Assembly (NCBI GenBank): GCA_009845425.1
Contig: VXZQ01000014.1
Location: 207,783 to 271,782 of the forward strand
Source of the DNA: Holophagales bacterium
Lineage (GTDB): Bacteria > Acidobacteriota > Thermoanaerobaculia > Multivoradales > Multivoraceae
Direction: 5' to 3'
DNA: 64,000 nucleotides
Shown here: positions 1-64,000 of the stretch, one piece after another
How positions within the stretch are numbered: position 1 is the stretch's first letter
Layout: the number at the start of each line of letters is the position of its first letter
Translations under genes and position numbers: made by a program
The notes under the pieces: model-generated
Seen by the model: only the letters and a program-made list of their open reading frames with translations
Database searches by the model: none
What the model was told of the DNA's origin: nothing

Positions 1-167
1 GCCTGATGCTCTTCTCGCTCGTCCACAACCCCTGTTCGACGACGCTGTACACGATCTGGAAGGAAACCCGCAGCGTCCGCTGGACCGCGGTCTCGGCGCT
101 GCTGCCCATCGCCATGGGCTTCCTGCTCTGCTTCGCCGTCGCTCAGATCTGGCGAGCGCTCATGTAA
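1..167 (+). CDS. feoB: Ferrous iron transporter FeoB, C-terminal fragment (gene starts upstream of window)
   Basis: Frame 3 translates to ...[44 protein letters not shown]..., matching the conserved FeoB C-terminal gate region (HxPC...ETxSxxWT). Stop TAA at 165-167. Confidence 0.6.
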
Positions 168-222
168 CCGCGGGTCTTCTGACCCGCGATAGACAGCGCC
201 TCGAAGCGGCGACCTAGCGACG

Positions 223-465
223 CTACTTCTTCCCGTACCTGCGCTGGAACTTCTCGATCTGGCCGGCGCTGTCGACGAAGTGCTGGCGTCCCGTGTAGAA
301 GGGGTGGGACGCGGAGGAGATCTCGAGCCGGATTTCGTAGTGCTCGACGCCGTCGATGTCCCGGGTCTTCTCGCTCGTCATCGTCGACTGGGAGATGAAC
401 TCGGCATTCGCGGACGGGTCGATGTACACGACGGGGTGCAGCTTCGGATGGATATCGCTCTTCAT
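223..465 (-). CDS. rpmE2: 50S ribosomal protein L31 type B (cysteine-free, non-zinc paralog)
   Basis: MKSDIHPKLHPVVYIDPSANAEF...SSASHPFYTGRQ...FQRRYGKK has no CxxC zinc-ribbon cysteines and fits the YkgM-type L31 pattern. Start taken at the internal Met of ORF 223..549. Confidence 0.85.
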   Translation of the reverse strand: MKSDIHPKLHPVVYIDPSANAEFISQSTMTSEKTRDIDGVEHYEIRLEISSASHPFYTGRQHFVDSAGQIEKFQRRYGKK

Positions 466-550
466 GGTGTTTCTCGCTCGGGTTGGGCTCAGGAGGGCGG
501 ATACCGCGACGCCTCCGAGGGCGGGTGATGATAACTGAATTATCGTCACC

Positions 551-3142
<2,592 letters not shown>

Positions 3143-3246
3143 CTGCGTCACCTTGCGCGGTGTTGAGGCGCGGAGCCCGGGAAGCTCCGGCACGGCTGCG
3201 GAGTGTAGCGCCAGGTCCGGCCGCATCTCCGCTACCATCCAAGCTC

Positions 3247-4383
3247 ATGGATCCGCTGCACGAACAGATGAGGTCCTGGCGCCGGGACTTCCACCGACAC
3301 CCCGAGCTCGCGTTCGAGGAAGTAGAGACCAGCCGCAAGGTGGCGGCGCTGCTCGAGTCGTTCGACGGCATCGAGGTCCACCGCGGCCTCGCCGGCACGG
3401 GCGTCGTCGGCGTGCTGAAGTCCGGCTCGTCGGAGCGCAGCATTGCACTCCGCGCGGACATGGACGCGCTGCCGATCGAGGAGGAGAACGAGTTCGAGCA
3501 CCGCTCGCGGAACCCCGGCAAGATGCACGCCTGCGGCCACGACGGCCACACGGCGATGCTGCTCGGAGCGGCGAGGCACCTGAGCCGGAACCGGACCTTC
3601 GACGGCACGGTCTACTTCTTCTTCCAGCCCGCGGAGGAGAAGGACGGCGGCGCCCGCGTGATGATCGAGGAGGGCCTGTTCGAGCAGTTCCCTGCCGAGG
3701 AGGTCTACGGCGTTCACAACTACCCGGGAATGGAGGTCGGCAACTTCGGTCTGTGCGCCGGGCCGCTGATGGCCGCGATCGACGTGTTCGAGTTCGCGGT
3801 GACCAGTGCCGGCGGCCACGCTGCCTTCCCTCACGGCACGGTCGACCCGATCCCGATCGGGGCCGAGATCGTCCTCGCCCTGCAGACGATCGTGGCCCGC
3901 AACGTGGACCCGCTGCATAGCGCGGTGATCACGGTGGCCCGTGTCCATGGCGGTCACGCGGACAACGTGATCCCAAGCCGGGTCGTTCACGGCGGCTGCG
4001 TCCGGGCGTTTCTGCCCGAGGTGCAGAAGCTGGTCGAGCGGCGGATGCGCCAGATCGGCCGCGGCATCTGCACCGCCCACGGCGCCGGCTTCGAGTTTCA
4101 GTACCGCCACTACTACCCGGCCACGGTGAACCACGCCGACCAGACCGAGAAGGCGGCCAACGCCGCCCGCGAAGTCGGCAAGGAGGTCACCACCAGCCTC
4201 GCCCCCGTGATGGGTTCCGAAGACTTCGCCTACATGCTCCAGGAACGCCCCGGCGCCTTCATGTTCCTCGGCAACGGCGAAAGCGCCGGCCTGCACACCC
4301 CGCGCTACGACTTCAACGACGACGTCCTGCCCATCGGCATGCGCTACTGGACCACGCTCGTCGAGACGCAGTTGTCCGCGTAG
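3247..4383 (+). CDS. M20 family amidohydrolase (N-acyl-amino-acid / hippurate hydrolase-like)
   Basis: PELAFEE...HACGHDGH...M20D peptidase motifs. Start at the ATG at 3247 (MDPLHEQ); upstream ORF extension is low-complexity. Confidence 0.85.
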   Translation: MDPLHEQMRSWRRDFHRHPELAFEEVETSRKVAALLESFDGIEVHRGLAGTGVVGVLKSGSSERSIALRADMDALPIEEENEFEHRSRNPGKMHACGHDGHTAMLLGAARHLSRNRTFDGTVYFFFQPAEEKDGGARVMIEEGLFEQFPAEEVYGVHNYPGMEVGNFGLCAGPLMAAIDVFEFAVTSAGGHAAFPHGTVDPIPIGAEIVLALQTIVARNVDPLHSAVITVARVHGGHADNVIPSRVVHGGCVRAFLPEVQKLVERRMRQIGRGICTAHGAGFEFQYRHYYPATVNHADQTEKAANAAREVGKEVTTSLAPVMGSEDFAYMLQERPGAFMFLGNGESAGLHTPRYDFNDDVLPIGMRYWTTLVETQLSA

Positions 4384-4400
4384 CGTCGTCGGTATCACCC

Positions 4401-4582
4401 GCCCGGCACGGGGCCGCAGGGGGAGGGGTTCCCTGCGGCCGTTCGCGCTCGGTCGGATGATGGGCAGTGGGCGCTCACTTCACTCCGCTCGCTTCGGTTG
4501 GTCGGTGCTTGCCGTCAGGTCGCCGGGAGTCGCTCGCTGCGAGCCCGCAGGGCACCCCTCCCCCTGCGGCCCCGTGCCGGGC
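4401..4582. repeat. Large hairpin: 36-bp near-perfect inverted repeat (4401-4436 / 4547-4582) with a ~110-nt spacer
   Basis: gcccggcacggggccgcagggggaggggttccctgc at 4401-4436; its reverse complement gcagggcacccctccccctgcggccccgtgccgggc at 4547-4582 (35/36 match). Lies 18 bp downstream of the M20 gene stop. Confidence 0.8.
4435..4481. repeat. Left terminal inverted repeat (~47 bp) of the putative cassette
   Basis: gcggccgttcgcgctcggtcggatgatgggcagtgggcgctcacttc; its reverse complement is found at 7060-7106 with 2-3 mismatches. Confidence 0.8.
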
Positions 4583-4987
4583 TGGACCTCGTCGGGCTTC
4601 GCGCGCTCCTCTTGTGCTTGCGGTGCGGTGACCGCGATCCGGGCGCGGGTGGCTGTCTCTCGGTGGGATCCTTGTTCTCTCACGGACGCTTGACCACCGG
4701 CAATCCACTGACGGCCGGACACCTGCACGGTGGTCGGGTCACCTGCGGTGCGTTCTCGTGCGGACGACCCGCCTGCTGCGCCCGGGTGGCGCGGTCCCAG
4801 CGGGCTCGGTGCGAGCGGCGCTCGCCTCCCTTCAGAAACCAGAGTCCAACCGACGTGAGAGTCGCTCCGCAAGGGAATCGAAGAGCCTAGCGTCGTAGCG
4901 TCAGGAAGCTGGTAGAAACGGCTGTGCGGGTTCTTATGCCAAGCCAGCACACAGAGAACAGAAACGAGAACGGGGGAGGATGGCCGG

Positions 4988-5410
4988 ATGGTGAATCTAC
5001 TCAGAGAGCGGGGCTGGTTTCGAGACGTGGCTGCGGACAAGCTACTCCTCGAGACGGTTGAAGGCTACGGCATGGTGCTGGAAGCGAAGCTCGCCGACAT
5101 GGCCGAGGAGTACGCTGAGCTAGAGCCACTGGGGAACGCGGACGGTATGCTGCAGAGCTGGTGGGAGGGCGTTGAGGAGTTGATCGAAGCTGGCTTGGTC
5201 CGCAACAAGGCTCCCAAGGAGTATGCGTTGACACATGAGGGCCGAGTTCAACTCCACAGTCTTCGGGCTTCCGAGAAGCAGCAGAAGAGCTTGGAGCAGC
5301 AGCAAAGGAGCTTGGAACTTGGTCTGAAACGGCTAAGCGTGGCTCTCTGGGCTCTCGGCGCGAGTGCTCTCTTTGGGTTGCTAAACATCGCTTTACAGTG
5401 GATGGACTGA
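4988..5410 (+). CDS. Hypothetical protein, helical with C-terminal transmembrane anchor
   Basis: 140 aa. GGGGAGGA Shine-Dalgarno 7 nt upstream of ATG 4988. C-terminal hydrophobic helix LSVALWALGASALFGLLNIAL. Located in the low-GC segment. Confidence 0.55.
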   Translation: MVNLLRERGWFRDVAADKLLLETVEGYGMVLEAKLADMAEEYAELEPLGNADGMLQSWWEGVEELIEAGLVRNKAPKEYALTHEGRVQLHSLRASEKQQKSLEQQQRSLELGLKRLSVALWALGASALFGLLNIALQWMD

Positions 5411-5432
5411 ACGGTACGCGGGGATCCCCCGT

Positions 5433-5451
5433 CCGGCCCCGGAACGGGGCC
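5433..5451 (+). terminator. GC-rich stem-loop downstream of the 4988-5410 ORF
   Basis: ggcccc-ggaac-ggggcc (6-bp GC stem) about 25 nt after the stop codon. No U-tract, as is common in high-GC genomes. Confidence 0.25.
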
Positions 5452-5829
5452 AAAGGGACTCGGCTAGCTGACGAAGCAGGCGCGTCTTCGGGGTCAGCTC
5501 GCTCGTCTCGTCGAAGCCATGTGCAGTCCTCGCGTCCCTGAGCCTCCGATCCCTTGATGGATGCCGGGCCCGTTGTCACAGAGGCTGCGCTTGGTCTCCC
5601 ATGTTCGCCGCGTCCACGGAGCTGTTCTGGCTGTTGACCGAATCCTGTATGCGGCGGCGAGCCGACTCAGGGCTGCATGCCTGTGTGTGACGGCGACCGC
5701 AAAGCAGACCACGGGAAGCCCATAGCCAGATGACGATTCCCGGATGGCGCTATGATGCGTTGCCTCGCCGGCACGCCTAGCCCGGATGGCGAACCGCACT
5801 AGACACCGAATGCGCGTGGAGTAAGCACT

Positions 5830-6879
5830 ATGCCGCGTCTCTTCGTCCTCATGCCCTTTTCGCCGGACCTCGAGCCCGTCTATGAGCGCCTCTTCAAAGA
5901 GCCATTCGAGAAAGCTGGTTACGACGTGAGCAGGGCGAAGGACATCGACAGCCAGCGGAACATCCTTGAGGACATTATTGAGTCTGTACGGGATAGCGAT
6001 CTGATACTAGCGGACCTTACAGACTTGAATGCCAATGTGTTCTATGAACTAGGAATCGCACATGCCTTCGACAAGAATGTGGTTCTAGTCAGCCAAGAGA
6101 TAAGTAGCTTACCTTTCGATCTGCAATCCTACCGCGTCGTTCGCTACAGCACCAGCTTCACCGAGATGGAAGAAGCCGTCCAACACATGGAGGACCGTGC
6201 GCGGAAGATCATCTCCGGCGGGATGAAGTTCGCCAATCCAGTTGCGGACTTCGCGGACTCGGTGGCTTCACCTTTCGCGGAAGCGGAAGAGGAGGACGCT
6301 CCAACTGAAGAGGACGAGGACGAGCGTCGCGGCATTCTGGACTTTCAGGCTGACTTCCTAGAGAACGTGGAAACCCTCGGAGCCCTGGTTGGCGACGGCA
6401 CCAAGCGAATTGAGGGTATGAGCGAACGCGTTTCGGCTGCCAACGAACGCATCACGGGAGTCGAGTTCGGCCAGCCTAGTCGGCAGCGTCGGACGATTCG
6501 GGACCTGGGATTCTCCCTGGAGAAAGACGCGGCATGGTTCAAGGACTTCGGTAGCAGATACTACGATGTGCTGGCGGAAGTAGAAGATGCTGTCGTCGGA
6601 ATGTTCAGCACTAAGAGGCACCTTGATGGGGAGAGCCGGGAGGAGTTGATTCTATTCATAGATGTGACGGAGAAGACAGAAAGCCAACTCTCGGATGCAG
6701 CGGCCAATTTCCAGAGCCTGATAGCGGCGATTGACGGAGTGCCGAAGATCGAGCGCAGGTTTGACCGAGGCAGTCGTGCACTGGCAAGAGAGCTTGAGAC
6801 CTACATAGACAACATCGAGTTGTCGATTGCTGTCATAACGAGATCAAGAAACCTGGCCAAGAAGATGTTGGGTGACTAG
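5830..6879 (+). CDS. DNPH1 (Rcl) / nucleoside 2-deoxyribosyltransferase-like N-terminal domain fused to an acidic linker and a ~190-aa helical domain of unknown function; candidate nucleotide-targeting defense effector
   Basis: N-terminus ...LILADLTDLNANVFYELGIAHAFDKNVVLV...PFDL... parallels the DNPH1 core (VVAEVTQPSLGVGYELGRAVALGKPILCL) including the catalytic-type YELG Glu. Acidic linker EAEEEDAPTEEDEDE. Lowest GC in the window (~47%). Confidence 0.6.
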   Translation: MPRLFVLMPFSPDLEPVYERLFKEPFEKAGYDVSRAKDIDSQRNILEDIIESVRDSDLILADLTDLNANVFYELGIAHAFDKNVVLVSQEISSLPFDLQSYRVVRYSTSFTEMEEAVQHMEDRARKIISGGMKFANPVADFADSVASPFAEAEEEDAPTEEDEDERRGILDFQADFLENVETLGALVGDGTKRIEGMSERVSAANERITGVEFGQPSRQRRTIRDLGFSLEKDAAWFKDFGSRYYDVLAEVEDAVVGMFSTKRHLDGESREELILFIDVTEKTESQLSDAAANFQSLIAAIDGVPKIERRFDRGSRALARELETYIDNIELSIAVITRSRNLAKKMLGD

Positions 6880-7059
6880 GGACTGGCCCGAGCAGTCGGC
6901 TTGGGGCGGATTGGGAAGACCGGGTTCTTGTCGCCGGACGGGCCAGCCTGACTGTCTGAGACTGGTGTGTGTTGGGGGAGCAGTTTGGAGCGCTCCCTGG
7001 CCGTTGTGCGCCGAAGGTGCGTGCGATCTTCGCCACTTCGGCACACGCAGAGGAAGGAA

Positions 7060-7106
7060 GAAGTGAGCGCCCACTCCCCATCGTCCGACCGAGCGCGAAC
7101 GGCCGC
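7060..7106. repeat. Right terminal inverted repeat (~47 bp), reverse complement of 4435-4481
   Basis: gaagtgagcgcccactccccatcgtccgaccgagcgcgaacggccgc; followed (7107-7140) by a degenerate copy of the 36-bp hairpin repeat. Confidence 0.8.
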
Positions 7107-7169
7107 CTGGGACCGCGCCCCCCGGACTCTCGGCAGGCGGGTGCTACTACCGCCGCTGCGCCGTCGGTG

Positions 7170-8075
7170 CTACGCGCAGTTGCAGAGTTCGATGAAGAAG
7201 GCGCGGACGGTGTCGAGGAACTCGGGAGAGCTCAGGGTGGTCATGTGGTTGGCGCCTTCGATGACGTGGAGGCGGTGCTCCTTCATCACGTCGACCAGGG
7301 CGTCGGCGTTGGGCTTCAGGGGATCGTCGCTGCCAATGATGTTGAGGGTCGGCACCTTGTTGATGCGGAGGAGTTCGGCGTTCACGTCGAGGGCGGGCAT
7401 GCCGCGGACGACGGCTGCCAGGGCCATCTGGTCGTTCGCGGCGACCATCGCCTGGCCGATCGCCTGAACCTGTTCAGGGGTCGGCGGTTCCTCGCCGGGC
7501 CACAGGAACTCGACGAGAGGGCCGCCGCCCTTTCCCGCCTCGAGGGAGGCGGCCAGCGCGTCGAACATCGCGTCGTCGCGCAGTTCGGGGCTCGGCCAGC
7601 CGGCGCCGCCGACCACGGCGGACATGAGCCGGTCAGGTGCCAGGGCGACGAGCTTCATCGTGATGAAGCCACCCATCGAGTAGCCGACGACGTGGGCCTG
7701 CTGCAGCCGCAGATGATCGAGCAGGTCGACGACGTCCAGAGCCATCCGTTCGCCGTAGCTCGCGGGGTCGTGGGGCTTGCCGCTCATGCCGTGGCCGCGC
7801 TGGTCGACGGCGATGACCTGGAACTCCTCGGCCAGCCGGCCGATGATGCCGGCGGCGCCCCAGTTCGAGGCGGCGGTGCCGGTAATGCCGTGAAGCAGCA
7901 CGACCGGGTCGCCGCGGCCTTCGACGACGTAGTGGATCTCGACGCCGTCACTGGCCGTGAACGACCGGGTCGAGGCTTCGCCTTGCGCGTGAGCGCCGGC
8001 GAAGGCGACTGTGAGCACTAGCGCCGCCAGGACGGCAGCGAACATCGACCGCGGTTTCTTCGTATGGATCATCAT
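7170..8075 (-). CDS. Secreted alpha/beta hydrolase
   Basis: Signal peptide, HG oxyanion box (VVLLHG), nucleophile elbow GYSMGG. Start chosen at MMIHTKK (8075). Confidence 0.8.
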   Translation of the reverse strand: MMIHTKKPRSMFAAVLAALVLTVAFAGAHAQGEASTRSFTASDGVEIHYVVEGRGDPVVLLHGITGTAASNWGAAGIIGRLAEEFQVIAVDQRGHGMSGKPHDPASYGERMALDVVDLLDHLRLQQAHVVGYSMGGFITMKLVALAPDRLMSAVVGGAGWPSPELRDDAMFDALAASLEAGKGGGPLVEFLWPGEEPPTPEQVQAIGQAMVAANDQMALAAVVRGMPALDVNAELLRINKVPTLNIIGSDDPLKPNADALVDVMKEHRLHVIEGANHMTTLSSPEFLDTVRAFFIELCNCA

Positions 8076-8131
8076 GGGTCCGATGTTACGCTGCCGCGGG
8101 ACGCCACTCGGATCACCAGTCGCAGGAATCC

Positions 8132-8917
8132 ATGGACATCGAGAGCGCAGCACGGCGCGTCCGCGAAGACGGCTACACCGTCGAGCCGGACTTTCTGAGC
8201 GAGGAGACGCTGGAGCGGTTGCGCCGTGATCTCGCGCCCGTCTTCGAGGCGATCGGCAGCCGGATGACGGACGACTACGGCCAGCAGACGATCCATACGC
8301 ACAACCTGCTGGCCAAGACGCGGGCCGTCGACGAGCTGCTCATGGACGATCGTCTGCTGGGGCTGGTGGAGGCGGTGCTCGGCCCCGATTACCAGGTCTC
8401 CGGCGTCGCCGCGATGCGGCCCGGACCGGGAGACCGTCCCCAGCGGATGCACCAGGACGACGGCCACTATCCGCTTCCGCGCCCGCACGTTCCGCTGATC
8501 GCCAACACGCTGATCGCCCTCGATCCGTTCACGGTGGAGAACGGGGCCACGGAGATCGTTCCCGGCAGCCATCGCTCGGCCGATCCGGTCGATCCCGACG
8601 TGCCGACGTTGACGGTGGAGATGCCGGCCGGGGCGCTCTTCCTCTGGGACGGCGCCGTCTGGCACCGGGGCGGCGGCAACTCGACGCAGAGCGGGTATCG
8701 ACGCTCCCTCAACTTCAACTTCAACCTGGCGTGGCTCAAGCAGCGGGAGAACCAGTTCGTCGGCGTGCCGTGGGAAGTCGTGGTGGAAATGCCCGAGAAG
8801 CTGCAGGCGTTGATCGGTTACAAGCTGACCAACCGCGGTCTGGGCACGGTGGACTACCGCAACCCCATCGAGACCGTGAAGCGGCGGTTGGCGGAGACAA
8901 GGGGGATGAGCAGATGA
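8132..8917 (+). CDS. Phytanoyl-CoA dioxygenase (PhyH) family Fe(II)/2-oxoglutarate oxygenase
   Basis: PhyH-like HxD...H pattern (MHQDDGHY ... VWHRGGGN). Confidence 0.75.
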   Translation: MDIESAARRVREDGYTVEPDFLSEETLERLRRDLAPVFEAIGSRMTDDYGQQTIHTHNLLAKTRAVDELLMDDRLLGLVEAVLGPDYQVSGVAAMRPGPGDRPQRMHQDDGHYPLPRPHVPLIANTLIALDPFTVENGATEIVPGSHRSADPVDPDVPTLTVEMPAGALFLWDGAVWHRGGGNSTQSGYRRSLNFNFNLAWLKQRENQFVGVPWEVVVEMPEKLQALIGYKLTNRGLGTVDYRNPIETVKRRLAETRGMSR

Positions 8918-9381
8918 CAGCAGCATCCGCGACGGAAACCAGAGATAGCGAATCGAAGCCGCGGTCGGTGGTTGAGTCGGCCGTCGAAACGGCCCACAAG
9001 GTGGCGCTCGCCGGCGCCGGCGTAGCGGGCGAGGCGGCAGATGTGGGCGCCAAGGTCTTCGACCGGCTGGTCGCCCGCGGCGCGAAGGTCGAGAGCCAGG
9101 GCAGGGAGTCCCTGAGCGACTGGCGGGACAAGGCCGAGGAGAAGGTTCAGCAGGTGCGTTCCGCGGCCGAGAAGGGGATCGAACAGACCCGGGTCAAGGC
9201 GCGGACGGGAATCGACGAGCACCTGGAGCGCCGACTCGAGAAACTCGGCGTGCCCGGCCAGGCGGACCTGGAGGCCGTGATCGAACGGCTGAGCGCGATC
9301 GAGGCGCGGCTCGATGCGCTTGAGAAGCCGAAACCGCGGCGGCGGGCGGCGAAGAAGAAGACGCCCGCGAAGGCCGGGTAG
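8914..9381 (+). CDS. Polyhydroxyalkanoate granule-associated protein (phasin, PhaF-like) with Lys/Ala-rich histone-like tail
   Basis: LAGAGVAGEA...KVFDRLVARGAKVE...LGVPGQADLEAV...AKKKTPAKAG matches the phasin family pattern. ATGA start/stop overlap with the upstream gene. Confidence 0.75.
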   Translation: MTAASATETRDSESKPRSVVESAVETAHKVALAGAGVAGEAADVGAKVFDRLVARGAKVESQGRESLSDWRDKAEEKVQQVRSAAEKGIEQTRVKARTGIDEHLERRLEKLGVPGQADLEAVIERLSAIEARLDALEKPKPRRRAAKKKTPAKAG

Positions 9382-9417
9382 GAGCCGGGTTCGCCGGCGC
9401 AGCCGGCAGGGGAGTGC

Positions 9418-12102
9418 TTACGCCGCGCGGCGGCGGGTTCGTCGTTCGACCCGCACGGCGCGGAGGATCCGGCTCACCGTGGCCGGTCGGACACCTTCGC
9501 TGATGCGTTCCTCCGCCAGCTCGAAGGCGAGCTTCCACTGCTGCCGCAGGATCGCGTGAGCGGCGAGGAAGCCGTGGCGACGGTCGTACATGTGGGTGGC
9601 CTCGGAAGTCACGCCGTTCACTTCCAGCACACGGAGACCTTCGCCGCACTGGAGGGCCTCGGCGTTCGGAACGCGCACGTCGAAGCGGCCGAAGTCGAAC
9701 CCGTCGTAGGCGGTGCAGATCGCGTTCATCGCTCGTTCCAGTTCCGGGGTGTGCAGGTCGTTGGCGTCCAGGAAGATCGTCCCGCGCGAGTGGGCGCCGA
9801 CCTGGGTCAGCTCGACTCTCTCGCCGGCGGCAGGGACATGCGTCGCCGCTTCGGGATGCTCCCGCCGGTAGATGTGCGCGATGGCGACCGCGCGCGGGTC
9901 GTCCAGGATCAACCGCTCCAGCGTGCTGGTTCCGTCGCCGGTCACGGTGGGGCGGACCTTGTGGGTGATCGAGAAGACGTGCCCGTCGCGCCGGCCTGGG
10001 TGGCGGGCCCAGAACACGCCGTACTCCTCGCCCGCCATGTATTCCTGCGCGAGCGCGGGCCCGGGGGTCGCTGCGAAGAACGTCGCCGCTTCGGCCTCGG
10101 AGCGCGCGACGGCGACGCCGCGGCCGCGCTCGCCGGTGTCCGGCTTGAGCACGACCGGGTAGCCGAGGTTCTCGTCCTCCAGGAACCGGTCCAGGGCCGC
10201 GATGCGTTCCTCCGGGCCGCCGGTCGGCATGCGCCTCCAGGCCGGCAGCGCCTCGCCGATGCCGGCCAGGCCTTCGAGGATGTCGCTCTTCGACTCTCCG
10301 AACAGGCCGCCCAGGGGCATCGCGGGGTTGATCGCAGTGAACGCCGTCAGGTTGCCGCGCCGCAGGCCCCGCCACAGGATGTAGAGGGCGAGAGGCGGGT
10401 AGAACGCCCACATCGGCCAGAACTCCCAGTGCCGGATGCGTAGCAGACGGCCGCGCCAGAGGCGGCGGCCGCGCCAGGTGAACAGCGGCACGACGACGCC
10501 ACGTACGGTGAAGATGACGAGAGCCAGAGCCAGCACGGCGCCGAGAAGGCCCCCCGGCAGGCGGCCGCCGAAGCGTTCGACCGCCTCGCGTCCCAGGACC
10601 GCGTTGACGCCGACGAAGGCCGGGGTCCAGATCGCCACGGCGAGGGCGAAGTAGAAGCAGAAGCGGAGCAGGCTCGTGCGCAGGATGCCGGCGGCGAGGC
10701 AGGTCGGCAGCCGCGTTCCGGGCAGGAACCGGCTGACCAGGACGACGACCAGGGCCCGCCGGCGCAGCCACGCCGAGGCTTCTTCGAATCTGGCCTCGCT
10801 GACCCACCACTTGAAGGGTGGCAGCCTGAGAGCCGGGCGGCCCAGGACGCGCGCCAGCCAGGCGATGCCGAGGTCGCTGCTCAGGATGCCGACGTAGCAG
10901 GCGGCGACGGCGACCGGGAAGTCGAGCCGGCCCTGGGCCACGAGCAGGCCGGCGGTGATGCAGGTCAGGTCCTCGCTGGCGTACGCGGCGAACACGAGGA
11001 GCAGGAAGACGATCAGCAGGGCCGGCCCGGTGAACGGCGGCAGGTCCAGGTCGTCGAACGGCAGTGCCGCCCGTCGTAGCCGCTCCGATTCGGCGTCGGT
11101 GCGGGTCGGCGCCTCGCCGGCCTCGACCCGGCTCAGGAAGTCCTCGATACGGGCCGCCAGGTGCTCGCCGCCGCGGAACAGGAAGAAGTGGCTGTCCGGC
11201 CGCATCCACAGCTCGCTGTGCGGCACGATCCGGTGGTGCTCCCTTGCCGCGGCGGCCGGCACCAGCGGGTCCTGCGCGCCGTGGATGATGAACACCGGCG
11301 CTTCGAGGGACTCCAGGATGCCGCGCAGCGGCCGCTGGTCCGTGTCGTAGAAGTTGCGGGCGTAGGAGCGGGCGACGGCCATGTCGAGGGCGCCGAAGTG
11401 GGGGACCAGGTTGCGCACTCCCCAGAACAGGCCGAGCTGAAGGCCGTGCAGGCCGTGGTTGACCCGGTAGTCGCCGAGGAGCTCGAGTTCCTGGACGCCG
11501 ATCGAGGACATGAGGATGACGGAGGCCACTCGCTCGGGCGCCTCGTCGGCGAGATGCAGGGCGACCGCGCCGCCCATGCTGAAGCCGAGGACGTGGAACC
11601 GTTCGACGTCCAGTCGATCGAGCAGCTTGAGCGTCGAGTCGGCGTGACCGCGCGAGGAGTAGTCGGCCACTCGGTGGTCGGAGGCGCCGAACCCGGGGAG
11701 GTCGGGCGCGATGGTACGCCGCCGGAGAGCGTCGGAGACGCCGTTTGGTTGACTCGGGGAGGAGTAGTGCACGCTGGATTTGAGGCGGTGGAAGTTCTGG
11801 GAGCTGCCGGGCGACCCATGGAGGAGCACGAGGGGCAGCGACTCCGGGTTCGGTGAGTCGGTTTCATCCCATGCGATGCGCAGTGTGTCCTCTCCGTTCG
11901 GTGCAGGGATCTCCATCGTCGGCTTGAAGCTGAATGGGGAACGCACCAGTCTGAACTCGCCGTCCGGGGCGGGAAACTCGAGCAGAGTCATGGACGGGTG
12001 CTGCTCGCGGACGAATCGCACGACCGTCGAGACAAGAAGCAGCGCGCAGTAGGCGCCAACCGCGATGCGAAGCCAGCGGCGGCGCCACCTGGAAGTCGTC
12101 AT
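9418..12102 (-). CDS. Tri-domain membrane protein: alpha/beta hydrolase + DedA/SNARE-associated membrane domain + C-terminal ATP-grasp ligase domain
   Basis: LVLLHGSPGS / GFSMGG (hydrolase). VSRFLPGTRLPTCLAAGIL (DedA R-F/I-x-P-G-x-R motif). VVLKPDTGERGRGVAV ... EYMAGEEYGVF ... LEVNGVTS (ATP-grasp). 4-nt overlap with the upstream acyltransferase gene. Confidence 0.8.
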   Translation of the reverse strand: MTTSRWRRRWLRIAVGAYCALLLVSTVVRFVREQHPSMTLLEFPAPDGEFRLVRSPFSFKPTMEIPAPNGEDTLRIAWDETDSPNPESLPLVLLHGSPGSSQNFHRLKSSVHYSSPSQPNGVSDALRRRTIAPDLPGFGASDHRVADYSSRGHADSTLKLLDRLDVERFHVLGFSMGGAVALHLADEAPERVASVILMSSIGVQELELLGDYRVNHGLHGLQLGLFWGVRNLVPHFGALDMAVARSYARNFYDTDQRPLRGILESLEAPVFIIHGAQDPLVPAAAAREHHRIVPHSELWMRPDSHFFLFRGGEHLAARIEDFLSRVEAGEAPTRTDAESERLRRAALPFDDLDLPPFTGPALLIVFLLLVFAAYASEDLTCITAGLLVAQGRLDFPVAVAACYVGILSSDLGIAWLARVLGRPALRLPPFKWWVSEARFEEASAWLRRRALVVVLVSRFLPGTRLPTCLAAGILRTSLLRFCFYFALAVAIWTPAFVGVNAVLGREAVERFGGRLPGGLLGAVLALALVIFTVRGVVVPLFTWRGRRLWRGRLLRIRHWEFWPMWAFYPPLALYILWRGLRRGNLTAFTAINPAMPLGGLFGESKSDILEGLAGIGEALPAWRRMPTGGPEERIAALDRFLEDENLGYPVVLKPDTGERGRGVAVARSEAEAATFFAATPGPALAQEYMAGEEYGVFWARHPGRRDGHVFSITHKVRPTVTGDGTSTLERLILDDPRAVAIAHIYRREHPEAATHVPAAGERVELTQVGAHSRGTIFLDANDLHTPELERAMNAICTAYDGFDFGRFDVRVPNAEALQCGEGLRVLEVNGVTSEATHMYDRRHGFLAAHAILRQQWKLAFELAEERISEGVRPATVSRILRAVRVERRTRRRAA

Positions 12103-12938
12103 GGAAACCGGCGGTCGCGGGTCGCCGCGGCGGCTTCCTCACTCGAGACCATGGGCCGGAACGCGGCCGCCATCCGCTCCCGCAGCCGGCGGGCGAGTTC
12201 CTTGCGGTCCGGGTGCCGGAACTGTCCTTCTCCGAACTCGAGTTCGGTATCGATCCTGCGGAGCTTGAGCAGCTCGGGCGCGTGCGGCGTCAGCGGCATG
12301 TCGCCCCACCAGGCGACGCTCAGGAAGGCGGGATCCTCGTCATCCGGCGTCTCGTAGCGCACAACGGCCCAGTGGACGGGCAGTTGTCTGGCGGCGGCGG
12401 GCGCGAGCAGGGAGGGCTTCAGCGTCGCCACGGCGTCTCCCGGTGTCGAGGTGCCCTCTGGGAACAGGATGACCGGATCGCCCGCCTCCAGGGCCTCGGC
12501 GATCTGGTCGGCTACCCGGGTGACGTCACGGCGCCGGCCGCGGTCGACGAAGAGGATGTCGACCGTCCGGCACACGGTTCCGGCCAGGGGCCAGTCCGCG
12601 ATCTCGGCCTTGGAGACGAAGCGCGCCGGCGAGTGTGCGGCGAGAACCAGGATGTCGATGTAAGAGATGTGGTTCGAAACCAGCAGGCAGGGCGGCGCTG
12701 GCGGCGCACCCCGGACCGTGACCCGGCAGCCGAGCACGGCCAGGCACGCGCGGCCCCAGTGGCGCATGATGCCGGAGCGGACCTTCCGCCAGGTCGGGTA
12801 GCGGCGTGCGAGAAAGGGCTTCAGGACGAACAACGGCAGCCACGCGGCCAGAGTGAGCACGAGGAACGCCGGGCCCCGCCAGAACAGCCGCCACAGCCGC
12901 ACGAGGCGCCTGGGGAAGTGGAGGTTGAGGCCGGACAC
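12099..12938 (-). CDS. PlsC-family lysophospholipid acyltransferase (OlsA-like O-acyltransferase)
   Basis: HxxxxD motif region (LVSNHISYIDILVLA) and FPEGTS motif. ATGA overlap with the downstream fusion gene. Confidence 0.8.
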   Translation of the reverse strand: MSGLNLHFPRRLVRLWRLFWRGPAFLVLTLAAWLPLFVLKPFLARRYPTWRKVRSGIMRHWGRACLAVLGCRVTVRGAPPAPPCLLVSNHISYIDILVLAAHSPARFVSKAEIADWPLAGTVCRTVDILFVDRGRRRDVTRVADQIAEALEAGDPVILFPEGTSTPGDAVATLKPSLLAPAAARQLPVHWAVVRYETPDDEDPAFLSVAWWGDMPLTPHAPELLKLRRIDTELEFGEGQFRHPDRKELARRLRERMAAAFRPMVSSEEAAAATRDRRFP

Positions 12939-12963
12939 GGAGCCTGCGACGGGCCTGACGGTT

Positions 12964-13818
12964 CTACGTGGCAGCCGGCGGCGCCGTAGCGGCCGCCGGA
13001 GCCTGGTCGAGTCCGAAGATCAGCCGGATGCGCCGGCTGAGCGTGGCCGTGTCCATCAGCACCAGGTAGTCGATCGTCTTGAAGTCGCGGTCGATTGCCG
13101 GCCGGCTGCAGACGAGGGCGCCGTAGCGCAGGTAGGTTGCGAACAGGGGTGGTATCTCGACCTCCGGAACTCTCTCGACCGTCTCGGGCGGCGCCTCGCA
13201 GCGGGCGTGCTCGAGGACCGGTACGTCGAGGTCCGGCCGGACCTTGCCCGCCGCGACGAGCTGCCGGTAGAGCCGGATGCCGGCGGCCTGATCCTGGCTG
13301 GTCAGGGAGCAGCAGCCGAACAGGTAGCGGAGCCGGTTGTGGACCATGTAGCGGGCCAGGCCCTGCCAGAGCAGGAACAGAACGGTCCGCTTCCGGTGGC
13401 GGCGATGGATGCAGGCTCGGCCGATCTCGACCGACTGATCGAGCAGGCTGCTGGGCAGGGCGTCCAGGTCGTACTCGATGGCCGAGTAGAAGCCGCGGCC
13501 GCGGGCCGCCATGGCGGCCGTCTGCATCCGGTAGGTGCCGATCATCGTGCCGTCCGTCCGCTCGACCAGCATGTGGTGGCAACTCGCGTCGAAGTCGTCC
13601 GTGTCGCGGCCGGTGTCGTAGGACTCGTCGAGACCCTCGCCCAGCTCCAGGTTGAAGACCTCGAAGCGCAGGGTCAGCAGCCGGTCGATGTCCTCGGCGG
13701 TGCGCGCGAAGCGCAGGCGGTAGGGGCCGGCTCCGATTTGTCCGTCGGGCAGGTGTTCGGGGCTGGGGATACCCGGTGAGTCGGCGTTCCGGGAGAGGAA
13801 GCCGGCCGGATCGGTCAT
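12964..13818 (-). CDS. OlsB/GlsB-family GNAT N-acyltransferase (lyso-aminolipid / N-acyl amino acid synthase)
   Basis: YRLRFARTAEDIDRLLTLRFEVFNLELGEG...DxxDxxCHHMLV is characteristic of the OlsB-like family. Start at MTDPAGF (13818). Confidence 0.7.
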   Translation of the reverse strand: MTDPAGFLSRNADSPGIPSPEHLPDGQIGAGPYRLRFARTAEDIDRLLTLRFEVFNLELGEGLDESYDTGRDTDDFDASCHHMLVERTDGTMIGTYRMQTAAMAARGRGFYSAIEYDLDALPSSLLDQSVEIGRACIHRRHRKRTVLFLLWQGLARYMVHNRLRYLFGCCSLTSQDQAAGIRLYRQLVAAGKVRPDLDVPVLEHARCEAPPETVERVPEVEIPPLFATYLRYGALVCSRPAIDRDFKTIDYLVLMDTATLSRRIRLIFGLDQAPAAATAPPAAT

Positions 13819-14597
13819 GAGCGGGTCCCCGCCGCGGCGCGAATCGACTCGGCGCCGAAGATCACAAGAAACAGGCGGTCGTCTTCGTCGTGGAGCAGGC
13901 CGGTGACTTCGACAGGCTGGCCCACCCAGTCGAGCACTTCCGGGCCGACGGGTCGGCCGGAGGCGTGCATCAGATGGACCAGTTGCCGCTCTCCGCTCTT
14001 CGTTCTGACCAGGAGGGCCGCTGGAATGCCTCCGCGGATACAGAGGGAGGCGCAGTCTCGGTGAGGCTTGCCGCGGCCCGGCTTCATCGCGCCCAGGTAG
14101 CACTTCGTGTCGACGATTTCCCCTGTGAGGGTCTGGGCGTCTCCCGGAGAGTCGGGCGCTTCCGCGGCGCCACCTTCGCCGACCTGCTCCGAGAGTTCGA
14201 AGGAGTGCACTTCGAGCATTGCGGCCTCGGGATTCCGGATCAGCGTGCCTTCGAGATCGATCTTCCGTGAGGTGCCGGACTGCGACGGCAGGCCAGGAGC
14301 CGCGTCTACGTCGAGTCCATGCTTGCCGACAGCGACCAGAAGATACCCGTCGGCCGGTCCGTCCGCCGTGATCAGCCGGGGATTGGGATCGACGACCAGT
14401 TCGCCCGAGTAGTCGCGCACCGTGCCGTACTCGAACACTCCCTCGTCGAACCGTTCGAGGAGCAGGGCCAGGCAGAGGCCGATCGCCGCGGTCAGGGCGA
14501 CCAGCCCGATCGCCAGCCGGCGCGCGAACCGGCGGATTCCGGGCGGCGTCTCGTCGACGTAGCCGACGTAGAAGCCGTCGGGGCGGTCGCCAGTCAC
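13815..14597 (-). CDS. Hypothetical membrane-anchored protein
   Basis: N-terminal TM helix (LAIGLVALTAAIGLCLALLL). GTGA overlap with the upstream gene stop and ATGA-type overlap with the downstream OlsB-like start. Start inferred at GTG 14597. Confidence 0.5.
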   Translation of the reverse strand: MTGDRPDGFYVGYVDETPPGIRRFARRLAIGLVALTAAIGLCLALLLERFDEGVFEYGTVRDYSGELVVDPNPRLITADGPADGYLLVAVGKHGLDVDAAPGLPSQSGTSRKIDLEGTLIRNPEAAMLEVHSFELSEQVGEGGAAEAPDSPGDAQTLTGEIVDTKCYLGAMKPGRGKPHRDCASLCIRGGIPAALLVRTKSGERQLVHLMHASGRPVGPEVLDWVGQPVEVTGLLHDEDDRLFLVIFGAESIRAAAGTRS

Positions 14598-15664
14598 GAA
14601 GGCTCCCCGGCGCCGGTTGCGACGTCGAGCCGTGCCGGCTCGGCGTGAGTTCCGGGCGGATTGGGCCGCGGATCGATCAGCACGCGGCTCCCTTCTACAC
14701 GGACATTGAAGGTTGGGATCGTCTCGGTGAACGGCGGCGGCGAGCAGCCGTCCTCGGGACGGTACTGGTAACCATGCCACGGGCAGGTGATGCAGCCGTC
14801 GATGACCTGGCCTTCGCCCAGCGGGCCGTTCTGGTGCTGGCAGACGTTGGAGACGGCCGCGATCCGTTCGCCGCCGTCCGCGCGATAGCGGAACACGGCC
14901 ACCCGCTCACCGCTGAGGAGGAAGATGCGGGCCCGGTCGAGCGGGATGTCGGAGACGGCACAGACGTCGACCGTGGAGCCTTCCGCCGCGGCGGCCGGCA
15001 TCGGTGCGCGCTCGCGCCAGCCGGCGACGATGTGCAACGAGGCGATGCCGGCGAAGCCGATACCCAGCAGGACGGCGAGCACCGGCGGTCGCTCCGGGGC
15101 CTGCAGGCTGCCCAGCGCGACATGCACGAGGATCAGTCCGTACGCGACGTAGACCAGCATGTGGAGCGACTTCCAGACCGGCGCGGTCAGGTTCGCGAGC
15201 CAGAAGTCGTGCGAGGTCGCCGCCAGCAGGAACAGGATGGCGAGCGCCGCGAGGCCGAGCGCCTGAAACGGGAATTGGGTCAGGCTGTCGTAGTTCCCAT
15301 TGCTCGCCAGCACGCTGACGAGTGGATTCAGGACCCCGAGGCCGTGGAACTGGACGATCGAGAATCCGCCATGGGCGAGAGCCAGCAGAAACACGCAGAC
15401 GCCGAGGTGCCGGCGGTTGTAGAGCAGGGGCAGGAACCGCGTGTCCAGCCGGCAAAGCGGTCCGATGGCGAGCACGACGTGCAGCAGCAGCAGGGCGCCG
15501 GCGCCGAAACCGCGGATCAGCAGCGTTTCGAGCGTTGCCTGAGGTCGGGTCGCGACCCCGATGCCGACGAAGAGGCCGAGGAACACGAGGATGCCGGCCG
15601 CGATCGTCAGGTCGTAGAGCTTCTTGTTGCGGTTCCAGAGGACCGCCTGGTACTCGGCGCTCAC
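14594..15664 (-). CDS. Ferric-reductase-like transmembrane domain fused to Rieske [2Fe-2S] domain
   Basis: Six predicted TM helices with paired His (MsrQ/FRD-like). C-terminal CQH-x16-CPWH Rieske motif. GTG start. Confidence 0.75.
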   Translation of the reverse strand: MSAEYQAVLWNRNKKLYDLTIAAGILVFLGLFVGIGVATRPQATLETLLIRGFGAGALLLLHVVLAIGPLCRLDTRFLPLLYNRRHLGVCVFLLALAHGGFSIVQFHGLGVLNPLVSVLASNGNYDSLTQFPFQALGLAALAILFLLAATSHDFWLANLTAPVWKSLHMLVYVAYGLILVHVALGSLQAPERPPVLAVLLGIGFAGIASLHIVAGWRERAPMPAAAAEGSTVDVCAVSDIPLDRARIFLLSGERVAVFRYRADGGERIAAVSNVCQHQNGPLGEGQVIDGCITCPWHGYQYRPEDGCSPPPFTETIPTFNVRVEGSRVLIDPRPNPPGTHAEPARLDVATGAGEPS

Positions 15665-15818
15665 GGCTCGACGGCGTCCGCCGCGACCTCACGCGCTTCG
15701 GGCAGGGCGTCCACGAGCGGCGGCTCGGGACGAAGGAGAACCGCGATGGCGAGGAGGACCGCCAGGATGGGTGCCAACACCGTCCATACAAGGCGGTGAC
15801 GCTGCCGCAGGCCGCGGA

Positions 15819-16097
15819 TCACCCGGAGGCCTGCCTCGGTCGAGCGGCGACCGCATCGCGATGAGCGTTGCTCTCCGAGGGGGCCTGCCGGCCGGCAAGC
15901 CACCTTCGCAGAAGGACGGGCCAGAGCACAGCGACGCCGGGGAGGATGATGAGCCGGAAGCCCAGGCCGGTCGATCGTGCTGCGGGATCGATGTGGCCGA
16001 CCCCGCGCCAGGCGAAGAAGGGAGCGAAGGCCAGTCCGCAGGCGATGTACACGGTGCAGAGCAGCACGACGACCTCGGCGGCGCGCACGATGGACAT
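15819..16097 (-). CDS. Small membrane protein (uncertain frame; possible frameshift with overlapping ORF 15661-16194)
   Basis: Two hydrophobic helices (VVVLLCTVYIACGLAFAPFF; FRLIILPGVAVLWPVLL). The alternative frame ends with a TM helix and a GTGA coupling to the next gene. Confidence 0.3.
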   Translation of the reverse strand: MSIVRAAEVVVLLCTVYIACGLAFAPFFAWRGVGHIDPAARSTGLGFRLIILPGVAVLWPVLLRRWLAGRQAPSESNAHRDAVAARPRQASG

Positions 16098-16183
16098 CGC
16101 GGGGAGTATACGCGCGCCATGTGCCGAATCTGCCGTAGACTCCGACCGCTTCGACAAGCAACCAGGACCCGAGGGAAGAGAAC

Positions 16184-17317
16184 ATGCCGGTCATCCATCG
16201 TTCGAACGCGTCGACACTCTTCGGTGGTCCGGACTGGATCCTGCTCGCCTCTCTGTTGCTCGCGGCGGCGCTTCCTGCCGCCGGCCAGGAGATGACCGTG
16301 GAGGCCTACGAGCCGCGTTCGAGCCTCAAGGTGCCGGGCGGTCCGGTGACCCGAGCGAAGTTCCCCTTCGTCGACGCTCACGGCCACCTCCGTGCCAGGG
16401 ATCCGGCCCGGATCGACCAGATGGTCAAGGAGATGGACGAGATGAACATGGCCGTGTTCGTCAACCTGAGCGGCGGCTCGGGCGAGGGTCTCAAGGCGAA
16501 CCTCGCCGCGACGAAGGGCCGCTACCCGAACCGGTTCGTCGTCTACGCGAACGTCGACTTCTCCGGCATCGGCGAGGCTGGCTGGGGCGAGGCGGCCGCG
16601 GCGCAGCTCGAGGCGGACTTTCATGCCGGCGCGCAGGGGCTCAAGATCTACAAGAACCTCAGCATGTTCCAGACCGACGTCGACGGCAACCGGGTGGCGG
16701 CCGACGATCGGCGCATCGATCCGGTGTGGGCGATGGCGGGTGAGCTCGGCATCCCCGTCCTGATCCACGTCGGCGAGCCGTCGCCATTCTGGGACCCGTG
16801 GGACAAGCACAACGAGCGCTGGCTGGAACTCAAGCAGTTCCCGAACCGGCGGCGCGACGACGCGACCCGCTTCGCTCCGTTCGACCAGACGATGGAGGAG
16901 CAGCACAACCTGTTCCGCAATCACCCGAACACGACGTTCATCAACGCCCATCTCGGCTGGTTCGGCAACGACCTGGGACGGCTCGGCAAACTGCTCGACG
17001 AGCTACCCAACGTCTACACGGAACTCGGCGCGGTCCTGGCCGAACTCGGCCGGCAGCCGATCACGGGCGCCGCCTTCATGGAGAAGTACCAGGACCGCGT
17101 CCTGATGGGCAAGGACTCCTGGGATCCGATCTGGGGCTATCACGTGTACTTCCGCGTGCTGGAGACGCGGGACGAGTACTTCGACTACTACCGCAAACGC
17201 CACGCCCACTGGAAGATGTACGGGCTCGGCCTGTCGGACGAGGTACTCGAGAAGGTCTACTTCCGCAACGCGCTGAAGATCATCCCCGGCCTCGACCGGA
17301 GCCTCTTCCCGGAGTAG
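16184..17317 (+). CDS. Secreted amidohydrolase-2 family (TIM-barrel metal-dependent hydrolase)
   Basis: Signal peptide. FVDAHGHL metal-binding HxH motif. Length and pattern typical of PF04909-like enzymes. Confidence 0.75.
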   Translation: MPVIHRSNASTLFGGPDWILLASLLLAAALPAAGQEMTVEAYEPRSSLKVPGGPVTRAKFPFVDAHGHLRARDPARIDQMVKEMDEMNMAVFVNLSGGSGEGLKANLAATKGRYPNRFVVYANVDFSGIGEAGWGEAAAAQLEADFHAGAQGLKIYKNLSMFQTDVDGNRVAADDRRIDPVWAMAGELGIPVLIHVGEPSPFWDPWDKHNERWLELKQFPNRRRDDATRFAPFDQTMEEQHNLFRNHPNTTFINAHLGWFGNDLGRLGKLLDELPNVYTELGAVLAELGRQPITGAAFMEKYQDRVLMGKDSWDPIWGYHVYFRVLETRDEYFDYYRKRHAHWKMYGLGLSDEVLEKVYFRNALKIIPGLDRSLFPE

Positions 17318-17327
17318 GCCCGCTGCG

Positions 17328-18524
17328 TCAGGGCCCGGTCGCTTCGCTGCCCTCCATGGCTTCCGGCTCCGGCGAACCGGTGCAGTCGCCGCAGTGGACG
17401 TCGTCGACCGCTTCGCCGGCGGCGAGCGACGCCACCCAGTCGCGGATCTTCACGCCGTCCGACTCGTACGTGTAGAACTGGGGCCGCAGCATGATCGTGT
17501 GCAGCTCGCCCGCCGCGATGTAGCTCCGGTAGTTGTCCTGGCCCTCGAGCGCCGCGTCGATGTCGGCCTCGTTCGCGTCGAGCAGCGGCTGCAGACCGCC
17601 ACTGACATCGGTGCCGGCGATCTCCAGGAACTGGATCTGGACATCGTCCTCGGCGGTGTCGTAGCGCGTGAACATCGCCTCGGGATGGGCCTTGGCGGCC
17701 TGGATGTACAGCGCCTCGAACGAGAAGTTGTCGGTGTCGACCTCGTTCATGTTCTCGAAGTGCGAGAGAGCGGCCAGCGTTCCCCAGGACTCGTGCGGCC
17801 GGCCGTCGGAGAGGTTGCGGTAGCCGCCGGCGCCGTCGCCGAGGGCGGTCACGCGGGCGTCGGGGTAGTTCTCCGCGAAGTGGCGGGCGTAGACCGGCGA
17901 GGGGATCGAACCGGCGCTCGAACCGGTGATGAACACGGTCTCGGGACCCAGGAAGTGCTCGTAGGTCCAGTCGAGAGCCGTCCGGCCGTTCGTGTATCCG
18001 CGGTGGTGGATGGTGAACTCGCGCGCCGACGCATCCTCGGTGGCCGCCGCCTCGTAGACCGTGTCGCTGTCGCCGATGTGGACGTCGCCGGTGCAGTAGG
18101 GCACGAAGACGAAGCTGTGATCGGCGAACGGGTTGTCGGAGTGATTGAAGGCGACGATGCCGTGGGCCGCGCCTTCCTCGGGCTCCGTGCCGCTCGGAGA
18201 GCGCATCTCCTCGATCGCGGTCATCGTGTAGGTCGGCCGGCCCTGCGGGTCGCAGGTTTCGGCGGTCCAGCAGCCGCCCCCGCCCTGGAGGTAGAAGACG
18301 AGCTGGGTCGGATCGGCCTTGCGGACGAAGAACCGGAACGGCGAACCGTCGGAGCAGGTCGTGCGCCCGCCCGGCGTGATGGTGTTCCACCCTTCCGCGA
18401 GATCGGCGAGCGGCGCCTCGAGGTCGACGGGTTCGGGGGCTTCCTCGGCCGGCGCGCAGGCGAATGCGGCCAGCGCCAGGAGAGCGGCGGTCACGATGAG
18501 GGAGGTGGAGTGGCGGTTCTTCAT
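17328..18524 (-). CDS. Pectin acetylesterase (PAE/Notum-like) family lipoprotein
   Basis: FYLQGGGGCWTAETC ... FVPYCTGDVHIGD are PAE family hallmarks. N-terminal signal with Cys. Confidence 0.65.
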   Translation of the reverse strand: MKNRHSTSLIVTAALLALAAFACAPAEEAPEPVDLEAPLADLAEGWNTITPGGRTTCSDGSPFRFFVRKADPTQLVFYLQGGGGCWTAETCDPQGRPTYTMTAIEEMRSPSGTEPEEGAAHGIVAFNHSDNPFADHSFVFVPYCTGDVHIGDSDTVYEAAATEDASAREFTIHHRGYTNGRTALDWTYEHFLGPETVFITGSSAGSIPSPVYARHFAENYPDARVTALGDGAGGYRNLSDGRPHESWGTLAALSHFENMNEVDTDNFSFEALYIQAAKAHPEAMFTRYDTAEDDVQIQFLEIAGTDVSGGLQPLLDANEADIDAALEGQDNYRSYIAAGELHTIMLRPQFYTYESDGVKIRDWVASLAAGEAVDDVHCGDCTGSPEPEAMEGSEATGP

Positions 18525-18553
18525 GTCGTTCTCCTTCGTTGCGATCGCGGGGC

Positions 18554-19447
18554 CTAGCGGCCGGGGGCCAGCTTCGCCAGGGCGTCGAGGTCCGCTCCCG
18601 GCTTGCCGTCGGGGCGGAACGCCTGGATGCAGACGTGGTCGGCGCCGGCGTCCCAGTGGGCCTGGATGCGCTTGCGGATCAGGTCTTCCGTGCCCCAGGC
18701 GACCAGGGCGTCGACCAAGCGGTCGCTGGCCTGGAACTCCTGCCAGTCATCCTCGGTGTAGCCCAGCTCGAGCAGGCTGTTCTGGTAGTTCGGGGCCCGC
18801 AGGTAGACGTAGAGGTTGGCGCGGCCGATCTTGCGAGCCGCCTCGGCGTCCGTGGTCAGGATCACCTTCTGCTCGGGACAGAGGAGCGGCCCGTCGCCCA
18901 TGATCCGGCGCGCCCTTCGCGTGTGCTCGGGCGTCACCAGGTAGGGATGGGCGCCGTCGGCGCCGGTGGCGGCGAGCTTCAGCATCAGCGGTCGGAGCGC
19001 GGCGATCACGATCGGCGCTTCCTGCGCAGGTTCGGGTCCGCGGTAGAACGCCTTGCCGACCGCCTCCAGGTACTCGCGCATCTTCGGCACCGGCGGCTTG
19101 TACTCGTGCCCGCGCAGGTTGGTGACCAGGTGCGGGTGGGAGACGCCGAGGCCGAGGACGAAGCGGCCTGGCAGCATCTCGGACAGCGTCTTGTGGACCG
19201 CCTTCGTCGTCATCGCGTCGCGGGCGTAGATGTTCGCGATGCCGGTGGCGTGGGTGATGCGTTCCGTGCGGGCGCCGAGGTAGGCGACCAGAGCGAACGG
19301 GTCGCGGCCGATCGCCTCCGGCGTCCACAGCGCGCCGTAGCCCTGGGCCTCGATACTGGCGGCGAACTCGGCCGCCTGGGGCGCGGAGAGGCCGTCGAGG
19401 CCGGCCCAGACTCCCAGCCGGCCGAGGTTGTGTGCCGATTCCGTCAT
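18554..19447 (-). CDS. LLM-class (luciferase-like) F420-dependent oxidoreductase
   Basis: LGVWAG...GYGALWTPE...FVLGLGVSH pattern of TIGR03620-type LLM proteins. Confidence 0.75.
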   Translation of the reverse strand: MTESAHNLGRLGVWAGLDGLSAPQAAEFAASIEAQGYGALWTPEAIGRDPFALVAYLGARTERITHATGIANIYARDAMTTKAVHKTLSEMLPGRFVLGLGVSHPHLVTNLRGHEYKPPVPKMREYLEAVGKAFYRGPEPAQEAPIVIAALRPLMLKLAATGADGAHPYLVTPEHTRRARRIMGDGPLLCPEQKVILTTDAEAARKIGRANLYVYLRAPNYQNSLLELGYTEDDWQEFQASDRLVDALVAWGTEDLIRKRIQAHWDAGADHVCIQAFRPDGKPGADLDALAKLAPGR

Positions 19448-19537
19448 CTTCGCCTGACTCCTCCGTCGCTGAACCGAGCGCAGACCGTATCAGGGGCATG
19501 CTGGGGTGAGGGCCTCCGGTGCTAACGTCCCGGCGCG

Positions 19538-20236
19538 ATGACAACCGCCGAAACCAGGCGCGCCTGGGCCTGGGAGCATTGGTTTGGCTTGACGGGGCTG
19601 GCCGCGCTGATCGCGGGCGTCTACCTCGGGCTGTTCGTGGCGCCCACCGAGCGCTTCATGGGCGAGGTCTACCGCATCCTCTACGTCCACGTGCCGCTGC
19701 AGTGGAACGCGCTGCTCTGTTTCTTCGGCGCCGGCTTCGTGGGCGCGGCTTCGCTGTGGAAGCGCAAGGCCTGGATCGACGGCATGCTGGTCGGCGTGAT
19801 CGAGGTCGGCGTGGTGCTGGAGACGGCCGGGCTGCTCTCCGGCATCGTCTGGGCCAAGCCGACCTGGGGCGTCTACTGGGCCTGGGATCCGCGGCTGACC
19901 TTCACCTTCGTCATGTGGCTGACCTTCCTGGGCGTACTGGCGCTCCGCCGCTTCGCCGAAGAGCACCGGCGCGCGCCGTGGACGGCGGCGGCGAGCATCG
20001 TCGCCTCGGTCAATGCGCCCCTCGTCTACTACTCCGTCAACTGGTGGCGGAGCATCCACCAGATGCAATCGTCGCCGGAGACGGTGCACACGACGATGAT
20101 CCTTCCGCTCAGGATCAACGCGATCGCGCTCTTCCTCGTTTGCGTCTGGTTCGTGGCGCGGCGCGCCCGGATCTCCCTGGCGCGTCGCCAGGCCGAGGCG
20201 ACCGCGCCGCCGCCCCGCATTCTCACCGTGGGCTGA
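19538..20236 (+). CDS. ccmC: Cytochrome c-type biogenesis heme exporter CcmC
   Basis: Tryptophan-rich WWD motif WGVYWAWDPRLT plus conserved His in TM2 (YVHVPLQW) and in the C-terminal loop. 232 aa. Confidence 0.8.
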   Translation: MTTAETRRAWAWEHWFGLTGLAALIAGVYLGLFVAPTERFMGEVYRILYVHVPLQWNALLCFFGAGFVGAASLWKRKAWIDGMLVGVIEVGVVLETAGLLSGIVWAKPTWGVYWAWDPRLTFTFVMWLTFLGVLALRRFAEEHRRAPWTAAASIVASVNAPLVYYSVNWWRSIHQMQSSPETVHTTMILPLRINAIALFLVCVWFVARRARISLARRQAEATAPPPRILTVG

Positions 20237-20250
20237 TCAGGAGACCTGCC

Positions 20251-21030
20251 ATGGCCGAGCCGAACTACGAACAGATCCTGGTCGAGGACCGGGGCCGTAC
20301 CCGCATCCTCACCCTGAACCGGCCGGACAAGCTGAACGCCTGGACCCGGCAGATGAACTTCGAGCTGGTGGACGCGATCGAAGCCGCCAACGAGAACCCG
20401 GAACTCGCGGCCATCGTCGTCACCGGTGCCGGACGTGGGTTCTGTGCCGGCGCCGACATCGGAGCCCAGTTCAAGGCCCGGCTCGACGGCGGCGAGGCCG
20501 GGGCGGAGGCCGACCGCAGGCCGACGCGCCCCTGGGTGGAACTGGTGCGGGAGTCGAAGCCGATGATCGCCGCGATCAACGGCGTTGCCGTTGGTGTCGG
20601 CATCACGCTCGCTCTGCCCTTCGACGTCATCGTGCTCTCGGAACGCGCCCGCGTCGGCATGTTCTTCGTACGGATGGGGCTGGTGCCGGAACTCTGTTCC
20701 TCCCACTTCCTGGTGCAGCGCGTCGGCTGGGCGAAGGCGAGCGAGATGTGCCTGACCGGACGTCTCTACGACGCCTCGGAACTCGAGGCGATGGGTTTCG
20801 CGAACGCCGTCGTGCCGCACGACGATACGCTGGAGCGGGCGCTCGAACTCGCCTCCCGGATCGGCGAGAACGCCGACAGTTCGCTTCGCGCCGTCAAGCG
20901 GTTGCTGACGAAGAACGGCTCATCGCACGACCTGGACGAAGTCCACCGCCGCGAAATGGAAGAACTGAACGCGGCCTACGCGAGCGACGCTCACCGCGAA
21001 GCAGTCGCCGCCTTCATGGCGAAGCGTTAA
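20251..21030 (+). CDS. Enoyl-CoA hydratase/isomerase (crotonase) family
   Basis: Crotonase fold motifs (VVTGAGRGFCAGADI; AAINGVAVGVG). AGGAG Shine-Dalgarno before ATG 20251. The longer N-extended ORF in the track is rejected. Confidence 0.85.
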   Translation: MAEPNYEQILVEDRGRTRILTLNRPDKLNAWTRQMNFELVDAIEAANENPELAAIVVTGAGRGFCAGADIGAQFKARLDGGEAGAEADRRPTRPWVELVRESKPMIAAINGVAVGVGITLALPFDVIVLSERARVGMFFVRMGLVPELCSSHFLVQRVGWAKASEMCLTGRLYDASELEAMGFANAVVPHDDTLERALELASRIGENADSSLRAVKRLLTKNGSSHDLDEVHRREMEELNAAYASDAHREAVAAFMAKR

Positions 21031-21709
21031 CCGTCAGCCGACACAGCAGCGTGTTCTGTGTCTCAAGGTCGGCCGACCAGATCAGGCGCGCGTCGTTCCC
21101 CCAGTCGATCGCGTCGTAGCCGCCTTTCGGCCTGACCGCCGCCGAGCTGTGCTCGACGGCTGACGGCCAGTCGCTGTCGTCGAAGCCAGGCTCGCGCCAG
21201 CCCTCGGGCTCGGCCGTCGCGGTGAACTGGCAGGGACCGACGCCGGGCTCGGGGTCGGCCTCGTCTTCGCAGGCGCGGTCGAGCGGCGCCTCGTGGACCA
21301 CCAGGCATCGCCAGGCCGAGTCGGTCACGGCGACCGGCTCCCCCGTGGCGGCGTCCGTGAACTGGGCGATGAGTCCGCCGTCGCCCATCTGCTGGTTGCC
21401 GCGGCCGATGTACTCCAGGCCCGTGTCGTTCTCCTTGAAGTCCCTGGCGACGAAGTTCAGTTGCAGCGGATAGTCCGCGTTGAAGACGAAGGCCTCGGCG
21501 TTGAACGACCGCTCCGTCGTGATCGGCACGGAGTCCTCGACGATCAGGCGGTCGCCCAGGTAGAAGGCGAACCAGTTGTCGGCCCAGACCTCGCCCTTGA
21601 TGGACGAGGTTCCCGGACCGTCGACGACCGCGACGTCGGGCGTGGCGCCGGCGCCGCCGCAACCAGCCAGAACGGCGACCAGAATCGTGAAACTGAGGGC
21701 GTTCTTCAT
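21014..21709 (-). CDS. Hypothetical lipoprotein
   Basis: Lipobox LAGC after MKNALSFTILVAV. Convergent 17-bp overlap with the crotonase gene. Confidence 0.55.
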   Translation of the reverse strand: MKNALSFTILVAVLAGCGGAGATPDVAVVDGPGTSSIKGEVWADNWFAFYLGDRLIVEDSVPITTERSFNAEAFVFNADYPLQLNFVARDFKENDTGLEYIGRGNQQMGDGGLIAQFTDAATGEPVAVTDSAWRCLVVHEAPLDRACEDEADPEPGVGPCQFTATAEPEGWREPGFDDSDWPSAVEHSSAAVRPKGGYDAIDWGNDARLIWSADLETQNTLLCRLTVNASP

Positions 21710-21752
21710 ATCTGTCAGGACGCTCCGGCGGGACGGCGTGTTTCGGGAAGCG

Positions 21753-23819
21753 TCAAGGCAGCGCGAACGCCATCAACTCCGGCACGCCGTCCGTATCGCG
21801 CCTGCCGGCGACCGTCAGCGCGATGTACTGCTTGCCTTCCCAGAGGTAGGTCATCGGCGTGCCGAGCCCGCGCGCCGGCAGCGGCACCTCGGCGATCACG
21901 TCGCCCGTCCGCTTGTCCCGGGCGACGAGGCGGTTGCCGCCATCGTCGTCCGGCGCGTGCTGGCCGTGGATCAGCAGGGTCTTCGTCAGCAGCGGTCCGG
22001 TGTAGGTGTCGCCGCCGAGCGGGGGAAGGTCGAGGTCCTTCAGTCGAGGGTGGTTGCGCAGCGTGTCGTTGGTGCCGAGCGGCTTCATCCACACGTGCTC
22101 GCCGGTGAAGAGGTCGATCGCGGTCATCCGCGTGTACGGGGGCTTGAACAGGGGCAGACCTTCCGGCATCGCGGGACGCCGGCCGCGGCCGCCGTGGGTG
22201 TAGCGGAGGGTGCCGCCTTCTAGCGGGTCGGGCGTGTAGAACGTGACCATGCTGAACGCGTTCCGCGACGGCACGTAGAGCCAGCCGGTCTCCGGATCGA
22301 CCGCGGCGCCGTACCAGTTCGCGCCACCTCCGGCTGACGGACGGAAGATCGTGCCCCGCTTGCCGCCGGGTTCGGGCAGGGACGGCGGCGTGTAGAGCGG
22401 CCCGATCCGGTAGTCCTTGATGACGTCGAGAGCCATCTGTCTGATCTCGGGCGTGAAGTCGGCCAGGTCGTCTTCAGTCACGCCCTGGTACTCGAACGGC
22501 GCTGGCTTCGTCGGGAAGGGCTGGGTGGGAGCCGCCGTGTCGCCGGGCATTGTCGCCGGGGGCACCGGCCGATCCTCGATCTCCCAGACCGGGTCGCCCG
22601 TGACGCGGTCGAAGACGTAGAGGAAACCCTGTTTGCTGACCTGGGCGACGATCTGTCGGGAGTCGGCGCCGTCGCGGCCCGGGAGGTCGATCAGGGTCGG
22701 TGCGGCCGGGAAATCGTAGTCCCAGAGGCCGTGGCGGACGGCCTGGAAGTGCCAGAGCTTCTCTCCCGTCTCGACATCGACGGCGACCAGGCTTTCGGAG
22801 TAGAGGTTGTCGCCGGGCCGGTGGCCGCCGTAGAAGTCGTTCGTGGCGGTGCCGATCGGCAGGTAGACGATGCCGTTCTCGTTGTCACCCGAGAGCATGG
22901 TCCAGACGTTCGCGTTGCCCGAGTACCGCCAGGACTCGTCCTCCCAGGTCTCGACGCCCTCGTCGCCCTCCTGGGGCACGGTGCGGAACACCCACCGAAG
23001 CTCGCCGGTGCGCGCGTCCCAGCCGCGCACCCAACCGGGTATCGACTCCCTGGTGATCCGGCGGTCGGCGATCGAGGCGCCGGTGACGACGACGTCCCGG
23101 ACCACAACCGGCGGCGACTGCATCGAGTAGAGCAGGGCGTTCAGGTAGTCCCGCTCGCCGCGGTTCGCGCGCGGCAGGTCTTCCATCAGGTCCACCCGGC
23201 CGCCGTCTCCGAAGTCCTCGTTCGGGCGGCCGGTACGGGCATCGACCGAGAGCAAGTAGCCGTCGCCAGTGCCCCAGTAGACGCGACTGTCCGCGTCGTC
23301 GCCTTCCTCTCCGTTCGTCCAGTACGCGACGCCGCGCTGGTTCCAGACCACGGTCATCGTCGTCGTGCCGCTTTCGTAGCTCTTCGGGTTGTACGCCCAG
23401 ACCGTCCGGCCGGTGCCGGGGTCGACCGCGGCACCGATCGAGATCGGCGTGTTCAGGAACAGCAGTCCCTCCTGCATCAGCGGCGTCGCCTTCAGGTTGC
23501 GGATGAAGGGAGCGCGGCCGGCGCGCCAGAGCAGCGGATCGTCGTCCTTCAGCCGGCTGAAGATGACGTCGCGGTCGGCGTACCACTCGCCGCCCGCCTC
23601 GGACTTGCTGAGGAAACCGTCGACCGACCGCCAGCGCCAGGCGACCTCGAGTTCGCCGAAGTTCGTGGCGTCGATCTGATCGAGCGGCGAGTACTTGGTC
23701 GACCCTGTGTCACCGCCGTAGCTCGGCCACTCGCCGGCCGGGGCGCCGCGCTGGGCGGCGGCCGGGGCGGCGAGCAGCAGGGCGACCAGGCCGCCGGCGG
23801 CAATCGTCGTTCTGGGCAT
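21753..23819 (-). CDS. PQQ-dependent dehydrogenase (quinoprotein alcohol/glucose dehydrogenase family), secreted
   Basis: Signal peptide, then GEWPSYGGDTGSTKYSPLDQI...LEVAWRW... PQQ beta-propeller repeats. Start at MPRTTIAAG (23819). Confidence 0.85.
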   Translation of the reverse strand: MPRTTIAAGGLVALLLAAPAAAQRGAPAGEWPSYGGDTGSTKYSPLDQIDATNFGELEVAWRWRSVDGFLSKSEAGGEWYADRDVIFSRLKDDDPLLWRAGRAPFIRNLKATPLMQEGLLFLNTPISIGAAVDPGTGRTVWAYNPKSYESGTTTMTVVWNQRGVAYWTNGEEGDDADSRVYWGTGDGYLLSVDARTGRPNEDFGDGGRVDLMEDLPRANRGERDYLNALLYSMQSPPVVVRDVVVTGASIADRRITRESIPGWVRGWDARTGELRWVFRTVPQEGDEGVETWEDESWRYSGNANVWTMLSGDNENGIVYLPIGTATNDFYGGHRPGDNLYSESLVAVDVETGEKLWHFQAVRHGLWDYDFPAAPTLIDLPGRDGADSRQIVAQVSKQGFLYVFDRVTGDPVWEIEDRPVPPATMPGDTAAPTQPFPTKPAPFEYQGVTEDDLADFTPEIRQMALDVIKDYRIGPLYTPPSLPEPGGKRGTIFRPSAGGGANWYGAAVDPETGWLYVPSRNAFSMVTFYTPDPLEGGTLRYTHGGRGRRPAMPEGLPLFKPPYTRMTAIDLFTGEHVWMKPLGTNDTLRNHPRLKDLDLPPLGGDTYTGPLLTKTLLIHGQHAPDDDGGNRLVARDKRTGDVIAEVPLPARGLGTPMTYLWEGKQYIALTVAGRRDTDGVPELMAFALP

Positions 23820-23926
23820 GTCGGCCGCCAATCGTACCGATACGACACCCACTGGGTGCGCTGGCGTCTTCGCCGGCATCCGCCGGAGGCGGAATCCGGC
23901 TCTCCGCCCGGCGGCTATGCTCCCGC

Positions 23927-25162
23927 GTGGCGATGGGGACGTCGAAGCAGCTACGCGTAGGCATCGTCGGTGCCGGCTTCCTGGCCGAAACCAGGGCCAG
24001 ATGCTGGAGGCAGGTCGTCTCGGCGAGCGTCGGCGGCGTCGCGTCACGCCGCCGCGAGCGTGCCGAGGACTACGCGCGACGTTTCGACGTCCCGGCCGTC
24101 TTCGACGACCTCGACGCCATGCTCGCGGATCCTCTGATCGACGTCGTCGATCTCTGCGTCCCCAACCGCCTGCACCGGGAGATGACCGAAGCGGCGGCCG
24201 CGGCCGGCAAGCACGTCATCTGCACCAAGCCCCTGACCGCCTACACCGGCCAGGATCTGCCGGAGGACGCGAGCGACGCCGACGTTGCCGCTCGCGACCG
24301 TCGCGAGATGCTGCAAGCCGCCGAAGCGGACGCGCGTGCCATGGTCGATGCGGCGAAACGGGCCGGCGTGCAGCTTCTCTACGGCGAGAACTGGATCCAC
24401 GCGCCGGCCTTCCGCCGCGCTCTCGGGCTGCTGGAGAAGGCGAATGCGGTTCTGCTCGAGATGCGGGGCGGGGAGTGCCACAGCGGCTCGCACTCTCCCT
24501 ACTCGCGGGTCTGGCGTCACACCGGCGGCGGCGCCCTGATCCGGCTTGCCGCCCATCCGGTCGGCGCCATGCTCCACCTGAAGCGAGTGGAAGGGCTACG
24601 GCGGTCGCGCAAGCCCGTACGACCCGCCTGGGTCAGCGCGGAGACCGCGGATCTGAGCGCCGTCGCCGGCGTCTCCGCGGACGAACTGCGCATCGCCGGG
24701 GAATGGGGTGAGGTCGAGAACTGGGGCTGCGCGGTGATCGGCTTCGACGACGGCTCACGCGCCGTCGCCTGGGGAGGGGATCACGTCCTCGGTGGAATGG
24801 AAAGCGGCCTCGATCTGTTTGCCAGCAACTGTCGGCTGCGGCTCAGCCTGAGCCCGAACGACATGCTCCGTGCGTACGCGCCGGACGGGAGTGTCTTCGA
24901 CGACGCCTACATCATGGAGAAGATCGACTCCGGCGCCGGCTGGACGACGCCGATGCCGGACGAGGACTGGACATCGGGCCAACTCGGCATGTGCCAGGCG
25001 TTTACCGCCAACCTGCTGGACGGCGTGGCCGCCGAGTCGGACGGCGAACTGGGCCTGGAGGTAGTGAAGGTGCTGTACGCCGCGTACGTGGCGTCGGCAG
25101 AAGGACAACGGGTCGACATATCAGGAGATTCAAGGGAGGACATGGATGAGAAACGGACTTAG
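23927..25162 (+). CDS. Gfo/Idh/MocA family NAD(P)-dependent oxidoreductase
   Basis: Rossmann N-terminus LRVGIVGAGFLAE and family-typical C-terminal domain. Confidence 0.8.
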   Translation: MAMGTSKQLRVGIVGAGFLAETRARCWRQVVSASVGGVASRRRERAEDYARRFDVPAVFDDLDAMLADPLIDVVDLCVPNRLHREMTEAAAAAGKHVICTKPLTAYTGQDLPEDASDADVAARDRREMLQAAEADARAMVDAAKRAGVQLLYGENWIHAPAFRRALGLLEKANAVLLEMRGGECHSGSHSPYSRVWRHTGGGALIRLAAHPVGAMLHLKRVEGLRRSRKPVRPAWVSAETADLSAVAGVSADELRIAGEWGEVENWGCAVIGFDDGSRAVAWGGDHVLGGMESGLDLFASNCRLRLSLSPNDMLRAYAPDGSVFDDAYIMEKIDSGAGWTTPMPDEDWTSGQLGMCQAFTANLLDGVAAESDGELGLEVVKVLYAAYVASAEGQRVDISGDSREDMDEKRT

Positions 25163-25757
25163 GGTCAAGACGCTGGCGTGCCTGCTGTTCCTTTCCCTGG
25201 GCGCGGTTTCGCTGGCCGCCGCCGAAGAGGTCATCGGTAAGAACCCCGGCGAGTTCAAGGGGCGGTGGCTCAAGGTGTACGACCGGGAAGCTCTCGGGAC
25301 GTTCGATGTGGTCGCGATCGGCGAAACCGTCACGGACATTGCTTGGAAGAAGGCTTCGAACGAGGCGCCTTTGCAGGAACGCGAGCTCGATGCGCAGTTG
25401 CGCGAACAGCTGTTCCGCCGACTGGACAAGTCGGGGCTGTACAGCCGGGTTCTGGCCGAGACCAGGTCCAGCCTGGAGGACGACTACCTCAGGATCGACT
25501 GCACGTTGGACGTGGAGCCGGGCAGCCGGATGCTCCGCTACGCGGCCGGTGGTGGAGCGGGGAAGTCCCGATCGGTCCTGGAGTGCGAGTTCATCGACAA
25601 CTCGGACGGCAGAGTCCTGGCGATGTACCACGGCTACGGTTCGGGCACCGGCATGGGCTTCAAGATCGGTGGCGGCGGCGCCGCCAAGATGACGAAGGAC
25701 GACAATCAGGAGAACGCCGCGAAGCTCGCTGAGCTTCTGAAGCGGGTTCTGAAGTAG
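25146..25757 (+). CDS. Hypothetical secreted protein
   Basis: Signal peptide (LACLLFLSLGAVSLAAA). GGGAGGA Shine-Dalgarno 6 nt upstream. 17-nt overlap with the upstream gene. Confidence 0.55.
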   Translation: MRNGLRVKTLACLLFLSLGAVSLAAAEEVIGKNPGEFKGRWLKVYDREALGTFDVVAIGETVTDIAWKKASNEAPLQERELDAQLREQLFRRLDKSGLYSRVLAETRSSLEDDYLRIDCTLDVEPGSRMLRYAAGGGAGKSRSVLECEFIDNSDGRVLAMYHGYGSGTGMGFKIGGGGAAKMTKDDNQENAAKLAELLKRVLK

Positions 25758-25765
25758 CGCTTCCA

Positions 25766-26680
25766 ATGAAAAGAGAAAGTCTGAACAAGTTGTGGTGGTC
25801 AGGCTGCTTCCTGACTCTGGGGGTGCTCGTCGCGGGAACGGCCGGCGCGCAGAGCGGCCCGTACATCGGGCTGGAGCTGGGAGTCGGCAACGGGGCCTCC
25901 ATGGTCCTGGATGGAACCGACAACGACGTCGCGACCACGTGCGACGGCTGGATCGTGCCGATCGACGGCACGAACGCGGGCTGCGATCCGCCGGCGTCGG
26001 CGTGGTCTTCGGACCTCGGCGGCGGCTCCGGGATGATGGGCGGCCTCGCGGTCGGCTATCGCTTCGGCAACCTCCGCGCGGAAATCGAGTACACCCACTC
26101 AGCTCTGAGCTACGACGCAGTCGCCGATCTGGCGGCGACCGACGACGTGACGGTGGACAAGGCCCAGCAGGAGCTTGAGATCGCGGAAACCAGGATCGAA
26201 ACCGTGCAGTACGAGAGCTTCTTCGCCAATGCCTATTGGGACTTCGTTCCGGGCGCCCGAGTCTCCCCTTACGTGGGCCTTGGCATCGGCACGGCGGACG
26301 CTTCGATCGACTACTTCAACCGATGGAAGCGCAACGGCGATCCGGCGGCGATCACCACGTTCGCCGGCCATCCGGACGAGGAGAGTCTGCGACGGATCGT
26401 CGCGGGGACGACGACCATCGCGAACACCAAGCTCCAGGACAGCGTTTCCGCCTACCAGTTGCTCGCGGGCGTCGACTTCTCACTAAGCGACTCGGTGACG
26501 CTCGGCATCAAGGGGCGCCTGGTCGAGTACGGCGACTTCGAGACGGGCCGCCTGCCCTGGGACCAGCTTCGAAGCCACCACTCGAGCCGAAGCCCCGGAG
26601 GAGCCGACGTCACCTATGTGATGTCGAGCGATGACCTGAGCATGTGGGCGGTCAGCTTCGGGATGAAGTACCGCTTCTAG
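25766..26680 (+). CDS. Outer-membrane beta-barrel protein
   Basis: Signal peptide, alternating amphipathic strands, C-terminal ...GMKYRF ending in aromatic Phe. Confidence 0.65.
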   Translation: MKRESLNKLWWSGCFLTLGVLVAGTAGAQSGPYIGLELGVGNGASMVLDGTDNDVATTCDGWIVPIDGTNAGCDPPASAWSSDLGGGSGMMGGLAVGYRFGNLRAEIEYTHSALSYDAVADLAATDDVTVDKAQQELEIAETRIETVQYESFFANAYWDFVPGARVSPYVGLGIGTADASIDYFNRWKRNGDPAAITTFAGHPDEESLRRIVAGTTTIANTKLQDSVSAYQLLAGVDFSLSDSVTLGIKGRLVEYGDFETGRLPWDQLRSHHSSRSPGGADVTYVMSSDDLSMWAVSFGMKYRF

Positions 26681-26732
26681 CCTGAGCTGAGACGTTTGAC
26701 CGCAAGCGAGGCGCCGGACTAGGTTACGCAGC

Positions 26733-28754
26733 TTGGCCGGCCTGACCAGAGGACTCCACGATCGCCCGGAGTCGTCTCCAACTCCGCCGCCGAAGGTCAT
26801 CGACCTGATGATCGACGCGGCCGTCCGCAATCTGCTGGGCCAGTGCCGGGATGACGGTCACTGGTGCGCGGAGCTCGAGGGCGACACGATTCTGGAGTCG
26901 GAGTACGTGCTGCTGCTCCACTTCCTGGGGCGCGGCGACGACCCGCGCGTCGCGGCGTGCTGCGGGCGGTTGCGCAGTCAACAGCAGCAGGGCGGCGGCT
27001 GGGCCATCTACCCGGACGGCCCGACCGACCCGAGCGTCTCGGTCAAGGCCTACCTGTGCCTGAAACTCGCCGGCGACGATCCTCAATCGCCGCGGATGGC
27101 CGATGCGCGCCGGGCGATCCTGCGGGCGGGCGGACTGCGCGCGTGCAACTCGTACACGAGGCTCTACCTGTCGATCTTCGGGCTGTGGACCTGGCGGCGG
27201 TCGCCCGCGGTGCCTCCGGAACTCATCCTGCTGCCGCGCTGGTTCTACTTCAACCTCCACGAGATGTCCTCCTGGACCCGGACGATCGTGGTGCCGCTGT
27301 CGGTGATCTGGGCCCTCAGGCCGAGCGTGCCGCTCGATGTGACGCTGGACGAACTTCAGGGGGATTCCAGGCCCGGACGCAAACGGACGACCGTCTACGA
27401 GTCGTTCTGGTCCTTCGTGTTCGCAGCCGTCAACGGCCTGATCAAGCTGGTGGAGGTCGTGGGCCCCGTACCCGGGTGGCGGCGCCCCGCCCTGAAGAAG
27501 GCGGAGGAGTGGCTGATTGCCCACGTCGAAGGCTCCGACGGTCTGGGTGCGATCTTCCCGGCGATGCTCAACACGGTCATCGCGCTTCGCTGCCTCGGCT
27601 ACGAGGAGAGTCATCCGCTGGTCCAGGGCCAACTGCGGGAACTCGAGCGGTTGGAGATCGAAGAGGCCGGAGAGATGCGGCTCCAGCCTTGCCTGTCGCC
27701 GGTCTGGGACACGGCGCTGTCGGTGGGCGCCCTGCTCGCGGCGGACATGGAAGGGGGCGAGGCGCCCATCCAGGATGCGCTGGCGTGGCTGCTCGAGCGT
27801 GAGGTCACGGTTCCCGGCGACTGGCGGGAGAAGAGCCTCCAGGAGGCGCCGGGTGGCTGGTGTTTCGAGTACCGGAACGATCTCTACCCCGACTGTGACG
27901 ACACGGCGGAAGTCCTGGTGTTGCTGGCCTCGGTCCGGGGCCGCACCGACGAGCTGGAGGCGCGGAGGCAGGCCGCGACGGCACGCGGGCAGCGCTGGCT
28001 ACTTGGTCTTCAGAACCCGGACGGAGGCTGGGCCTCGTTTGACCGCTGCTGCGACAAGGAGGTCCTGACCCTCATCCCCTTCGCGGACCACAACGCGATG
28101 ATCGATCCGAGCACACCCGACATTACCGCCCGGGTGATCAGCGCCCTGTTGGCTCATGGACACGATCCGCGCGATGAACCGGTCCGACGCGCGACGGACT
28201 ACCTGCTGCGCGAGCAGGAGAGGGATGGGAGCTGGCCGGGGCGCTGGGGCGCGAACGGCATCTACGGCACCTGGCTCGCCCTCTCCGCGCTGGCGCCACT
28301 TGCGGCACGCCCGGGCATCCGCGCAGGGGAACGTCTGAGCCGGGCATGCCGGCGCGGCCGGCGCTGGCTGCTTGCGGTGCAGAACGAGGACGGTGGTTGG
28401 GGGGAGTCGCTTCGCTCCTACGATGATCCCGACTTCAGGGGCCGCGGGCGCAGCACGGCTTCGCAGACCGCCTGGGCGATGATGGGTCTGATCGTGTCGC
28501 TCGAACCGCGGCCCTGGAGCGACGACGCGGCCCGGACCGTGGCGGCGCTGGACCGGGCAGTGGCCTTCCTCCAGGAGCGCCAGCGCGACGACGGTTCGTG
28601 GTACGACCGCGACTGGACCGGCGTAGGCTTCCCCGGCGTGTTCTACCTCCGCTACCACGGCTACGCGCAGTACTTCCCGCTCGAGGCGCTGGCTGCCTAC
28701 AGGCGACTGGCCGTGCCGGAGCCTGACGCGATGCCCGCGAACGGACCCTTCTGA
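26733..28754 (+). CDS. shc: Squalene-hopene cyclase
   Basis: QW repeats and the catalytic DxDDTA motif (YPDCDDTAEV). Collinear with A. acidocaldarius SHC. Start uncertain (TTG 26733 or downstream ATG 26808). Confidence 0.9.
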   Translation: MAGLTRGLHDRPESSPTPPPKVIDLMIDAAVRNLLGQCRDDGHWCAELEGDTILESEYVLLLHFLGRGDDPRVAACCGRLRSQQQQGGGWAIYPDGPTDPSVSVKAYLCLKLAGDDPQSPRMADARRAILRAGGLRACNSYTRLYLSIFGLWTWRRSPAVPPELILLPRWFYFNLHEMSSWTRTIVVPLSVIWALRPSVPLDVTLDELQGDSRPGRKRTTVYESFWSFVFAAVNGLIKLVEVVGPVPGWRRPALKKAEEWLIAHVEGSDGLGAIFPAMLNTVIALRCLGYEESHPLVQGQLRELERLEIEEAGEMRLQPCLSPVWDTALSVGALLAADMEGGEAPIQDALAWLLEREVTVPGDWREKSLQEAPGGWCFEYRNDLYPDCDDTAEVLVLLASVRGRTDELEARRQAATARGQRWLLGLQNPDGGWASFDRCCDKEVLTLIPFADHNAMIDPSTPDITARVISALLAHGHDPRDEPVRRATDYLLREQERDGSWPGRWGANGIYGTWLALSALAPLAARPGIRAGERLSRACRRGRRWLLAVQNEDGGWGESLRSYDDPDFRGRGRSTASQTAWAMMGLIVSLEPRPWSDDAARTVAALDRAVAFLQERQRDDGSWYDRDWTGVGFPGVFYLRYHGYAQYFPLEALAAYRRLAVPEPDAMPANGPF

Positions 28755-28776
28755 GAAAGGACCTGAGCCGAGACCC

Positions 28777-29778
28777 ATGCGAACACCGCTCCACATGGTG
28801 ACCGACAACCTGAGGCACCAGGCGAAGAACGCGCTCCTGGGCAGGCGCCGGTATCCGTTCGTGCTCATGCTCGAGCCGCTCTACACCTGCAACCTGGCCT
28901 GCCTGGGCTGCGCGGTGGAGAGGCACACGGGCAAGCTCAGGGACAGGCTGCCGGTTTCTGAGTGTCTCGACGCGGTGCGCGTGAGCGATGCTCCGGTCGT
29001 TTCGATCTGCGGCGGCGAGCCGACGATCTACCCCGAGCTCCCGGAGCTGATCTCCGGCATCATCGCCCGTCGGCGGCACATCTACCTCTGCACGAACGCC
29101 CTGCTCCTGGACACGAAGGTGTTCGATCGGGTGCCGCCGAACCGGCGGCTGACGCTGAACGTGCACCTCGACGGCATGCGCGAAACCCACGACTTCGTGT
29201 GCGCCCGCGAGGGCGTCTTCGACAAGGCGATCGAGATGATCCGCGCGGCGAAGGAGCGCGGCTACCACGTCACGACGAACACGACCGTGTTCAAGGAGAC
29301 GCGGATCGACGAGGTCGAGGAGCTGTGCCGGTTCCTGCGCGACCTCGACATCGACGGCATGCTGATCTCACCCGGCTACCAGTACGAGTCGGTGGACCGC
29401 GACATCTTTCTCACGCGCCAGGACACGGAGCGGAAGTTCCGGCGCATTCTCGAGATCGCGGACGAGTACAAGCTGACCTCGACCCCCATGTTCCTCGAGT
29501 TCGCGGCCGGGTTGAGGGACTACTCCTGCTCGCCGTGGAGCACCGTCACGAGAACGCCGCTCGGCTGGAAGGGGCCCTGCTACCTGATCGGCAAGGGCCA
29601 CTACGCGACCTACGAGGAGTTCTGGGAGCAGACGGACTGGGACTACTGGGAGTCGCGCCAGGATCCGCTGTGCACGAACTGCGCGATGCACTCGGGGTTC
29701 GAAGCGTCGGTGGTGCGCGAGGTCCGGAAGAGTCCGAAGGACGCGCTGCGCCTCGCCGCCTGGCACCTGTCGGGATGA
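28777..29778 (+). CDS. hpnH: Hopanoid biosynthesis radical SAM protein HpnH (adenosylhopane synthase)
   Basis: CNLACLGC radical-SAM CxxxCxxC. Highly conserved HpnH pattern. Immediately downstream of shc. Confidence 0.9.
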   Translation: MRTPLHMVTDNLRHQAKNALLGRRRYPFVLMLEPLYTCNLACLGCAVERHTGKLRDRLPVSECLDAVRVSDAPVVSICGGEPTIYPELPELISGIIARRRHIYLCTNALLLDTKVFDRVPPNRRLTLNVHLDGMRETHDFVCAREGVFDKAIEMIRAAKERGYHVTTNTTVFKETRIDEVEELCRFLRDLDIDGMLISPGYQYESVDRDIFLTRQDTERKFRRILEIADEYKLTSTPMFLEFAAGLRDYSCSPWSTVTRTPLGWKGPCYLIGKGHYATYEEFWEQTDWDYWESRQDPLCTNCAMHSGFEASVVREVRKSPKDALRLAAWHLSG

Positions 29779-29825
29779 TGGCCGCGGCGGCCCAGCCGTC
29801 GGGCCGGGCGGGCCGGCCCTGACGG

Positions 29826-30827
29826 GTGACGGTTCTCGTCACCGGCGGCACCGGGTTCGTCGGCGCGCACGTGGTTCGGGCGCTGCTCGCTCGCGGCGAG
29901 GACCGCGTGCGCTGCCTCGCGCGGCCGGGCGGAGACCGCTCCAACCTCGATGGTTGCGACGTGGAGATCGTCGAGGGCGACCTGCGGGATCCCGCGAGTC
30001 TCCGGGCAGCCTGCGCGGGTAGCGTCGAGGTCTACCACTGCGCCGCCGACTACCGGCTGTTCGTCCGCCGTCCGCGTGACATCTACGCCTCGAACGTCGA
30101 CGGCACCCGCCACCTGCTGGCCGCGGCGGCCGAGGCGGGAGCGAAGCGCATCGTCTACACGAGTTCGGTGGGCGCGCTCGGACTGGAACAGGGCGACCTT
30201 CCCGCGACCGAGACGACTCCCGTCAGCATCGCGGCGATGGTCGGGCACTACAAGCGCAGCAAGTACCTCGCCGAGCGCGCCGCCGTCGAGGCGGCCGCGG
30301 CCGGCGCTCCGGTCGTCATCGTGAATCCGTCGACACCGGTCGGTGAACTGGACGTCAAGCCGACGCCGACGGGCCGGATCATCGTCGACTTCCTGTCCCG
30401 GCGCATGCCGGCGTACGTCGACACCGGGCTCAACCTGATCGATGTGCGCGATGTCGCCCAAGGCCACCTGCTGGCCGCGGAGCACGGCCGCGTCGGCGAG
30501 AAGTACATTCTCGGGCACCGCAACGTCACCCTGGTCGAGATGCTGAGGATGCTGGCCGACATCACGGGGATGAAAGCGCCCCGCCTGCGGCTGCCGCACT
30601 GGCTGCCGGTCGGCGCCGCGGCTCTGGCGACCGGATGGGCGCGACTGGCCGGCGGCGAACCCCGCGTCCCGCTTGAGAGCGCGCGCATGGCGCGCCACAG
30701 GATGTTCTTCGATGCCGGCAAGGCGGTCAGGGAACTCGGCCTGGTCCAGAGTTCGGTCCGGGAGGCGCTCGGGCGCGCGGTGCGGTGGTTCGAGGAGAAC
30801 GGCTACGTGAATGGGCCGTGCCGGTGA
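29826..30827 (+). CDS. hpnA: Hopanoid-associated NAD-dependent epimerase/dehydratase (HpnA-like)
   Basis: VLVTGGTGFVGAHVV Rossmann motif. SDR-extended family. Position in the hpn cluster. Confidence 0.75.
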   Translation: MTVLVTGGTGFVGAHVVRALLARGEDRVRCLARPGGDRSNLDGCDVEIVEGDLRDPASLRAACAGSVEVYHCAADYRLFVRRPRDIYASNVDGTRHLLAAAAEAGAKRIVYTSSVGALGLEQGDLPATETTPVSIAAMVGHYKRSKYLAERAAVEAAAAGAPVVIVNPSTPVGELDVKPTPTGRIIVDFLSRRMPAYVDTGLNLIDVRDVAQGHLLAAEHGRVGEKYILGHRNVTLVEMLRMLADITGMKAPRLRLPHWLPVGAAALATGWARLAGGEPRVPLESARMARHRMFFDAGKAVRELGLVQSSVREALGRAVRWFEENGYVNGPCR

Positions 30828-31618
30828 CGACGGCGGGCGATACGGGGCGTCCCACACTGGGTGCGCCGGCGTCCCCGCCGGCCTCTGGAGGAGATACGGT
30901 CTACCTGGCCGCGATGAAGTCCGAGGCTTCGGCCCTGTTGCGCCGCGTGGAGGGCGCCTCGCGCGTCGGTGATGGCGCTGCCCCCGCTGCCGTCAGGGGC
31001 CGCATCGGGGACCGGCCCGTCCAGGTGGCCGTCTGCGGCGTCGGTGACCGGGCGGCGCGGCGGGCCGCCGAACGCTGCGCTCGCCTGGCCTCCCAAGGCG
31101 CCTGCGGCAGGGTGGTCTGGATCGGCATCGCCGGCGCCCTGTCGCAGGACCTCGAGGTGGGCGATCTGGTCGTCGGCCGGACCGTGATGGCTCCGGAGCA
31201 GCCGCCCATAGGCGTCGACGAGACCCTGGTCGAGGCGGCCGTGGCGCGAGGCTGCCGTCCGGGCGTTCTGGTCACCGCTTCCGGTCTGGTGGTCACCGCC
31301 TCGTCCCGCGAGGCGCTGTGGCGGAGCAGCGGCTCTCAGCCCCGGACCGTCGTCGACATGGAGACCTGGGCGGCGGCCCGGGTGCTCCACCGCGCCGGCG
31401 TTCCCTTCGTCGCGGTGCGCGCCATCAGCGACACGGCGGCGGATCGGCTTCCGTCGTGGCTCGAGCGCGCGTCGGCGTCCGGCGGCGGTTTCCCGCTGAG
31501 CCCGGTCGTTCGGGGAGCTCTGATACGTCCCTCGGCCCTTGTTCCGCTGGCGAAGATCCGCCTTCGGACGGCTCGCCTGGGCGTTCGGTTGGCCGAAGTG
31601 GCCGCGTCGCTGGCCTAG
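30824..31618 (+). CDS. hpnG: Hopanoid-associated phosphorylase HpnG (PNP/MTA nucleosidase family)
   Basis: TVYLAAMKSEA ... VRAISD motifs of the PNP/UDP family. GTGA overlap with the hpnA stop. Start ambiguous (30785/30818/30824). Confidence 0.7.
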   Translation: MTTAGDTGRPTLGAPASPPASGGDTVYLAAMKSEASALLRRVEGASRVGDGAAPAAVRGRIGDRPVQVAVCGVGDRAARRAAERCARLASQGACGRVVWIGIAGALSQDLEVGDLVVGRTVMAPEQPPIGVDETLVEAAVARGCRPGVLVTASGLVVTASSREALWRSSGSQPRTVVDMETWAAARVLHRAGVPFVAVRAISDTAADRLPSWLERASASGGGFPLSPVVRGALIRPSALVPLAKIRLRTARLGVRLAEVAASLA

Positions 31619-31691
31619 TCGACGTCGGACTCGGGGACGCGCGGTAAGGTACGCGCCCTCACCGACCACGCGACAGCACGGAGTCCCGTGA

Positions 31692-32594
31692 ATGCGTTTC
31701 AGCTACTGGCCCGCCCCCACGATGCCCTGGCCCGAGCTATTGGAGATGTCCCGGCACGTCGAGGCCACCGGCTGGGACGGCATCTGGTACGCCGACCACT
31801 TCATGCCGAACGGCGAGGACACCTCGGCGCCGTGGGCGGAGAGCTGGACCACGATCGCGGCTCTTGCGGCGGCCGTGCCGCGCGTGCGTCTCGGTCCGCT
31901 GGTCACCGGCAACACCTACCGGCATCCGGCGGTACTGGCGAAGATGGCGGCGACGATCGACCACATCTCGGGTGGCCGCGTGGTGCTGGGCCTCGGCGCC
32001 GGCTGGCAGGAGAACGAGCACCTGGCCTACGGCATCCCGTTCTACACGATGGGCGAGCGGCTCCGCCGCCTGGACGAGGCGTGCCGGGTGATCAAGGCGC
32101 TGTACGGCCAGCAGGGCGCGAGCTTCGTTGGCGATGCCTACCAGTTGGTCGACGCGCCGCTCGAGCCCAAGCCGGTCCAGGACCCGCTGCCGCTGATGAT
32201 CGGCGGCGGCGGCGAGAAGGTGACCCTGCGGATCACCGCCCAGCACGCTGACGAGTGGAACGTCTGGGGAACGGCGGACATTCTCAAGCACAAGATGGCG
32301 GTGCTCGACGCCCACTGCGAGAACGTGGGACGGGACCCGGCGGAGGTCGAGCGGTCGGCGGTGGCGCTGCTCTTCCTGAGCGACGACGAGGCGTTCCTGG
32401 CCAAGGTGCGGGCACGCGGGACGGGAATGCCGTCGAACATCGGTGGCGTCTCGGAGATCGCCGACGCGGTCGGCGCCTACCGCGACGCAGGAGTGCACGA
32501 GTTCATCGTGCCGGCGTTCAACCTGGGCGGCATGGATCGTCAGAAAGAGGTCCTCGACCGGTTCATCGAGGAGGTCGCGCCGGCATTCCGCTAG
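31692..32594 (+). CDS. LLM-class (luciferase-like) F420-dependent oxidoreductase
   Basis: Luciferase-like monooxygenase pattern (WYADHF ... GGRVVLGLGAGW). Confidence 0.75.
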   Translation: MRFSYWPAPTMPWPELLEMSRHVEATGWDGIWYADHFMPNGEDTSAPWAESWTTIAALAAAVPRVRLGPLVTGNTYRHPAVLAKMAATIDHISGGRVVLGLGAGWQENEHLAYGIPFYTMGERLRRLDEACRVIKALYGQQGASFVGDAYQLVDAPLEPKPVQDPLPLMIGGGGEKVTLRITAQHADEWNVWGTADILKHKMAVLDAHCENVGRDPAEVERSAVALLFLSDDEAFLAKVRARGTGMPSNIGGVSEIADAVGAYRDAGVHEFIVPAFNLGGMDRQKEVLDRFIEEVAPAFR

Positions 32595-32625
32595 CTGACC
32601 GCGCCAGCGTCTAGAATCCACAGCT

Positions 32626-34053
32626 ATGGGGTCACGCCCTTCCGACCTCCGGATGTCGCAGGAAGCCATGCTGGCTCTGGCCGAAAAGGCGGCGGAGCTC
32701 GCGGTGGCCCGGATCGAGAGCCTGCCCGGTGAGAGCGCCTGGGACGGGGAGTTCAAGGAAGGCCTCGAGCGACTGCTGCTCGAGAATCCGCCGGAGGAGG
32801 GCCGCCCGGCTGAGGAGGTTCTGCAGCGGGCCGTGGAGGACATCCTCCCGATGACGACCCGGCTGGACCACCCCCGCTGCTTCGGGTTCATTCCGTCGGA
32901 ACCGACGTGGCCCGGTGTGGTCGCGGACTTCCTGGCCTCCGCCTGGAACGTGAACGCCTGCACCTGGCTGGTTGCCAGCGGCCCTAGCCAGGTCGAACTC
33001 CTCGTCCTGGACTGGTTTCGGCGCTGGCTCGGCTATCCGGACGGTTCGGGCGGGTTGCTGACGAGCGGCGGTTCCGCCGCTTGCGTCGACGCTCTCGTGG
33101 CGGCCCGGGAAGCGGCCGGCGATCCCGAGCGCCCGACGGTGTACATGAGCGACCAGAGCCACAGCGTCCAGGGGCGTGCCGCGATGGTGGTCGGCGTCAG
33201 GCGTGAGGCCATTCGGCTGATCCCGACGGACGGGGACTTCCGCCTGGACATGGCGGCTCTCGCGCGTGCCGTTGCGGAGGACCGTGCCGCGAGCCTCGTG
33301 CCCATGGCAATCTGCGCGAATGCCGGTGCGCCGAGCACGGGAGCCATCGATCCCCTGCACGCCATGGCGGACTTCTGCCAGGCGGAGGGCATCTGGCTCC
33401 ACGTGGATGCCGCCTACGGCGGCTTCGCCGCGATCACGGAGAACGGCGGCGAGCTCCTCAGTGGAATCGAGCGAGCCGACTCGATCGGACTGGATCCGCA
33501 CAAGTGGTTGTTTCAACCGTACGAGGTGGGCTGCCTGCTGGTGAAGGACAGCCGCACGCTTGAGGGTCCTTTCGCCATGAGCGCGACGGTTCTTCAGGAC
33601 ACGGTCTGGGGAGCGAACCATCCGAACCTGGACGACCGCGGCCTTCAACTGAGCCGGTCGTTCCGTGCCCTGAAGATCTGGATGTCGATTCAGACCTTCG
33701 GCATGTCCGCGTTCAGACGGGCCGTCGCGAACGGGATGGAACTTGCGAAGCGAGCCGAGGAGTACGTTCGTGAGAGTCGGACCCTGGAACTGCTGACGCC
33801 GTCGTCGCTTGGCATCGTCTGCATGCGCGTCAACCCTCAAGGCGCCGATCTGAAGGCCGACACGCTCGAGGACGTCAATCGGGAGGTTCTCGCCCGTCTG
33901 TTCTGGGATGACCGCGCGTTCGTTTCGTCTACTTCGCTCCACGGGAGCCTCTCGCTGCGGCTCTGCATCATCAACCACTCGACGAGTTGGGACGACGTGC
34001 GGGAGACGCTGGAGGCGATGGAGCGGTTTGGCGCCGAGGCGCTCGCGGCCTGA
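32626..34053 (+). CDS. PLP-dependent group II decarboxylase (aromatic amino acid / diaminobutyrate decarboxylase family)
   Basis: PLP-lysine motif SIGLDPHKWL and the fold-type I decarboxylase pattern. Confidence 0.8.
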   Translation: MGSRPSDLRMSQEAMLALAEKAAELAVARIESLPGESAWDGEFKEGLERLLLENPPEEGRPAEEVLQRAVEDILPMTTRLDHPRCFGFIPSEPTWPGVVADFLASAWNVNACTWLVASGPSQVELLVLDWFRRWLGYPDGSGGLLTSGGSAACVDALVAAREAAGDPERPTVYMSDQSHSVQGRAAMVVGVRREAIRLIPTDGDFRLDMAALARAVAEDRAASLVPMAICANAGAPSTGAIDPLHAMADFCQAEGIWLHVDAAYGGFAAITENGGELLSGIERADSIGLDPHKWLFQPYEVGCLLVKDSRTLEGPFAMSATVLQDTVWGANHPNLDDRGLQLSRSFRALKIWMSIQTFGMSAFRRAVANGMELAKRAEEYVRESRTLELLTPSSLGIVCMRVNPQGADLKADTLEDVNREVLARLFWDDRAFVSSTSLHGSLSLRLCIINHSTSWDDVRETLEAMERFGAEALAA

Positions 34054-34062
34054 CGACCCGGC

Positions 34063-36549
34063 CTACGGGTAGTACCCCGACATCGTCCGGACTTCCGCGT
34101 CGCGGGCGTCGACGTCGACTCGCACCACCCGGAATTCGCTCTCGGACCTGGTGCTGGTCGACTGGTAGGTGAGCAGGTAGCGGTTCCGCAGTTCCCGCTC
34201 GATCCGCGCATAGATCGCGTCGAGCTGGCTGACGCCGTCGATGAAGAAGGCCTGGCCGCCCGTCTCCCCGGCGATGCGTTCGAGCACACGGCGCGTCGTT
34301 CGGTCCGCGGCCGCTTCCCGGAGGCCGATGGCGTAGATCGTCACTCCTGAACGTTGCGCGGCCTCGAGCGCGCTCTCGAACGTGAACGAGCTGTTCTCGT
34401 CCTTGCCGTCGGACAGGAGGAGCAGTGCCTTCTGGCCGCTGATGCCGTCGAAGTAGCTGAGAGCGAAGACGAGGCTGTCGTAGAGCGATGTCGTTCCGGT
34501 CGCCCTGAGGCCCGCCAGCGCACGCGCGAGCTGGCCCCTGTCCTTCGTGAACCGGCTCTCGACCCGCGCCCGGTTGGCGAAGGCGAGGACCGCCATCCGG
34601 TCCCTGGGTTCGAGCGTGTTGTCGACGAAGCGCTGGGCGGCGGCTCGCACTTGCCCGATCGAGTCCTGCATCGAAGCGGACGTGTCGAGCAGGAGGCCGG
34701 CGTGGAAAGGCGTGTCGTCGACCCACTCGAAGCGGCGAACCGTCTGCTCAACGCCGTCTTCGGTGATTCGGAAGCGATCCTGCGCCAGCTCCGGAATCGG
34801 GCGCCCGCGTTCGTCGACGACGCTGGCGAAGAGCTCGATGTACTGCACATCGATTCGCTCGATCGGATTCGGGCTGTTGATGAAGACCACGTCCTCCGTG
34901 CTGCTGCCGTCGGCCAGAAACGCGGCTGCGCGGAGATAGGTCAGGTTCGGACCGTCGAGCACGACCGGCTGGACCCATGGGGGCTGGTAGAGCGTCGCGA
35001 TCCGTTCCTCCCCCAGGAACAGCTCGAGGCGCTCGATCTCCTCGCCGGCCGGTACGGCGATCTCGAGGGCCGCGCGCGTGCTCTGCAGGTACTGCTCGCC
35101 GGAACGCGGTTCGATGAACCGGGCGCGGAAGCGCTGGCCGCCGCGGTTGACCGACATCTCGTCCGACGCGACGACCTTGCCGTCCTTGAGGCCTTCCACT
35201 CGAATCCGGTGCTCGGTCGGGTGCGAGCCCAGGTTCAGCTCAACGCCGTACGGCGGCCGGCGCTTGCGCAGGATCTCGCGGCCGTCGAGCGAGAAGGCGA
35301 CGGCATCGAAGTCGCCGATCGCATGGGTGGAGAAGCGCACCATGCCGACCCGCAGGCGCTCATCCCGCGGCGGCACGAGACGGAGCAGGCGTTCGCCGCG
35401 GGCCGCCGCCTGGTTGGCTTCAGCGAGGGCCGGGAAGGTCTCCAGGATGGTCTTCCGCAGCGATTGCGCCTCCTCGAGGTTCGGAACGTCGATCGTCTCG
35501 TTGATCACGGCGAACTGCTGGCCGAAGACATCCTCGATCTTGAGCCGGATCTGGACTTCTCCGGGCCGCAGGTAGCGCGTGAAGACGAGCGGGATCGGGT
35601 CCTCGGCGCTGCCGCTTGCGGGAAGCTCGAAGCGGTAGCGGAACGTCTCGAACAGATGGTCGTCGCGGATGACTTCGCCGGTCATGTGGAAGCTGTGGTA
35701 CTCGCGCTCCTGGAAGATCCTGCGGCCGGCGCTCGGCCCCGGCACCATCACGAGGCCGTGGGTGACGGTGCGCGTCTGGTTGCGGCCCGGATAGTCCCAT
35801 TCGAGGTCGATGTCGAACCGTGGGGCGCCCTCCGGGACCTCCGTGTTGAAGGCGGCGAAGGTCGCGAGCCACTCATCGGGCGGCTCGGGAGGGCCGGACA
35901 CCTCTTCGATGACGCCGTTGCTCGCCAGGTCGCGCTGGACTGCCTGTGCGGCCCATCCGAACCACTCGTCCGCGCAGAGGACGGTGATGTTCGTGGTGGG
36001 CAGGCCGCGACGGGACGTCGGGCGGCGCACGGGGCTCTCGTGCCAGAAGACGTAGGGCTTGTTGCGGCTCGTGGCCAGGAAGATGACGACGAAGTGGCGG
36101 GAGGTCCGGTCGCTGCCGCCGTAGAACCAGATCTCGAGTTCGCTGGTCCGGGAGAGGCAGTAGGCAGCGGTCCGACCGTCAGGGAGGATGAAACGCCCCG
36201 GCGGTCCGTTCAGCAGGTAGAACAGGGCGCGTGCATCCTCCAGCGTGCCCCATTGCGTGAGAGCGGCGTCGACCCGGTCTTCCCAGAGGACCTGGAGTTC
36301 GTTGAGCGGTGTTCTCGGATCCGGGTCGCGGGCCTTCCAGAAGGCCTGGATGAACGCCTCGCGCCGGTAGTCCTCCGGCAGGTTGACGAAGAACTCGCGC
36401 TCCTCGTCGCTGATCAGCGGGCCGACCCGCTCCAGCCAGCGGACGAAGCGGGAATCCAGCGGCCGCGGACTCGCGGTGTCCTGCGCGGCGGCTGCTGCGA
36501 CCAGCAGCGACGCGGCGACGGCGGATGCGATCCTGGTTCGGGCGGTCAT
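34063..36549 (-). CDS. Secreted large protein with N-terminal VWFA-related Acidobacterial-type domain and C-terminal von Willebrand factor A domain
   Basis: Signal peptide at MTARTRIASAV (start 36549). C-terminal VWA (MIDAS-like DTSASM ... LLLSDGKDENS). The Arg-rich 270-aa N-extension in the ORF track is rejected. Confidence 0.75.
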   Translation of the reverse strand: MTARTRIASAVAASLLVAAAAAQDTASPRPLDSRFVRWLERVGPLISDEEREFFVNLPEDYRREAFIQAFWKARDPDPRTPLNELQVLWEDRVDAALTQWGTLEDARALFYLLNGPPGRFILPDGRTAAYCLSRTSELEIWFYGGSDRTSRHFVVIFLATSRNKPYVFWHESPVRRPTSRRGLPTTNITVLCADEWFGWAAQAVQRDLASNGVIEEVSGPPEPPDEWLATFAAFNTEVPEGAPRFDIDLEWDYPGRNQTRTVTHGLVMVPGPSAGRRIFQEREYHSFHMTGEVIRDDHLFETFRYRFELPASGSAEDPIPLVFTRYLRPGEVQIRLKIEDVFGQQFAVINETIDVPNLEEAQSLRKTILETFPALAEANQAAARGERLLRLVPPRDERLRVGMVRFSTHAIGDFDAVAFSLDGREILRKRRPPYGVELNLGSHPTEHRIRVEGLKDGKVVASDEMSVNRGGQRFRARFIEPRSGEQYLQSTRAALEIAVPAGEEIERLELFLGEERIATLYQPPWVQPVVLDGPNLTYLRAAAFLADGSSTEDVVFINSPNPIERIDVQYIELFASVVDERGRPIPELAQDRFRITEDGVEQTVRRFEWVDDTPFHAGLLLDTSASMQDSIGQVRAAAQRFVDNTLEPRDRMAVLAFANRARVESRFTKDRGQLARALAGLRATGTTSLYDSLVFALSYFDGISGQKALLLLSDGKDENSSFTFESALEAAQRSGVTIYAIGLREAAADRTTRRVLERIAGETGGQAFFIDGVSQLDAIYARIERELRNRYLLTYQSTSTRSESEFRVVRVDVDARDAEVRTMSGYYP

Positions 36550-36599
36550 CTGAGGGCTCGTCGTCCGATTCTGCAACGAATCGGTTCCTCGGCAGATTC

Positions 36600-37343
36600 C
36601 TAGTGGCCTGAGCGGCCGCGTTTGCGCACCTGTCGCGCGACGGAAACCAGCACCATCAGCCCGAGGACGCCAGCCACGAGGCCGAGATCCTGGGTCAGCC
36701 ACGCTTTCGGGCCGAGGCCGCCGACGACGACCTGATCGACCATCCGCAGGACCAGGAACATCGAGGCGATGAGCAGCGGGGAGTTGTACTCCCGGAGGGC
36801 GACCGTCCGCCAACTGAAAGGGATCTCCGGCGCCAGCCACAATCGGGGCCGGGGCCAGAAGGTCGGCGTTCGCTCCGACCAGCGGCGGTGGGTCGCGCCG
36901 AAGCGCTCGCCGAGGAAACGCTCTTCGGCGGCGATTACCCGTTGGTAGAGCAGCCAGTAGGCGAGCAGTGCCATGACCACGAACCACCAGGACTTCAGGG
37001 CGAGCGCGAAGCCCATCAGCACGAAGAGGTTGCCGAGATAGACCGGGTGCCGGCAGAGCGAGTACATGCCGGTCACGTTCAGGCGGCTGGCGCTCGGCGC
37101 CCTGCGGCTTCGAGTGGAAGCGCCCGGAGGCGCGGAACCCAGTGCCGCCCACCGCACACCGAGTCCGAGCAGGGACACCGCGAGGCAAAGCGCGAGCCAG
37201 CCGAGTCCCGGGTCCGCAGGCAGTACCGCCGACCGTCGCTCGAGCACCGCCAGCGCCGCGGCGGGCAGCAGGCACACGACGAACAGGCTGCGGTGCCGGA
37301 ACAGGAAGAGGCCCTGGTCGGCAAGCCGCCGGCTGTCGTTCAT
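36600..37343 (-). CDS. Isoprenylcysteine carboxyl methyltransferase (ICMT) / phospholipid methyltransferase family membrane protein
   Basis: TGMYSLCRHPVYLGNLFVLMGFAL family signature. Start at MNDSRR (37343). ATGA overlap with the upstream glycosyltransferase. Confidence 0.75.
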   Translation of the reverse strand: MNDSRRLADQGLFLFRHRSLFVVCLLPAAALAVLERRSAVLPADPGLGWLALCLAVSLLGLGVRWAALGSAPPGASTRSRRAPSASRLNVTGMYSLCRHPVYLGNLFVLMGFALALKSWWFVVMALLAYWLLYQRVIAAEERFLGERFGATHRRWSERTPTFWPRPRLWLAPEIPFSWRTVALREYNSPLLIASMFLVLRMVDQVVVGGLGPKAWLTQDLGLVAGVLGLMVLVSVARQVRKRGRSGH

Positions 37344-39151
37344 CGCTCGGATCTTTCGGCCGCGGCAACACGGGCGGCCGCTTCCGGAGTCGTCAGCAGG
37401 ACGTGCCCCTGCTCGGGGTCGTGGTCGCGCGCGACCTCGACCAGGTCGAGCGGAGGCGAAAGACGCTCCAGGTTGTCCCGTTCGATGAGAAGCCAGACGG
37501 GCCGATCCGTGCGGGCGACGTAGCGTCGCAGGGCCTCTTCGTCGCCCTGATCGTGCGCCAGGATGCCGCCGTGGAGGTCGACCGCGAACCGGCCGGTGTA
37601 GAAGAGGAACCCCGCATCGGGAACAGGATAGATCGCGTAGGGCTCGCCAGGTTCCGCCCACCGGACCAGGTCGTCCGAGAGGGCGCGGGCCGACTTGAAG
37701 GCGTCCCCCAGCGGCAACAACCGCACGGCGGTCACCGACATCGTGAGTCCAAGGCCCGTCGCAAGGTACGCTACCAGCAGGTCGGGCCGCCGCCTGGCAG
37801 CGAAGTACAGGCCGATCAGACCGGCGAGGAGGGGAATGGCCGCGACCGCCTGGAGCCAGGCGATGGTGCCTTCAGGGATCGAACCTTCGGGAAGGTCTCG
37901 TGCCGCGACCGGAGCCGCGGCCGCCACGACGCCGAACAGCAGCGGTACGGTCGCTGCCGAGATCAGGAAAGCCGTGCGGTAGCGAGGCCAGCGATCCCGG
38001 ATCGCCAGCACGCCGTAGGCGACCAGCATCGCGAGCGGCGCCGCGAGCGCCAGGAGGTAGACGGTCCGCTTGCCGCCGGACACGCTGAAGAAGACGAAGG
38101 TGCTGGCGATCCAGATCAGGAGGAAGCGAATTGCCCGCGCTTCGTCGCCAGCCGACTCGCGGTGGGAAACGCGGAAGGCGGCGTAGACCGCGACGGGGGC
38201 CAGCACCGTCCAGGGCGCGAACGTGCCGGGCAGGGTCCGGAAGTAGTAGTACCAGGGCCGGGGATGGTACGTCGCTTCGGCGTAGCGCGACACGGTCTGG
38301 TCGAGGATCAGGGCGTCGAAGTAGGACTGTCCGGCGATCCACACGGCTGGCGCGAACCAGGCCAGGACGATCGCGGCCCAGACCAGCAGGCCGCGCCCCA
38401 ACCGGAGCTCGGCGACGCCGGCCCGGTCTCGTTCGAACGCGAGCCAGGTGACCACGGCGAGGAGCGGCACGATCAGCCCGACCGGCCCCTTCGCCAGGGT
38501 GGCCAGGCCGAGGCAAGCGAAGAACGGGAGATTGGCCAGGTGGCCGCCGCGACCCACGGGTGGATCGTCCGCGGCCCACGACCTGCCCCGGGCCCAGAAC
38601 AGGATGGCGAGCAACTCCAGAAAGGTAAGGGTCATGTCGATCTGGCCGACTCGCCCGTTCCACATCACCAGGGCCGAGGTCAGGAAGATCGGCGCCGCCA
38701 GCCACGCCGTCTTCCGGTCGAACAGCCGGCCGGCGAGCGCGAACACGATGAGCACCGAGCCGATGCCGGCAAGGAGCGACGGCAGACGGATCGCCACCTC
38801 GTCGACACCGCCGCGGAGCGCGCCGAACAGGGCGATGTTCCAGAAGTGAAGCGGCGGCTTGTGGTCGTACCGTTCGCCGTTCAGCCGCGGTACCAGGAAG
38901 TGCTCGATCGCCCGCGGCTCGAGCAGCATCTCCCGCGCGACTTCGGCGTAGCGTGGTTCGTCCGGATTCCACAGGTCGCGGCTGCCGATCCCGGGCAGCA
39001 GCACGGCCGTCGCTGCCACGGCGAGGACGAGGTAGGGGAGCAGGCGTCCTCGCACGGATCGATCCTGCCACAGGAGGAATCGGCGACCGCCGCGCTCCGT
39101 TGTCCTTCGCGGCGATAAGGTACCCGTTCCGTTGACAGAAGGCCGGCGCAC
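37340..39151 (-). CDS. ArnT/PMT-family (GT83/GT39-like) polyprenyl-phosphate-dependent glycosyltransferase
   Basis: WNPDEPRYAEVAREML motif and ~12 TM helices. Translationally coupled to the ICMT-like gene. Confidence 0.8.
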   Translation of the reverse strand: MRRPSVNGTGTLSPRRTTERGGRRFLLWQDRSVRGRLLPYLVLAVAATAVLLPGIGSRDLWNPDEPRYAEVAREMLLEPRAIEHFLVPRLNGERYDHKPPLHFWNIALFGALRGGVDEVAIRLPSLLAGIGSVLIVFALAGRLFDRKTAWLAAPIFLTSALVMWNGRVGQIDMTLTFLELLAILFWARGRSWAADDPPVGRGGHLANLPFFACLGLATLAKGPVGLIVPLLAVVTWLAFERDRAGVAELRLGRGLLVWAAIVLAWFAPAVWIAGQSYFDALILDQTVSRYAEATYHPRPWYYYFRTLPGTFAPWTVLAPVAVYAAFRVSHRESAGDEARAIRFLLIWIASTFVFFSVSGGKRTVYLLALAAPLAMLVAYGVLAIRDRWPRYRTAFLISAATVPLLFGVVAAAAPVAARDLPEGSIPEGTIAWLQAVAAIPLLAGLIGLYFAARRRPDLLVAYLATGLGLTMSVTAVRLLPLGDAFKSARALSDDLVRWAEPGEPYAIYPVPDAGFLFYTGRFAVDLHGGILAHDQGDEEALRRYVARTDRPVWLLIERDNLERLSPPLDLVEVARDHDPEQGHVLLTTPEAAARVAAAERSER

Positions 39152-39175
39152 CGGCAGACAAAGAGGACTCAGGCG

Positions 39176-40264
39176 ATGGGCCAGCTACCGAAGTCCGTGA
39201 CCATCACGGACGACACGATGAGGGAAGGTCTGCAGATTGAGAGCGCGGACATTCCGGTCGAGGACAAGCTGCGTCTGCTCGACGCGCTGGGCGAGACCGG
39301 AGCCAAGGTGATTTCGATCGGTTCCTACGCGCACCCCAAGTGGACGCCGCAGATGGCCTGCATCGACGAGATCGCCGAGCGCTTCGTGCCGAAGCCGGGC
39401 GTGCGCTACACGGCCGCAATCTTCAACAAGATAGGGTTCGACCGCGCCGACCGCTGGTACCCGAAGCTCGACGTCCGGCAGCGAAGGTTCGGCACCCACG
39501 TGGAGCTTTGCGACACCTTCGCCCGCCGCAACTACAACGCGACCCAGGCGCAGCAGATCGAGCGCATCCCGGGGGTGATCGAACAGGCTCGCGCCTGCGG
39601 GGCCGAGACGGGCGCGGTGGCGATCGGCAACCCGTTCGGATCGAACTTCGAGGGGGCTTTCACGCTCGAGCAGCGAATGGACCTGCTGGCGCTGATGATC
39701 GACCGCTGGCATGAAGCCGGCTTCCGGGTCACCCGCTGCGCGATCATCGAGGCGATGGGCTGGAACATGCCGCACACCGTGCGCGAGACGCTGCTCGCGA
39801 TCCGGGAGCGCTGGCCCGAGATCACGGACTTCCACTGCCACCTGCACAACACCCGCGGGGCGGCGATGGTCAGCTACTACGAGGCTCTCAAGCTGGGCGT
39901 GCGCGAGTTCGACACCTCGATCGGCGGCATGGGGGGTTGCCCCTACTGCGGCAACGGCCGCGCGGCGGGCCATGTGCCGACGGAGGACTTCGTCGATTTC
40001 TGCCACGAGCTGGGGATCGAGACCGGCTACAAGCTCGACAAGCTGATCGAGGCGGCACAGATCGCGGAGGAGGTGGTGGGCCACCCGCTCTGGGGCCACG
40101 TCTCCAAGGCCGGGCCGCGGCCGCGCGGCGCCGGCGATCTTTACCCGCGGCAGATGCCCTTCGTCGAGACGCTCGACGAGGCCTCCCACTTCCGCAAGGG
40201 ACCGCCGGTCTACGCCGGCCAGCGGTCTCCGTGGCGGCCCGACTCGGCGCTGTACCAGGCATGA
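39176..40264 (+). CDS. DRE-TIM metallolyase (HMG-CoA lyase / pyruvate carboxyltransferase family)
   Basis: TIM-barrel lyase motifs (TMREGLQ ... HCHLHNTRGAA). Family-level call only. Confidence 0.7.
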   Translation: MGQLPKSVTITDDTMREGLQIESADIPVEDKLRLLDALGETGAKVISIGSYAHPKWTPQMACIDEIAERFVPKPGVRYTAAIFNKIGFDRADRWYPKLDVRQRRFGTHVELCDTFARRNYNATQAQQIERIPGVIEQARACGAETGAVAIGNPFGSNFEGAFTLEQRMDLLALMIDRWHEAGFRVTRCAIIEAMGWNMPHTVRETLLAIRERWPEITDFHCHLHNTRGAAMVSYYEALKLGVREFDTSIGGMGGCPYCGNGRAAGHVPTEDFVDFCHELGIETGYKLDKLIEAAQIAEEVVGHPLWGHVSKAGPRPRGAGDLYPRQMPFVETLDEASHFRKGPPVYAGQRSPWRPDSALYQA

Positions 40265-42036
40265 CCGCCGCGGCAAAGAACCCGGGCGCGGGCGTTCGCT
40301 ACGAAGCGGACGGGCGGCCGCCGACAGCTCTCGCCGCGACGATGGGTCTGCAGTACGCGACCCTCTGTGTCGCCGGCATCGTGCTGACGCCGGCGATCAT
40401 CGTCCGTGCCGCCGGGGGCAGCGACGAGTACCTGGCGTGGGCGGTGTTCGCGGCGATCTTCGTGAGCGGCATCGCCACGATCCTGCAGGCGGTGCGCCTG
40501 TGGCGGATCGGCGCGGGCTACATCCTGCTCATGGGCACTTCGGGGGCGTTCATCGCGGTCAGCATCGCCGCCCTGAGCCAGGGCGGTCCCATGCTCCTCG
40601 CCAAGCTGGTCATCGTCTCATCGTTGTTCCAGTTCCTGCTTTCCGCCCGGCTCCTGCTGCTGCGGAGGTTGTTCACGACGACGGTCACGGGCACCGTGAT
40701 CATGCTGATCTCGGTCAGCGTGATGCCGATCATGTTCAACCAGTTAACCCTGGTTCCCGACGATGCGTCCCGTGCCGCTGCTCCGATCACGTTCGTCGTG
40801 GCCATCGCGGTCATGGCTGGGTTCGGCCTGCGGGCCAGGGGGATCGGAAGGCTGTGGGCGCCGGTCGCCGGCGTCGTGGCGGGTTCGATCGTTGCCGTGC
40901 CTCTTGGGCTTTACGATTTCGAGCAGGTGGCTGCGGCGGCGTGGGTCGGTGCCCCGGCCGGCGGCTGGCCCGGCTTCGACCTGTCCTTCGGGCCGGCCTT
41001 CTGGGCGTTGCTGCCGGGCTTCGTCATCGTGACGTTGATCGGCGCGGTCGAGACGATCGGTGATGCCGTGGGTATCCAGCGCGTCTCCTGGCGGACGCCG
41101 CGGGCGCCTGACTACCGGGCCGTGCAGGGCGCCGTCGCCGCCGATGGACTCGGCAACCTGCTCTCCGGTATCGCCGGCACCGTGCCGAACACGACGTACT
41201 CGAGCAGCATCTCGGTCACGGAACTCACCGGGGTGGCCTCGCGCCGGGTGGGGATGTGGATCGGGATCATCTTCCTCGGTCTGGCTTTCCTGCCCAAGGC
41301 GCTCGCCCTGATCCTCGCGATTCCCGGTCCGGTCGTGGGAGCCTACGGGTTGGTGCTGATCGCCGTCCTGTTCGTGCTCGGGGCCCGCATTGCCGGTCAC
41401 GGGGGCATCGACTACCGGAAGGCCCTCGTGATCGGCGTTTCGTTCTGGATCGGCGTCGGCTTCGAAAACGACCTGATCTTCAGCGACCAGCTCGGCGGTT
41501 GGGTGGCCTCGATCCTGGGCAACGGCATGACCGCCGGCGGCCTGACCGCCATCGGCCTGACCGCGTTTCTCGAATCGACCGGTCCGCGCCGCCGGCGGCT
41601 CGAGGTCGAGGTTACGCCCGGATCGGCCTCACGGATCGGCGGCTTTCTCCGGACCCTGGCGGAACGGGCGCGGTGGACGCCCGAGGCCTGCGATCGTCTC
41701 TGGTCGGCGGGCGAAGAGGCGCTGCTCAGCCTCGCCGGACTCGACGAGGAGGAGGGCGGCCGGAAGCGCAGCCTGCTCGTGGTCGCAAGGGTCGACCGTC
41801 AGACGGCCGAACTCGAGTTCATCGCGGCGCCCGGTGGAAGCAACATCGAGGACCGCCTGGTGGTCATGGCGCCCGATGCTCCCGTCCCCATCGAGAACGA
41901 GTTGTCGCTGCGGCTGCTGCGCCACGTGTCGACTTCGGTGCAGCACCAGCAGTACCACGATACGGATGTCCTCACGGTCATCGTCAGCAGCGACAGCCAG
42001 GAACCGACGGGTCAGGTGGACACGGCGGGAATCTAG
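40261..42036 (+). CDS. NCS2 (xanthine/uracil) family permease with ~120-aa C-terminal degenerate GHKL anti-sigma-factor-kinase-like domain
   Basis: GLQY(H) motif and ~12-14 TM helices of NCS2. The C-terminal soluble domain aligns by eye to the SpoIIAB/RsbW fold, but the N-box and G-boxes are degenerate. ATGA overlap with the upstream lyase gene. Confidence 0.7.
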   Translation: MTAAAKNPGAGVRYEADGRPPTALAATMGLQYATLCVAGIVLTPAIIVRAAGGSDEYLAWAVFAAIFVSGIATILQAVRLWRIGAGYILLMGTSGAFIAVSIAALSQGGPMLLAKLVIVSSLFQFLLSARLLLLRRLFTTTVTGTVIMLISVSVMPIMFNQLTLVPDDASRAAAPITFVVAIAVMAGFGLRARGIGRLWAPVAGVVAGSIVAVPLGLYDFEQVAAAAWVGAPAGGWPGFDLSFGPAFWALLPGFVIVTLIGAVETIGDAVGIQRVSWRTPRAPDYRAVQGAVAADGLGNLLSGIAGTVPNTTYSSSISVTELTGVASRRVGMWIGIIFLGLAFLPKALALILAIPGPVVGAYGLVLIAVLFVLGARIAGHGGIDYRKALVIGVSFWIGVGFENDLIFSDQLGGWVASILGNGMTAGGLTAIGLTAFLESTGPRRRRLEVEVTPGSASRIGGFLRTLAERARWTPEACDRLWSAGEEALLSLAGLDEEEGGRKRSLLVVARVDRQTAELEFIAAPGGSNIEDRLVVMAPDAPVPIENELSLRLLRHVSTSVQHQQYHDTDVLTVIVSSDSQEPTGQVDTAGI

Positions 42037-42112
42037 GAGAGCGCGTCCTTCCTGTAGGATTCCGCGGCGGATATGACCTCTCCGTGAAACGAACTGCGAG
42101 CGCCATAGCCAC

Positions 42113-42790
42113 GTGAGTGAGAGCCCCCACCTGACCTTCGTGGAGGAGATCCTGCTTCTTCTCCTGGACGACGATTCCGGTGCGATGAAGCGGGTCGCGC
42201 CCAACGTGATGGAGCTGCTGCTCGCCGGCGCGATCCTGATGGACCTCGCGCTGCGTGGACGCCTGGATTGCGACCTCCAGCGACTCGTCGTCGTCGATCC
42301 GACGCCCGTGGGCGAGGAGATACTGGACGGCCCGTTGGCGGAGATCGCGGAGGCCGCCGACGAGGCCGACGCCCGCACCTGGGTGGTGCGTCTCTCGGCC
42401 CGCAGCAAGCAGGTCCAGGAGGCGGCCCTGGCGCGCCTGGTCGAGCGTGGCATCCTCCGGGTCGAGGATCGGAGCTTCCTGTGGGTGTTCGGCAGCCGCC
42501 GCTATCCGATGGTCGACGACCGGGAAGAGCGGGAAGTCAAGCTGCGGATCCTCGACGTGCTCCTGAGCGACCGGATTCCGGCGCCCAGGGACGTCGCCCT
42601 CATTTGCCTGGCCGATGCGTCGAACGCCTTCCAGGTCATCCTGAGCGCGCAGGAACTGCGTCACGCCGCGGCCCGGATCGAGTTGGTGCGCGGCTTCGAT
42701 CTGATCGGTCAGGCGATGGGCCGGGCGATTCAGAAGTCCGTTCAGGACATTGCGGCCGCGACTGCGACGGCGCATCATCCCTTCTACTGA
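42113..42790 (+). CDS. GPP34/GOLPH3 family protein
   Basis: Characteristic N-terminus LTFVEEILLLLLDD...G and overall GPP34 pattern. Confidence 0.7.
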   Translation: MSESPHLTFVEEILLLLLDDDSGAMKRVAPNVMELLLAGAILMDLALRGRLDCDLQRLVVVDPTPVGEEILDGPLAEIAEAADEADARTWVVRLSARSKQVQEAALARLVERGILRVEDRSFLWVFGSRRYPMVDDREEREVKLRILDVLLSDRIPAPRDVALICLADASNAFQVILSAQELRHAAARIELVRGFDLIGQAMGRAIQKSVQDIAAATATAHHPFY

Positions 42791-42819
42791 GTGCGAACAA
42801 GACGCAAAGAGGTGTGTAC

Positions 42820-43191
42820 GTGATCGAGAGCATCAAGATCGGGAAGTCGGCAATCGGGGGCGAGACGGTTGGCGACGTAACCGTCTGGGTGCCGGAAGGG
42901 CGGGTCGACGCCTCCAGTGCTCCGGACCTGGAGCAGGCAATGACGTCCGAGATCGCGGAAGGCGGAGAGGCAGTCGTCCTCGATCTGAGCCGCACCCGCT
43001 ACATGAGCAGCGCCGGCCTCCGCGTCGTACTCGTCGTGGCTCGCCAACTGCAGGCGCGCAAGGGGAAGTTCGCCGTCTGCGGCCTGAACGACGAAGTGAA
43101 GGAGCTCTTCGAGGTTTCCGGCTTCAGCCTGATCGTGGGCATCGAGGCGGACCGCGACGCCGCGGTCGCCGCCGTCCAGCAGTCCGGCTGA
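42820..43191 (+). CDS. STAS-domain anti-sigma factor antagonist (SpoIIAA/RsbV-like)
   Basis: VLDLSRTRYMSSAGLRVVLV contains the conserved phosphorylatable Ser motif (DxS...SSxGL). AAAGAGG Shine-Dalgarno before GTG 42820. Confidence 0.75.
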   Translation: MIESIKIGKSAIGGETVGDVTVWVPEGRVDASSAPDLEQAMTSEIAEGGEAVVLDLSRTRYMSSAGLRVVLVVARQLQARKGKFAVCGLNDEVKELFEVSGFSLIVGIEADRDAAVAAVQQSG

Positions 43192-43197
43192 CCTTCG

Positions 43198-44532
43198 CTA
43201 CAGCGTCCAGCCGTCCCGGTAGGCCGGCTCGATGTACTCCCGCGGGACCTCGACGCCGTTCGTCACCTTCAGCTTCTTCGGATTCCAGACGATCTCCTGC
43301 TGCGTGCGAACCGCCAGGTTGCCGAGCAGCGCGGTCTCGGTCATCGGCCCTGCGTGATCGGCGAAGTTGGAGCCGTCGGGGTTCGTCGTACCGGCCTTGA
43401 TCGCGTCGATCCACTGCTTGTAGTGCCCTTCGGTCCGTTCGTAGACCTGGGGCAGCGGGTTCTTCGTGATCTTCTCGTGCAGCTTTGAGGGGTAGATCGT
43501 GGGCCTGCCGGCGTAGATGTCGGCGACGATCACGCCCTCGGTGCCCACGAAGAGCTGACCGCTGTTGCGTGGCGGCCACTTGCCTTCCCACACCTTGGGC
43601 ATCGCCGGCGTGAGGTTTCCGTCGCGCCAGACGACGGTCATCTTCGGCCGGTTGCCTCGAGCCGGATACTCGAACGTGATCCGCGTGGCGGCGGGAGCCG
43701 ACTCCTTGAACAGCGGCGTCGATTCGGCATGGACCGACGACGGGTCCCGCAGGTCGAAGATCCAGAACGCCGCGTCCATCGCATGGCAGGCGATGTCGCC
43801 GATGGCGCCGGTGCCGAAGTCCCACCAGCCGCGCCAGGCGAAGGGGTGGTAGTACTCGGAGTGGTAGGGGCGTTCCGGCGCCGGGCCGAGCCACAGGTCC
43901 CACTTGACATGGTCGGGCACCTCGTGGACTTCCTTGGGGCGCGGTATCGCCTGCGGCCAGATCGGCCGGTTGGTCCAGTACTCGACGCGGTTCACCTCGC
44001 CGATCACGCCACCCTCGATCCACTCGCGGATGAGGCGGGTGCCTTCGGCGGCGTGGCCCTGGTTGCCCATCTGGGTCGCCGTGCCGGCCTTGCGTGCCGC
44101 CTTGCCGACCATCCGCGCCTCTCCGATCGTGCGCGTCAGGGGCTTCTGCGTGAAGACGTGGAGGCCGCGCTCCAGAGCCGCAACGGTGATCGCGGCGTGC
44201 GTGTGGTCGGCGGTCGAGACCAGCACCGCGTCCAGGTCGCTGTGGGCGTCCAGCAGCTCCCGGTAGTCGTGGTAGCGGGCCGCGTCCGGGTGGGCGTTCA
44301 TCGTCTCCTCGGCGCGCTTCCAGTCGATGTCGCAGAGGGCGACGATGTTCTCGCTGGCGACGCCGGCGACGTCGCTGCGGCCCTTGCCGCCGGCGCCGAT
44401 GGCCGCGATGTTCAGCCGGTCGCTGGGGGCCTCCTCGCCGCGTCCGAGGACGTGGCGGGGGACGATCATCCAGCCGGCGCCAGCGGCGGCAGCGCCGAGC
44501 ACGCTGCGACGGCTCAGGTCTTGTTCGGGCAT
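43198..44532 (-). CDS. Gfo/Idh/MocA family oxidoreductase with Tat signal peptide
   Basis: Twin-arginine RRSVLGAAAAGAG, then Rossmann NIAAIGAGGKG. Confidence 0.8.
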   Translation of the reverse strand: MPEQDLSRRSVLGAAAAGAGWMIVPRHVLGRGEEAPSDRLNIAAIGAGGKGRSDVAGVASENIVALCDIDWKRAEETMNAHPDAARYHDYRELLDAHSDLDAVLVSTADHTHAAITVAALERGLHVFTQKPLTRTIGEARMVGKAARKAGTATQMGNQGHAAEGTRLIREWIEGGVIGEVNRVEYWTNRPIWPQAIPRPKEVHEVPDHVKWDLWLGPAPERPYHSEYYHPFAWRGWWDFGTGAIGDIACHAMDAAFWIFDLRDPSSVHAESTPLFKESAPAATRITFEYPARGNRPKMTVVWRDGNLTPAMPKVWEGKWPPRNSGQLFVGTEGVIVADIYAGRPTIYPSKLHEKITKNPLPQVYERTEGHYKQWIDAIKAGTTNPDGSNFADHAGPMTETALLGNLAVRTQQEIVWNPKKLKVTNGVEVPREYIEPAYRDGWTL

Positions 44533-44611
44533 GAGGAAGTGCCTTTCGCTTTGGTGGTGTTCGAGTGTGCGTTAGGTTAGCGCACTCGTGACGAACGCGA
44601 AGGTCAGTTGG

Positions 44612-46597
44612 ATGTGCGTGTTTGCGGCGGCGCTGGTCGGTTTCGTCGCCGGCGCCGCCGGGGCCGAGACCGGCGAGCAGGGTCGCTCCGTCTACGGCGA
44701 GTGGCGGCATCACGGCGGCGACCACGCCTCGAGCCGCTACTCGCCGCTGACCCAGATCGACGGTTCGAACTTCAGCCGGCTCGAGGTCGCCTGGCGCTGG
44801 CGCACAGCGGACCACGAGGTGCCGCTGGACGTGCTTCCGGGCTACGACACGGGGTTCTATCGCTCCGTTCCCTTGATGATCGGCGGCCGCCTGTTCGCAC
44901 CGACCAGCCTGGGCCAGGTCGCCCTGCTCGACCCGGCGACTGGCGAGCAGGAATGGGTCTACAACCCGAAGACCTGGGAGCGCGGCGGCACCACGATGCG
45001 GCCGGTCGGCGCTCGCGGCATCGAGTACTGGTCGGACGGCGAGAAAGAGCGCCTGTTCGTCGCCACGATCGGCCGCCAGCTCGTCTCGATCGACGCCGCC
45101 ACCGGACTGGCCGACCGCGCGTTCGGCGAGGATGGCGTGGTCGACCTGGCGCAGGATCTGGGGCCGGGCGACTACGCGATCCGCCACGTCACGCACGGCG
45201 CGCCGCCGATCGTCGTCGGCACCAGCGTGATCGTCGGCTCGAAGATCTTCGACTACTCGATCAGGAGCGACGCACCGCCCGGCCATGTGCGTGCCTACGA
45301 CGTCCACACGGGCGAGTTCAAGTGGCGCTTCAACACGATTCCCCGGGACGACGAGTACGGCGTCGAGACCTGGGAGAACGAGTCCTGGCGCACGGCCGGC
45401 AACGCGAATGTGTGGACGTCGATGAGCGCGGACCACGAACTGGGATACGTCTACCTGCCGACCAGCACGCCGTCGAACGACTACTACGGGGCCGACCGGC
45501 CGGGCGACAACCTGTTCGCCGAGAGCCTGGTCTGCGTCGACGCGGAGACGGGCGAACGCATTTGGCACTTCCAGACCGTCCGCCACGGCATCTGGGACTA
45601 CGACATCGCTTCGGCCCCGAACCTGCTCGACATCGTCGTCGACGGCAAGCTGATCAAGGCCGTCGCGCAAGTCTCGAAGACCGGCTTCACGTACGTGTTC
45701 GACCGCGCCACCGGCGAGCCGGTGTGGCCGATCGAGGACCGGCCGGTGAATCACAAGTCGACGGTGCCGGGCGAGAAGCTGTCAGAGACGCAGCCGTTCC
45801 CGACGAAGCCACCTGCCTTCGAGCGGCAGGGCGTCAGCGAGGATGACCTGATCGACTGGACGCCGGAACTGCGCGAAGAGGCACTGAAGATCGCGGAGAA
45901 GCTGGTGCTCGCGCCCATGTTCCCGCCCCTGATCGTCAAGGGTGAGGGCGGCAAGGAGGGCGTGATGGTCGTCCCGGGGGCCGCCGGTGGCGCGAACCAC
46001 CCCGGAGCGTCCGTCGACCCGAGGACCGCTGTGCTCTTCGTCGAGTCGCAGAACCGGCCCACCGGGATGTCGCTGATCGAGCCGGATGCGGCGCGCCGTC
46101 CGGACTGGCGGTACGTGATCGACTACGTCGACACGGGTGGGCCACAGGGCCTGCCCCTGACGAAGCCGCCGTACCGGACGATTACCGCGATCGACCTGAA
46201 TCGTGGCGAGCACCTCTGGCGCATCCCTGTCGGTCCGGGCCCGAAGAACCATCCGGCCATCGCTCACCTGAACCTCGGCGACATGGGCACGATCTACTTC
46301 GGTATGCCGGCGGACGGCGGTCTGCTCGTCACCCGCACGCTCCTGATCGGCTTCGTGGCCCTGCCCGACGAGGACAATCCCCGCACCAGCAGCGGCGGGC
46401 TCCTGCGCGCCTACGACAAGGCGACAGGCGAACTGCTCGCCGAAGTGAGAACGGACGTCTGGCTGCACGGCCCGCCGATGACCTACATGCATGAGGGCCG
46501 GCAGTACATCGTCATCGCCGGGGGCGGCGCCCGCAATCGCCGGATCCCCGATGAGTTGATCGCCTTTGCGTTACCGGAGTCCCCGACCGATGCTTAA
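44612..46597 (+). CDS. PQQ-dependent dehydrogenase (paralog of 21753-23819), secreted
   Basis: Same signature as the first copy (GEWRHHGGDHASSRYSPLTQI...LEVAWRW). Start at ATG 44612 after the signal-peptide Met. Confidence 0.85.
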   Translation: MCVFAAALVGFVAGAAGAETGEQGRSVYGEWRHHGGDHASSRYSPLTQIDGSNFSRLEVAWRWRTADHEVPLDVLPGYDTGFYRSVPLMIGGRLFAPTSLGQVALLDPATGEQEWVYNPKTWERGGTTMRPVGARGIEYWSDGEKERLFVATIGRQLVSIDAATGLADRAFGEDGVVDLAQDLGPGDYAIRHVTHGAPPIVVGTSVIVGSKIFDYSIRSDAPPGHVRAYDVHTGEFKWRFNTIPRDDEYGVETWENESWRTAGNANVWTSMSADHELGYVYLPTSTPSNDYYGADRPGDNLFAESLVCVDAETGERIWHFQTVRHGIWDYDIASAPNLLDIVVDGKLIKAVAQVSKTGFTYVFDRATGEPVWPIEDRPVNHKSTVPGEKLSETQPFPTKPPAFERQGVSEDDLIDWTPELREEALKIAEKLVLAPMFPPLIVKGEGGKEGVMVVPGAAGGANHPGASVDPRTAVLFVESQNRPTGMSLIEPDAARRPDWRYVIDYVDTGGPQGLPLTKPPYRTITAIDLNRGEHLWRIPVGPGPKNHPAIAHLNLGDMGTIYFGMPADGGLLVTRTLLIGFVALPDEDNPRTSSGGLLRAYDKATGELLAEVRTDVWLHGPPMTYMHEGRQYIVIAGGGARNRRIPDELIAFALPESPTDA

Positions 46598-47291
46598 GCC
46601 CGCGGCAGTTGCCCTCGTCTCTCTAGCCGCCCTGCCGGCCTCAACCATCGCCGAGTGCGAACCGCGGGAGGCCGAAGGCCCCGTCACGGTCGAGTCCTGC
46701 CCGATCGACGACGCCGACTATCCCCTCGTGCGCGCGGAGATGACGGTGCCCGGCTCGATGTCGGCGGTCATCGCTCTTCTGGACGATGCGGCGGCGTGCC
46801 CCGACTGGCAGGCCATGTGCACTGAAGAGACCGCGCAGCCGCTCGACGCCCCGTTCCAGACCCTCCGCCAGCGCGTGTCGGGCAAGGGCATCACCCGGCG
46901 GATCTCGATGAACAGCGCGGCGTGGTGGCGGACCGAGGACGGCCACGTTGTTGGCGACATGGTCGGCGCCGACGATCAGACGTCTGCCTTCAAGGGCAAG
47001 CGTGTGCTCTGCATGCGCACCCGCTGGTTCCTCTCGCCGGGCGACCAGGAAGGAACGGTCGCGGTCGTCCAGAAGAGCGTCAGCGATCCGCAGCCGCCCT
47101 TCGGCATGGGCGCCGGGGTCGTGACGCCGCGCACCGCGAAGACCCTGCTCGAGACCTTCACGAACATGAGCGCGCGACTAGCCAGCGGCCGGCACGGCGC
47201 CGGTCCGGCGATCGAGTCGCTGCCCCTGCTGGAGGACGAGCTGCCGGGCATAGGCGTTGAGTTCGCCCGCTGCCAGGCGGCGCGCAAGTAG
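46590..47291 (+). CDS. Hypothetical secreted protein
   Basis: Signal peptide MLKPAAVALVSLAALPA. Overlaps the PQQ-dehydrogenase stop by 8 nt. Confidence 0.5.
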   Translation: MLKPAAVALVSLAALPASTIAECEPREAEGPVTVESCPIDDADYPLVRAEMTVPGSMSAVIALLDDAAACPDWQAMCTEETAQPLDAPFQTLRQRVSGKGITRRISMNSAAWWRTEDGHVVGDMVGADDQTSAFKGKRVLCMRTRWFLSPGDQEGTVAVVQKSVSDPQPPFGMGAGVVTPRTAKTLLETFTNMSARLASGRHGAGPAIESLPLLEDELPGIGVEFARCQAARK

Positions 47292-47310
47292 ATCGCCGGG
47301 TGCGCGGGTC

Positions 47311-48621
47311 TCAGCCGCCCGTGTTCTCCGCTTCGCCGAACACGCCGTCGAGCACAGCGCGCACGCGTGGCAGCAGGGGATAGGTCTCCGGGTCGGAGTC
47401 CGCGGCGGTGTAGCCGACCCACACGGCGACGACGTCGCGGTCCGGGTTGACGAGCAGCCCCTGGCCGGCCCAGCCGCCCTTGTAGACGTCGTCGTTCGTG
47501 AACACGAGGTCCCACTGGTAGACGTTGTGCCTGACGCCGGGCGGCCTGCCGCCGAAGCGGGCGTTCTCGAGCAGGTCCGGCCTGCCGCCATGGAGCAGCA
47601 GGTCGATGTGCTCTTCGGGCACGATCCGCTCCGATGAGACCTTTCCGTAGCTCGGCGTGAACAGGACCCCAAACCGGGCCATGTCCCGGGGCCGCGCCAG
47701 CAGACCGCCGGAAGTCAGCGCGATCCCGTACCGGTTGGCGTAGATCGAAGCGTCCGCCTCTGCGCCGATCCGCGTCCACACCTCGCGGCTCAGCGCGTCC
47801 TGGAACGGCATACCGGTGACTTCCTCGACCAGCCAGCCAGCCACGAAGGTGTTCGTGCCCGAGTAGTCGAAGCCCTTGCCCTGTTCGGCCCAGCGGCCGA
47901 CCCGGAGGTTCGAGAGCATCGTGTAGGGGTCGTCCGGCGTCCCTTCGCTCCGCACGGCGTCGCCCAGCGAGGCCTCGAACTGGTAGTAGCAGGTGCTGCG
48001 GTCTGTGTAGTCGCCGTCCGGGCAGTCGACGCCGGAGGCCATGTCGAGCACGTTGCGGACCGTGACGCCCTCGAAGTCCGAGCCCTTGAGCGCGGGCACG
48101 TAGCGGTCTACGGGTTGGGTGGGGTCGACCAGGCCGCGGTGCTCGAGGATCGCCACCAGCGTCGCCGGCAGGACCTTCGTGACCGACCACCAGATCGGTT
48201 TCTCGTGGGGCTGCATCCGCGGGTAGCGCTCGAACACGATGTCGCCGCGATGGAGGATGACGATGCCCATCGTCGTCGAGTGTTCGCCGTGCAGGTAGGC
48301 GTCGAACGTCAACTCGCCGGCCGGCGTGTCGACGGGATAGTCGGCGATGGCGGCCAGCGGCCGAACCGCCAGCTCGCTGACCGGGCCGTCGCGGTAGACG
48401 TTCACGGTCGGCACGACCTGGTGGAGGTTCCGGTTGCGCCAGGCCATCGCCTCGCCGGTCTGCGTCCACCAGACCTCGTCGGCGGGATCGGGCAAGGCGC
48501 GGTGCTGGCGGAGATTCTCCGCGACCGTCGAAGCGGGTTCGAAGTTCGGCACGGCCTCCTCCGCGGCCGTGCAGGCCGCGAGCACCAGTGACAAGCCGAG
48601 AATGAAGGTGCTTGGTCGCAT
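47311..48621 (-). CDS. Beta-lactamase-family serine hydrolase lipoprotein
   Basis: SxxK active-site motif (WWSVTK). Lipobox LAAC. Confidence 0.7.
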   Translation of the reverse strand: MRPSTFILGLSLVLAACTAAEEAVPNFEPASTVAENLRQHRALPDPADEVWWTQTGEAMAWRNRNLHQVVPTVNVYRDGPVSELAVRPLAAIADYPVDTPAGELTFDAYLHGEHSTTMGIVILHRGDIVFERYPRMQPHEKPIWWSVTKVLPATLVAILEHRGLVDPTQPVDRYVPALKGSDFEGVTVRNVLDMASGVDCPDGDYTDRSTCYYQFEASLGDAVRSEGTPDDPYTMLSNLRVGRWAEQGKGFDYSGTNTFVAGWLVEEVTGMPFQDALSREVWTRIGAEADASIYANRYGIALTSGGLLARPRDMARFGVLFTPSYGKVSSERIVPEEHIDLLLHGGRPDLLENARFGGRPPGVRHNVYQWDLVFTNDDVYKGGWAGQGLLVNPDRDVVAVWVGYTAADSDPETYPLLPRVRAVLDGVFGEAENTGG

Positions 48622-48647
48622 CGGGGCAGTCTAAGGTGCGATCCGCG

Positions 48648-49892
48648 TCAGTCGATCGTGCCCAGGTACTGCCAGATCGCTTCGAACTGTCGCGCCGCGT
48701 CGCCGTCGAAGACATCGTAGAGCCCGGTGTAGCCGTCTTCGTCGACGAACTGGGGCATCTTCGTGCCCGGCAGGATGCGCTGGGGGTCGCGGAGGAACCA
48801 GTCGAAGAACGGGCGCCGCAGGCGCCGGCGGACGAGGTCGAAGTTGATTGCCTCCTCGGTGCCCTCGCCGCCCAGCGCCGGTTCGTCGCCCAGGGCGTGG
48901 CAGGCATGGCATCCGAGGCGGTCGCCGCGGATGAGGTCGCTACCGACCGCGGCCAGCTCGGCGTCTACGGGTTCGGGCTCGGACGGCGACGCGGCCAGCC
49001 CGTGCTGATGGTGCAGCCCGACCGCGAAGAGGTCGGTCTCGTCGGGGGAGGCGGTCGCTCGCACTTCCGGGTGTGGGCGCGGAAGGTCGGCGGGGTGGCC
49101 TGCCAGGTAGTCCGCCAGCCAGTCTCCGCGGAACTTCTCGCCGGCCCAGGTCAGGTCCGGGGGAGCGTGGGTCGGCCCAGCGTCAGGGGCCGGCGGCCCG
49201 GAGGCGGGCGCGCCGTCCCTGCTGTGACAGACGAGGCAACCGTCTCGCCGGATTCGGCGTTCCGCGTACTCGGCCGGCACGACCCGGGCGAGAGACACGG
49301 CGTCCTCGGCAACGAGATCACGCGCCGCCCGCCGGGACCGGCCCCGGTCGAGCGCCGTCGAGCCGGCGTGTCGGAGGGACGCCGGAGGCACCGGCTCCTC
49401 CGGGAGATAGTCGTTGCCCCAGGTGAGACGCATCGAAGCGTCGCCGCGGGCCGGACTGCTGTAGACCAGTTCGACCGGGTTGAGGCCCTTGATCAGTCGC
49501 ACTTCGCCGGTGGTGGCGGCCGGCGCACCGTCGCCCGGCAGAGCGTCGCCCTCGAGGACGACCTGCCCACCGATGCTCAAGCGGACGCCGCCGTTGCCGC
49601 GGATGGCGAAGCGAAAGGAGTCGTTCAGCTCGAGGTCGATGGCGCCGCGGAAGGTGGCCTCGAACGGGCCCGGTTCGAGGAACGGGCTGGATGGCTCGCC
49701 CTCGGGTACGTAGAGCGCGGCGAGCCGCGCGACGCGGGCGTCCGTCGCCTCGCTGGCGCGTGAGCGGAGAACGAGTGCCAGGCCGGGCCGGTCGAGGTCA
49801 CCCGCGGCCGCCTGCGTGGGCTGTCCGGACACCGCGTCGGCGGAGGTCGCCGCCAGCAGGGGCAGGAAGGCGAGCCCGCGGAAGAGCACCAT
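48648..49892 (-). CDS. Secreted diheme c-type cytochrome domain protein
   Basis: Two CxxCH motifs (CLVCH, CHACH). Signal peptide. Directly downstream of the sugar-dehydrogenase-like gene. Confidence 0.7.
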   Translation of the reverse strand: MVLFRGLAFLPLLAATSADAVSGQPTQAAAGDLDRPGLALVLRSRASEATDARVARLAALYVPEGEPSSPFLEPGPFEATFRGAIDLELNDSFRFAIRGNGGVRLSIGGQVVLEGDALPGDGAPAATTGEVRLIKGLNPVELVYSSPARGDASMRLTWGNDYLPEEPVPPASLRHAGSTALDRGRSRRAARDLVAEDAVSLARVVPAEYAERRIRRDGCLVCHSRDGAPASGPPAPDAGPTHAPPDLTWAGEKFRGDWLADYLAGHPADLPRPHPEVRATASPDETDLFAVGLHHQHGLAASPSEPEPVDAELAAVGSDLIRGDRLGCHACHALGDEPALGGEGTEEAINFDLVRRRLRRPFFDWFLRDPQRILPGTKMPQFVDEDGYTGLYDVFDGDAARQFEAIWQYLGTID

Positions 49893-49908
49893 GAGTCCGG
49901 CGCCCCGT

Positions 49909-52278
49909 TCAGTCGGCGCCCGCGAGAATCTCGGCGCCGCGCCGGGAGCCCAGTTCGTGGATTGTGCCGTGGACGAACTCCCGGATCCGCGCGCCGTCCC
50001 TGCTTCTCAGGTTCATCTCCAGGTGGAACTGCTGCGCCGGCAGGATGTCGGGGATCTCGATGAACACGGAGCGGCCGTCCTCCGAAAGAGTGGCGGACGG
50101 GATCGCGAGATCGTCCTCACCCACGCCCTCGCCGAGGACGCGGTAGTCCTCGGAGCCGTAGCTCGCCTGGCGCAGGTACTGCCAGATCCGCATCGAGTAG
50201 TTGCCCGGGTCGACGGCCGCGTCCGGGTCGAGTTCGGTGCTGAAGCGGACGACGATGCCGTCGCGGGCGGTCTCGTAGGCCACCGGGATGCGCAGCGGCT
50301 GGTCCGTGCGCCGCACGCGGTAGAAGCCGCCGGGCTGGGTGCGGTCGCCGGCCCAGGCGAACAGGCCGCAAACGTAGAGATGGTCGTCGGCGGGGTTGAA
50401 ACGGCCCCGGATCAGGCCGGTGGGCGCGGCCGTTACCGGCAGTTCGGCGACCGCCGCCTGGCGGGGCGGGCCGTCGCCTCGAGGAAAGGCCCGGTCGAAG
50501 AGCACGGAGAACATCTTGCCGTTGCCGTAGGAGAGGTAGATCAGGGAGGCGTCGAGTTCGCTCCAGCGCTGGCTTCGCACCCATACCGGGGCGGACGGCG
50601 AGCGGTCCACGTCGTGGTGAATCCAGGTCACCGGCTGGACGAAGTCTTCCGGGTGGTGGTCGGGCTCCCGCCAGGCTCGCATGTAGCCGTGGAACGTCCC
50701 GGGTTCGACCCAGTTGATTCGGTTCTCGGGAATCCAGTGCCCCTCCTGGTCGGTCACGATCACGCTGCCGTCCGGGTTGACGACCAGGCCGTTCGGCGCC
50801 CTGAACCCGTTGGCGACGATCTCCGTCTCGGAACCGTCGGCCGCGACCTTGAGGATCGTGCCGTGCTGGGGCACGCGGGCATCGAAGTCATGCCCGGCGC
50901 CTTTGGCGTAGTAGAAGTTGCCCTCCGCGTCCGCTTCCAGGCCGACCGCGAACTCGTGGAAGTGGGCCGAGGCCTGGGCGTCGTGGTTGAACGCCTCATA
51001 TTGGTCCGCCTCGCCGTCGCCGTTCAGGTCATGCAGTCGGGTGATCTGGTCGCGCGAGGTCACGAAGATCTCGCCGCCGCGCGTGTTCACGCCGAGCGGT
51101 TCGTACATCCCCGTGGCGAAGCGTTTCCAGGTGACGGCGCCGATCTCTTCGCCGCCCAGTCCGTCGACGATCCAGACATCACCCATCCAGGTCGCGACGA
51201 CAGCCCGCCGGCCGCCGTCGAGGAAGTCAAAGCCGCCGAGGCGCATCCAGGCGCGGTACGGATTCTCGAGTGGCGTGGTGATCGCTTCGAGTTCGAGGGG
51301 ACCGCCCCGGCGGCCGAGGACGCGGCTCTCGGTCGTGACCGTCTCGGTCCAGCGTGCGGGACCGCCACGGGTCAGTGGCTTGAGATCGATTGCCGGGTCA
51401 ACTCCCGCGGTTCGGGCCAGGAGTCCGGCGTTCGACCGGCCGCGCCGCCCGATCACGACCTTGAATCGGACCGGTTCGTCGCCGGCGTGAACTCTCAGAC
51501 GGAGGTCGTCGCCGTCGCCTTCGACCCACTGGACCGGCGGTGGCGCACCGACCAGAGCGGCGACGACGGGTCCGCTTTGCTCGCCTCGATCCGCCGCGTT
51601 CGGTCGGGGCTGGCGAAAGCCGGCGGCTTCGCCGTCGGTCCAGGCCCGGCCGCCCTGTTGATGCGCCACCTGAACGACAAGGTCCACGTTCCGGGGCCCG
51701 ATGTTCAGCGTTCGACTGAAGAGCCCGCCGCCTTCCGAGGCGCCGAGTTCCAGGATCTCCGTACCGCCCACCCGATAGTGCAGTACCACCTGGGAGCCAT
51801 GAACGTAGTGCCCGAGCCAGCGGGCGACGTCGGAATCCTGCGGTCCGAAGCGGCGGCCGCCGCGGCCCGTGATGCGGGTGTCGCGGAAGTCGTCGCCCGC
51901 CCGCGACCAGCCCGGCGCGTCCGGGTTCGTGAACACCATGTCTCCGACCAGCGCCGGCTCCACGACGTGCCTGCCGTTGTAGTTGATCGAGTTCCAGTCC
52001 ATGAGGCCGGGCCCGGTCCAGCCCGCCGCCCAGCGCAGGGTGTCCGTGTCGAACAGCAGGAACTCGGTGCCCTTGGCGACGCCTCCCGGGCCGTCGTCGA
52101 CGCGAATCGCGATGCCCTTGTTCGCGTTGTTGTCCGGTTCGACGATGTAGGAGTGGACCTTGAACGGCCCGTAGTCCATGTCGGACCAGGGGTTGCCGGT
52201 CAACTCTTGGGCGCCGGCAGCGCCGGCGAGTACAACGGCGGCTGCGACCGGCAGGCCGGCGGCGGTCAGATGTCGCAT
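49909..52278 (-). CDS. Soluble glucose/sorbosone dehydrogenase-like beta-propeller protein (putative membrane-bound dehydrogenase domain), secreted
   Basis: Signal peptide at MRHLTAAG (52278). SGDH-like motifs NGLVVNPDGSVIVTDQEGH ... WVEPGTFHGY. Confidence 0.7.
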   Translation of the reverse strand: MRHLTAAGLPVAAAVVLAGAAGAQELTGNPWSDMDYGPFKVHSYIVEPDNNANKGIAIRVDDGPGGVAKGTEFLLFDTDTLRWAAGWTGPGLMDWNSINYNGRHVVEPALVGDMVFTNPDAPGWSRAGDDFRDTRITGRGGRRFGPQDSDVARWLGHYVHGSQVVLHYRVGGTEILELGASEGGGLFSRTLNIGPRNVDLVVQVAHQQGGRAWTDGEAAGFRQPRPNAADRGEQSGPVVAALVGAPPPVQWVEGDGDDLRLRVHAGDEPVRFKVVIGRRGRSNAGLLARTAGVDPAIDLKPLTRGGPARWTETVTTESRVLGRRGGPLELEAITTPLENPYRAWMRLGGFDFLDGGRRAVVATWMGDVWIVDGLGGEEIGAVTWKRFATGMYEPLGVNTRGGEIFVTSRDQITRLHDLNGDGEADQYEAFNHDAQASAHFHEFAVGLEADAEGNFYYAKGAGHDFDARVPQHGTILKVAADGSETEIVANGFRAPNGLVVNPDGSVIVTDQEGHWIPENRINWVEPGTFHGYMRAWREPDHHPEDFVQPVTWIHHDVDRSPSAPVWVRSQRWSELDASLIYLSYGNGKMFSVLFDRAFPRGDGPPRQAAVAELPVTAAPTGLIRGRFNPADDHLYVCGLFAWAGDRTQPGGFYRVRRTDQPLRIPVAYETARDGIVVRFSTELDPDAAVDPGNYSMRIWQYLRQASYGSEDYRVLGEGVGEDDLAIPSATLSEDGRSVFIEIPDILPAQQFHLEMNLRSRDGARIREFVHGTIHELGSRRGAEILAGAD

Positions 52279-52429
52279 CGGGCCGGAGGATTCTAGCCGT
52301 GCGCGGTCCTCTCTCGACGGTGTGGTGGTAGCGTCGAACCGGCGACGGGACTCGTACTCTTGGGTGCGCTCAAGAAGCGCGGGTCGTCCGCTTGAGTTCT
52401 GTGACGGTTTCATCGAGTAGGAGCGAAGC

Positions 52430-52654
52430 ATGTCGAGCCCCAGGATCGCTGACCTGACAGTGAGTGAGTTCAAGGACCTGGTACACGAAGCCGTCACGCA
52501 CTCCATCGCCGAGTTGCTTGGCGACCCCGATCGGGGCCTGGAACTACGGAACGACTTCGCCGAGGAACTCAGGAAGTCGCTGGCCGACCCTGAGGCTGGG
52601 GGCGGGACAATGGGCCTCTCTGAGGTTGCGGCAAACCTCGGATCCCCTCATTGA
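52430..52654 (+). CDS. Putative type II antitoxin
   Basis: 74-aa ORF. TTGA overlap with the downstream RelE/ParE gene. Confidence 0.5.
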   Translation: MSSPRIADLTVSEFKDLVHEAVTHSIAELLGDPDRGLELRNDFAEELRKSLADPEAGGGTMGLSEVAANLGSPH

Positions 52655-52926
52655 CGTTCGAGGTTGCGCTCACGGCCGGAGCGGCGTCCGATCTTCGCCG
52701 TCTCGATCCCGCCGTTGCCAGCCGGATCGTCCGTAGGCTCCGCTGGTTGGCGGAGAATGCCGACTCAATCAAGCCCGAACGGTTGACAGGCCGCTGGCGG
52801 GGAGTCCTCAAGCTACGGGTGGGCGCCTACCGGGTCCTCTACACCCGCGACATCTCCGAGCGCCGGCTTGTGGTCCACTTCGTCAGACACCGGCGCGGCG
52901 TGTACAAGATCGGCGAGAAGGGCTAG
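52651..52926 (+). CDS. RelE/ParE family type II toxin
   Basis: LKLRVGAYRVLYTRDISERRLVVHFVRHRRGVYK is a RelE/ParE-fold signature. TTG start. Confidence 0.75.
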   Translation: MTFEVALTAGAASDLRRLDPAVASRIVRRLRWLAENADSIKPERLTGRWRGVLKLRVGAYRVLYTRDISERRLVVHFVRHRRGVYKIGEKG

Positions 52927-52947
52927 AGCGCGTCCGTGCCCCTCGTC

Positions 52948-53154
52948 TTACCGGAGGGGTGCCAGGTCCGGATCGAGCAGCCGATCTTCCCGGAGTTGCT
53001 TCAGGTCGATGTTGAAGCGGACCTTTCCTCGAAGCGCGAGTAGCTTCGAGTAGATGTCGGACAGGCCAGTGTGGCGGGTGCCTTCCATGCCGTTGACCGT
53101 ACCAGCTTCCCTGCCTGGCGGTTGACGCGGGAGCCGGCGGAAGCTACGTTCCAC
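52948..53154 (-). CDS. Small ORF, possible toxin-antitoxin-related remnant
   Basis: 68 aa. No recognisable motif. Adjacent to the toxin-antitoxin pair. Confidence 0.2.
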   Translation of the reverse strand: MERSFRRLPRQPPGREAGTVNGMEGTRHTGLSDIYSKLLALRGKVRFNIDLKQLREDRLLDPDLAPLR

Positions 53155-53160
53155 CGCACG

Positions 53161-53697
53161 ATGAAGAAGTCACTTCTGTGGATGGGCGCGGCGATCCTCG
53201 GCCTGGTGCTGCTCGCTATCGGCTACGGAGCTGGCTGGCTCGTCCACGCCACCGGTGTCGGGCGTACCGTTCCGCTGGAGGAACTCTCGGAGCGTGAGCG
53301 GGCGTTTGCGGAGCGGATGCAGAACGTCGACCTGGTCGGCCACTTCACGATCGAGGGGATCGAGGGCCTGGAAGATGTCGAGGGTGTCAGCCGCGACAAG
53401 AACCCGGAGCGTTACGAGATCGCAAGCGTCTCGAAGCTCGAGGGGGAGGGGGACCGCTGGCGCTTCGACGTCCGGGTCGTCTACATGACGGTCGACGTCA
53501 CTCTGCCCGTCGTCGTGCCGATCGTCTGGGCCGGTGATACGCCGATGGTCAGCATCACGGACTTCGAGCTACCGGGCCTTGGCGACCAGTTCGGGGCGCG
53601 GGTCCTGTTCTACGACGAGCGTTACGCCGGGACCTGGGACCACGGGCCGTACGGCGGCCTGATGTACGGGATGATCGAGCCAGCGGGGACCGAGTAG
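53161..53697 (+). CDS. Hypothetical membrane-anchored protein
   Basis: MKKSLLWMGAAILGLVLLAIGYGAGWLV signal-anchor. Start at ATG 53161. Confidence 0.5.
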   Translation: MKKSLLWMGAAILGLVLLAIGYGAGWLVHATGVGRTVPLEELSERERAFAERMQNVDLVGHFTIEGIEGLEDVEGVSRDKNPERYEIASVSKLEGEGDRWRFDVRVVYMTVDVTLPVVVPIVWAGDTPMVSITDFELPGLGDQFGARVLFYDERYAGTWDHGPYGGLMYGMIEPAGTE

Positions 53698-53701
53698 CCG
53701 C

Positions 53702-56700
53702 TTACCAGGTGTCGACGTTGCGGCGCTTCTTGCCGTCGCGGACCGGGGGCGGCGGCACGGAGTCGAGAGAGCGGGCGATCCAGCGCCGCGAGTCGGCAGG
53801 GTCGATCACGTCGTCGACGGCGAAGGAGGCGCCGGCAGTCAGGGCGCTGCCCCGCTCGTAGGCGGCGGCGACCAGCTCCTCGTAGCGGGCGCGGCGCTCC
53901 TCGGGGTCCTCGATCGCCGCCAGTTCGTTGCGGAAGCCGAGCTTCACCTGACCTTCCAGGCCCATGCCGCCGAACTCGGCGGTGGGCCAGGCGACGGTGA
54001 AGAAGGGCTCCTTCAGGTCGCCGCCGGCCATGGCCTGGGCGCCGAGCCCGTAGGCCTTGCGCAGCACGATCGTCAGGGATGGCACCGTGATGTTGGCGCC
54101 GACGACGAACAACCGGCAGCAGTGCCGCACCAGGGCGGTGCGCTCGATCTCGGGGCCGACCATCATGCCGGGGGTGTCGCAAAGCACGAGGACCGGAATG
54201 TCGAAGGCATCGCAGAGCTGGAGGAAGCGGGCGCCCTTGTCCGAGCCGTCGCTGTCGATGGCGCCCGAAAGGAACTCGGGGTTGTTGGCGAGAATGCCCA
54301 CCGGCCGGCCTTCGATCCGGACCAGGGCGGTCACCATTCCCAGGCCGAACTCGGGGCGCAGTTCCAGCACGCTGCCGGTGTCGGCCAAGGTGTGGATCAC
54401 TTCCCGGATGTCGTAGACGCGCAGGCGGTTCTCGGGGACGATCCGCCGCAGGAGCCGCTGATCGGGCGCTTCCCAGTCGTCCGTGCGGCCCTGGAAGTAG
54501 GACAGGTACTGCCTGGCGGCGTCGACCGCTTCCTCTTCGTTCTCGACCGCGATGTCGACGACGCCGTTCGGCACCTGAACGTCCATCGGCCCGACTTCTT
54601 CCGGCCGGAACACGCCCAGGCCGCCGCCCTCGATCAGGGCCGGGCCGCCCATGCCGATGCTCGAGTCGGCGGTGGCGATGATCACGTCGCAGCAGCCGAG
54701 CAGCGCCGCGTTGCCGGCGAAGCAGAAGCGGGACGTGATGCCGACGATCGGCACCAGGCCGGAGAGCCGCGCGAAGGAGGTGAAGGTCGGTGTGTCGAGC
54801 GGCCGGTACGTCTCGTCGCTGCGGCCCTGGCCGGCCCTGGTCGTCGAGGCGCCGCCCTTCCGCTTGCCGCCCGTGCCGGCGCGGCCGCCTCCGCCCTCGG
54901 CGAACAGTACGACCGGGCGCTTCCAGCGATGGGCCAGTTCGACCATCCGGTCGGTCTTCGGGTGGTTGATCGCGCCTTGGGTGCCGGCGAGGACGGTGTA
55001 GTCGTAGGCCATGACGACGCAGCGGGAGCGGTCGTCCGGGAACAGCTCGCCGTTGATCGAGCCGACGCCGGTGATCATCCCGTCGGTCGGGAACTTGCGG
55101 ATGACCTCTTCCTTCGGGAGGCCGGTGCCGGGTGTGAGCACGAGTTGCCCGTGCTCGACGAAGCTGCCCTCGTCGCAGAGTTGGTCGATGTTCTCGCGCG
55201 CGGTCCGCTGGTTCGTGTTGCGTCGCTTCCGGACCGCCTCGGGCCGGGCGTCGTCGAGGGTCACCGCGTGGCGCTCGAGCACCTCGGCGAGGTCGGGCCG
55301 GACGGCGTCGAGGTCGATCTCGCCCTCTTCGTCGCCGGTCGCGGCCGCCACGTCGCGTTCTTCGATCAGGGCGAGGACGTGGCCTTCCCAGACCGCATCG
55401 CCGACGGCCGCGCGAAGACCGCGGAGCACGCCGCCGACGTCCGATCGGATCTCGTGCTCCATCTTCATTGCTTCCATGACGAAGAGGATCTGGCCCTCTG
55501 CGATCTCCTGACCGGGTTCCGCCTCGAGGCTGAGCACCGTGCCCTGCATGGGCGCCCGTAGCGCGGTGAGCCCCTCGGGAACCGGCGTCGAGTCGACGGG
55601 CGGCGGTTCGACGGTCTGTAGACCCGCCGAGGGAGTGCTCGACTTGCCGTGATCGAGCACGGCGAGCGGATCGACCGAATCGACCTTGACGCCGGCAAGG
55701 CCGCGTCCCTCGCCGTCGCCGGTCTTGACCGCCTGGCAGGGGCGTTCGTCAAAGACGGTGGCGGCCTGGACCAGTTCGGGCAGCCGTTCGTCGACGAAGC
55801 GGGTGTGGACATGCCAGGCCTGAACCTCGGCGTGCTCCAGAAGTGCCCGCAGGAAGGAAGTGTTCGTGTCGATGCCGTCGGTTCTGAAGTCGCCGAGGGC
55901 GCGGGAGGTCCGGGCCAGCGCGGCGCCGAGTTCGACTCCCGGTGTGTGGCCCACGACCTTCGCGAGTAGGGAGTCGAAGCGGGGATTCGTCTGGTAACCG
56001 GCGTAACCGAAGGTGTCCGTGCGCACCCCCGGTCCGGAGGGCGGCTCGAACGCGGCCAGGATCCCTCCGCCCGGGACCACGCGGCCGTCCGCCGTCATCG
56101 TCTCCATGTTGACCCGGGCCTGGACCGCGTGGCCGCGCGGCTCGGCCGCGCCGTCCCCGCCGAAGCCCAGGTCGGCGAGCAGTTGGCCGCGGGCGAGTTC
56201 GAGCTGGAGGTGGACGAGGTCGACGCCGAACACCTCTTCGGTCACCGTGTGCTCGACCTGCAGACGGGCGTTCGCTTCGATGAAGTAGAACCGCGGCTCG
56301 GCGGAGGCCTCGCTTCCCGCTTCGACCAGGAACTCGATCGTGCCCAGGTTGCGGTAGCCGGCAGCGGCGGTGAGGGTGAGCGCCGCCTCGTGTAACGCCT
56401 GTCGCAACTCGTCCGCCAGCGCCGGCGCGGGTGCGATCTCGATCAGCTTCTGGTGGCGGCGCTGCAGGCTGCAGTCGCGGTCGCCGAAGTGGCGCACCGC
56501 GCCGCTGTCGTCGGCGGCGACCTGCACCTCCACATGGCGCACGGCCGCCAGCAGTTGCTCGACGAAGACGCCGTCCGTGTCGAACGCCGCGCCGGCCTCG
56601 GAGGTCGCGCGCCGGTAGGCGTCCTCGATCTCACCCGCCGTTCGGACGACTCTCATCCCGCGACCGCCGCCGCCCCCGACCGCCTTGACCAGCATCGAGG

Positions 56701-57151
56701 CACCGGCCGGCAGTCCGTCGAAGAACGAGCGGGCCTGTTCCAGGGTCACCGCCTCGGAGACTCCCGGAACGACCGGAATGCCCTGGCGCTCCGCGAGGTC
56801 GCGCGCCCGCGCCTTGTCGCCGAACAGCTCCAGCGCTTCCGGCGGCGGGCCGACGAAGCGGATGCCGGCATCGATGCAGGAGCGGGCGAAGCCGGCGTTC
56901 TCGCTCAGAAAGCCGTAGCCGGGATGGATCGCGTCGCAGCCGTGCTCACCGGCGACGCGGAGCAGTTCCTCGCCGTGGAGGTAGGCGGCCGGGCCGGTGC
57001 CGGAGAGCGCCGTCGACTCGTCCGTCCTCGCCGCGTGGAGCGACCGCGCGTCGTCCTCCGAGAAGACGGCGACGGTCGGGATACCGAGTTCCGCCGCGGC
57101 GCGGGCTATGCGGACCGCGATCTCGCCGCGGTTGGCGATCAGGAGCTTCAT
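53702..57151 (-). CDS. Single-chain multidomain biotin-dependent acyl-CoA carboxylase (biotin carboxylase + BCCP + carboxyltransferase; LCC-like)
   Basis: N-terminal biotin carboxylase (MKLLIANRGEIAVRI). Biotinyl-Lys motif EAMKMEHEI. C-terminal carboxyltransferase domains. 1149 aa in one ORF. Confidence 0.85.
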   Translation of the reverse strand: MKLLIANRGEIAVRIARAAAELGIPTVAVFSEDDARSLHAARTDESTALSGTGPAAYLHGEELLRVAGEHGCDAIHPGYGFLSENAGFARSCIDAGIRFVGPPPEALELFGDKARARDLAERQGIPVVPGVSEAVTLEQARSFFDGLPAGASMLVKAVGGGGGRGMRVVRTAGEIEDAYRRATSEAGAAFDTDGVFVEQLLAAVRHVEVQVAADDSGAVRHFGDRDCSLQRRHQKLIEIAPAPALADELRQALHEAALTLTAAAGYRNLGTIEFLVEAGSEASAEPRFYFIEANARLQVEHTVTEEVFGVDLVHLQLELARGQLLADLGFGGDGAAEPRGHAVQARVNMETMTADGRVVPGGGILAAFEPPSGPGVRTDTFGYAGYQTNPRFDSLLAKVVGHTPGVELGAALARTSRALGDFRTDGIDTNTSFLRALLEHAEVQAWHVHTRFVDERLPELVQAATVFDERPCQAVKTGDGEGRGLAGVKVDSVDPLAVLDHGKSSTPSAGLQTVEPPPVDSTPVPEGLTALRAPMQGTVLSLEAEPGQEIAEGQILFVMEAMKMEHEIRSDVGGVLRGLRAAVGDAVWEGHVLALIEERDVAAATGDEEGEIDLDAVRPDLAEVLERHAVTLDDARPEAVRKRRNTNQRTARENIDQLCDEGSFVEHGQLVLTPGTGLPKEEVIRKFPTDGMITGVGSINGELFPDDRSRCVVMAYDYTVLAGTQGAINHPKTDRMVELAHRWKRPVVLFAEGGGGRAGTGGKRKGGASTTRAGQGRSDETYRPLDTPTFTSFARLSGLVPIVGITSRFCFAGNAALLGCCDVIIATADSSIGMGGPALIEGGGLGVFRPEEVGPMDVQVPNGVVDIAVENEEEAVDAARQYLSYFQGRTDDWEAPDQRLLRRIVPENRLRVYDIREVIHTLADTGSVLELRPEFGLGMVTALVRIEGRPVGILANNPEFLSGAIDSDGSDKGARFLQLCDAFDIPVLVLCDTPGMMVGPEIERTALVRHCCRLFVVGANITVPSLTIVLRKAYGLGAQAMAGGDLKEPFFTVAWPTAEFGGMGLEGQVKLGFRNELAAIEDPEERRARYEELVAAAYERGSALTAGASFAVDDVIDPADSRRWIARSLDSVPPPPVRDGKKRRNVDTW

Positions 57152-57214
57152 GGAACTACGCGAACATCTCAGACCCGGAGGGGCGGCTCGGAAGGGCCGC
57201 TATCCTACGCCCCC

Positions 57215-58240
57215 ATGAAAGTCCTTCGCACTCCCGACGAACGCTTCGCCAACCTTCCCCACTTCGACTACGAGCCCCGTTACACGGTCGTCCCCAAGGG
57301 CGACGGCGAAGCCGAGGGCCTCCGGATCCACCACGTGGAGGCGGGCCCGGCCGACGGGCCGCTGGTTCTTCTCATGCACGGCCAGCCGACCTGGAGCTTC
57401 CTCTACCGCCGGATGATCCCGGTGCTCGTGGAGCGGGGAATGCGGGTGATGGCGCCCGACCTCGTCGGCTACGGCCGGTCCGACAAGCCGACCGAGCGCG
57501 AGGACTACACCTACCAGCGGCAGGTCGACTGGCTGAGCGCGTGGCTGCGCAGCAACGGCGTCGAGCACGCGACCCTGGTCGGCCAGGACTGGGGAGGACT
57601 GATCGGACTGCGGCTGGTGGCGGACGATCCGGCGCGCTTCGACCGCGTGGTTGCCGCGAACACTGGTCTGCCCCTGCCGATGAACGTGCCGCAAGAAACC
57701 GTGGAGAAGATCGCGAAGTTCCGCGCCGAGGCGCCGACGCCGACCATCATGGAAATGCAGCAGCAGATCTCGCAGATGGGCGCCGATCCGGCGATGAAGT
57801 TCGCGTACTGGCAGAAGTGGACCTGGGAGACCGAGGACATTCCGGTCGGGATGCTGCTCGCGGGCAGCGTCGACGGGGTGACCCTCACGCCCGAAGAGAT
57901 CGCGGCCTACGACGCGCCCTTCCCCGATCCCTCCTACAAGGCGGGGATTCGCGCCATGCCCAGCCGGGTCCCGATGCTGCCGACCGACCCCTCGGTGCCG
58001 GCCCAGATCGAGGCCTGGAAGGTGTTCTCGGAGTGGACCAGGCCGTTCCTCTGCGCCTTCGCCGACAACGATCCGGTGACGGGCGCGGCCCGGCGGCCGT
58101 TCGAGGAGCGTGTTCCTGGCGCGAAGGGGCAGTCGCATCGAACGATCGAGGGTGGCGGGCACTTCCTCCAGGAAGGCCGGGGCGTGGAACTGGCCACGAT
58201 TGTCGCCGACTTCATCGACTCGACGCCGGCCGAGGGGTAG
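57215..58240 (+). CDS. Haloalkane dehalogenase-like alpha/beta hydrolase
   Basis: HGQPTWSFLYR and nucleophile elbow GQDWGG, typical of the DhaA/DhlA family. Start at MKVLRTPDERF. Confidence 0.75.
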   Translation: MKVLRTPDERFANLPHFDYEPRYTVVPKGDGEAEGLRIHHVEAGPADGPLVLLMHGQPTWSFLYRRMIPVLVERGMRVMAPDLVGYGRSDKPTEREDYTYQRQVDWLSAWLRSNGVEHATLVGQDWGGLIGLRLVADDPARFDRVVAANTGLPLPMNVPQETVEKIAKFRAEAPTPTIMEMQQQISQMGADPAMKFAYWQKWTWETEDIPVGMLLAGSVDGVTLTPEEIAAYDAPFPDPSYKAGIRAMPSRVPMLPTDPSVPAQIEAWKVFSEWTRPFLCAFADNDPVTGAARRPFEERVPGAKGQSHRTIEGGGHFLQEGRGVELATIVADFIDSTPAEG

Positions 58241-58246
58241 CTGGGA

Positions 58247-58969
58247 GTGGCGATCAAGCGACGCACGGCGGTCCAGGGTGCGCAAGCAGGTGCCGCCCGG
58301 GTAGTGGCCAGGTTCCGAGTGGCGTTCAAGCGACGCACGCTCGTACTGGGTGCACTGGTTCTCGTAGCACTGACGGTGTCGACGGCCGCGGGGGTTGGCG
58401 CCTACCTCCGGTTTGCGCCCCGGCCGCCGGACACGACGGAAGCGAGACTGCTCGCCGGCGGCGGCGGCGAGGTCGACCACTGCGACCTGCCGGTCCTCGA
58501 CGGCTCGGGCCTGACCGCCGACGAGATACCGGTCGCCTACACGCCCGGTTGTGAGGGCTACACGGAATGGCCGCTTCCGGTGCTGGCCGCCTGCACCGAG
58601 CCGCTTTCCGACGACGCGCCGGACCTTCGTGGCCTTTGGCTGGACCCCAACAGCGGGCACCTTGAACGAGTCGAACAGTGCGGCGATCGCGTCGTCGTGA
58701 CCGCCGCGGGTCTGCTTCACGACATGCGGGCCGACGGCACTCTGCGGAATGGAGCCAACGACGTGAACCCGAGCTGCCTGCGGATCCGCAACCGCACGCG
58801 CTATCGGGACGGCGTCCTCGAAATGGACGGCTACGGCATCCCCTGGATCCGGGTGGAACGGTGGATGGAGGGCGACGAACTGCGCTGGACCCATCCCCAG
58901 GCCGGCAGCCACCGGATGCGCCGCATCTGCCAGGTGCCGGCGGACCGCGTGACGCGCGAGCCCTACTGA
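58247..58969 (+). CDS. Hypothetical membrane-anchored protein; N-terminus carries a 23-bp in-frame direct repeat, so the start could be 58247 or 58319
   Basis: GTG starts at 58247 and 58319, each within gagtggcgNtcaagcgacgcacg. TM helix LVLGALVLVALTVSTAAGV. Confidence 0.5.
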   Translation: MAIKRRTAVQGAQAGAARVVARFRVAFKRRTLVLGALVLVALTVSTAAGVGAYLRFAPRPPDTTEARLLAGGGGEVDHCDLPVLDGSGLTADEIPVAYTPGCEGYTEWPLPVLAACTEPLSDDAPDLRGLWLDPNSGHLERVEQCGDRVVVTAAGLLHDMRADGTLRNGANDVNPSCLRIRNRTRYRDGVLEMDGYGIPWIRVERWMEGDELRWTHPQAGSHRMRRICQVPADRVTREPY

Positions 58970-59010
58970 ACGGGGAGGGCGTCGGGCCCGCCCTGAGCTA
59001 CGATGCCGTG

Positions 59011-59616
59011 ATGCTGGGCACGACCCTCGATGCCTCGGCCTACCTCGACCGCCTGCGGGCGGAATTGGCGAGGATCGACGCGGCGGCGCTGGAGCGCTGG
59101 GCGGACTTCGTCTTCGACGTCTGGAGCCGCGGCGGCACGCTGTTCCTGGCCGGAAACGGCGGCTCCGCCGCGGCGGCGAGCCACCTGAGTGTCGACCTGG
59201 GCAAGGGCACCGTCGCGACGGACCGCCTGCGGGACGAGTCGCACCGCCGGCTGCGGGTGGTCAGCCTGACGGACAACGTGCCCTGGATCACCGCGGTCGC
59301 GAACGACCTGGACTACGAGCAGGTCTTCGTCCAGCAGTTGATGAGCGCCGCCGCCTCCGGCGATGCCCTGATCGCCTTCAGTGGCTCGGGCAACAGCCCG
59401 AACGTGCTGGCCGCCGTGGACTGGGCGAACCGCCACGGACTCCGCACCTTCGGCGTGACGGGATTCGACGGCGGCAGGCTGAAGGAGCTTCAACAGGACG
59501 GCGTCCACGTCGAGCTGGACGACATGGCCATGGTCGAGAGCCTGCACGTGAGCCTCTTTCACTGGGTCGTGGACGACGTCTACGCCCGCACCCAACAGAC
59601 CGGGCGGTACGCCTGA
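59011..59616 (+). CDS. SIS-domain phosphoheptose isomerase (GmhA/DiaA-like)
   Basis: SIS motifs (LAGNGGSAAAASH ... AFSGSGNSPNV). Confidence 0.75.
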   Translation: MLGTTLDASAYLDRLRAELARIDAAALERWADFVFDVWSRGGTLFLAGNGGSAAAASHLSVDLGKGTVATDRLRDESHRRLRVVSLTDNVPWITAVANDLDYEQVFVQQLMSAAASGDALIAFSGSGNSPNVLAAVDWANRHGLRTFGVTGFDGGRLKELQQDGVHVELDDMAMVESLHVSLFHWVVDDVYARTQQTGRYA

Positions 59617-59626
59617 GGACGACGCC

Positions 59627-60481
59627 GTGGACTCCTCGTCGACGGGCCGCCGGGTCGACCTGCTGGGCCGGGGCGCGACCTGGGCTCACGACATCGCGGG
59701 GCCGCCCGGTGCGCCTACCCTGCTGCTGCTGCATGGCCTCGCGGCCACCGCGCTTCTGAATTGGTCGACCAGCTTGGCCGCGCTGGCGCGGGGCTTCCGG
59801 GTCATCGCCCTCGATCACCGTGGCCACGGCCGCGGGATCCGGCGGATCGGCGCCTTCAAGCTGGAGGACTGCGCGGACGACGCGGCGGCACTTGCCGATC
59901 GGCTGGGCGTGGAGCGGGTGATCCCGGTCGGCTACTCGATGGGCGGCGCGGTGGCGCAGTTGTTCTGGCGCCGGCACCGGGACCGCACCGCCGGTCTCGT
60001 TCTCTGTGCGACCAGTTCGCGTTTCGGCGGACCGCGGGCCAAGCGGGCCGCTTCGACACTTGCACCGCTGCTGTCGCTCGCGGCTCGCGTGGCGCCCCAG
60101 TCGATGTGGGACAGCATGGGTGAGCGGATGCTCGAGAACGTCCAGGATCCCGGCCGGCGTCTGGCTTTGAAGGAGCAACTCGCCCCGACGGAGCCGGCTT
60201 CGGTGATCGAGGCCGCCGCCGCGCTCGCGCGCTTCGACTCCAGCGACTGGCTGGGCGACATCGACGTGCCGGCTTCGGTCGTGCTCACGCTGCGTGACGA
60301 GCACATCCCGGCGCAGTACCAGGCGGCGATGGCGGAGGCGATTCCGGGCGCGGAGGTGCACCGGGTCGATGCCGATCACTACGCCTGCGTAGCGAAGCCG
60401 CACCTGTTCGTGCCAGCCCTCATTGCGGCCTGTCGCTCCGTGGCGCTGCGCGGCGTGCCAGTGCGGGCCGTGGCGCCCTGA
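59627..60481 (+). CDS. Alpha/beta hydrolase
   Basis: LLLLHGLAAT and GYSMGGAVA nucleophile elbow. GTG start. Its 3' end overlaps the convergent RND gene. Confidence 0.75.
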   Translation: MDSSSTGRRVDLLGRGATWAHDIAGPPGAPTLLLLHGLAATALLNWSTSLAALARGFRVIALDHRGHGRGIRRIGAFKLEDCADDAAALADRLGVERVIPVGYSMGGAVAQLFWRRHRDRTAGLVLCATSSRFGGPRAKRAASTLAPLLSLAARVAPQSMWDSMGERMLENVQDPGRRLALKEQLAPTEPASVIEAAAALARFDSSDWLGDIDVPASVVLTLRDEHIPAQYQAAMAEAIPGAEVHRVDADHYACVAKPHLFVPALIAACRSVALRGVPVRAVAP

Positions 60482-63400
60482 CGGCGGCTCTAGCGGCGCG
60501 GCTCCAGGCCGTGACCTCCTCGACCGACCGGTCCACGAGGTCGTAGACGACGGGGACGACCAGCAGCGTCAGCAGCGTCGAAGTCGCCATGCCGCCCATG
60601 ATCAGCACCGCGATCGCGGCGCGGCCCTCGGAACCGGCGGCCTGGGAGAACGCGACCGGCAGCAGGCCGAAGATCAACGAGAAAGCGGTCATCAACACGG
60701 GTCGCAATCGGGCCGGGCCCGCTTCGAGAATCGCGTCCCTGCGGCTTTGTCCGTCCTGGCGCAGCTTGTTGATGTAGTCGATCAGGAGGATGCCGTTCTT
60801 CATCACCAGGCCCATCAGCACCAACAGGCCGATGCCGCTCATCATGTCGAGCGGTTGGCCGGAGAGTTTGAGCGCCAGGAAAGCACCAATGAAGGAAAGC
60901 GGCGCCGACATCATGATCGTGATCGGATGGACGAGCGAGTTGAAGAGCGACGCCAGGACCATGTAGATGGCGACGACGGCGAGCACGAACGCGAACATCA
61001 GGGACAGGCCGGTCTCCTGCATGATCACCGTCGTGCCGCTTGGCACGAGGGTGTTCGGAGGAGCGAGACCGATCTGGCGGCTGTACTCCTCGATGCGGGC
61101 CGCGAGTTCGGATTGGGCGACGCCCTCCGCGCCGTTCGTGGCGATCGTGATCTCGCGTGAACGGTTCTGCCGCCTGATCTGGACCGCGCCCTCGCCGAGC
61201 CGGATGTTGGCGACGTTCGTGATGGGCGTCAGTTGCCCGGAAGCCGTGCGGATCTGAATCAAATCGAGCTTCCCGGGTTCGTCCCGGTACTCCGGCAGCA
61301 CCTGAACGCGGACGTCGTAGCGTTCACCGCCATCCTCGAATGCGCCCAGCTCCTCACCGGCGAGCAGGGTGCGGATCGTGCGTCCGATGACCGTGGCCGG
61401 CACGCCGAGGTCGGCGGCGCGGTCCCGGTCGACGTCGATCTCGATCTCGGGCTTGCCGGTCTCCCAGGACGTGCCCACGTCGACGAAGTAGGGATCGGTT
61501 CGCATCTGCGCCACCAGCCTCTCGGAGTACAGCTCCAGGTCGGCGATGCGGGGACCGCGGAGGCTGTAGGAGACGGCGCGCGTTCCCGTCTGATCCTCGC
61601 TGCCGGCGATCCAACTGATCGGCGACACGACGATCTCCTCAGCTTCGGGGACCTCCCCGAGCAGCCGGTCACGGACCCGGTCCATGATCGCCGCCTGGCT
61701 GAGTTCGCGGTCCCGTTTGTTCGTCAACTGGACGTAGATCGAGGCTCGATGAGGCTCCTGGCGGCTGCCTCCGCCGATCGTGGCGAAGCGGTTGCGCACA
61801 TCCGGATCCCCCGCGATCAGCTCCTCCGTCCGGCGGGCGGTCTGGGACGTCACGGCCAGCGGAGTTCCGACCGGCATCTTCAGGTTGACGTTGAACTCGC
61901 TCCGGTCTTCGGTGCCGAACAGGTCGAAGGGAAGCGTGAACGCGACGAGGACGCCGCCGACCATCGCAACCACGGCGACGGCGAGCGTCAGCGCCCTGTG
62001 CCCGAGCGCCCGCCGGAGGACGATCTTGTAGAAGTGGTCGAGTGCGTCGAGGCCGCGGCCCAGGGTGCGGGTCACCGGATCGCGTCCCTGGGTCGCCTTG
62101 AGCACCCTGCTGCCGAGCATCGGAGTCAGCGTCAACGCGAACAGGCTGGAGACGCAGACGGCGATCGTCATCACCATCCCGAACTCGTAGAAGAACTGGC
62201 CGACCGTACCGCTCAGGAAGGCGATCGGCACGAACACGGCGCACAGGGCGAGCGTGGTCGAGACGACCGCCAGCAGGACCTGGCTGGCGCCCTCCTCGGC
62301 CGCCTCGCGGCGCTTCTGACCCCGCTCGATTCGCCGGTAGATGACCTCCAGCACGACGATCGCGTCGTCGATCACGACGCCGATCGAAAGAGACAGCGCC
62401 ATCAGCGTCATCACGTTCAGGGTGAACCCGGCCAGATAGAAGAACGTGAACGAAGCGATGACGGAGGAGGGAATGGCAAGCGCCGAAATGAGAGTGGAAC
62501 GCGGGTTGCGGAGGAACAGCAGCACGACCAGCACCACCAGGGCGCCGCCCCAGATCATGTTGGAGAACACCGAGTAGATGGAGTCCTCGATGAACACCGC
62601 CATGTCGCGCGTGATCAGCACCTCCATGCCCGGCGGCAGGTCCTGCCCCAGCGCCTCGACCTCGGCGCGTACTGCTTCGGCGACGACGACCGTGTTCGCT
62701 CCGCTTCGTCTGCGCACCTCGAGCGAGACGCCGCGCTGACCGTTGAAGCGCGCGATCGAGCGCTCCTCGGCCAGGCCGTCCTCGATCTTCGCCACGTCCC
62801 GCAGGTAGACCAGCCGGCCGCCGCGCTCGGCGGCGATCAGCGCGCCGAAGTCCTCGACCTGCTTGACCTTGCCGGACGTGGTGACGGTCCATTCCCGTTC
62901 GCGCCCCTCGACCCGGCCGCCGGCGGTTTCGGCGTTCTCCAGCAGGAGCGTCGAGCGCACGTCGTCGATCGACAGGCCGTAGCCGGCCAGTCGAACCGGG
63001 TCGAGCCAGATCCGGACCTCCCGCCGGCGGGAGCCGATGATCTCGATGTTGCCGACGCCCGGCAGTCTCTCGAGCCGGTCCTTGACGGTGGTTTCCGCGA
63101 GTTCGGAAAGTTCGCGGACGGAGACCGGGCCGCCGAGCATGACGGAGAGGATCGGGGTCGCGTCCGGATCGAGCTGGGTGACGACCGGGTCGTCGACGTC
63201 GACCGGCAGGTCGGCGCGAACCGGGGCGATCTTCTCCCGTACGTGCTGCGCCTTCACGTCGACGTCGTAGTCCGTCTCGAACTCGACGAAGATCTGGGAG
63301 ATGCCCTCGGACGAGACGGAACTGAGGTCGCGAATCCCCTCGATCGTGTTGATCTGCTCTTCGAGGACGTCGGTGACCTCGGTCTCGACCGTCTCTGGGG

Positions 63401-63566
63401 AAGCCCCTTCGAGCACGGTAGTGACCGTGACGAAGGGGAATTCGACATCCGGGTTCAGATCGACGTTCAGCCGGTTCAGGGACACCAGGCCGAGAGCGAC
63501 GAGCCCCACGTTCAGCATCAAGGCGAAGACCGGCCGCCGGATCGACGTGAGCGGCAGGTTCAGCAT
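60420..63566 (-). CDS. RND efflux transporter permease (AcrB/HAE1 family)
   Basis: 1048 aa, 12-TM RND architecture with two large periplasmic loops. Conserved TM4 region (LVLLFLRNPR). Confidence 0.9.
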   Translation of the reverse strand: MLNLPLTSIRRPVFALMLNVGLVALGLVSLNRLNVDLNPDVEFPFVTVTTVLEGASPETVETEVTDVLEEQINTIEGIRDLSSVSSEGISQIFVEFETDYDVDVKAQHVREKIAPVRADLPVDVDDPVVTQLDPDATPILSVMLGGPVSVRELSELAETTVKDRLERLPGVGNIEIIGSRRREVRIWLDPVRLAGYGLSIDDVRSTLLLENAETAGGRVEGREREWTVTTSGKVKQVEDFGALIAAERGGRLVYLRDVAKIEDGLAEERSIARFNGQRGVSLEVRRRSGANTVVVAEAVRAEVEALGQDLPPGMEVLITRDMAVFIEDSIYSVFSNMIWGGALVVLVVLLFLRNPRSTLISALAIPSSVIASFTFFYLAGFTLNVMTLMALSLSIGVVIDDAIVVLEVIYRRIERGQKRREAAEEGASQVLLAVVSTTLALCAVFVPIAFLSGTVGQFFYEFGMVMTIAVCVSSLFALTLTPMLGSRVLKATQGRDPVTRTLGRGLDALDHFYKIVLRRALGHRALTLAVAVVAMVGGVLVAFTLPFDLFGTEDRSEFNVNLKMPVGTPLAVTSQTARRTEELIAGDPDVRNRFATIGGGSRQEPHRASIYVQLTNKRDRELSQAAIMDRVRDRLLGEVPEAEEIVVSPISWIAGSEDQTGTRAVSYSLRGPRIADLELYSERLVAQMRTDPYFVDVGTSWETGKPEIEIDVDRDRAADLGVPATVIGRTIRTLLAGEELGAFEDGGERYDVRVQVLPEYRDEPGKLDLIQIRTASGQLTPITNVANIRLGEGAVQIRRQNRSREITIATNGAEGVAQSELAARIEEYSRQIGLAPPNTLVPSGTTVIMQETGLSLMFAFVLAVVAIYMVLASLFNSLVHPITIMMSAPLSFIGAFLALKLSGQPLDMMSGIGLLVLMGLVMKNGILLIDYINKLRQDGQSRRDAILEAGPARLRPVLMTAFSLIFGLLPVAFSQAAGSEGRAAIAVLIMGGMATSTLLTLLVVPVVYDLVDRSVEEVTAWSRAARAAVRAPRPALARRAAPRSDRPQ

Positions 63567-63585
63567 GATGTCGGCAGCGCCGTCC

Positions 63586-64000
63586 CTACGGCGACGTCTC
63601 GGACACCGCGGCGGACGTGGCGGTCTCGCGGCCCGCTTCGAGCGGCGGTGGTTCGGTGACCTCGATCGGTGCTCCGTGCGCCAGTCGATCGATGACCGGT
63701 CCGATGATCAGGGCGTCGCCGGCCTCGGCGCCACTCCTGATTTCGACCCATCGCTGACCGGTGGCGCCGACGGAAACCTCGATCTGCTCGGCTCGGCCGT
63801 CCACGGCGCTGAACACGTAGGTGCGTCCGTCGCGGTTGAGAACCGCGCTGCGTTCGACGATCACCGCGCCGTCGCGGGTCCGCGGCCGGATCTCGGCGCG
63901 GACGAAGGCGCCCGCCTTGGCCTCCGGTGTCTCCCCGGGCACCGGGGCTCGCACGCGGTAGGTCCGCGTCTCCGGATCGATTCGGGCGTTCACGGCCGCG
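63586..64000 (-). CDS. RND membrane fusion (periplasmic adaptor) protein, C-terminal part (gene continues beyond window)
   Basis: Beta-barrel/MP domain pattern typical of adaptor C-termini, immediately upstream of the RND permease. Confidence 0.7.
   Translation of the reverse strand, partial: AAVNARIDPETRTYRVRAPVPGETPEAKAGAFVRAEIRPRTRDGAVIVERSAVLNRDGRTYVFSAVDGRAEQIEVSVGATGQRWVEIRSGAEAGDALIIGPVIDRLAHGAPIEVTEPPPLEAGRETATSAAVSETSP

Follow-up and report, generated by a model that had tools for sequence, protein, structure and literature searches.

In the ornithine-lipid pathway of S. meliloti and in its GluB and GlsB/GlsA variants, the OlsB and OlsA acyltransferases are adjacent PF13444 and PF01553 enzymes. 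No described ols locus has a hydrolase-DedA-ATP-grasp protein plus a redox module beside the OlsB/OlsA pair (PMC11631085). A precedent for lipid-modifying functions that are encoded together is MprF/LpiA, an aminoacyl-phosphatidylglycerol synthase-flippase, with the periplasmic hydrolase AcvB (PMC8131360, PMC13197417). The joining of a ferric-reductase domain (FRD) to a Rieske domain has been catalogued as the “M4” architecture, with the Rieske domain as an electron-transfer agent (PMC3591440). The locus described here lies in a 64-kb stretch of DNA (the window); the host was a Thermoanaerobaculia acidobacterium similar to “Ca. Multivorans”. Its operon is built from three separable modules: an acyltransferase pair of the ols type (D and E), a three-domain fusion protein (F) and a membrane redox module (A1-A2-B-C).

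Gene layout and boundaries

The ORF map gave seven genes, all on the minus strand and in the order A1-A2-B-C-D-E-F, and the minus-strand ORFs lay where the earlier note had placed them. The features were as follows.

16098..16183: divergent intergenic region between A1 and the amidohydrolase gene, 86 bp, presumed promoter region (ORF map)
15819..16097, minus: A1, first gene of the operon, 92 aa, two predicted TM helices (ORF, hydropathy)
15661..15822, minus: A2, 53 aa, single-pass membrane protein with a GTG start (junction sequences)
14594..15664, minus: B, six-TM ferric-reductase domain (di-haem b) with a C-terminal Rieske [2Fe-2S] domain (PF01794 2.3e-12, PF00355 1.3e-14)
13815..14597, minus: C, 260 aa, anchored by an N-terminal TM segment, with two OB-like barrels forming a domain predicted to be periplasmic
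12964..13818, minus: D, 284 aa, OlsB-like GNAT-fold N-acyltransferase (PF13444 2.6e-28, full-length match)
12099..12938, minus: E, 279 aa, OlsA-like (PlsC/LPLAT family) O-acyltransferase (PF01553 6e-21)
11143..11850, minus: F domain 1, alpha/beta-hydrolase, about aa 85-320 (PF00561 4e-29)
10483..11034, minus: F domain 2, DedA/VTT membrane domain, about aa 357-540 (PF09335 1.5e-12, 48.5 bits, cut-off 33.9)
9463..10425, minus: F domain 3, membrane-anchored ATP-grasp ligase, about aa 560-880

The junction sequences contained five 4-nt overlaps between neighbouring genes: A1 stop with A2 start (GTGA, 15819-15822), A2 stop with B start (GTGA, 15661-15664), B with C (GTGA, 14594-14597), C with D (ATGA, 13815-13818), by which these two genes were translationally coupled, and E with F (ATGA, 12099-12102). 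D and E did not overlap and were separated by 25 nt (D stop 12964, E start 12938). All four of the overlaps claimed in the earlier note were present, but its count of six genes was one short. The conserved A2 (15661-15822) had been missed, and what had been described as a single “small membrane protein” gene was really two, A1 and A2. The start of the first gene also had to be moved, from TTG 16157 to the more likely ATG 16097, because the latter fitted better the lengths of the A1 homologues (88-89 aa), which held the same position in the distant loci L078, L083 and L084.

Convergent genes for a phasin and PhyH lay below 9418, and a plus-strand amidohydrolase gene started divergently at 16184, so that the operon was bounded at 9418 and 16097. 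A consensus scan of 16098..16183 found no sigma-70-like site, a consensus that is uninformative for this phylum. The full gene order was maintained in all 24 close relatives with enough flank, and the arrangement is therefore more than chance. Our results supported a co-transcribed membrane-lipid operon centred on the OlsB-like/OlsA-like pair.

The acyltransferase pair and the three-domain protein F

Each domain proposed in the earlier note was recovered by profile search or fold comparison. The matches of D to PF13444 and of E to PF01553 exceeded Pfam's cut-offs. D scored 130 and 128 bits against the NCBIfam OlsB models (cut-offs 350 and 320), and for E the two OlsA models ranked first among the NCBIfam families, with 141 and 135 bits (cut-off 300) compared with 68 bits for PlsC TIGR00530. 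The identity of D to S. meliloti OlsB was about 28%. All residues invariant among S. meliloti OlsB, an actinobacterial OlsB-like protein and the D orthologues were retained in D, and those common to D and S. meliloti OlsB included R51, F55, E58, D72, D74, D77, H82, GTYR94-97, E131, G133, R134 and W151. In E, the HX4D motif (NHISYID) was at residue 89 and the FPEG motif at residue 159. The OlsB-like/OlsA-like pair was supported by the profiles, the invariant residues of D and the motifs of E. Both proteins were far below the NCBIfam ornithine-lipid equivalog cut-offs, so that of the canonical two-step pathway suggested earlier the OlsB/OlsA-type pair is supported and ornithine as its head group is not established.

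F, a single polypeptide of 894 aa, joined an alpha/beta-hydrolase to a DedA/VTT domain and to an ATP-grasp ligase anchored in the membrane. A hydrophobic helix (aa 13-31) preceded the hydrolase domain, in which the GFSMG nucleophile elbow (Ser175), Asp278 and His305 were invariant in the family alignment. Among its sequence relatives in the PDB were a PHB depolymerase (8ynv) and a membrane phospholipase (6i8w); we take the latter to be P. aeruginosa PlaF. The strongly positive N-terminus of F before the first helix favoured a periplasmic hydrolase; the DedA-ATP-grasp protein of Azospirillum, in which the first DedA helix immediately follows a positive N-terminus, and the separate Paracoccus hydrolase, which has no signal, favoured a cytoplasmic one. 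The DedA region was assigned also from hydropathy and the charge pattern over 115 homologues. Like UptA and related DedA transporters, F has a VTT domain above Pfam's cut-off, but its likeness to the undecaprenyl-phosphate transporter UptA was weak (52 bits against an equivalog cut-off of 250), and the domain is one part of a larger enzyme fusion.

Fold comparison placed the ATP-grasp domain nearest to carboxylate-amine ligases (LysX/ArgX, RimK, cyanophycin synthetases and Ddl), and its structural neighbours included L-amino-acid ligases, Ddl and cyanophycin synthetase 2. The ATP/Mg ligands were invariant in the family. The domain reached none of the score cut-offs of RimK, LysX-ArgX or cyanophycin synthetase, and matched the N-acetylglutaminylglutamine amide ligase family very weakly (E 0.0055). 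It also differed from the RimK, LysX-ArgX and cyanophycin synthetase families in its fusions to DedA and in a hydrophobic helix with the motif FTAxNPAxxxGGxxGESK ahead of the core, both of which were present in all family members read, also in those that stand alone. The helix and motif, together with the DedA fusions, suggest a lipid-phase substrate. The fold itself does not discriminate between the head group, free fatty acids and free amino acids as the source of the carboxylate.

Relatives of F occurred in at least 588 species genomes, and no characterised member of the family was found. Among 1,674 representatives at E<=1e-30 there were three length classes, of about 350-430, 520-620 and 850-900 aa; the shortest matches an ATP-grasp by itself, the middle one a fusion with DedA and the longest a fusion with both DedA and a hydrolase. 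In all 24 close loci and in 36 of the 40 distant ones, D or E lay within the flank that was fetched (up to 10 kb); the distant loci included Acidobacteriota, Gemmatimonadota, Planctomycetota and Calditrichaceae. The order of D, E and F varied among the distant loci (D followed F in L065 and L077); their synteny did not break up, as it might have done, but persisted across phyla. On a replicon of Vibrio aquimaris, DedA and ATP-grasp were encoded by separate genes, which formed a run on one strand together with DinB-like and TANGO2-like genes and the gene for an OlsF-like bifunctional synthase. This non-orthologous synthase with the same partners retained suggests that F works with aminolipid synthesis. 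In Variovorax a stand-alone ATP-grasp gene lay directly upstream of a PF13444 gene, and in Paracoccus a stand-alone ATP-grasp adjoined a separate hydrolase with 31% identity to that of F. Members from Azospirillum, Komagataeibacter and Paracoccus, and the other four distant loci, had no aminolipid gene nearby. A DinB-like partner was present in 28 of the 40 distant loci and a TANGO2-like one in 16. Neither gene was found in the operon or anywhere in the window, so the pathway here may differ from that of most relatives. A literature search found nothing that linked aminolipids with ATP-grasp, DedA, DinB or TANGO2.

The membrane redox module

A1 matched no family in profile searches and showed 31% identity to a 71-aa protein of the stand-alone module in Rhizobium. 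The A2 motif MIRxLRRRHR-TM-LLRPEPP was shared by the L084 counterpart (43% identity) and by the N-terminal part of an L083 protein (38%), and tblastn found A2 in 22 of the 24 close relatives. B contained the pairs His86/His98 and His168/His181 and intact CQH...CPWH cluster ligands, with weak NCBIfam matches to MsrQ (6e-11) and to NirD/AndAb/HcaC-type Rieske ferredoxins; positive-inside counts predicted a cytoplasmic N-terminus and Rieske domain. C matched no family, but had the invariant motif GEIVD[TS]KC...MKPGRGKPHRxCAxLCIRGG, with Cys166, His179, Cys182 and Cys186. B and C were a single ORF in L043 (639 aa), and their fusion in L059, L073 and L078 was indicated by a shared reading frame and ORF lengths.

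B resembles MsrQ (YedZ) and the FRD superfamily: its ferric-reductase domain has six TM helices and two His pairs that would bind b haems, and the predicted role is likewise to transfer electrons through the membrane to a partner in the periplasm. However, it missed the MsrQ cut-off (42 against 130 bits), its partner was the family-less Cys3-His OB-fold protein C instead of the molybdoenzyme MsrP, and two small membrane proteins accompanied the B-C pair. The module lay beside D, E and F in several lineages and orientations (L043, L059, L062, L066, where it was inverted, L073, L078, L080, L083 and L084). On Rhizobium plasmids it stood alone, without lipid genes, and its neighbours were an ECF sigma/anti-sigma pair and a gene of the chlorite-dismutase family; in L083 it was beside MsrB; these settings point to envelope redox stress or repair. 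In our reading, A1-A2-B-C is an autonomous transmembrane electron-transfer unit, and what ties it to the lipid is repeated neighbourhood.

Proposed function and alternative readings

From the observed domain identities, conserved catalytic residues, folds, fusions and synteny, we infer the substrates, the order of the steps, the product and the membrane side of the hydrolase in a three-module account, to which we give about an even chance. D would attach a (3-hydroxy)acyl chain to the nitrogen of an amino acid, and E would esterify a second chain to give a phosphorus-free aminolipid by the OlsB/OlsA two-step route. The ATP-grasp domain of F would activate a carboxylate as an acyl-phosphate, most likely the free head-group carboxyl of the (lyso-)aminolipid, and would then link it through an amide bond to ammonia, an amine or an amino acid. 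Most likely, F couples the aminolipid head group to an amine or amino acid, and the earlier suggestion that its ATP-grasp domain adds an extra amino acid fits the carboxylate-amine ligase folds, the conserved membrane helix and the OlsB/OlsA and OlsF-like neighbours. The DedA domain would shift the lipid between leaflets, and the hydrolase would undo the modification or take off an ester-linked chain. This would repeat the logic of MprF/LpiA with AcvB, in which a cytoplasmic enzyme modifies the head group, a further domain translocates the lipid and a hydrolase undoes the modification or keeps it in check. There is no homology between the two systems: F has an ATP-grasp domain using ATP and an acyl-phosphate in place of the aminoacyl-tRNA transferase domain, so that it would be driven by ATP rather than by aminoacyl-tRNA, a DedA domain in place of the MprF flippase, and all three parts in one polypeptide. 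In the redox module, electrons would pass from the cytoplasmic Rieske 2Fe-2S cluster through two membrane b haems to the periplasmic protein C.

The carboxylate could instead be that of a free fatty acid, activated by F as an acyl-phosphate while the hydrolase removes a chain, in a Lands-type deacylation and re-acylation (or N-acylation) of the aminolipid. ATP-grasp enzymes are able to join ATP to the carboxylate of a fatty acid, as for the Legionella acyl-histidines, and PlsY uses an acyl-phosphate (PMC11631085). The F hydrolase resembles enzymes that cleave acyl esters, namely PHB depolymerases and the membrane phospholipase, and its coupling to ATP-grasp persists without OlsB nearby in Paracoccus. 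This reading is improbable, as both acylation steps are already provided by D and E, and the nearest folds and sequence relatives of the domain are amino-acid or peptide carboxylate ligases and not known fatty-acid kinases. Action before D, with F making a dipeptide, unusual amino acid or amine conjugate as the head group for N-acylation and the DedA and hydrolase domains serving export or turnover, is unlikely. It agrees with the L-amino-acid ligases, Ddl and cyanophycin synthetase 2 among the structural neighbours, and a PLP-dependent decarboxylase translationally coupled immediately upstream of D in L083 suggests a dedicated head-group supply. The synthesis of N-acetylglutaminylglutamine amide combines a GNAT acetyltransferase with a dipeptide ligase of the ATP-grasp type. 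A ligase for soluble substrates would, however, have no obvious need for a conserved membrane helix or a DedA fusion.

It is quite unlikely that F is a general protein of envelope-lipid homeostasis or transport acting on another lipid (for example phosphatidylglycerol or undecaprenyl phosphate) and merely co-regulated with aminolipid synthesis in the course of membrane remodelling. UptA is the only curated similarity of its DedA domain, and the Azospirillum, Komagataeibacter and Paracoccus members lack adjacent aminolipid genes; but the association with aminolipid synthases outlasts gene-order shuffling across phyla and the replacement of OlsB/OlsA by an OlsF-like enzyme, which co-regulation would hardly preserve. 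Hydroxylation or desaturation of the aminolipid by the Rieske protein B, possibly with C, as the earlier note had proposed, is very improbable. The recurrence of the module beside D, E and F and its coupling to D in this operon would suit such a role, and the Cys3-His motif of C could hold a metal centre. Against it, the Rieske domain of B is of the ferredoxin/NirD type and only 143 residues follow the last TM helix, no catalytic (mononuclear-iron) oxygenase domain was found in B, C showed no similarity to any hydroxylase or desaturase, and the Rhizobium module occurs free of lipid genes. Under the preferred account, in which F tailors the product of D and E beside an electron conduit, the aminolipid synthases, F and the redox unit, which recur from Acidobacteria to Vibrio, probably mark an undescribed modification of the lipid head group.

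Gene content and limits of the operon

Direct reading of the gene junctions showed that the four 4-nt overlaps proposed in an earlier note on this DNA were all present (GTGA at 15661-15664 and 14594-14597, ATGA at 13815-13818 and 12099-12102), within a run of minus-strand ORFs in a region of 69% G+C. The same note had counted six genes headed by a single small membrane protein, and this count had to be revised. The "small membrane protein" consisted of two genes, A1 and A2, and the operon of seven, designated A1, A2, B, C, D, E and F from 5' to 3' (16097 down to 9418). The two small genes were as follows.

15819-16097, minus strand: gene A1, 92 aa, two hydrophobic helices
15661-15822, minus strand: gene A2, 53 aa, one helix

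A fifth overlap (GTGA, 15819-15822) placed the GTG start of A2 over the stop of A1, and the ATG at 16097 gave A1 a length similar to that of its distant homologues (88-89 aa). A2 was taken as a real gene because distant metagenomic loci had its motif, MIRxLRRRHR-TM-LLRPEPP, at the matching position, and the copy in locus L084 was 43% identical. Neither A1 nor A2 matched any family in the Pfam and NCBIfam profile searches. D and E did not overlap and were separated by 25 nt.

The operon was bounded at both ends, downstream by convergent plus-strand genes for a PhyH dioxygenase (8132-8917) and a phasin (8731-9381), and upstream by a divergent plus-strand amidohydrolase gene (16184-17317). A scan for promoter and terminator consensus sequences found nothing above shuffles; the sigma-70-like consensus is uninformative for this phylum. 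The ORFs of the PhyH-family Fe(II)/2-oxoglutarate dioxygenase and the phasin overlapped by about 190 nt as listed, and therefore one of the two starts is probably wrong. A role for the dioxygenase in hydroxylating the lipid was weighed and set aside, since its gene is convergent and a dioxygenase-sized homologue occupied this position among close relatives only. On the other side, the Amidohydro_2 gene began 86 bp upstream of A1 and was followed by a pectinacetylesterase-family (PAE) gene (17328-18524, minus strand).

The acyltransferase pair and the three-domain protein F

At its core this is an aminolipid operon of the familiar OlsB/OlsA type; its tailoring protein and redox unit are uncharacterised. 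D contained the GNAT-type N-acyltransferase domain PF13444 over its full length (2.6e-28, profile positions 1-102 of 102), and E contained PF01553 (6e-21) with an HX4D motif (NHISYID) at residue 89 and FPEG at residue 159. The best NCBIfam families were two OlsB models for D and two OlsA models for E. D was 28% identical to OlsB from S. meliloti (locus L081, on a replicon that is mislabelled) and had no match in a PDB sequence search. Alignment supported its description as OlsB-like: D kept every residue on which OlsB, an actinobacterial OlsB-like protein and the D orthologues agreed (R51, F55, E58, D72, D74, D77, H82, GTYR94-97, E131, G133, R134, and W151). The scores of both proteins lay far under the NCBIfam equivalog cut-offs, at 130.2 vs 350 and 127.6 vs 320 bits for D against OlsB, and at 140.9 and 134.7 vs 300 bits for E against OlsA. 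D and E are therefore of the OlsB/OlsA kind, but cannot be named as ornithine-specific, and their assignment as OlsB and OlsA proper with ornithine lipid as the product was rejected.

Profile searches divided F (894 aa) into an alpha/beta-hydrolase (PF00561, 102 bits), a VTT/DedA domain (PF09335, 48.5 bits vs a gathering score of 33.9) and a region weakly matching ATP-grasp models. In an alignment of 12 homologues, Ser175 (GFSMG), Asp278 and His305 of the hydrolase domain were invariant, and by their positions they would form a Ser-Asp-His triad. Hydrolases swamped the PDB profile search when the whole of F was the query, and the last 350 aa were therefore examined on their own. This domain has an ATP-grasp fold, and its best PDB sequence match was cyanophycin synthetase. 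Residues Lys653 (LKPD) and Glu827/Asn829 (EVNG) were invariant in two alignments of F homologues (alignments A1 and A3, distinct from gene A1), and by analogy may be the ATP-binding lysine and the Mg-binding Glu/Asn, respectively. In ATP-grasp ligases of the RimK/LysX/CphA type, a carboxylate is activated as an acyl-phosphate and then coupled to an amine. The domain of F stayed under the cut-off of every curated Pfam and NCBIfam family, with scores of 16.3 vs 21 bits for RimK, 37.8 vs 850 for cyanophycin synthetase and 18.6 vs 275.6 for LysX.

When 1.84 billion representatives were searched with a profile, 1,674 clusters (50% identity) of the ATP-grasp family were collected at E<=1e-30. By length they fell into three classes, which correspond to an ATP-grasp by itself (about 350-430 aa), an ATP-grasp joined to DedA (about 520-620 aa), and the combination of hydrolase, DedA and ATP-grasp (about 850-900 aa). 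Annotated records supplied stand-alone ATP-grasp proteins in Komagataeibacter, Paracoccus and Variovorax, and a DedA fusion in Azospirillum. In every annotated example read, a hydrophobic helix and a conserved FTAxNPAxxxGGxxGESK motif preceded the ATP-grasp core. This conservation points to membrane anchoring of the ATP-grasp domain throughout the family, and of the arguments for a substrate in the lipid phase, such predicted anchoring is the main one. Paracoccus encoded a separate hydrolase, 31% identical to the hydrolase domain of F, directly after the ATP-grasp gene; the pairing of hydrolase and ligase therefore predates the fusion.

Neighbourhoods of F and of the redox genes

Relatives of F, carrying the full fusion, were present in at least 588 species, each represented by a single genome in the scan. 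The closest, at 65-93% identity, were from Thermoanaerobaculia/'Ca. Multivorans' MAGs. When the seven window proteins were compared by tblastn with 80 retrieved loci, the full gene order was conserved in all 24 close relatives having enough flank. Among distant loci, D or E lay beside F in 36 of 40, spanning Blastocatellia, other Acidobacteriota, Gemmatimonadota, Planctomycetota and Calditrichaceae, with the order shuffled in some (e.g. E-...-F-D in L065 and L077). The synteny has thus not broken up in all relatives, and on this point the earlier reading of the locus stands. Between E, the O-acyltransferase gene, and F, a DinB_2-like gene was present in 28 of the 40 distant loci and a TANGO2/NRDE-like gene starting with Met-Cys in 16. 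Such genes occupied the following positions, in the coordinates of each locus.

L026, 8722-9968: DinB_2-like/TANGO2-like, between O-acyltransferase and F
L044, 9348-9884: DinB_2-like/TANGO2-like, between O-acyltransferase and F
L084, 10759-12014: DinB_2-like/TANGO2-like, between O-acyltransferase and F

No DinB-like or TANGO2-like gene was found in the operon, the whole 64-kb window or the 24 close relatives. The same partners appeared in a Vibrio genome, at the most informative of the loci.

Vibrio aquimaris NZ_CP045351.1, 4334-10026: locus L090, one same-strand run from DedA to an OlsF-like gene

This run encoded a DedA protein (199 aa), an ATP-grasp protein (376 aa, 33.5% identical to F), DinB-like and TANGO2-like proteins (30% and 34% identical to their acidobacterial counterparts, respectively), a YHS (seleno)protein, an unknown 152-aa protein and an OlsF-like bifunctional synthase. 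The synthase contained PF19576 and PF13444, with 424 bits against OlsF (cut-off 620) and further matches to the glycine-lipid GlsB/GlsA models. It may make an aminolipid other than ornithine lipid. Thus, the DedA, ATP-grasp, DinB and TANGO2 partners accompany a non-orthologous aminolipid synthase in another phylum.

Other neighbours varied among the loci. In Variovorax, the stand-alone ATP-grasp gene was directly upstream of a PF13444 gene. In Variovorax (L085, 2770-7878) and Komagataeibacter (L087, 4044-6981), the stand-alone ATP-grasp gene also had a haem-oxygenase-like gene of family PF14518 ('iron-containing redox enzyme') close by, and the Variovorax run also held a methyltransferase gene and a HupE/UreJ-like gene. 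In 13 loci, including L029 (12572-13228) and other Blastocatellia loci, the gene after F on its strand encoded an approximately 235-aa protein with an HExxH-like motif (AHELGH), which may be a further accessory gene of that lineage. In the metagenomic locus L083 (1-2672), the D homologue was immediately preceded by translationally coupled genes for a Rieske-TPP enzyme and a PLP-dependent decarboxylase, the latter nearest to diaminobutyrate/aspartate decarboxylase models; this arrangement may be a dedicated supply of an amine head group.

The ferric-reductase domain (FRD) of B matched PF01794 (47 bits vs a cut-off of 28) with the histidine pairs His86/98 and His168/181, as expected for a di-haem domain. 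The FRD-plus-Rieske architecture is a catalogued one, in which the Rieske domain is classed as an electron-transfer agent (PMC3591440). In B, the Rieske ligands were intact (CQH...CPWH), only 143 residues followed TM6, and the domain matched small ferredoxin/NirD-type proteins. A Rieske non-haem-iron oxygenase has a Rieske domain and a mononuclear-iron catalytic domain, whereas B has the Rieske domain only, with no match to such a catalytic domain in Pfam or NCBIfam. The hydroxylation or desaturation earlier suggested as a possible role of B was thus not borne out, and B was rejected as a Rieske oxygenase because the Rieske domain is of the ferredoxin type, the catalytic domain is missing, and the block exists without lipid genes. 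Charge counts predicted that the N-terminus and Rieske domain of B are cytoplasmic and the soluble domain of C is outside. C matched no family in the Pfam and NCBIfam searches, and each named protein among its 242 homologues was 'hypothetical'. It carried an invariant motif of three Cys and one His, and its model showed a TM helix and two OB-like barrels, for which fold comparison found no specific structural relative. B and C formed a single 639-aa ORF in L043, and frame and ORF length indicated the same fusion in L059, L073 and L078. B resembled MsrQ of the MsrQ/MsrP system in its FRD with four canonical histidines, but scored 42 bits vs the MsrQ equivalog cut-off of 130, and its family-less partner C, with an OB-like fold, is not the molybdoenzyme MsrP.

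The position of the A1-A2-B-C block relative to D, E and F varied. In the window it lay upstream; in L083 it was downstream and followed by MsrB (SelR), in L066 its orientation was inverted, and in L084 it was again upstream, accompanied by DinB and TANGO2. It also occurred alone.

Rhizobium leguminosarum plasmid NZ_CP007050.1, 5624-8074: locus L089, stand-alone A1-A2-B-C with an extra 69-aa ORF

The identities between the Rhizobium and window proteins were 48% for B, 31% for C and 31% for A1. The plasmid block was accompanied by genes for TetR, an ECF sigma factor, a DUF1109/NrsF-type anti-sigma factor and a chlorite-dismutase-family protein, a setting which hints at an envelope redox/stress function independent of aminolipids. 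The stand-alone Rhizobium copies and the shifting arrangements mark A1-A2-B-C as a putative autonomous electron-transfer unit, tied to the lipid genes by neighbourhood only.

A proposed pathway and its alternatives

The chances are about even, in our judgement, that D and E build a two-chain aminolipid that F modifies, translocates, and reverses or deacylates. By family membership, D and E would assemble the lipid. The ATP-grasp domain of F would then link an amine, an amino acid or ammonia by an amide bond to a carboxylate, for which the free carboxyl of the head group is the simplest candidate; the DedA domain would translocate the lipid, and the hydrolase would reverse the modification or deacylate the lipid. 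Such a scheme would follow the logic of MprF/LpiA and AcvB (PMC8131360, PMC13197417), built from unrelated, ATP-dependent parts. The resemblance to MprF is functional only: an MprF-type synthase combines an aminoacyl-tRNA-dependent transferase with flippase domains, and neither F nor the other operon genes had such a match in Pfam or NCBIfam.

The carboxylate activated by the ATP-grasp domain could instead be that of a fatty acid or a free amino acid. The side of the membrane on which the hydrolase acts can be drawn in two ways, since positive-inside counts over 115 homologues gave two self-consistent topology models. The positive N-terminus of F argues for a periplasmic hydrolase, and the N-terminus of the Azospirillum DedA-ATP-grasp protein together with the Paracoccus hydrolase, which has no signal, argues for a cytoplasmic one.

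Beyond the modification, translocation and reversal proposed for F, a wider reading is possible, although we regard it as rather unlikely. The F family, with DedA and, elsewhere, the DinB-like and TANGO2-like partners, would constitute a widespread, undescribed, ATP-dependent and tRNA-independent system that extends or amidates the head groups of OlsB/OlsF-type aminolipids and moves the product across the membrane. The product would be a lipid class assigned to no gene yet, such as lipids with amide-linked amine or dipeptide head groups, of which the taurine-ornithine lipids of acetic acid bacteria would be an example. In the same tentative reading, this lineage would have wired the pathway to a new transmembrane electron conduit (FRD-Rieske and the Cys3-His OB-fold protein), which would redox-modify or protect the lipid on the periplasmic side.

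To our knowledge, several aminolipid head-group modifications have no assigned genes, including amide-linked extensions like that of taurine-ornithine lipid. In the literature searched, no paper tied aminolipids or OlsB/OlsF to ATP-grasp, DedA, DinB or TANGO2, and none dealt with 'Ca. Multivorans'; a 2024 review of aminolipids names no such enzyme (PMC11631085). When phosphorus is limiting, aminolipids take the place of phospholipids, and they also shape antimicrobial-peptide resistance, phage attachment and immune recognition (PMC11631085). The four-gene redox module, with its family-less Cys3-His protein, is a separate question in its own right. Members of the ATP-grasp family accompany aminolipid synthases of two unrelated architectures, in lineages ranging from Acidobacteriota to Vibrionaceae, and the culturable or named carriers of the family include Vibrio aquimaris, Saltatorellus ferox and Acidobacteria bacterium Mor1, as well as strains of Variovorax, Paracoccus, Azospirillum and Komagataeibacter; the question is therefore approachable by genetics and lipidomics. 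The value of the operon lies in a gene set that crosses phyla and has culturable carriers, which makes it a concrete, testable lead to a family of membrane-anchored ATP-grasp ligases.

Follow-up and report, generated by a model that had tools for sequence, protein, structure and literature searches.

An alpha/beta-hydrolase, a DedA core, and an ATP-grasp ligase joined in one membrane protein and encoded beside OlsB- and OlsA-like acyltransferases

The window (the whole stretch of 64,000 nucleotides that was analysed) encodes a protein of 894 aa in which an alpha/beta-hydrolase, a DedA/VTT core, and an ATP-grasp ligase follow one another in a single chain. All three domains are folded and have intact catalytic residues, they are conserved throughout the family, and the gene is linked to olsB and olsA homologues. 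This is a genuine inner-membrane enzyme, with active sites predicted on both faces of the membrane. We tentatively propose that it ligates, flips, and hydrolyses aminolipids made by OlsBA, and that its ligase targets the head-group carboxylate. The features of the locus are the following:

9418..12102 (-): fusion ORF with anchor helix, hydrolase, DedA core, and ATP-grasp ligase in one protein (ATG start, 894 aa, stop codon included)
12013..12069 (-): N-terminal membrane anchor, aa 12-30, after the Arg-rich tail MTTSRWRRRWLR (hydropathy scan)
11113..11955 (-): alpha/beta-hydrolase domain, aa ~50-330, predicted periplasmic (Pfam, E 4e-29)
10480..11040 (-): DedA/VTT core, aa ~355-541 (VTT_dom, 48.5 bits)
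10306..10479 (-): Arg-rich juxtamembrane segment and WEFWP...YPP interfacial helix, aa 542-599, at the joint between DedA core and ligase (conservation, charge, and models)
9421..10305 (-): ATP-grasp ligase domain, aa 600-894, predicted cytoplasmic (model and family profile)
12099..12938 (-): OlsA-like lyso-aminolipid O-acyltransferase, 279 aa, its stop overlapping the fusion start codon (NCBIfam OlsA, Pfam Acyltransferase)
12964..13818 (-): OlsB-like amino-acid N-acyltransferase, 284 aa in the public gene call (NCBIfam OlsB, Pfam Acetyltransf_5)
13815..14597 (-): membrane-anchored protein of 260 aa without a Pfam or NCBIfam match (gene calls)
14594..15664 (-): protein of 356 aa with a ferric-reductase-like TM domain and a Rieske [2Fe-2S] domain (Pfam Ferric_reduct 2e-12, Rieske 1e-14)

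The three domains and their order had been proposed in an earlier note, and both were confirmed by Pfam, AlphaFold, and structural and profile relatives. The full-length AlphaFold model displayed the three folded modules that the note had suggested looking for (pLDDT 86.6, pTM only 0.63). The same note asked that an artificial fusion through a frameshift or a missed stop codon be checked for; this is contradicted by the identical 894-aa product called on 11 public contigs and by more than 120 full-length homologues (45-92% identity) that retain all three parts, and to the extent that sequence data allow such an origin is excluded. An artefactual union of separate genes, whether by frameshift, missed stop codon, or chimeric assembly, has a negligible probability, as the general point that 70% G+C DNA readily yields long ORFs stands against 11 independent contigs, hundreds of collinear full-length homologues (among them homologues in complete single-chromosome assemblies), residues invariant in all three parts and in the linkers, and a confident single-chain model.

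Relatives of the fusion are encoded in at least 566 species genomes, and the ligase module alone comprises 2,420 clusters at 50% identity. The search for the architecture in other Acidobacteria and other phyla found it in Acidobacteriota, Planctomycetota, Gemmatimonadota, and Verrucomicrobiota, with Saltatorellus ferox Poly30 and Acidobacteria bacterium Mor1 among the cultured carriers. Hence, of the earlier description of an unusual and undescribed architecture, the second part stands and the first does not. Public annotation gives the family no name beyond "alpha/beta fold hydrolase" or "VTT domain-containing protein". In the full-text literature searched we found no description of the fusion protein or of its gene cluster, no paper connecting DedA with ATP-grasp, OlsB, or TANGO2, and no unusual aminolipid or extended-head-group lipid reported for these acidobacterial lineages. 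A systematic survey of DedA fusions names three partners only, PAP2, rhodanese, and pyridine-nucleotide-disulphide oxidoreductase, with neither an alpha/beta-hydrolase nor an ATP-grasp domain among them (Todor et al., 10.1101/2023.01.04.522824). The architecture thus appears new to the literature, yet it is widely conserved. Assignment as a known defence protein was considered and rejected; PADLOC gave none.

The hydrolase was matched by Pfam Abhydrolase_1 (aa 90-200, E 4e-29, 102.4 bits against a cutoff of 25.8) and Abhydrolase_6 (aa 91-309, 61.2 bits against 26.3). It displays an HGSPG oxyanion motif (95-99), a GFSMGG nucleophile elbow with Ser175, Asp278, and His305; the triad and HGSPG are invariant across 44 sequences, and the Ser, Asp, and His align to the catalytic positions of esterases. 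Foldseek returned the esterase fold, with many esterases and hydrolases at a TM (target) of ~0.7 and E ~1e-11. Profile matches in the PDB included a PHB depolymerase (8ynv, 1.6e-25), an enzyme that cleaves 3-hydroxy acid esters, and 6i8w (7.5e-23). The latter entry is labelled only "Alpha/beta fold hydrolase", and we take it to be the membrane-anchored phospholipase PlaF, a single-pass periplasmic phospholipase A1 of Pseudomonas aeruginosa. Both PlaF and the fusion begin with an anchor helix followed by an alpha/beta-hydrolase, but their similarity is at the generic Abhydrolase_1 level, and in the fusion the hydrolase runs on into a transporter and a ligase. A polar motif within the hydrolase domain, ARNFYDTDQRPLR (aa 248-260), is specific to the fusion family and has no verified counterpart in PlaF.

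DedA proteins are nearly universal, and their substrates and mechanism are debated. In the fusion, Pfam VTT_dom (PF09335) covers aa 385-498 with 48.5 bits against a gathering cutoff of 33.9, and the DedA helix pattern is visible in the full-length model. The motif noted earlier was located as SRFLPGTRLPT at aa 457-467. Assigned from residues and spacing, the first re-entrant tip is acidic (E377, D378) and the second basic (R458, R464 within this motif), and all four residues are invariant in 44 homologues. The R-x5-R spacing of R458/R464 equals that of R130/R136 in the numbering of Todor et al. (10.1101/2023.01.04.522824). Among NCBIfam DedA models the top match was UptA (NF052604; E 1e-13), and the fusion shares with UptA/YqjA-type DedA proteins the VTT domain, the acidic first tip, the Arg pair on the second, and the inferred orientation. 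However, its score of 51.9 bits falls far short of the UptA equivalog cutoff of 250.

The third domain was detected by other means. Pfam RimK (PF08443) scored 16.3 bits, under its cutoff of 21, and therefore a plain Pfam scan, which recovers hydrolase and DedA core above their cutoffs, would miss the ATP-grasp ligase. A few homologues, such as P0058 and P0142, exceed the RimK cutoff. As alpha/beta-hydrolases filled the list from the full-length Foldseek search against the PDB and left it without information on the other domains, the ligase was modelled separately. The AlphaFold model of aa 545-894 (pLDDT 92.7, pTM 0.90) displays the central and C-terminal domains of the ATP-grasp fold, and a family profile matched the cyanophycin synthetase G domain (E 3.9e-11) in an alignment that starts at the PVVLKPD lysine and reaches the E-x-N Mg site; the ATP-grasp claim was thus borne out. 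Conserved residues include K605, K653 (VVLKPD), Q686, E693, the GDG loop at 722-724, R806-x-D808, and E827-x-N829, of which K653, D808, E827, and N829 are invariant and aligned to cyanophycin synthetase.

The closest structural and sequence matches to this ligase are the G domain of cyanophycin synthetase (CphA), RimK, and LysX/ArgX. They share with it an ATP-binding Lys, a GDG-x-ST loop, and a D...E-x-N Mg site, and each of these enzymes activates a carboxylate of a tethered substrate before adding an amino acid. The fusion differs from them in being membrane-tethered and in lacking the pre-ATP-grasp domain and the other CphA domains. The full cyanophycin synthetase architecture (TIGR02068; N, G, and Mur-ligase-like M) is absent, its model scoring 33.8 bits against 850 over aa 644-733 only. 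No pre-ATP-grasp N-terminal substrate domain was found in the models of the fusion protein: its place is occupied by the linker, which is purely helical in the models, with no beta-sheet of an N-domain. Linker residues W559, E560, W562, Y568, N592, and P593 are invariant or nearly so, and the segment is kept in the ATP-grasp-only protein P0137. The presence of a membrane-interface helix instead of an N-domain, even in ATP-grasp-only variants, together with the invariant ligase residues, suggests that the substrate of the ligase resides in the membrane.

Several lines of evidence bear on membrane topology. Across 44 homologues the mean net charge is +2.9 for the N-tail and -0.7 just past the anchor helix, which argues for an N-in orientation, and the juxtamembrane linker carries +5.9. 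In the same homologues Cys is nearly absent from the hydrolase domain but not from the ligase domain. The natural variant P0145 consists of hydrolase, one TM helix, and ATP-grasp, and the single helix places its hydrolase and ligase on opposite membrane sides. In two-domain variants, signal-peptide-like segments precede the DedA core, and SCAM data on YqjA and TMEM41B indicate that the DedA core starts outside and ends inside. From charge statistics, Cys distribution, variants, and the SCAM precedent, we infer that the hydrolase is periplasmic and the ligase cytoplasmic. An inverted topology, with a cytoplasmic hydrolase and a flipped DedA core, was rejected because it would misplace two strongly positive loops (+4.9 and +5.9) together with the ATP-requiring domain or the Arg-rich N-tail, and because it conflicts with P0145.

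The gene context of the fusion hints at its substrates. By the layout of the gene calls it lies in an apparent five-gene operon that opens with the ferric-reductase/Rieske gene. The 260-aa gene probably belongs to this operon since it has 4-nt overlaps with both neighbours, and it accompanies the cluster in ~30 loci. Translational coupling of the fusion to an acyltransferase, claimed before, holds: the upstream TGA overlaps the ATG in a 4-nt overlap (ccATGAcg). That neighbour had been called PlsC-type; it is an acyltransferase (Pfam Acyltransferase, E 6e-21, 75 bits against 23), yet not a generic PlsC but an OlsA-like lyso-aminolipid O-acyltransferase, with NCBIfam OlsA matches at E 4e-41 and 3e-39 (140.9 and 134.7 bits; equivalog cutoff 300). 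The next gene upstream matched OlsB models at E 3e-37 and 1.5e-36 (128.9 and 126.3 bits; cutoffs 350 and 320) and Pfam Acetyltransf_5 (E 6e-28, 98 bits against 22.4), and scored far nearer to OlsB models than to GlsB. The OlsA and OlsB matches span the full length of both neighbours, which give the fusion a specific aminolipid context. As their scores are under the equivalog cutoffs, the head group of the cluster's lipid may be other than ornithine. A promoter and terminator scan gave nothing exceeding the shuffled expectation, and no Rfam family was detected within the window.

This context is conserved across lineages. In 66 of 72 informative loci the fusion has a homologue of olsA, olsB, or both no more than 7 kb away (both in 62), and olsBA is absent nearby in the other 6 three-domain loci. 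Linkage is retained in 41 of the 47 loci of less than 60% identity; it spans phyla, down to 45% identity, and the genes are often overlapping or near-abutting, which points to an association tighter than regulon level. It is unlikely, in our judgement, that the substrate is a glycerophospholipid or a polyprenyl-phosphate-linked compound and that the fusion is merely co-regulated with OlsBA in a membrane-remodelling programme, for example in phospholipid breakdown during lipid renovation, or in a tRNA-independent aminoacylation of the MprF kind that is paired with a hydrolase in the periplasm. The tightness of the olsB/olsA linkage argues against such a role, as does the neighbourhood of the fusion, in which no phospholipid-synthesis or glycan genes are conserved.

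In distant lineages the cluster gains DinB-like and TANGO2-like genes, which had no informative match in the PDB or NCBIfam. Natural variants of the fusion without the hydrolase or without the DedA core also occur. Hydrolase-less two-domain variants adjoin olsB or olsBA in two of the three contexts examined. No olsBA lies within 7 kb of one two-domain variant from a cultured verrucomicrobium, nor in the ~3.5 kb available upstream on a related metagenomic contig. DinB-like and TANGO2-like genes are retained at both loci, and the closer tie of the ligase-DedA core may therefore be to these partners rather than to olsBA. A metagenome scan with the two-domain variant as query returned 3 short loci only, and outside the close clade we found no conserved downstream partner that would name the amine substrate.

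In the OlsBA pathway, OlsB attaches a 3-hydroxy fatty acyl group to the amine of an amino acid, and OlsA adds a second fatty acid through an ester bond. Both upstream genes match this pathway at full length, and the fusion stands at the position of a tailoring enzyme. The described tailoring enzymes of ornithine lipids (the hydroxylases OlsC/D/E and the methylase OlsG) are different in that none is an ATP-grasp, DedA, or periplasmic alpha/beta-hydrolase protein. To our knowledge, neither the route of ornithine-type lipids across the inner membrane nor the origin of di- and tripeptide head groups has been established. OlsI, the alpha/beta-hydrolase O-acyltransferase of the third ornithine-lipid pathway, is a cytoplasmic-pathway enzyme and by its description separate from the fusion (PMC12493201).

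For the fusion we infer the following substrates and direction of flow. OlsB and OlsA would yield an acyloxyacyl aminolipid in the cytoplasmic leaflet, as in the established pathway. The ATP-grasp ligase, held at the cytoplasmic membrane surface by the WEFWP helix, would phosphorylate a carboxylate and join it to an amine (an amino acid, a taurine-like amine, or ammonia). The likeliest target is the free alpha-carboxylate on the head group of the lipid, the chemical equivalent of the peptide C-terminus on which the CphA G domain, RimK, and LysX act. This chemistry on a lipid carboxylate is suggested because the nearest relatives of the ligase add an amino acid to the carboxylate of a tethered substrate. 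The DedA core would then shift the lipid between leaflets, its conserved Arg pair binding an anionic head-group function; since the core most resembles the UptA type, judged by the UptA model and the Arg pair, the transported lipid could be phosphate-bearing. Finally, the serine hydrolase on the periplasmic face would cleave or transfer a group bound to the translocated lipid by an ester or amide link, in the service of turnover, remodelling, or delivery to an acceptor in the periplasm. ATP-dependent transfer of taurine onto the ornithine-lipid carboxyl, which makes cerilipin, is biochemically known with no gene identified, and Ser-Gly and Orn-Ser-Gly head groups exist (PMC12971839).

We consider it possible, if doubtful, that these activities form a self-contained line across the inner membrane (ligate, flip, then hydrolyse or transfer) that either builds head-group-extended aminolipids with peptide, amine, or amide caps or recycles an OlsBA lipid as a carrier. 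In the carrier version, the ATP-grasp domain would load a moiety in the cytoplasm and the alpha/beta-hydrolase would release or transfer it in the periplasm. This is reminiscent, by analogy only, of MprF with periplasmic aminoacyl-PG hydrolases, a system in which one chain combines a cytoplasmic head-group-modifying enzyme with a lipid translocator and the outer face is served by a hydrolase. MprF is an aminoacyl-phosphatidylglycerol synthase fused to a flippase, and the synthase is GNAT-like and depends on aminoacyl-tRNA. There is no homology between the two: the fusion has ATP-grasp and DedA modules with the hydrolase in the same polypeptide, and neither the lysyl-PG synthase (DUF2156/GNAT-like) nor the flippase domain of MprF had a Pfam or NCBIfam match on it.

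Another analogy is LplT-Aas, a system that couples a lipid flippase to an enzyme for ATP-dependent re-acylation, the two being fused in many bacteria. Its folds (MFS transporter, acyl-ACP synthetase, and acyltransferase) are unrelated to those of the fusion, and it lacks a periplasmic hydrolase. A comparable inward salvage or repair by the fusion strikes us as quite unlikely. In it, the hydrolase would make or handle an outer-leaflet lyso-aminolipid or a free fatty acid, DedA would flip it inward, and the ATP-grasp domain would re-ligate it by coupling a fatty acyl-phosphate to an amine or hydroxyl, so that the lipid is rebuilt. Salvage has the same sidedness as our proposal, the best hydrolase relatives include the PHB depolymerase, which acts on 3-hydroxy acid esters, and 6i8w, taken as PlaF, and the cluster holds synthetic and hydrolytic genes, the TANGO2-like gene included. 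Legionella N-acyl-histidine formation from free fatty acids has also been credited to an ATP-grasp enzyme acting via an acyl-phosphate (PMC11631085). However, among ATP-grasp proteins the nearest relatives ligate peptide and amino-acid carboxylates and are not fatty-acid activators, both acylation steps are already covered by OlsB and OlsA, and nothing points to a direction of transport. Very unlikely is an ATP-grasp domain that is no lipid ligase and instead makes a soluble product, modifies a protein, or serves as a kinase or as an ATP-binding module that regulates or energises DedA transport, given that the ligase-type acyl-phosphate machinery (R806-x-D808, E827-x-N829, and the Lys residues) is invariant and that a conserved membrane-interface helix replaces the soluble N-domain, even in ATP-grasp-only variants.

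If ligation, flipping, and hydrolysis of OlsBA lipids by the fusion are true, this would be the first natural DedA domain whose cargo is named by its fused enzymes, and a previously unknown class of head-group-extended aminolipids could follow. Amidation of the ornithine-lipid carboxylate calls for a type of ATP-dependent enzyme that has long been sought, and the ligase would be a candidate for it as well. A DedA core set between a predicted cytoplasmic ligase and a predicted periplasmic hydrolase in an aminolipid operon hints at its cargo and offers a direct experimental handle. The family is large and occurs in environmentally dominant, poorly studied phyla. Given the breadth of its carriers and its labelling as "alpha/beta fold hydrolase", a sizeable part of the membrane biochemistry of these bacteria may therefore have been overlooked.

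The fusion gene and its two upstream neighbours are arranged in the window as follows.

9418..12102, minus strand: fusion, a single open reading frame of 894 aa with an ATG start
12099..12938, minus strand: OlsA-like gene, best NCBIfam match to OlsA models (E 4e-41)
12964..13818, minus strand: OlsB-like gene, best NCBIfam match to OlsB models (E 3e-37)

The earlier note had read the fusion as an alpha/beta-hydrolase, a DedA membrane domain and an ATP-grasp ligase in one chain. Our results agree with this reading, since the hydrolase and DedA (VTT) domains were recognized by Pfam, and the ATP-grasp domain by an AlphaFold model and a profile match. The Pfam scan on its own returned the first two domains but not the third, for which the RimK match scored 16.3 bits, short of the cutoff of 21. 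The full-length AlphaFold model (mean pLDDT 86.6, pTM 0.63) displayed three folded modules. The architecture recurs widely: a protein search returned 1,988 matches at E ≤ 1e-5, and most of the 120 matches listed were about 850-950 aa long, 45-92% identical to the fusion and collinear with it. Relatives were found in at least 566 genomes, complete single-chromosome assemblies among them, in a scan that took one genome per species. The closest ones, up to 93% identical, came from Thermoanaerobaculia / 'Candidatus Multivorans' MAGs, and an acidobacterium of this kind is the most probable source of the window. An assembly artefact as the origin of the fusion is refuted by the identical 894-aa product called on 11 public contigs, by the collinear homologues, and by invariant residues, which occur in each of the three domains and also in the linkers. 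Homologues are publicly annotated as 'alpha/beta fold hydrolase' or 'pimeloyl-ACP methyl ester carboxylesterase/membrane protein DedA', names that omit the ligase because the ATP-grasp domain would be missed by a routine scan.

The gene content around the fusion provided the key point that the earlier note had overlooked, namely an aminolipid context. Public gene calls give a five-gene array on the minus strand (Rieske/ferric-reductase, a 260-aa protein, OlsB, OlsA and the fusion), with 4-nt overlaps at three of its junctions. The stop codon of the gene directly upstream overlaps the start codon of the fusion (ccATGAcg), bearing out the translational coupling to an acyltransferase gene that had been proposed. 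This neighbour is indeed an acyltransferase, but its best match is to OlsA models rather than the generic PlsC type. OlsB and OlsA are the N- and O-acyltransferases of the ornithine-lipid pathway, and both homologues aligned over their full length to the models, with scores under the equivalog cutoffs. An OlsA and/or OlsB homologue lay within 7 kb of the fusion in 66 of the 72 informative loci, and both were present in 62. The linkage was kept in 41 of the 47 loci less than 60% identical.

The two genes upstream of olsB (13815..15664, minus strand) encode a 356-aa fusion of a ferric-reductase-like transmembrane domain with a Rieske [2Fe-2S] domain, and a 260-aa membrane-anchored protein for which no family match was found. 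They are translationally coupled upstream of olsB through 4-nt overlaps. The pair occurs near the cluster in about 30 loci, among them L058, L061, L074 and L076, which are no more than 45-50% identical, and L065, where it is encoded on the other strand. Possibly a redox step is tied to the aminolipid cluster.

Distant lineages carry further genes between olsA and the fusion, DinB-like in 34 loci and TANGO2-like in 19. Neither is in the window, and no other conserved neighbours beyond these and OlsA and OlsB were found around the fusion loci. Loci with these genes, and their positions there, are as follows; L043 is the cluster of Acidobacteria bacterium Mor1 and L064 that of Saltatorellus ferox Poly30, both cultured carriers.

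L025: 5722..6968
L043: 6348..6884
L064: 5600..6900
L082: 2167..3506
L085-L087: also present

The DinB-like protein has about 180 aa and the TANGO2/NRDE-like protein about 240 aa; the latter starts with Met-Cys in L082, the sole case read. Judged by its fold, the TANGO2-like protein could conceivably act as an Ntn-type amidase or amidotransferase. Both genes also adjoin hydrolase-less DedA-ATP-grasp variants that have no adjacent olsBA.

The hydrolase domain matched Abhydrolase_1 (E 4e-29) and Abhydrolase_6 (aa 91-309) in Pfam. Its invariant residues, HGSPG (95-99), GFSMGG with Ser175, Asp278 and His305, line up with positions that are catalytic in esterases of known structure. The stretch from the nucleophile to the acid includes a highly polar motif specific to the family, ARNFYDTDQRPLR (aa 248-260), whose composition suggests that the hydrolase may recognize a polar head group. 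The top PDB profile match was a PHB depolymerase (1.6e-25). Also among the matches was entry 6i8w (7.5e-23), whose label reads just 'Alpha/beta fold hydrolase' and which we take to be PlaF. PlaF is a membrane-anchored periplasmic phospholipase A1.

For the DedA domain, the Pfam match covers aa 385-498 with 48.5 bits, above the gathering cutoff of 33.9, and takes in the motif quoted in the earlier note (SRFLPGTRLPT, aa 457-467). The first tip of the DedA core is acidic (E377, D378), and the arginines R458 and R464 are kept at a spacing of six residues; a survey of DedA fusions describes this pattern for the COG0586 subfamily. The best NCBIfam match of the core was UptA, with a score far under the cutoff. 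The last transmembrane helix of the core is followed by a segment rich in Arg and then by the conserved WEFWP...YPP helix. The model of the following ATP-grasp domain (aa 545-894) was very confident, with pLDDT 92.7 and pTM 0.90. The C-terminal family profile matched the G domain of cyanophycin synthetase (E 3.9e-11) in an alignment that extends from the lysine of PVVLKPD, which binds ATP, as far as the Mg site E-x-N, and K605, K653, R806-x-D808 and E827-x-N829 are invariant. In the structure models no pre-ATP-grasp N-terminal domain was found, and residues 545-620 contain no fold elements other than helices.

Charge distribution across 44 homologues bears on the topology. Mean net charge is +2.9 in the N-terminal tail, -0.7 in the segment after the anchor helix, -0.8 in the segment before the DedA core, +4.9 in the central DedA loop and +5.9 in the post-DedA segment. 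Cysteine is nearly missing in the hydrolase domain and common in the ligase domain, and the hydrolase-less variants open with signal-peptide-like segments ahead of the DedA core. In P0145, a homologue with a single transmembrane helix between its hydrolase and ligase, the hydrolase would be outside because the ATP-grasp domain needs ATP and is thus cytoplasmic. Cysteine accessibility in E. coli YqjA (10.1101/2021.10.18.464800) and human TMEM41B (10.1101/2020.12.18.423352) places the beginning of the DedA core outside or in the lumen, and its end in the cytoplasm. These independent lines predict an anchor with its N-terminus inside, then the hydrolase in the periplasm, the DedA core, and the ligase in the cytoplasm. 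With four lines of evidence behind it, we infer that hydrolase and ligase lie on opposite membrane faces.

Clustered at 50% identity, the ligase module family comprises 2,420 clusters, of which 902 lie below 1e-30. It includes a robust clade of two-domain DedA-ATP-grasp proteins, about 560-590 aa long, from Verrucomicrobiota and some Thermoanaerobaculia. In the representative search, two further forms were each a single cluster representative: P0145 (715 aa), with anchor, hydrolase, one transmembrane helix and ATP-grasp and without the DedA core, and P0137 (376 aa), apparently ATP-grasp only and keeping the WEFWP helix. Variants lack the DedA core or the hydrolase, which leaves the membrane-tethered ligase as the constant element, onto which these two modules are joined. 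The two-domain gene follows DinB-like and TANGO2-like genes in L087, with OlsB and OlsA next on the same strand; L086 is similar with OlsB convergent. Only the DinB-like and TANGO2-like genes were seen in L085, a cultured Puniceicoccales strain, and in L082, a metagenomic contig that offers little sequence on either side.

Elsewhere the window is ordinary chromosomal DNA, with LeuRS, a PQQ dehydrogenase, AcrB, a 1,149-aa single-chain acyl-CoA carboxylase (53702..57151, minus strand; biotin carboxylase, BCCP and carboxyltransferase) and a squalene-hopene cyclase (26733..28754, plus strand). Since the cyclase is present, the organism probably makes hopanoids, a relevant background to its membrane lipid repertoire. 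Downstream of the fusion and convergent with it (7170..9381) are genes for a phasin, a PhyH-family Fe(II)/2OG dioxygenase and a second alpha/beta-hydrolase, which has a signal peptide and about 35-40% identity to the fusion hydrolase over about 100 aa; this synteny is restricted to a close Thermoanaerobaculia clade. A 349-aa ORF (5830..6879, plus strand) resembles in its N-terminal part a TIR effector model of anti-phage defence (PADLOC E 1.8e-8), had no Pfam match at 1e-5, and is located where G+C drops to 0.56-0.58 from about 0.69 around it; it may be a defence-type gene gained by horizontal transfer. Two long ORFs of 876 and 643 aa (43124..45754 and 46976..48907, minus strand), with no Pfam match at E 1e-5, are putative genes or high-GC shadow ORFs.

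Collectively, these data show three intact catalytic or transport modules in tight, phylum-spanning linkage to aminolipid synthesis genes. The closest relatives of the ATP-grasp domain are the CphA G domain, RimK and LysX. These enzymes act on a tethered substrate, activating its terminal carboxylate and attaching an amino acid to it. A carboxylate of just this kind is available at the membrane surface on an N-acyl amino-acid lipid, and in the present ligase the membrane-interface helix takes the place of the soluble substrate domain. Combining the relatives' carboxylate chemistry, the lipid carboxylate and the membrane helix, we propose a route in which the ATP-grasp domain would activate the head-group carboxylate and form an amide, the DedA core would translocate the modified lipid, and the hydrolase would cleave or transfer an ester or amide in the periplasm. 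We put this role in aminolipid tailoring and translocation forward tentatively, as a whole somewhat short of an even chance, and hold any single chemical step with less confidence still.

An inward salvage cycle of the LplT-Aas kind is a rival to this proposal, and the formation of N-acyl-histidine from free fatty acids has been credited to an ATP-grasp enzyme (PMC11631085), which speaks for it. The UptA-like Arg pair of the DedA core and the loci without olsBA would suit phospholipid or polyprenyl-phosphate substrates with OlsBA merely co-regulated, but operon-level olsBA linkage across phyla weakens this explanation. The membrane helix and the invariance of the ligase machinery count against a non-lipid or non-ligase role of the ATP-grasp domain. 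In its logic the fusion resembles MprF or LplT-Aas.

Each domain of the fusion belongs to a known superfamily. What is undescribed is the architecture, which the earlier note did not recognize as a described one either, together with the cluster of five components and the chemistry implied on both membrane faces: we found no paper joining DedA with ATP-grasp, OlsB, TANGO2 or aminolipids, and the survey of DedA fusions gives only other partners, neither hydrolase nor ATP-grasp. A 2026 review of ornithine lipids (PMC12971839) lists Ser-Gly and Orn-Ser-Gly head groups and describes an ATP-dependent transfer of taurine to the carboxyl group of OL, for which the gene is unknown. The carboxylate ligation that we propose would fit this open niche.

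Follow-up and report, generated by a model that had tools for sequence, protein, structure and literature searches.

A catalytically dead RsbW/SpoIIAB-type domain predicted at the C-terminus of an NCS2-fold transporter, and its possible control by a neighbouring STAS protein

The locus described here, part of a stretch of 64,000 nucleotides from a Holophagales bacterium that was analysed as a whole (the window), raises the question of whether a bacterial partner-switching pair may act directly on a membrane transporter. Four genes of the same strand were found in the positions 39176-43191, encoding an HMGL-like lyase, a 591-aa NCS2 permease, a GPP34 protein and a STAS protein, all of them where the first-pass annotation had placed them, including the STAS gene two genes downstream of the permease and GPP34 between the two. 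The features are as follows:

39176..40264, + strand: HMGL-like (DRE-TIM) lyase, 362 aa, the first gene of the cluster (Pfam PF00682, E 6.6e-22)
40261..42036, + strand: 591-aa permease of a non-canonical NCS2/NAT type with a fused pseudo-RsbW domain (Pfam, AF2 and PDB matches)
40261..41580, + strand: transmembrane 7+7 inverted-repeat domain, residues 1-440 (PF00860 over residues 26-400, helices to 440)
41590..41988, + strand: C-terminal RsbW/SpoIIAB-like GHKL domain (CTD) without ATP-binding residues, residues 444-576
41713..41730, + strand: N-box remnant EEALLS (E485-S490), with both Glu kept and the Mg-binding Asn replaced by Ser
41905..41967, + strand: family motif SLRLLRHVSTSVQHQQYHDTD (S549-D569), which replaces the G2 box helix and the next hairpin, (nearly) invariant in alignment A1
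42113..42790, + strand: GPP34 (GOLPH3-like) protein, short single-domain form, 225 aa (PF05719, E 1.6e-46)
42820..43191, + strand: single-domain STAS protein of the anti-sigma factor antagonist type, 123 aa (PF01740, E 5.6e-17)
43009..43011, + strand: codon of Ser64 in YMSSAGLR, aligned with the phosphorylated Ser of SpoIIAA (S58) and RsbV (S56)

The ATG of the permease and the TGA of the lyase overlap in the sequence ATGA, which, together with the PF00682 match, agrees with the translationally coupled DRE-TIM lyase described upstream in the first-pass annotation. The lyase scored 178 bits against the NCBIfam HMG-CoA lyase subfamily, under the cut-off of 246, and was restricted to 18 closely related loci, which weakens its place in the cluster. 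GPP34 scored 159.4 bits against PF05719 (gathering cut-off 29.1) over the profile positions 3-199 of 201, and the STAS gene has a GTG start preceded by AAAGAGG. No terminator-like sites were found on the + strand within the four-gene cluster, which counts in favour of the control of the permease by the STAS protein, and Rfam revealed no riboswitch or other RNA across the whole window. The sponge-symbiont Acidobacteriota genome L001 (isolate SB0667_bin_1) contains proteins 98-100% identical to those of the window.

The membership of the transporter in the NCS2/NAT family follows from the Pfam Xan_ur_permease match (PF00860, E 3.1e-51) and from the best PDB matches of its transmembrane domain, UapA, SVCT1 and UraA, after which comes the SLC26 family; the full-length AF2 model has a pLDDT of 88.9 and a pTM of 0.86. 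The canonical NAT motifs are Gln-His in TMS1, ExxG[DHG] in TMS8 and [QEP]-N-x-G-x-x-x-x-T-[GRK] in TMS10 (PMC5972032). The window permease has QY rather than QH in TMS1, keeps ETIGD in TMS8, and carries SSISVTELTG in TMS10, lacking the [QEP]N and the Gly, so that it departs from the canonical nucleobase-transporting NATs in TMS1 and TMS10 and conforms to them in TMS8. Among 36 family members, the [QEP]N of TMS10 is kept by none (0/36) and the TMS8 Glu is variable, while the NCBIfam pbuX and ncs2 scores of the window permease are both under the cut-off. Thus, the earlier designation as a nucleobase permease found no support, and the permease is best read as an elevator-type transporter with the NCS2/NAT fold whose substrate is probably not a nucleobase.

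Beyond the transmembrane part, Pfam gave no match to the permease residues 440-591. In the AF2 model, the transmembrane part closes with a helix that ends at residue 440 and is followed by a folded domain (residues 444-576) and a disordered tail (583-591); the extension past the last TM helix, given before as ~120 aa, is real and measures about 150 aa. The tether from TM14 to the domain consists of three residues and is modelled as a rigid link at the pTM given above, which also counts for STAS control. The top 19 PDB matches of the domain found by Foldseek were all anti-sigma kinases, with UsfX, the M. tuberculosis anti-sigma F factor, as the closest one, and its Bergerat alpha/beta fold assigns the domain to the HATPase_c_2 (RsbW/SpoIIAB) branch of GHKL proteins. 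PF13581 (HATPase_c_2) was matched by 19/56 homologues, with the best E of 4.1e-6, and by the window domain not at all at E <=1. The hhalign comparison of the CTD family with RsbW and SpoIIAB was collinear at a non-significant E of 0.13, with the beta2/beta3 strands mis-registered, and residues were mapped from MAFFT alignments in place of this registration. The CTD profile against PDB sequences gave chance matches only (E >0.2).

The ATP boxes were compared between 66 CTDs and 41 true kinases found beside related STAS proteins. The N-box glutamates E485 and E486 are invariant in 66/66 CTDs, and the position of the N-box Asn, which is N in 41/41 kinases, is Ser490 in the window, T/S in 63/66 and T/S/L/I in 66/66 CTDs. 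For the G1 Asp, nothing in the window domain could be aligned, and the G2 Gly (G116) corresponds to Ser549, with S in 64/66 CTDs; thus, where 40-41/41 kinases have N53, D84, G114 and G116, the CTDs have T/S, a gap, a gap and S. The N-box Asn, the G1 Asp-x-Gly and the G2 Gly-x-Gly of an active RsbW-type Ser kinase are therefore absent, and all ATP-binding residues are lost across the family. The domain has instead its own motif, SLRLLRH..SV.HQQYHDTD, in which R551 is R in 65/66 CTDs. The stretch S549-D569 is the best conserved one, with 55% mean pairwise identity vs 37% in the TM domain, and the whole C-terminal domain, with 39%, is also strongly conserved. The SpoIIAB/RsbW-like, degenerate GHKL domain proposed at first sight is thus borne out by Foldseek, by PF13581 in the homologues and by the lost ATP boxes, and both the alignments and the model indicate that the last TM helix of the permease runs straight into a catalytically dead RsbW/SpoIIAB-type domain.

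The STAS protein exceeds the cut-off of TIGR00377 (anti-sigma factor antagonist) with 69.8 bits over 53.45, and Ser64 is kept, in agreement with the phosphorylatable antagonist claimed before; S63, S64, A65, G66, L67 and R68 are invariant in alignment A5. The RsbV numbering agrees with PMC7340262, according to which D42, S48, E49 and Y118 of RsbW form hydrogen bonds with RsbV, with E49 touching the acceptor Ser56. These residues align with R479, E485, E486 and R551 of the CTD, invariant in 65-66/66 CTDs, so that the RsbV-contact positions appear to be conserved although the ATP site is dead, which counts for STAS docking. However, the conserved Glu pair and Arg also line the former nucleotide pocket and could serve a ligand instead of STAS. 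A charge swap between R479 of the CTD and the STAS Glu at the RsbV positions R84/R87 was rejected, being found in the window pair but failing in loci L021 and L058, and lying where true kinases vary; no consistent compensatory changes between R479 and the STAS residues at these positions were found, which counts against STAS control.

The search for the permease-GHKL fusion across genomes, proposed in the first-pass annotation, revealed a large family of ~990 clusters at 50% identity, with the fusion present in 80/80 fetched loci (18 close relatives of the window and 62 distant loci) from many phyla, including several named sponge-symbiont MAGs. Nothing relevant was found in the literature on an NCS2-anti-sigma fusion or on transporters under partner switching, and the fusion family is previously undescribed. 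Short matches resembling stand-alone CTDs came from permease genes that frameshifts or internal starts had broken up. P0061, which looked like a DctM-CTD fusion, proved to be a remnant of 246 aa on a 3.9-kb contig, with a transposase-like gene at its side, and was discarded as a second transporter fusion.

A STAS gene lies within 8 kb of the fusion gene in the 18 close loci and in 4/62 distant ones. The same STAS subfamily (Y[IM]SSAGLR) comes after the permease-CTD gene, directly or within ~1 kb, in three other lineages, namely Binatia (L021), Nitrospirales (L038) and Rhodospirillales (L058, L079). At a density of some ten STAS genes in 4000, chance alone would account for ~0.5 cases among the 62 loci, by our own estimate rather than a computed control. 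No STAS, GPP34, kinase or PP2C gene was found within 7-8 kb in 58/62 distant loci, nor in three further contigs, which counts against STAS control; any partner must usually come from another part of the genome, unless the domain functions on its own. The STAS neighbour, whose conservation in orthologous loci had been set as a test, is thus weakly conserved, being kept in the close relatives and the four distant loci and missing from the other 58. In the reciprocal scan of 80 STAS homologues, the canonical CTD adjoins 0/80, and only the divergent L116 was recovered.

Complete partner-switching modules were nevertheless found beside the permease twice. In L038, the permease-CTD gene is followed by a true HATPase_c_2 kinase, a STAS protein and a REC-SpoIIE phosphatase, and in L116, an NCS2 permease with a collinear tail, a STAS protein, a kinase and a dCache-HAMP-SpoIIE phosphatase lie on one strand; the L116 tail alone matched the CTD family weakly (hhalign E 0.079), and a homologue search with it found none. 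A cognate kinase or PP2C phosphatase, which the earlier reading had left to be looked for, was found neither in the 64-kb window nor within 8 kb in the close relatives, as judged with small home-built profiles, and no sigma factor, kinase or PP2C occurred among ten Pfam-scanned neighbours (32.6-52.5 kb of the window). The window thus holds a STAS protein with a phosphorylatable Ser, with no cognate active kinase and PP2C found beside it, and the suggested likeness to a partner-switching arrangement is supported independently by L038 and L116, and is limited by the rare STAS linkage and by the enzymes not found in the window. STAS, GPP34 and complete partner-switching modules are recurrent neighbours of the permease, but in a minority of loci.

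The best explanation of these data, to which we would give about an even chance, is the STAS/partner-switching control of an NCS2-fold transporter through its dead RsbW domain, and the sequence evidence suggests that a bacterial protein-switch module may control a transporter directly. The domain would form a dimer through beta1 and alpha1 below that of the gate domains, in the manner of RsbW and of the STAS domains under SLC26 transporters, and would keep the STAS-docking face of RsbW. The unphosphorylated neighbouring STAS protein would dock on it, being neither phosphorylated nor released, and would thereby alter the transport activity. A true RsbW-type kinase together with a PP2C phosphatase would determine the phosphorylation of STAS; genes for both adjoin the permease in L038 and L116, and in the genome of the window they would lie at another place or be missing altogether. 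GPP34 may be a further component of the module, serving as an alternative partner or an output.

The solitary fusion gene in the 58/62 distant loci and the three further contigs would also be expected if the dead GHKL domain were an autonomous module for dimerisation, stability or small-ligand sensing in a remodelled pocket, with no protein partner and with unrelated STAS and GPP34 neighbours. This somewhat unlikely reading agrees with the neighbour clustering over the 62 distant loci, where no other recurrent partner gene was revealed, with the conservation of the domain at about the level of the TM domain, and with the conserved polar residues E485, E486, R551 and H562 at the former nucleotide pocket. 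However, a STAS gene comes behind the permease in three further lineages, where about half a chance case was estimated, and is accompanied two times by the full kinase and phosphatase set, and the closest structural relatives of the domain all bind STAS-type partners.

The signal could run, in reverse, from the transporter to transcription, with the tethered domain as a membrane-bound anti-sigma factor or decoy (transceptor), which holds a sigma factor, or draws STAS off a soluble RsbW, depending on the transport state. UsfX acts without kinase activity, and its place as the best structural match, as well as the widely varying substrate site combined with a conserved domain, which fits many sensors with one output, speak for this possibility; however, the neighbouring genes scanned with Pfam in the window, L021, L038, L058 and L116 include no sigma factor, and we regard it as quite improbable.

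To our knowledge, GPP34 has no known bacterial function. It adjoins the fusion gene in L021, L058, L079, L075 and the clade of the window, and it was met with partner-switching genes elsewhere, in the order of a divergent HATPase_c_2 kinase, STAS and GPP34 in the metagenome contigs L118, L130 and L142, as STAS then GPP34 in L107 and L109, and in the locus L083 with a STAS, REC-SpoIIE and HATPase_c_2 set 4 kb off. These arrangements could mean that the tethered domain holds GPP34 rather than STAS, and that STAS displaces GPP34, which would stand in for a sigma factor in a genuine partner switch at the transporter. However, four other GPP34 homologues at 53-59% identity lie in unrelated contexts, with no general STAS or permease linkage, and GPP34 is published as a sponge-symbiosis marker, viewed as a host-interaction factor (PMC11706023), so that this reading is less credible still. 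That the domain is an active Ser kinase phosphorylating STAS via an unusual ATP site is hardly believable, the kept N-box Glu pair and the intact overall fold being opposed by the absence, in 66/66 CTDs, of the Mg-binding Asn, the adenine-binding Asp and both G2 glycines kept in 40-41/41 true kinases.

Extended to the whole family, STAS control of the transporter would imply, as a tentative possibility, that in a widespread transporter family, which seems to be frequent among symbionts of sponges and corals, the dead RsbW domain serves as an inbuilt receiver of partner-switching signals, through which STAS, joined by GPP34, would turn the elevator-type transporter on or off post-translationally. 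If true, it would be the mirror image of the SulP-STAS fusion and point to an old functional tie of 7+7 inverted-repeat transporters with the RsbW/RsbV pair, and bacterial GPP34 would gain an intracellular regulatory role instead of or besides host mimicry. The question of why SLC26/SulP proteins carry an anti-sigma-antagonist (STAS) domain has stood since the homology was noticed, and a sister transporter family with the other half of the pair, at times beside the full kinase, STAS and phosphatase set, makes direct partner-switching control testable. A large family of non-canonical NAT transporters is thereby defined, with a highly variable substrate site and a fixed cytoplasmic domain, and GPP34 as a sponge-symbiosis marker is tied to STAS/RsbW signalling.

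Among known systems, the canonical NAT/NCS2 proteins UapA, XanQ, UraA and PbuX share PF00860, the fold and the TMS8 ExxGD with the window protein, which differs from them in its QY in place of QH at TMS1, its altered TMS10 signature and its GHKL tail, which they lack. RsbW, SpoIIAB and UsfX stand apart from the CTD, which is fused C-terminally to a 14-TM transporter, has lost the N-box Asn, G1 Asp and G2 Gly in all members, carries its own motif and has no sigma factor gene nearby. The sponge-symbiont GPP34 of PMC11706023 is, like that of the window, a short single-domain form from a sponge-symbiont genome, whereas its typical neighbour is a cytochrome P450, with STAS, kinases and permeases unmentioned there, and the window GPP34 has STAS and an RsbW-like domain carried by a transporter as its neighbours. 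In the non-sigma partner switching of SiaB-SiaC, to which the MlaB-MlaF, HsbA and SypE-SypA systems may be added, the counterpart differs from the presumed target in the window, a dead kinase domain within a secondary transporter. Finally, the SulP/SLC26 transporters have the same 7+7 inverted-repeat fold, with SLC26Dg, prestin and SULTR among the matches of the window TM domain, and in both a cytoplasmic domain of the partner-switching type is attached directly after TM14. The analogy drawn initially with SulP-STAS proteins thus holds structurally, with SLC26 among the PDB matches and the domain three residues after the last TM helix, while SulP/SLC26 carry STAS and the window permease, an NCS2/NAT and not a SulP transporter, carries its counterpart from the anti-sigma side.

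The C-terminal domain (CTD) of the 591-aa NCS2/NAT permease, which the first-pass annotation had likened to RsbW and SpoIIAB, has that fold correctly and specifically assigned, since the first 19 PDB matches returned by Foldseek with the CTD model are all anti-sigma kinases (UsfX, RsbW, SpoIIAB), and Pfam HATPase_c_2 matches 19 of 56 aligned CTD relatives (best E 4e-6). HATPase_c_2 gave no match to the window permease itself, which is recognised by Pfam through Xan_ur_permease alone (residues 26-400). The AF2 model of the domain, built from the alignment of the relatives, is confident (pLDDT 81, pTM 0.75), with the element order beta-alpha-alpha-beta-beta-alpha-beta-beta. The search with permease residues 440-591 found 80 relatives, every one a C-terminal piece of a permease; they look like fragments because gene callers took internal starts or the long-read assemblies carry frameshifts.

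The ATP boxes had been described as degenerate, and the alignment of 66 CTDs with 41 true HATPase_c_2 kinases encoded beside related STAS genes bears out a dead site. The residues N53, D84, G114 and G116 (RsbW numbering) are kept in 40-41 of the 41 true kinases, vs Thr/Ser at N53 (Ser490 in the window), Ser at G116 (Ser549) and no alignable residue at D84 and G114 in the CTDs; judged from these sequences, the domain is incapable of GHKL-type ATP-Mg binding. The crystal structure of RsbV with RsbW shows D42, S48, E49 and Y118 of RsbW hydrogen-bonded to RsbV, with E49 touching the acceptor Ser56 (PMC7340262). The aligned CTD residues R479, E485, E486 and R551 are invariant in 65-66 of the 66 domains, and SLRLLRH..SV.HQQYHDTD is a motif proper to the family. 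Such invariance fits a retained STAS-docking face; the alternative is a small ligand, because the same four residues also line the former nucleotide pocket.

The fusion of a permease with a GHKL-type domain was found in other genomes as well, the TM domain and the CTD being contiguous in all 80 loci kept from at least 587 matched in GTDB genomes. Drawn from at least nine phyla (Acidobacteriota, Gamma- and Alphaproteobacteria, Binatia, Latescibacterota, Nitrospirota, Nitrospinota, Gemmatimonadota, Dehalococcoidia and others), these best 80 loci nevertheless show 45-57% identity in the CTD and 45-66% in the TM domain. Scanning all 1.84 billion representatives with HMMER, using a query profile that also took in the last TM helices, gave 989 clusters at E <=0.001 and 709 at <=1e-10, the weaker matches of which may include permeases lacking the CTD; intact members are of 567-599 aa, with the CTD at the C-terminus, and carry no source names. 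No earlier description of an NCS2-permease/RsbW-like fusion was met in the literature searched. In 10 of the 80 loci, the isolate name is one used in a published set of sponge MAGs, which suggests enrichment or exchange of the fusion among sponge and coral symbionts, within a list biased to the relatives of the query and with sources taken from record titles. Two copies per genome, either tandem (L041, L054, L058, L079) or at separate sites of the same contig (L062, L078), indicate paralogue expansion. One ORF of 246 aa (P0061, L166 1927-2667), in which a short fragment of the TRAP transporter DctM is joined to the CTD, is most likely a rearrangement remnant; its contig, of 3.9 kb, has a transposase-like gene beside it.

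The label of a nucleobase permease, on the contrary, fails. The canonical NAT motifs are Gln-His in TMS1, ExxG[DHG] in TMS8 and [QEP]-N-x-G-x-x-x-x-T-[GRK] in TMS10 (PMC5972032), vs QY, ETIGD and SSISVTELTG in the window permease (TMS10 region at 41170-41238), whose scores for the NCBIfam pbuX and ncs2 models are below the cut-offs. The [QEP]-N pair is kept in none of the 36 full-length family members, many of which have the TMS8 Glu replaced by Q, K, R, G, H, D or N. Thus, the family is a non-canonical NAT branch, with a probably diverse substrate range and, probably, different substrates of the paralogues; across the alignment of full-length members, the substrate motifs vary while the cytoplasmic CTD stays conserved.

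In the window, the permease belongs to a cluster of four genes at 39176-43191, confirmed as first annotated:

39176-40264, + strand, HMGL-like lyase
40261-42036, + strand, permease of 591 aa, its ATG overlapping the lyase TGA as ATGA
42113-42790, + strand, GPP34 protein
42820-43191, + strand, STAS protein of 123 aa, with a GTG start after AAAGAGG

No terminator-like sites were found on the + strand within the cluster and, with this gene arrangement, the four genes look like one putative operon. It is flanked upstream by a divergent gene for a PMT/GT39-type glycosyltransferase and downstream by a convergent one for a Gfo/Idh/MocA oxidoreductase with a Tat-like N-terminus (43198-44532), followed by a PQQ-dependent dehydrogenase (44588-46597; Pfam PQQ, E 1e-178), the latter two neighbours being kept in close relatives only. 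The proteins of L001, a locus of a Holophagales/Thermoanaerobaculia MAG (isolate SB0667_bin_1), are 98-100% identical to those of the window, and isolate names of this type belong to MAGs of symbionts of the sponge Ircinia ramosa (PMC11706023). Elsewhere, the window has a segment at 4001-8000 with GC of 0.62-0.64 vs ~0.69, including ORFs 4988-5410 and 5830-6879 with GC3 of 0.66-0.71 vs 0.85-0.94 in most genes, which may have been acquired; the ORFs 26733-28754, 28777-29778 and 29826-30827 resemble by eye a squalene-hopene cyclase, a radical-SAM protein and an NAD-dependent epimerase, and would on this resemblance be a hopanoid-type cluster.

The STAS protein retains the conserved phospho-Ser motif ascribed to it. 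Its conservation beside the permease in orthologous loci holds for the 18 close relatives, all with the lyase, GPP34 and STAS, where synteny is uninformative, and mostly fails among the distant ones: iterated HMM searches found STAS in 4 of 62 (L021 of Binatia, L038 of Nitrospirales, L058 and L079 of Rhodospirillales) and GPP34 also in four (L021, L058, L079, L075), and three further contigs with the fusion had neither. No other neighbour family recurs among the 62. STAS linkage is, therefore, an exception in the family. In the four distant loci, STAS comes directly or almost directly after the fusion gene and is of one subfamily with Y[IM]SSAGLR. The proposed tie to partner switching stands for two independent loci that link such permeases to complete modules, and the window is without a detectable kinase or phosphatase, Pfam having covered part of it. 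The Nitrospirales MAG locus L038 (6675-14455) contains the fusion, an RsbW-type HATPase_c_2 kinase on the - strand with all ATP boxes, STAS and a REC-SpoIIE phosphatase, followed by a Peripla_BP_6 binding protein and a HAMP-HisKA-HATPase_c sensor kinase, possibly a whole sensory pathway with the transporter as its last step. The reciprocal scan, run with the STAS alignment, turned up L116, in which an NCS2 permease of 26% identity carries a 139-aa tail collinear with the window CTD (in isolation a weak match, hhalign E 0.079); genes for STAS, a HATPase_c_2 kinase and a phosphatase of dCache-HAMP-SpoIIE architecture come next, all on one strand. Two tandem fusion genes, then STAS, GPP34, an Amt ammonium transporter, a second STAS and type III glutamine synthetase are found in L058 (3694-13771) and L079 (3644-13380), an order that may point to a connection with nitrogen assimilation.

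In the reciprocal scan, ~55 of 80 STAS genes adjoin a true kinase, as expected, and GPP34 directly follows STAS in five loci (L107, L109, L118, L130, L142), three of them metagenome contigs with a divergent HATPase_c_2 kinase upstream (triads at L118 1-1450, L130 2-1378 and L142 790-2330). Other GPP34 homologues have unrelated contexts, one with a STAS/REC-SpoIIE/HATPase_c_2 set 4 kb away. According to PMC11706023, GPP34 shows enrichment in the sponge symbionts of 16 phyla and is missing from free-living relatives; a role in host interaction is proposed there, with no mention of STAS or kinases. The recurrent triad suggests a connection of bacterial GPP34 to partner-switching signalling, a role to be taken as a lead and not as a result.

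Thus, of the first-pass annotation, the fold assignment, the inactive ATP site, the phospho-Ser motif and the analogy with SulP stand, and the nucleobase label and a general STAS linkage do not. The most likely reading, with about an even chance, is that STAS in its unphosphorylated form, possibly joined by GPP34, would dock on the tethered pseudo-kinase and so regulate the transporter. Its chief rival, in which the domain is autonomous and serves regulation or dimerisation, appears rather unlikely. RsbW dimerises via beta1 and alpha1 (PMC7340262). The full-length AF2 model (pLDDT 88.9, pTM 0.86) places the last TM helix at 422-440 and, three residues later, beta1 of the CTD at 444-450. The NAT transporters, such as UapA, are dimers through their gate domains; a CTD dimer would then lie beneath the gate-domain dimer, and STAS would bind it from either outer side, under the mobile core domains. 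The best structural matches of the TM domain are UapA, SVCT1 and UraA, with the SLC26 family next. Because the CTD starts right after the last TM helix and the TM fold matches SLC26, its position equals that of the STAS domain in SLC26/SulP transporters, which likewise comes straight after TM14 of this fold.
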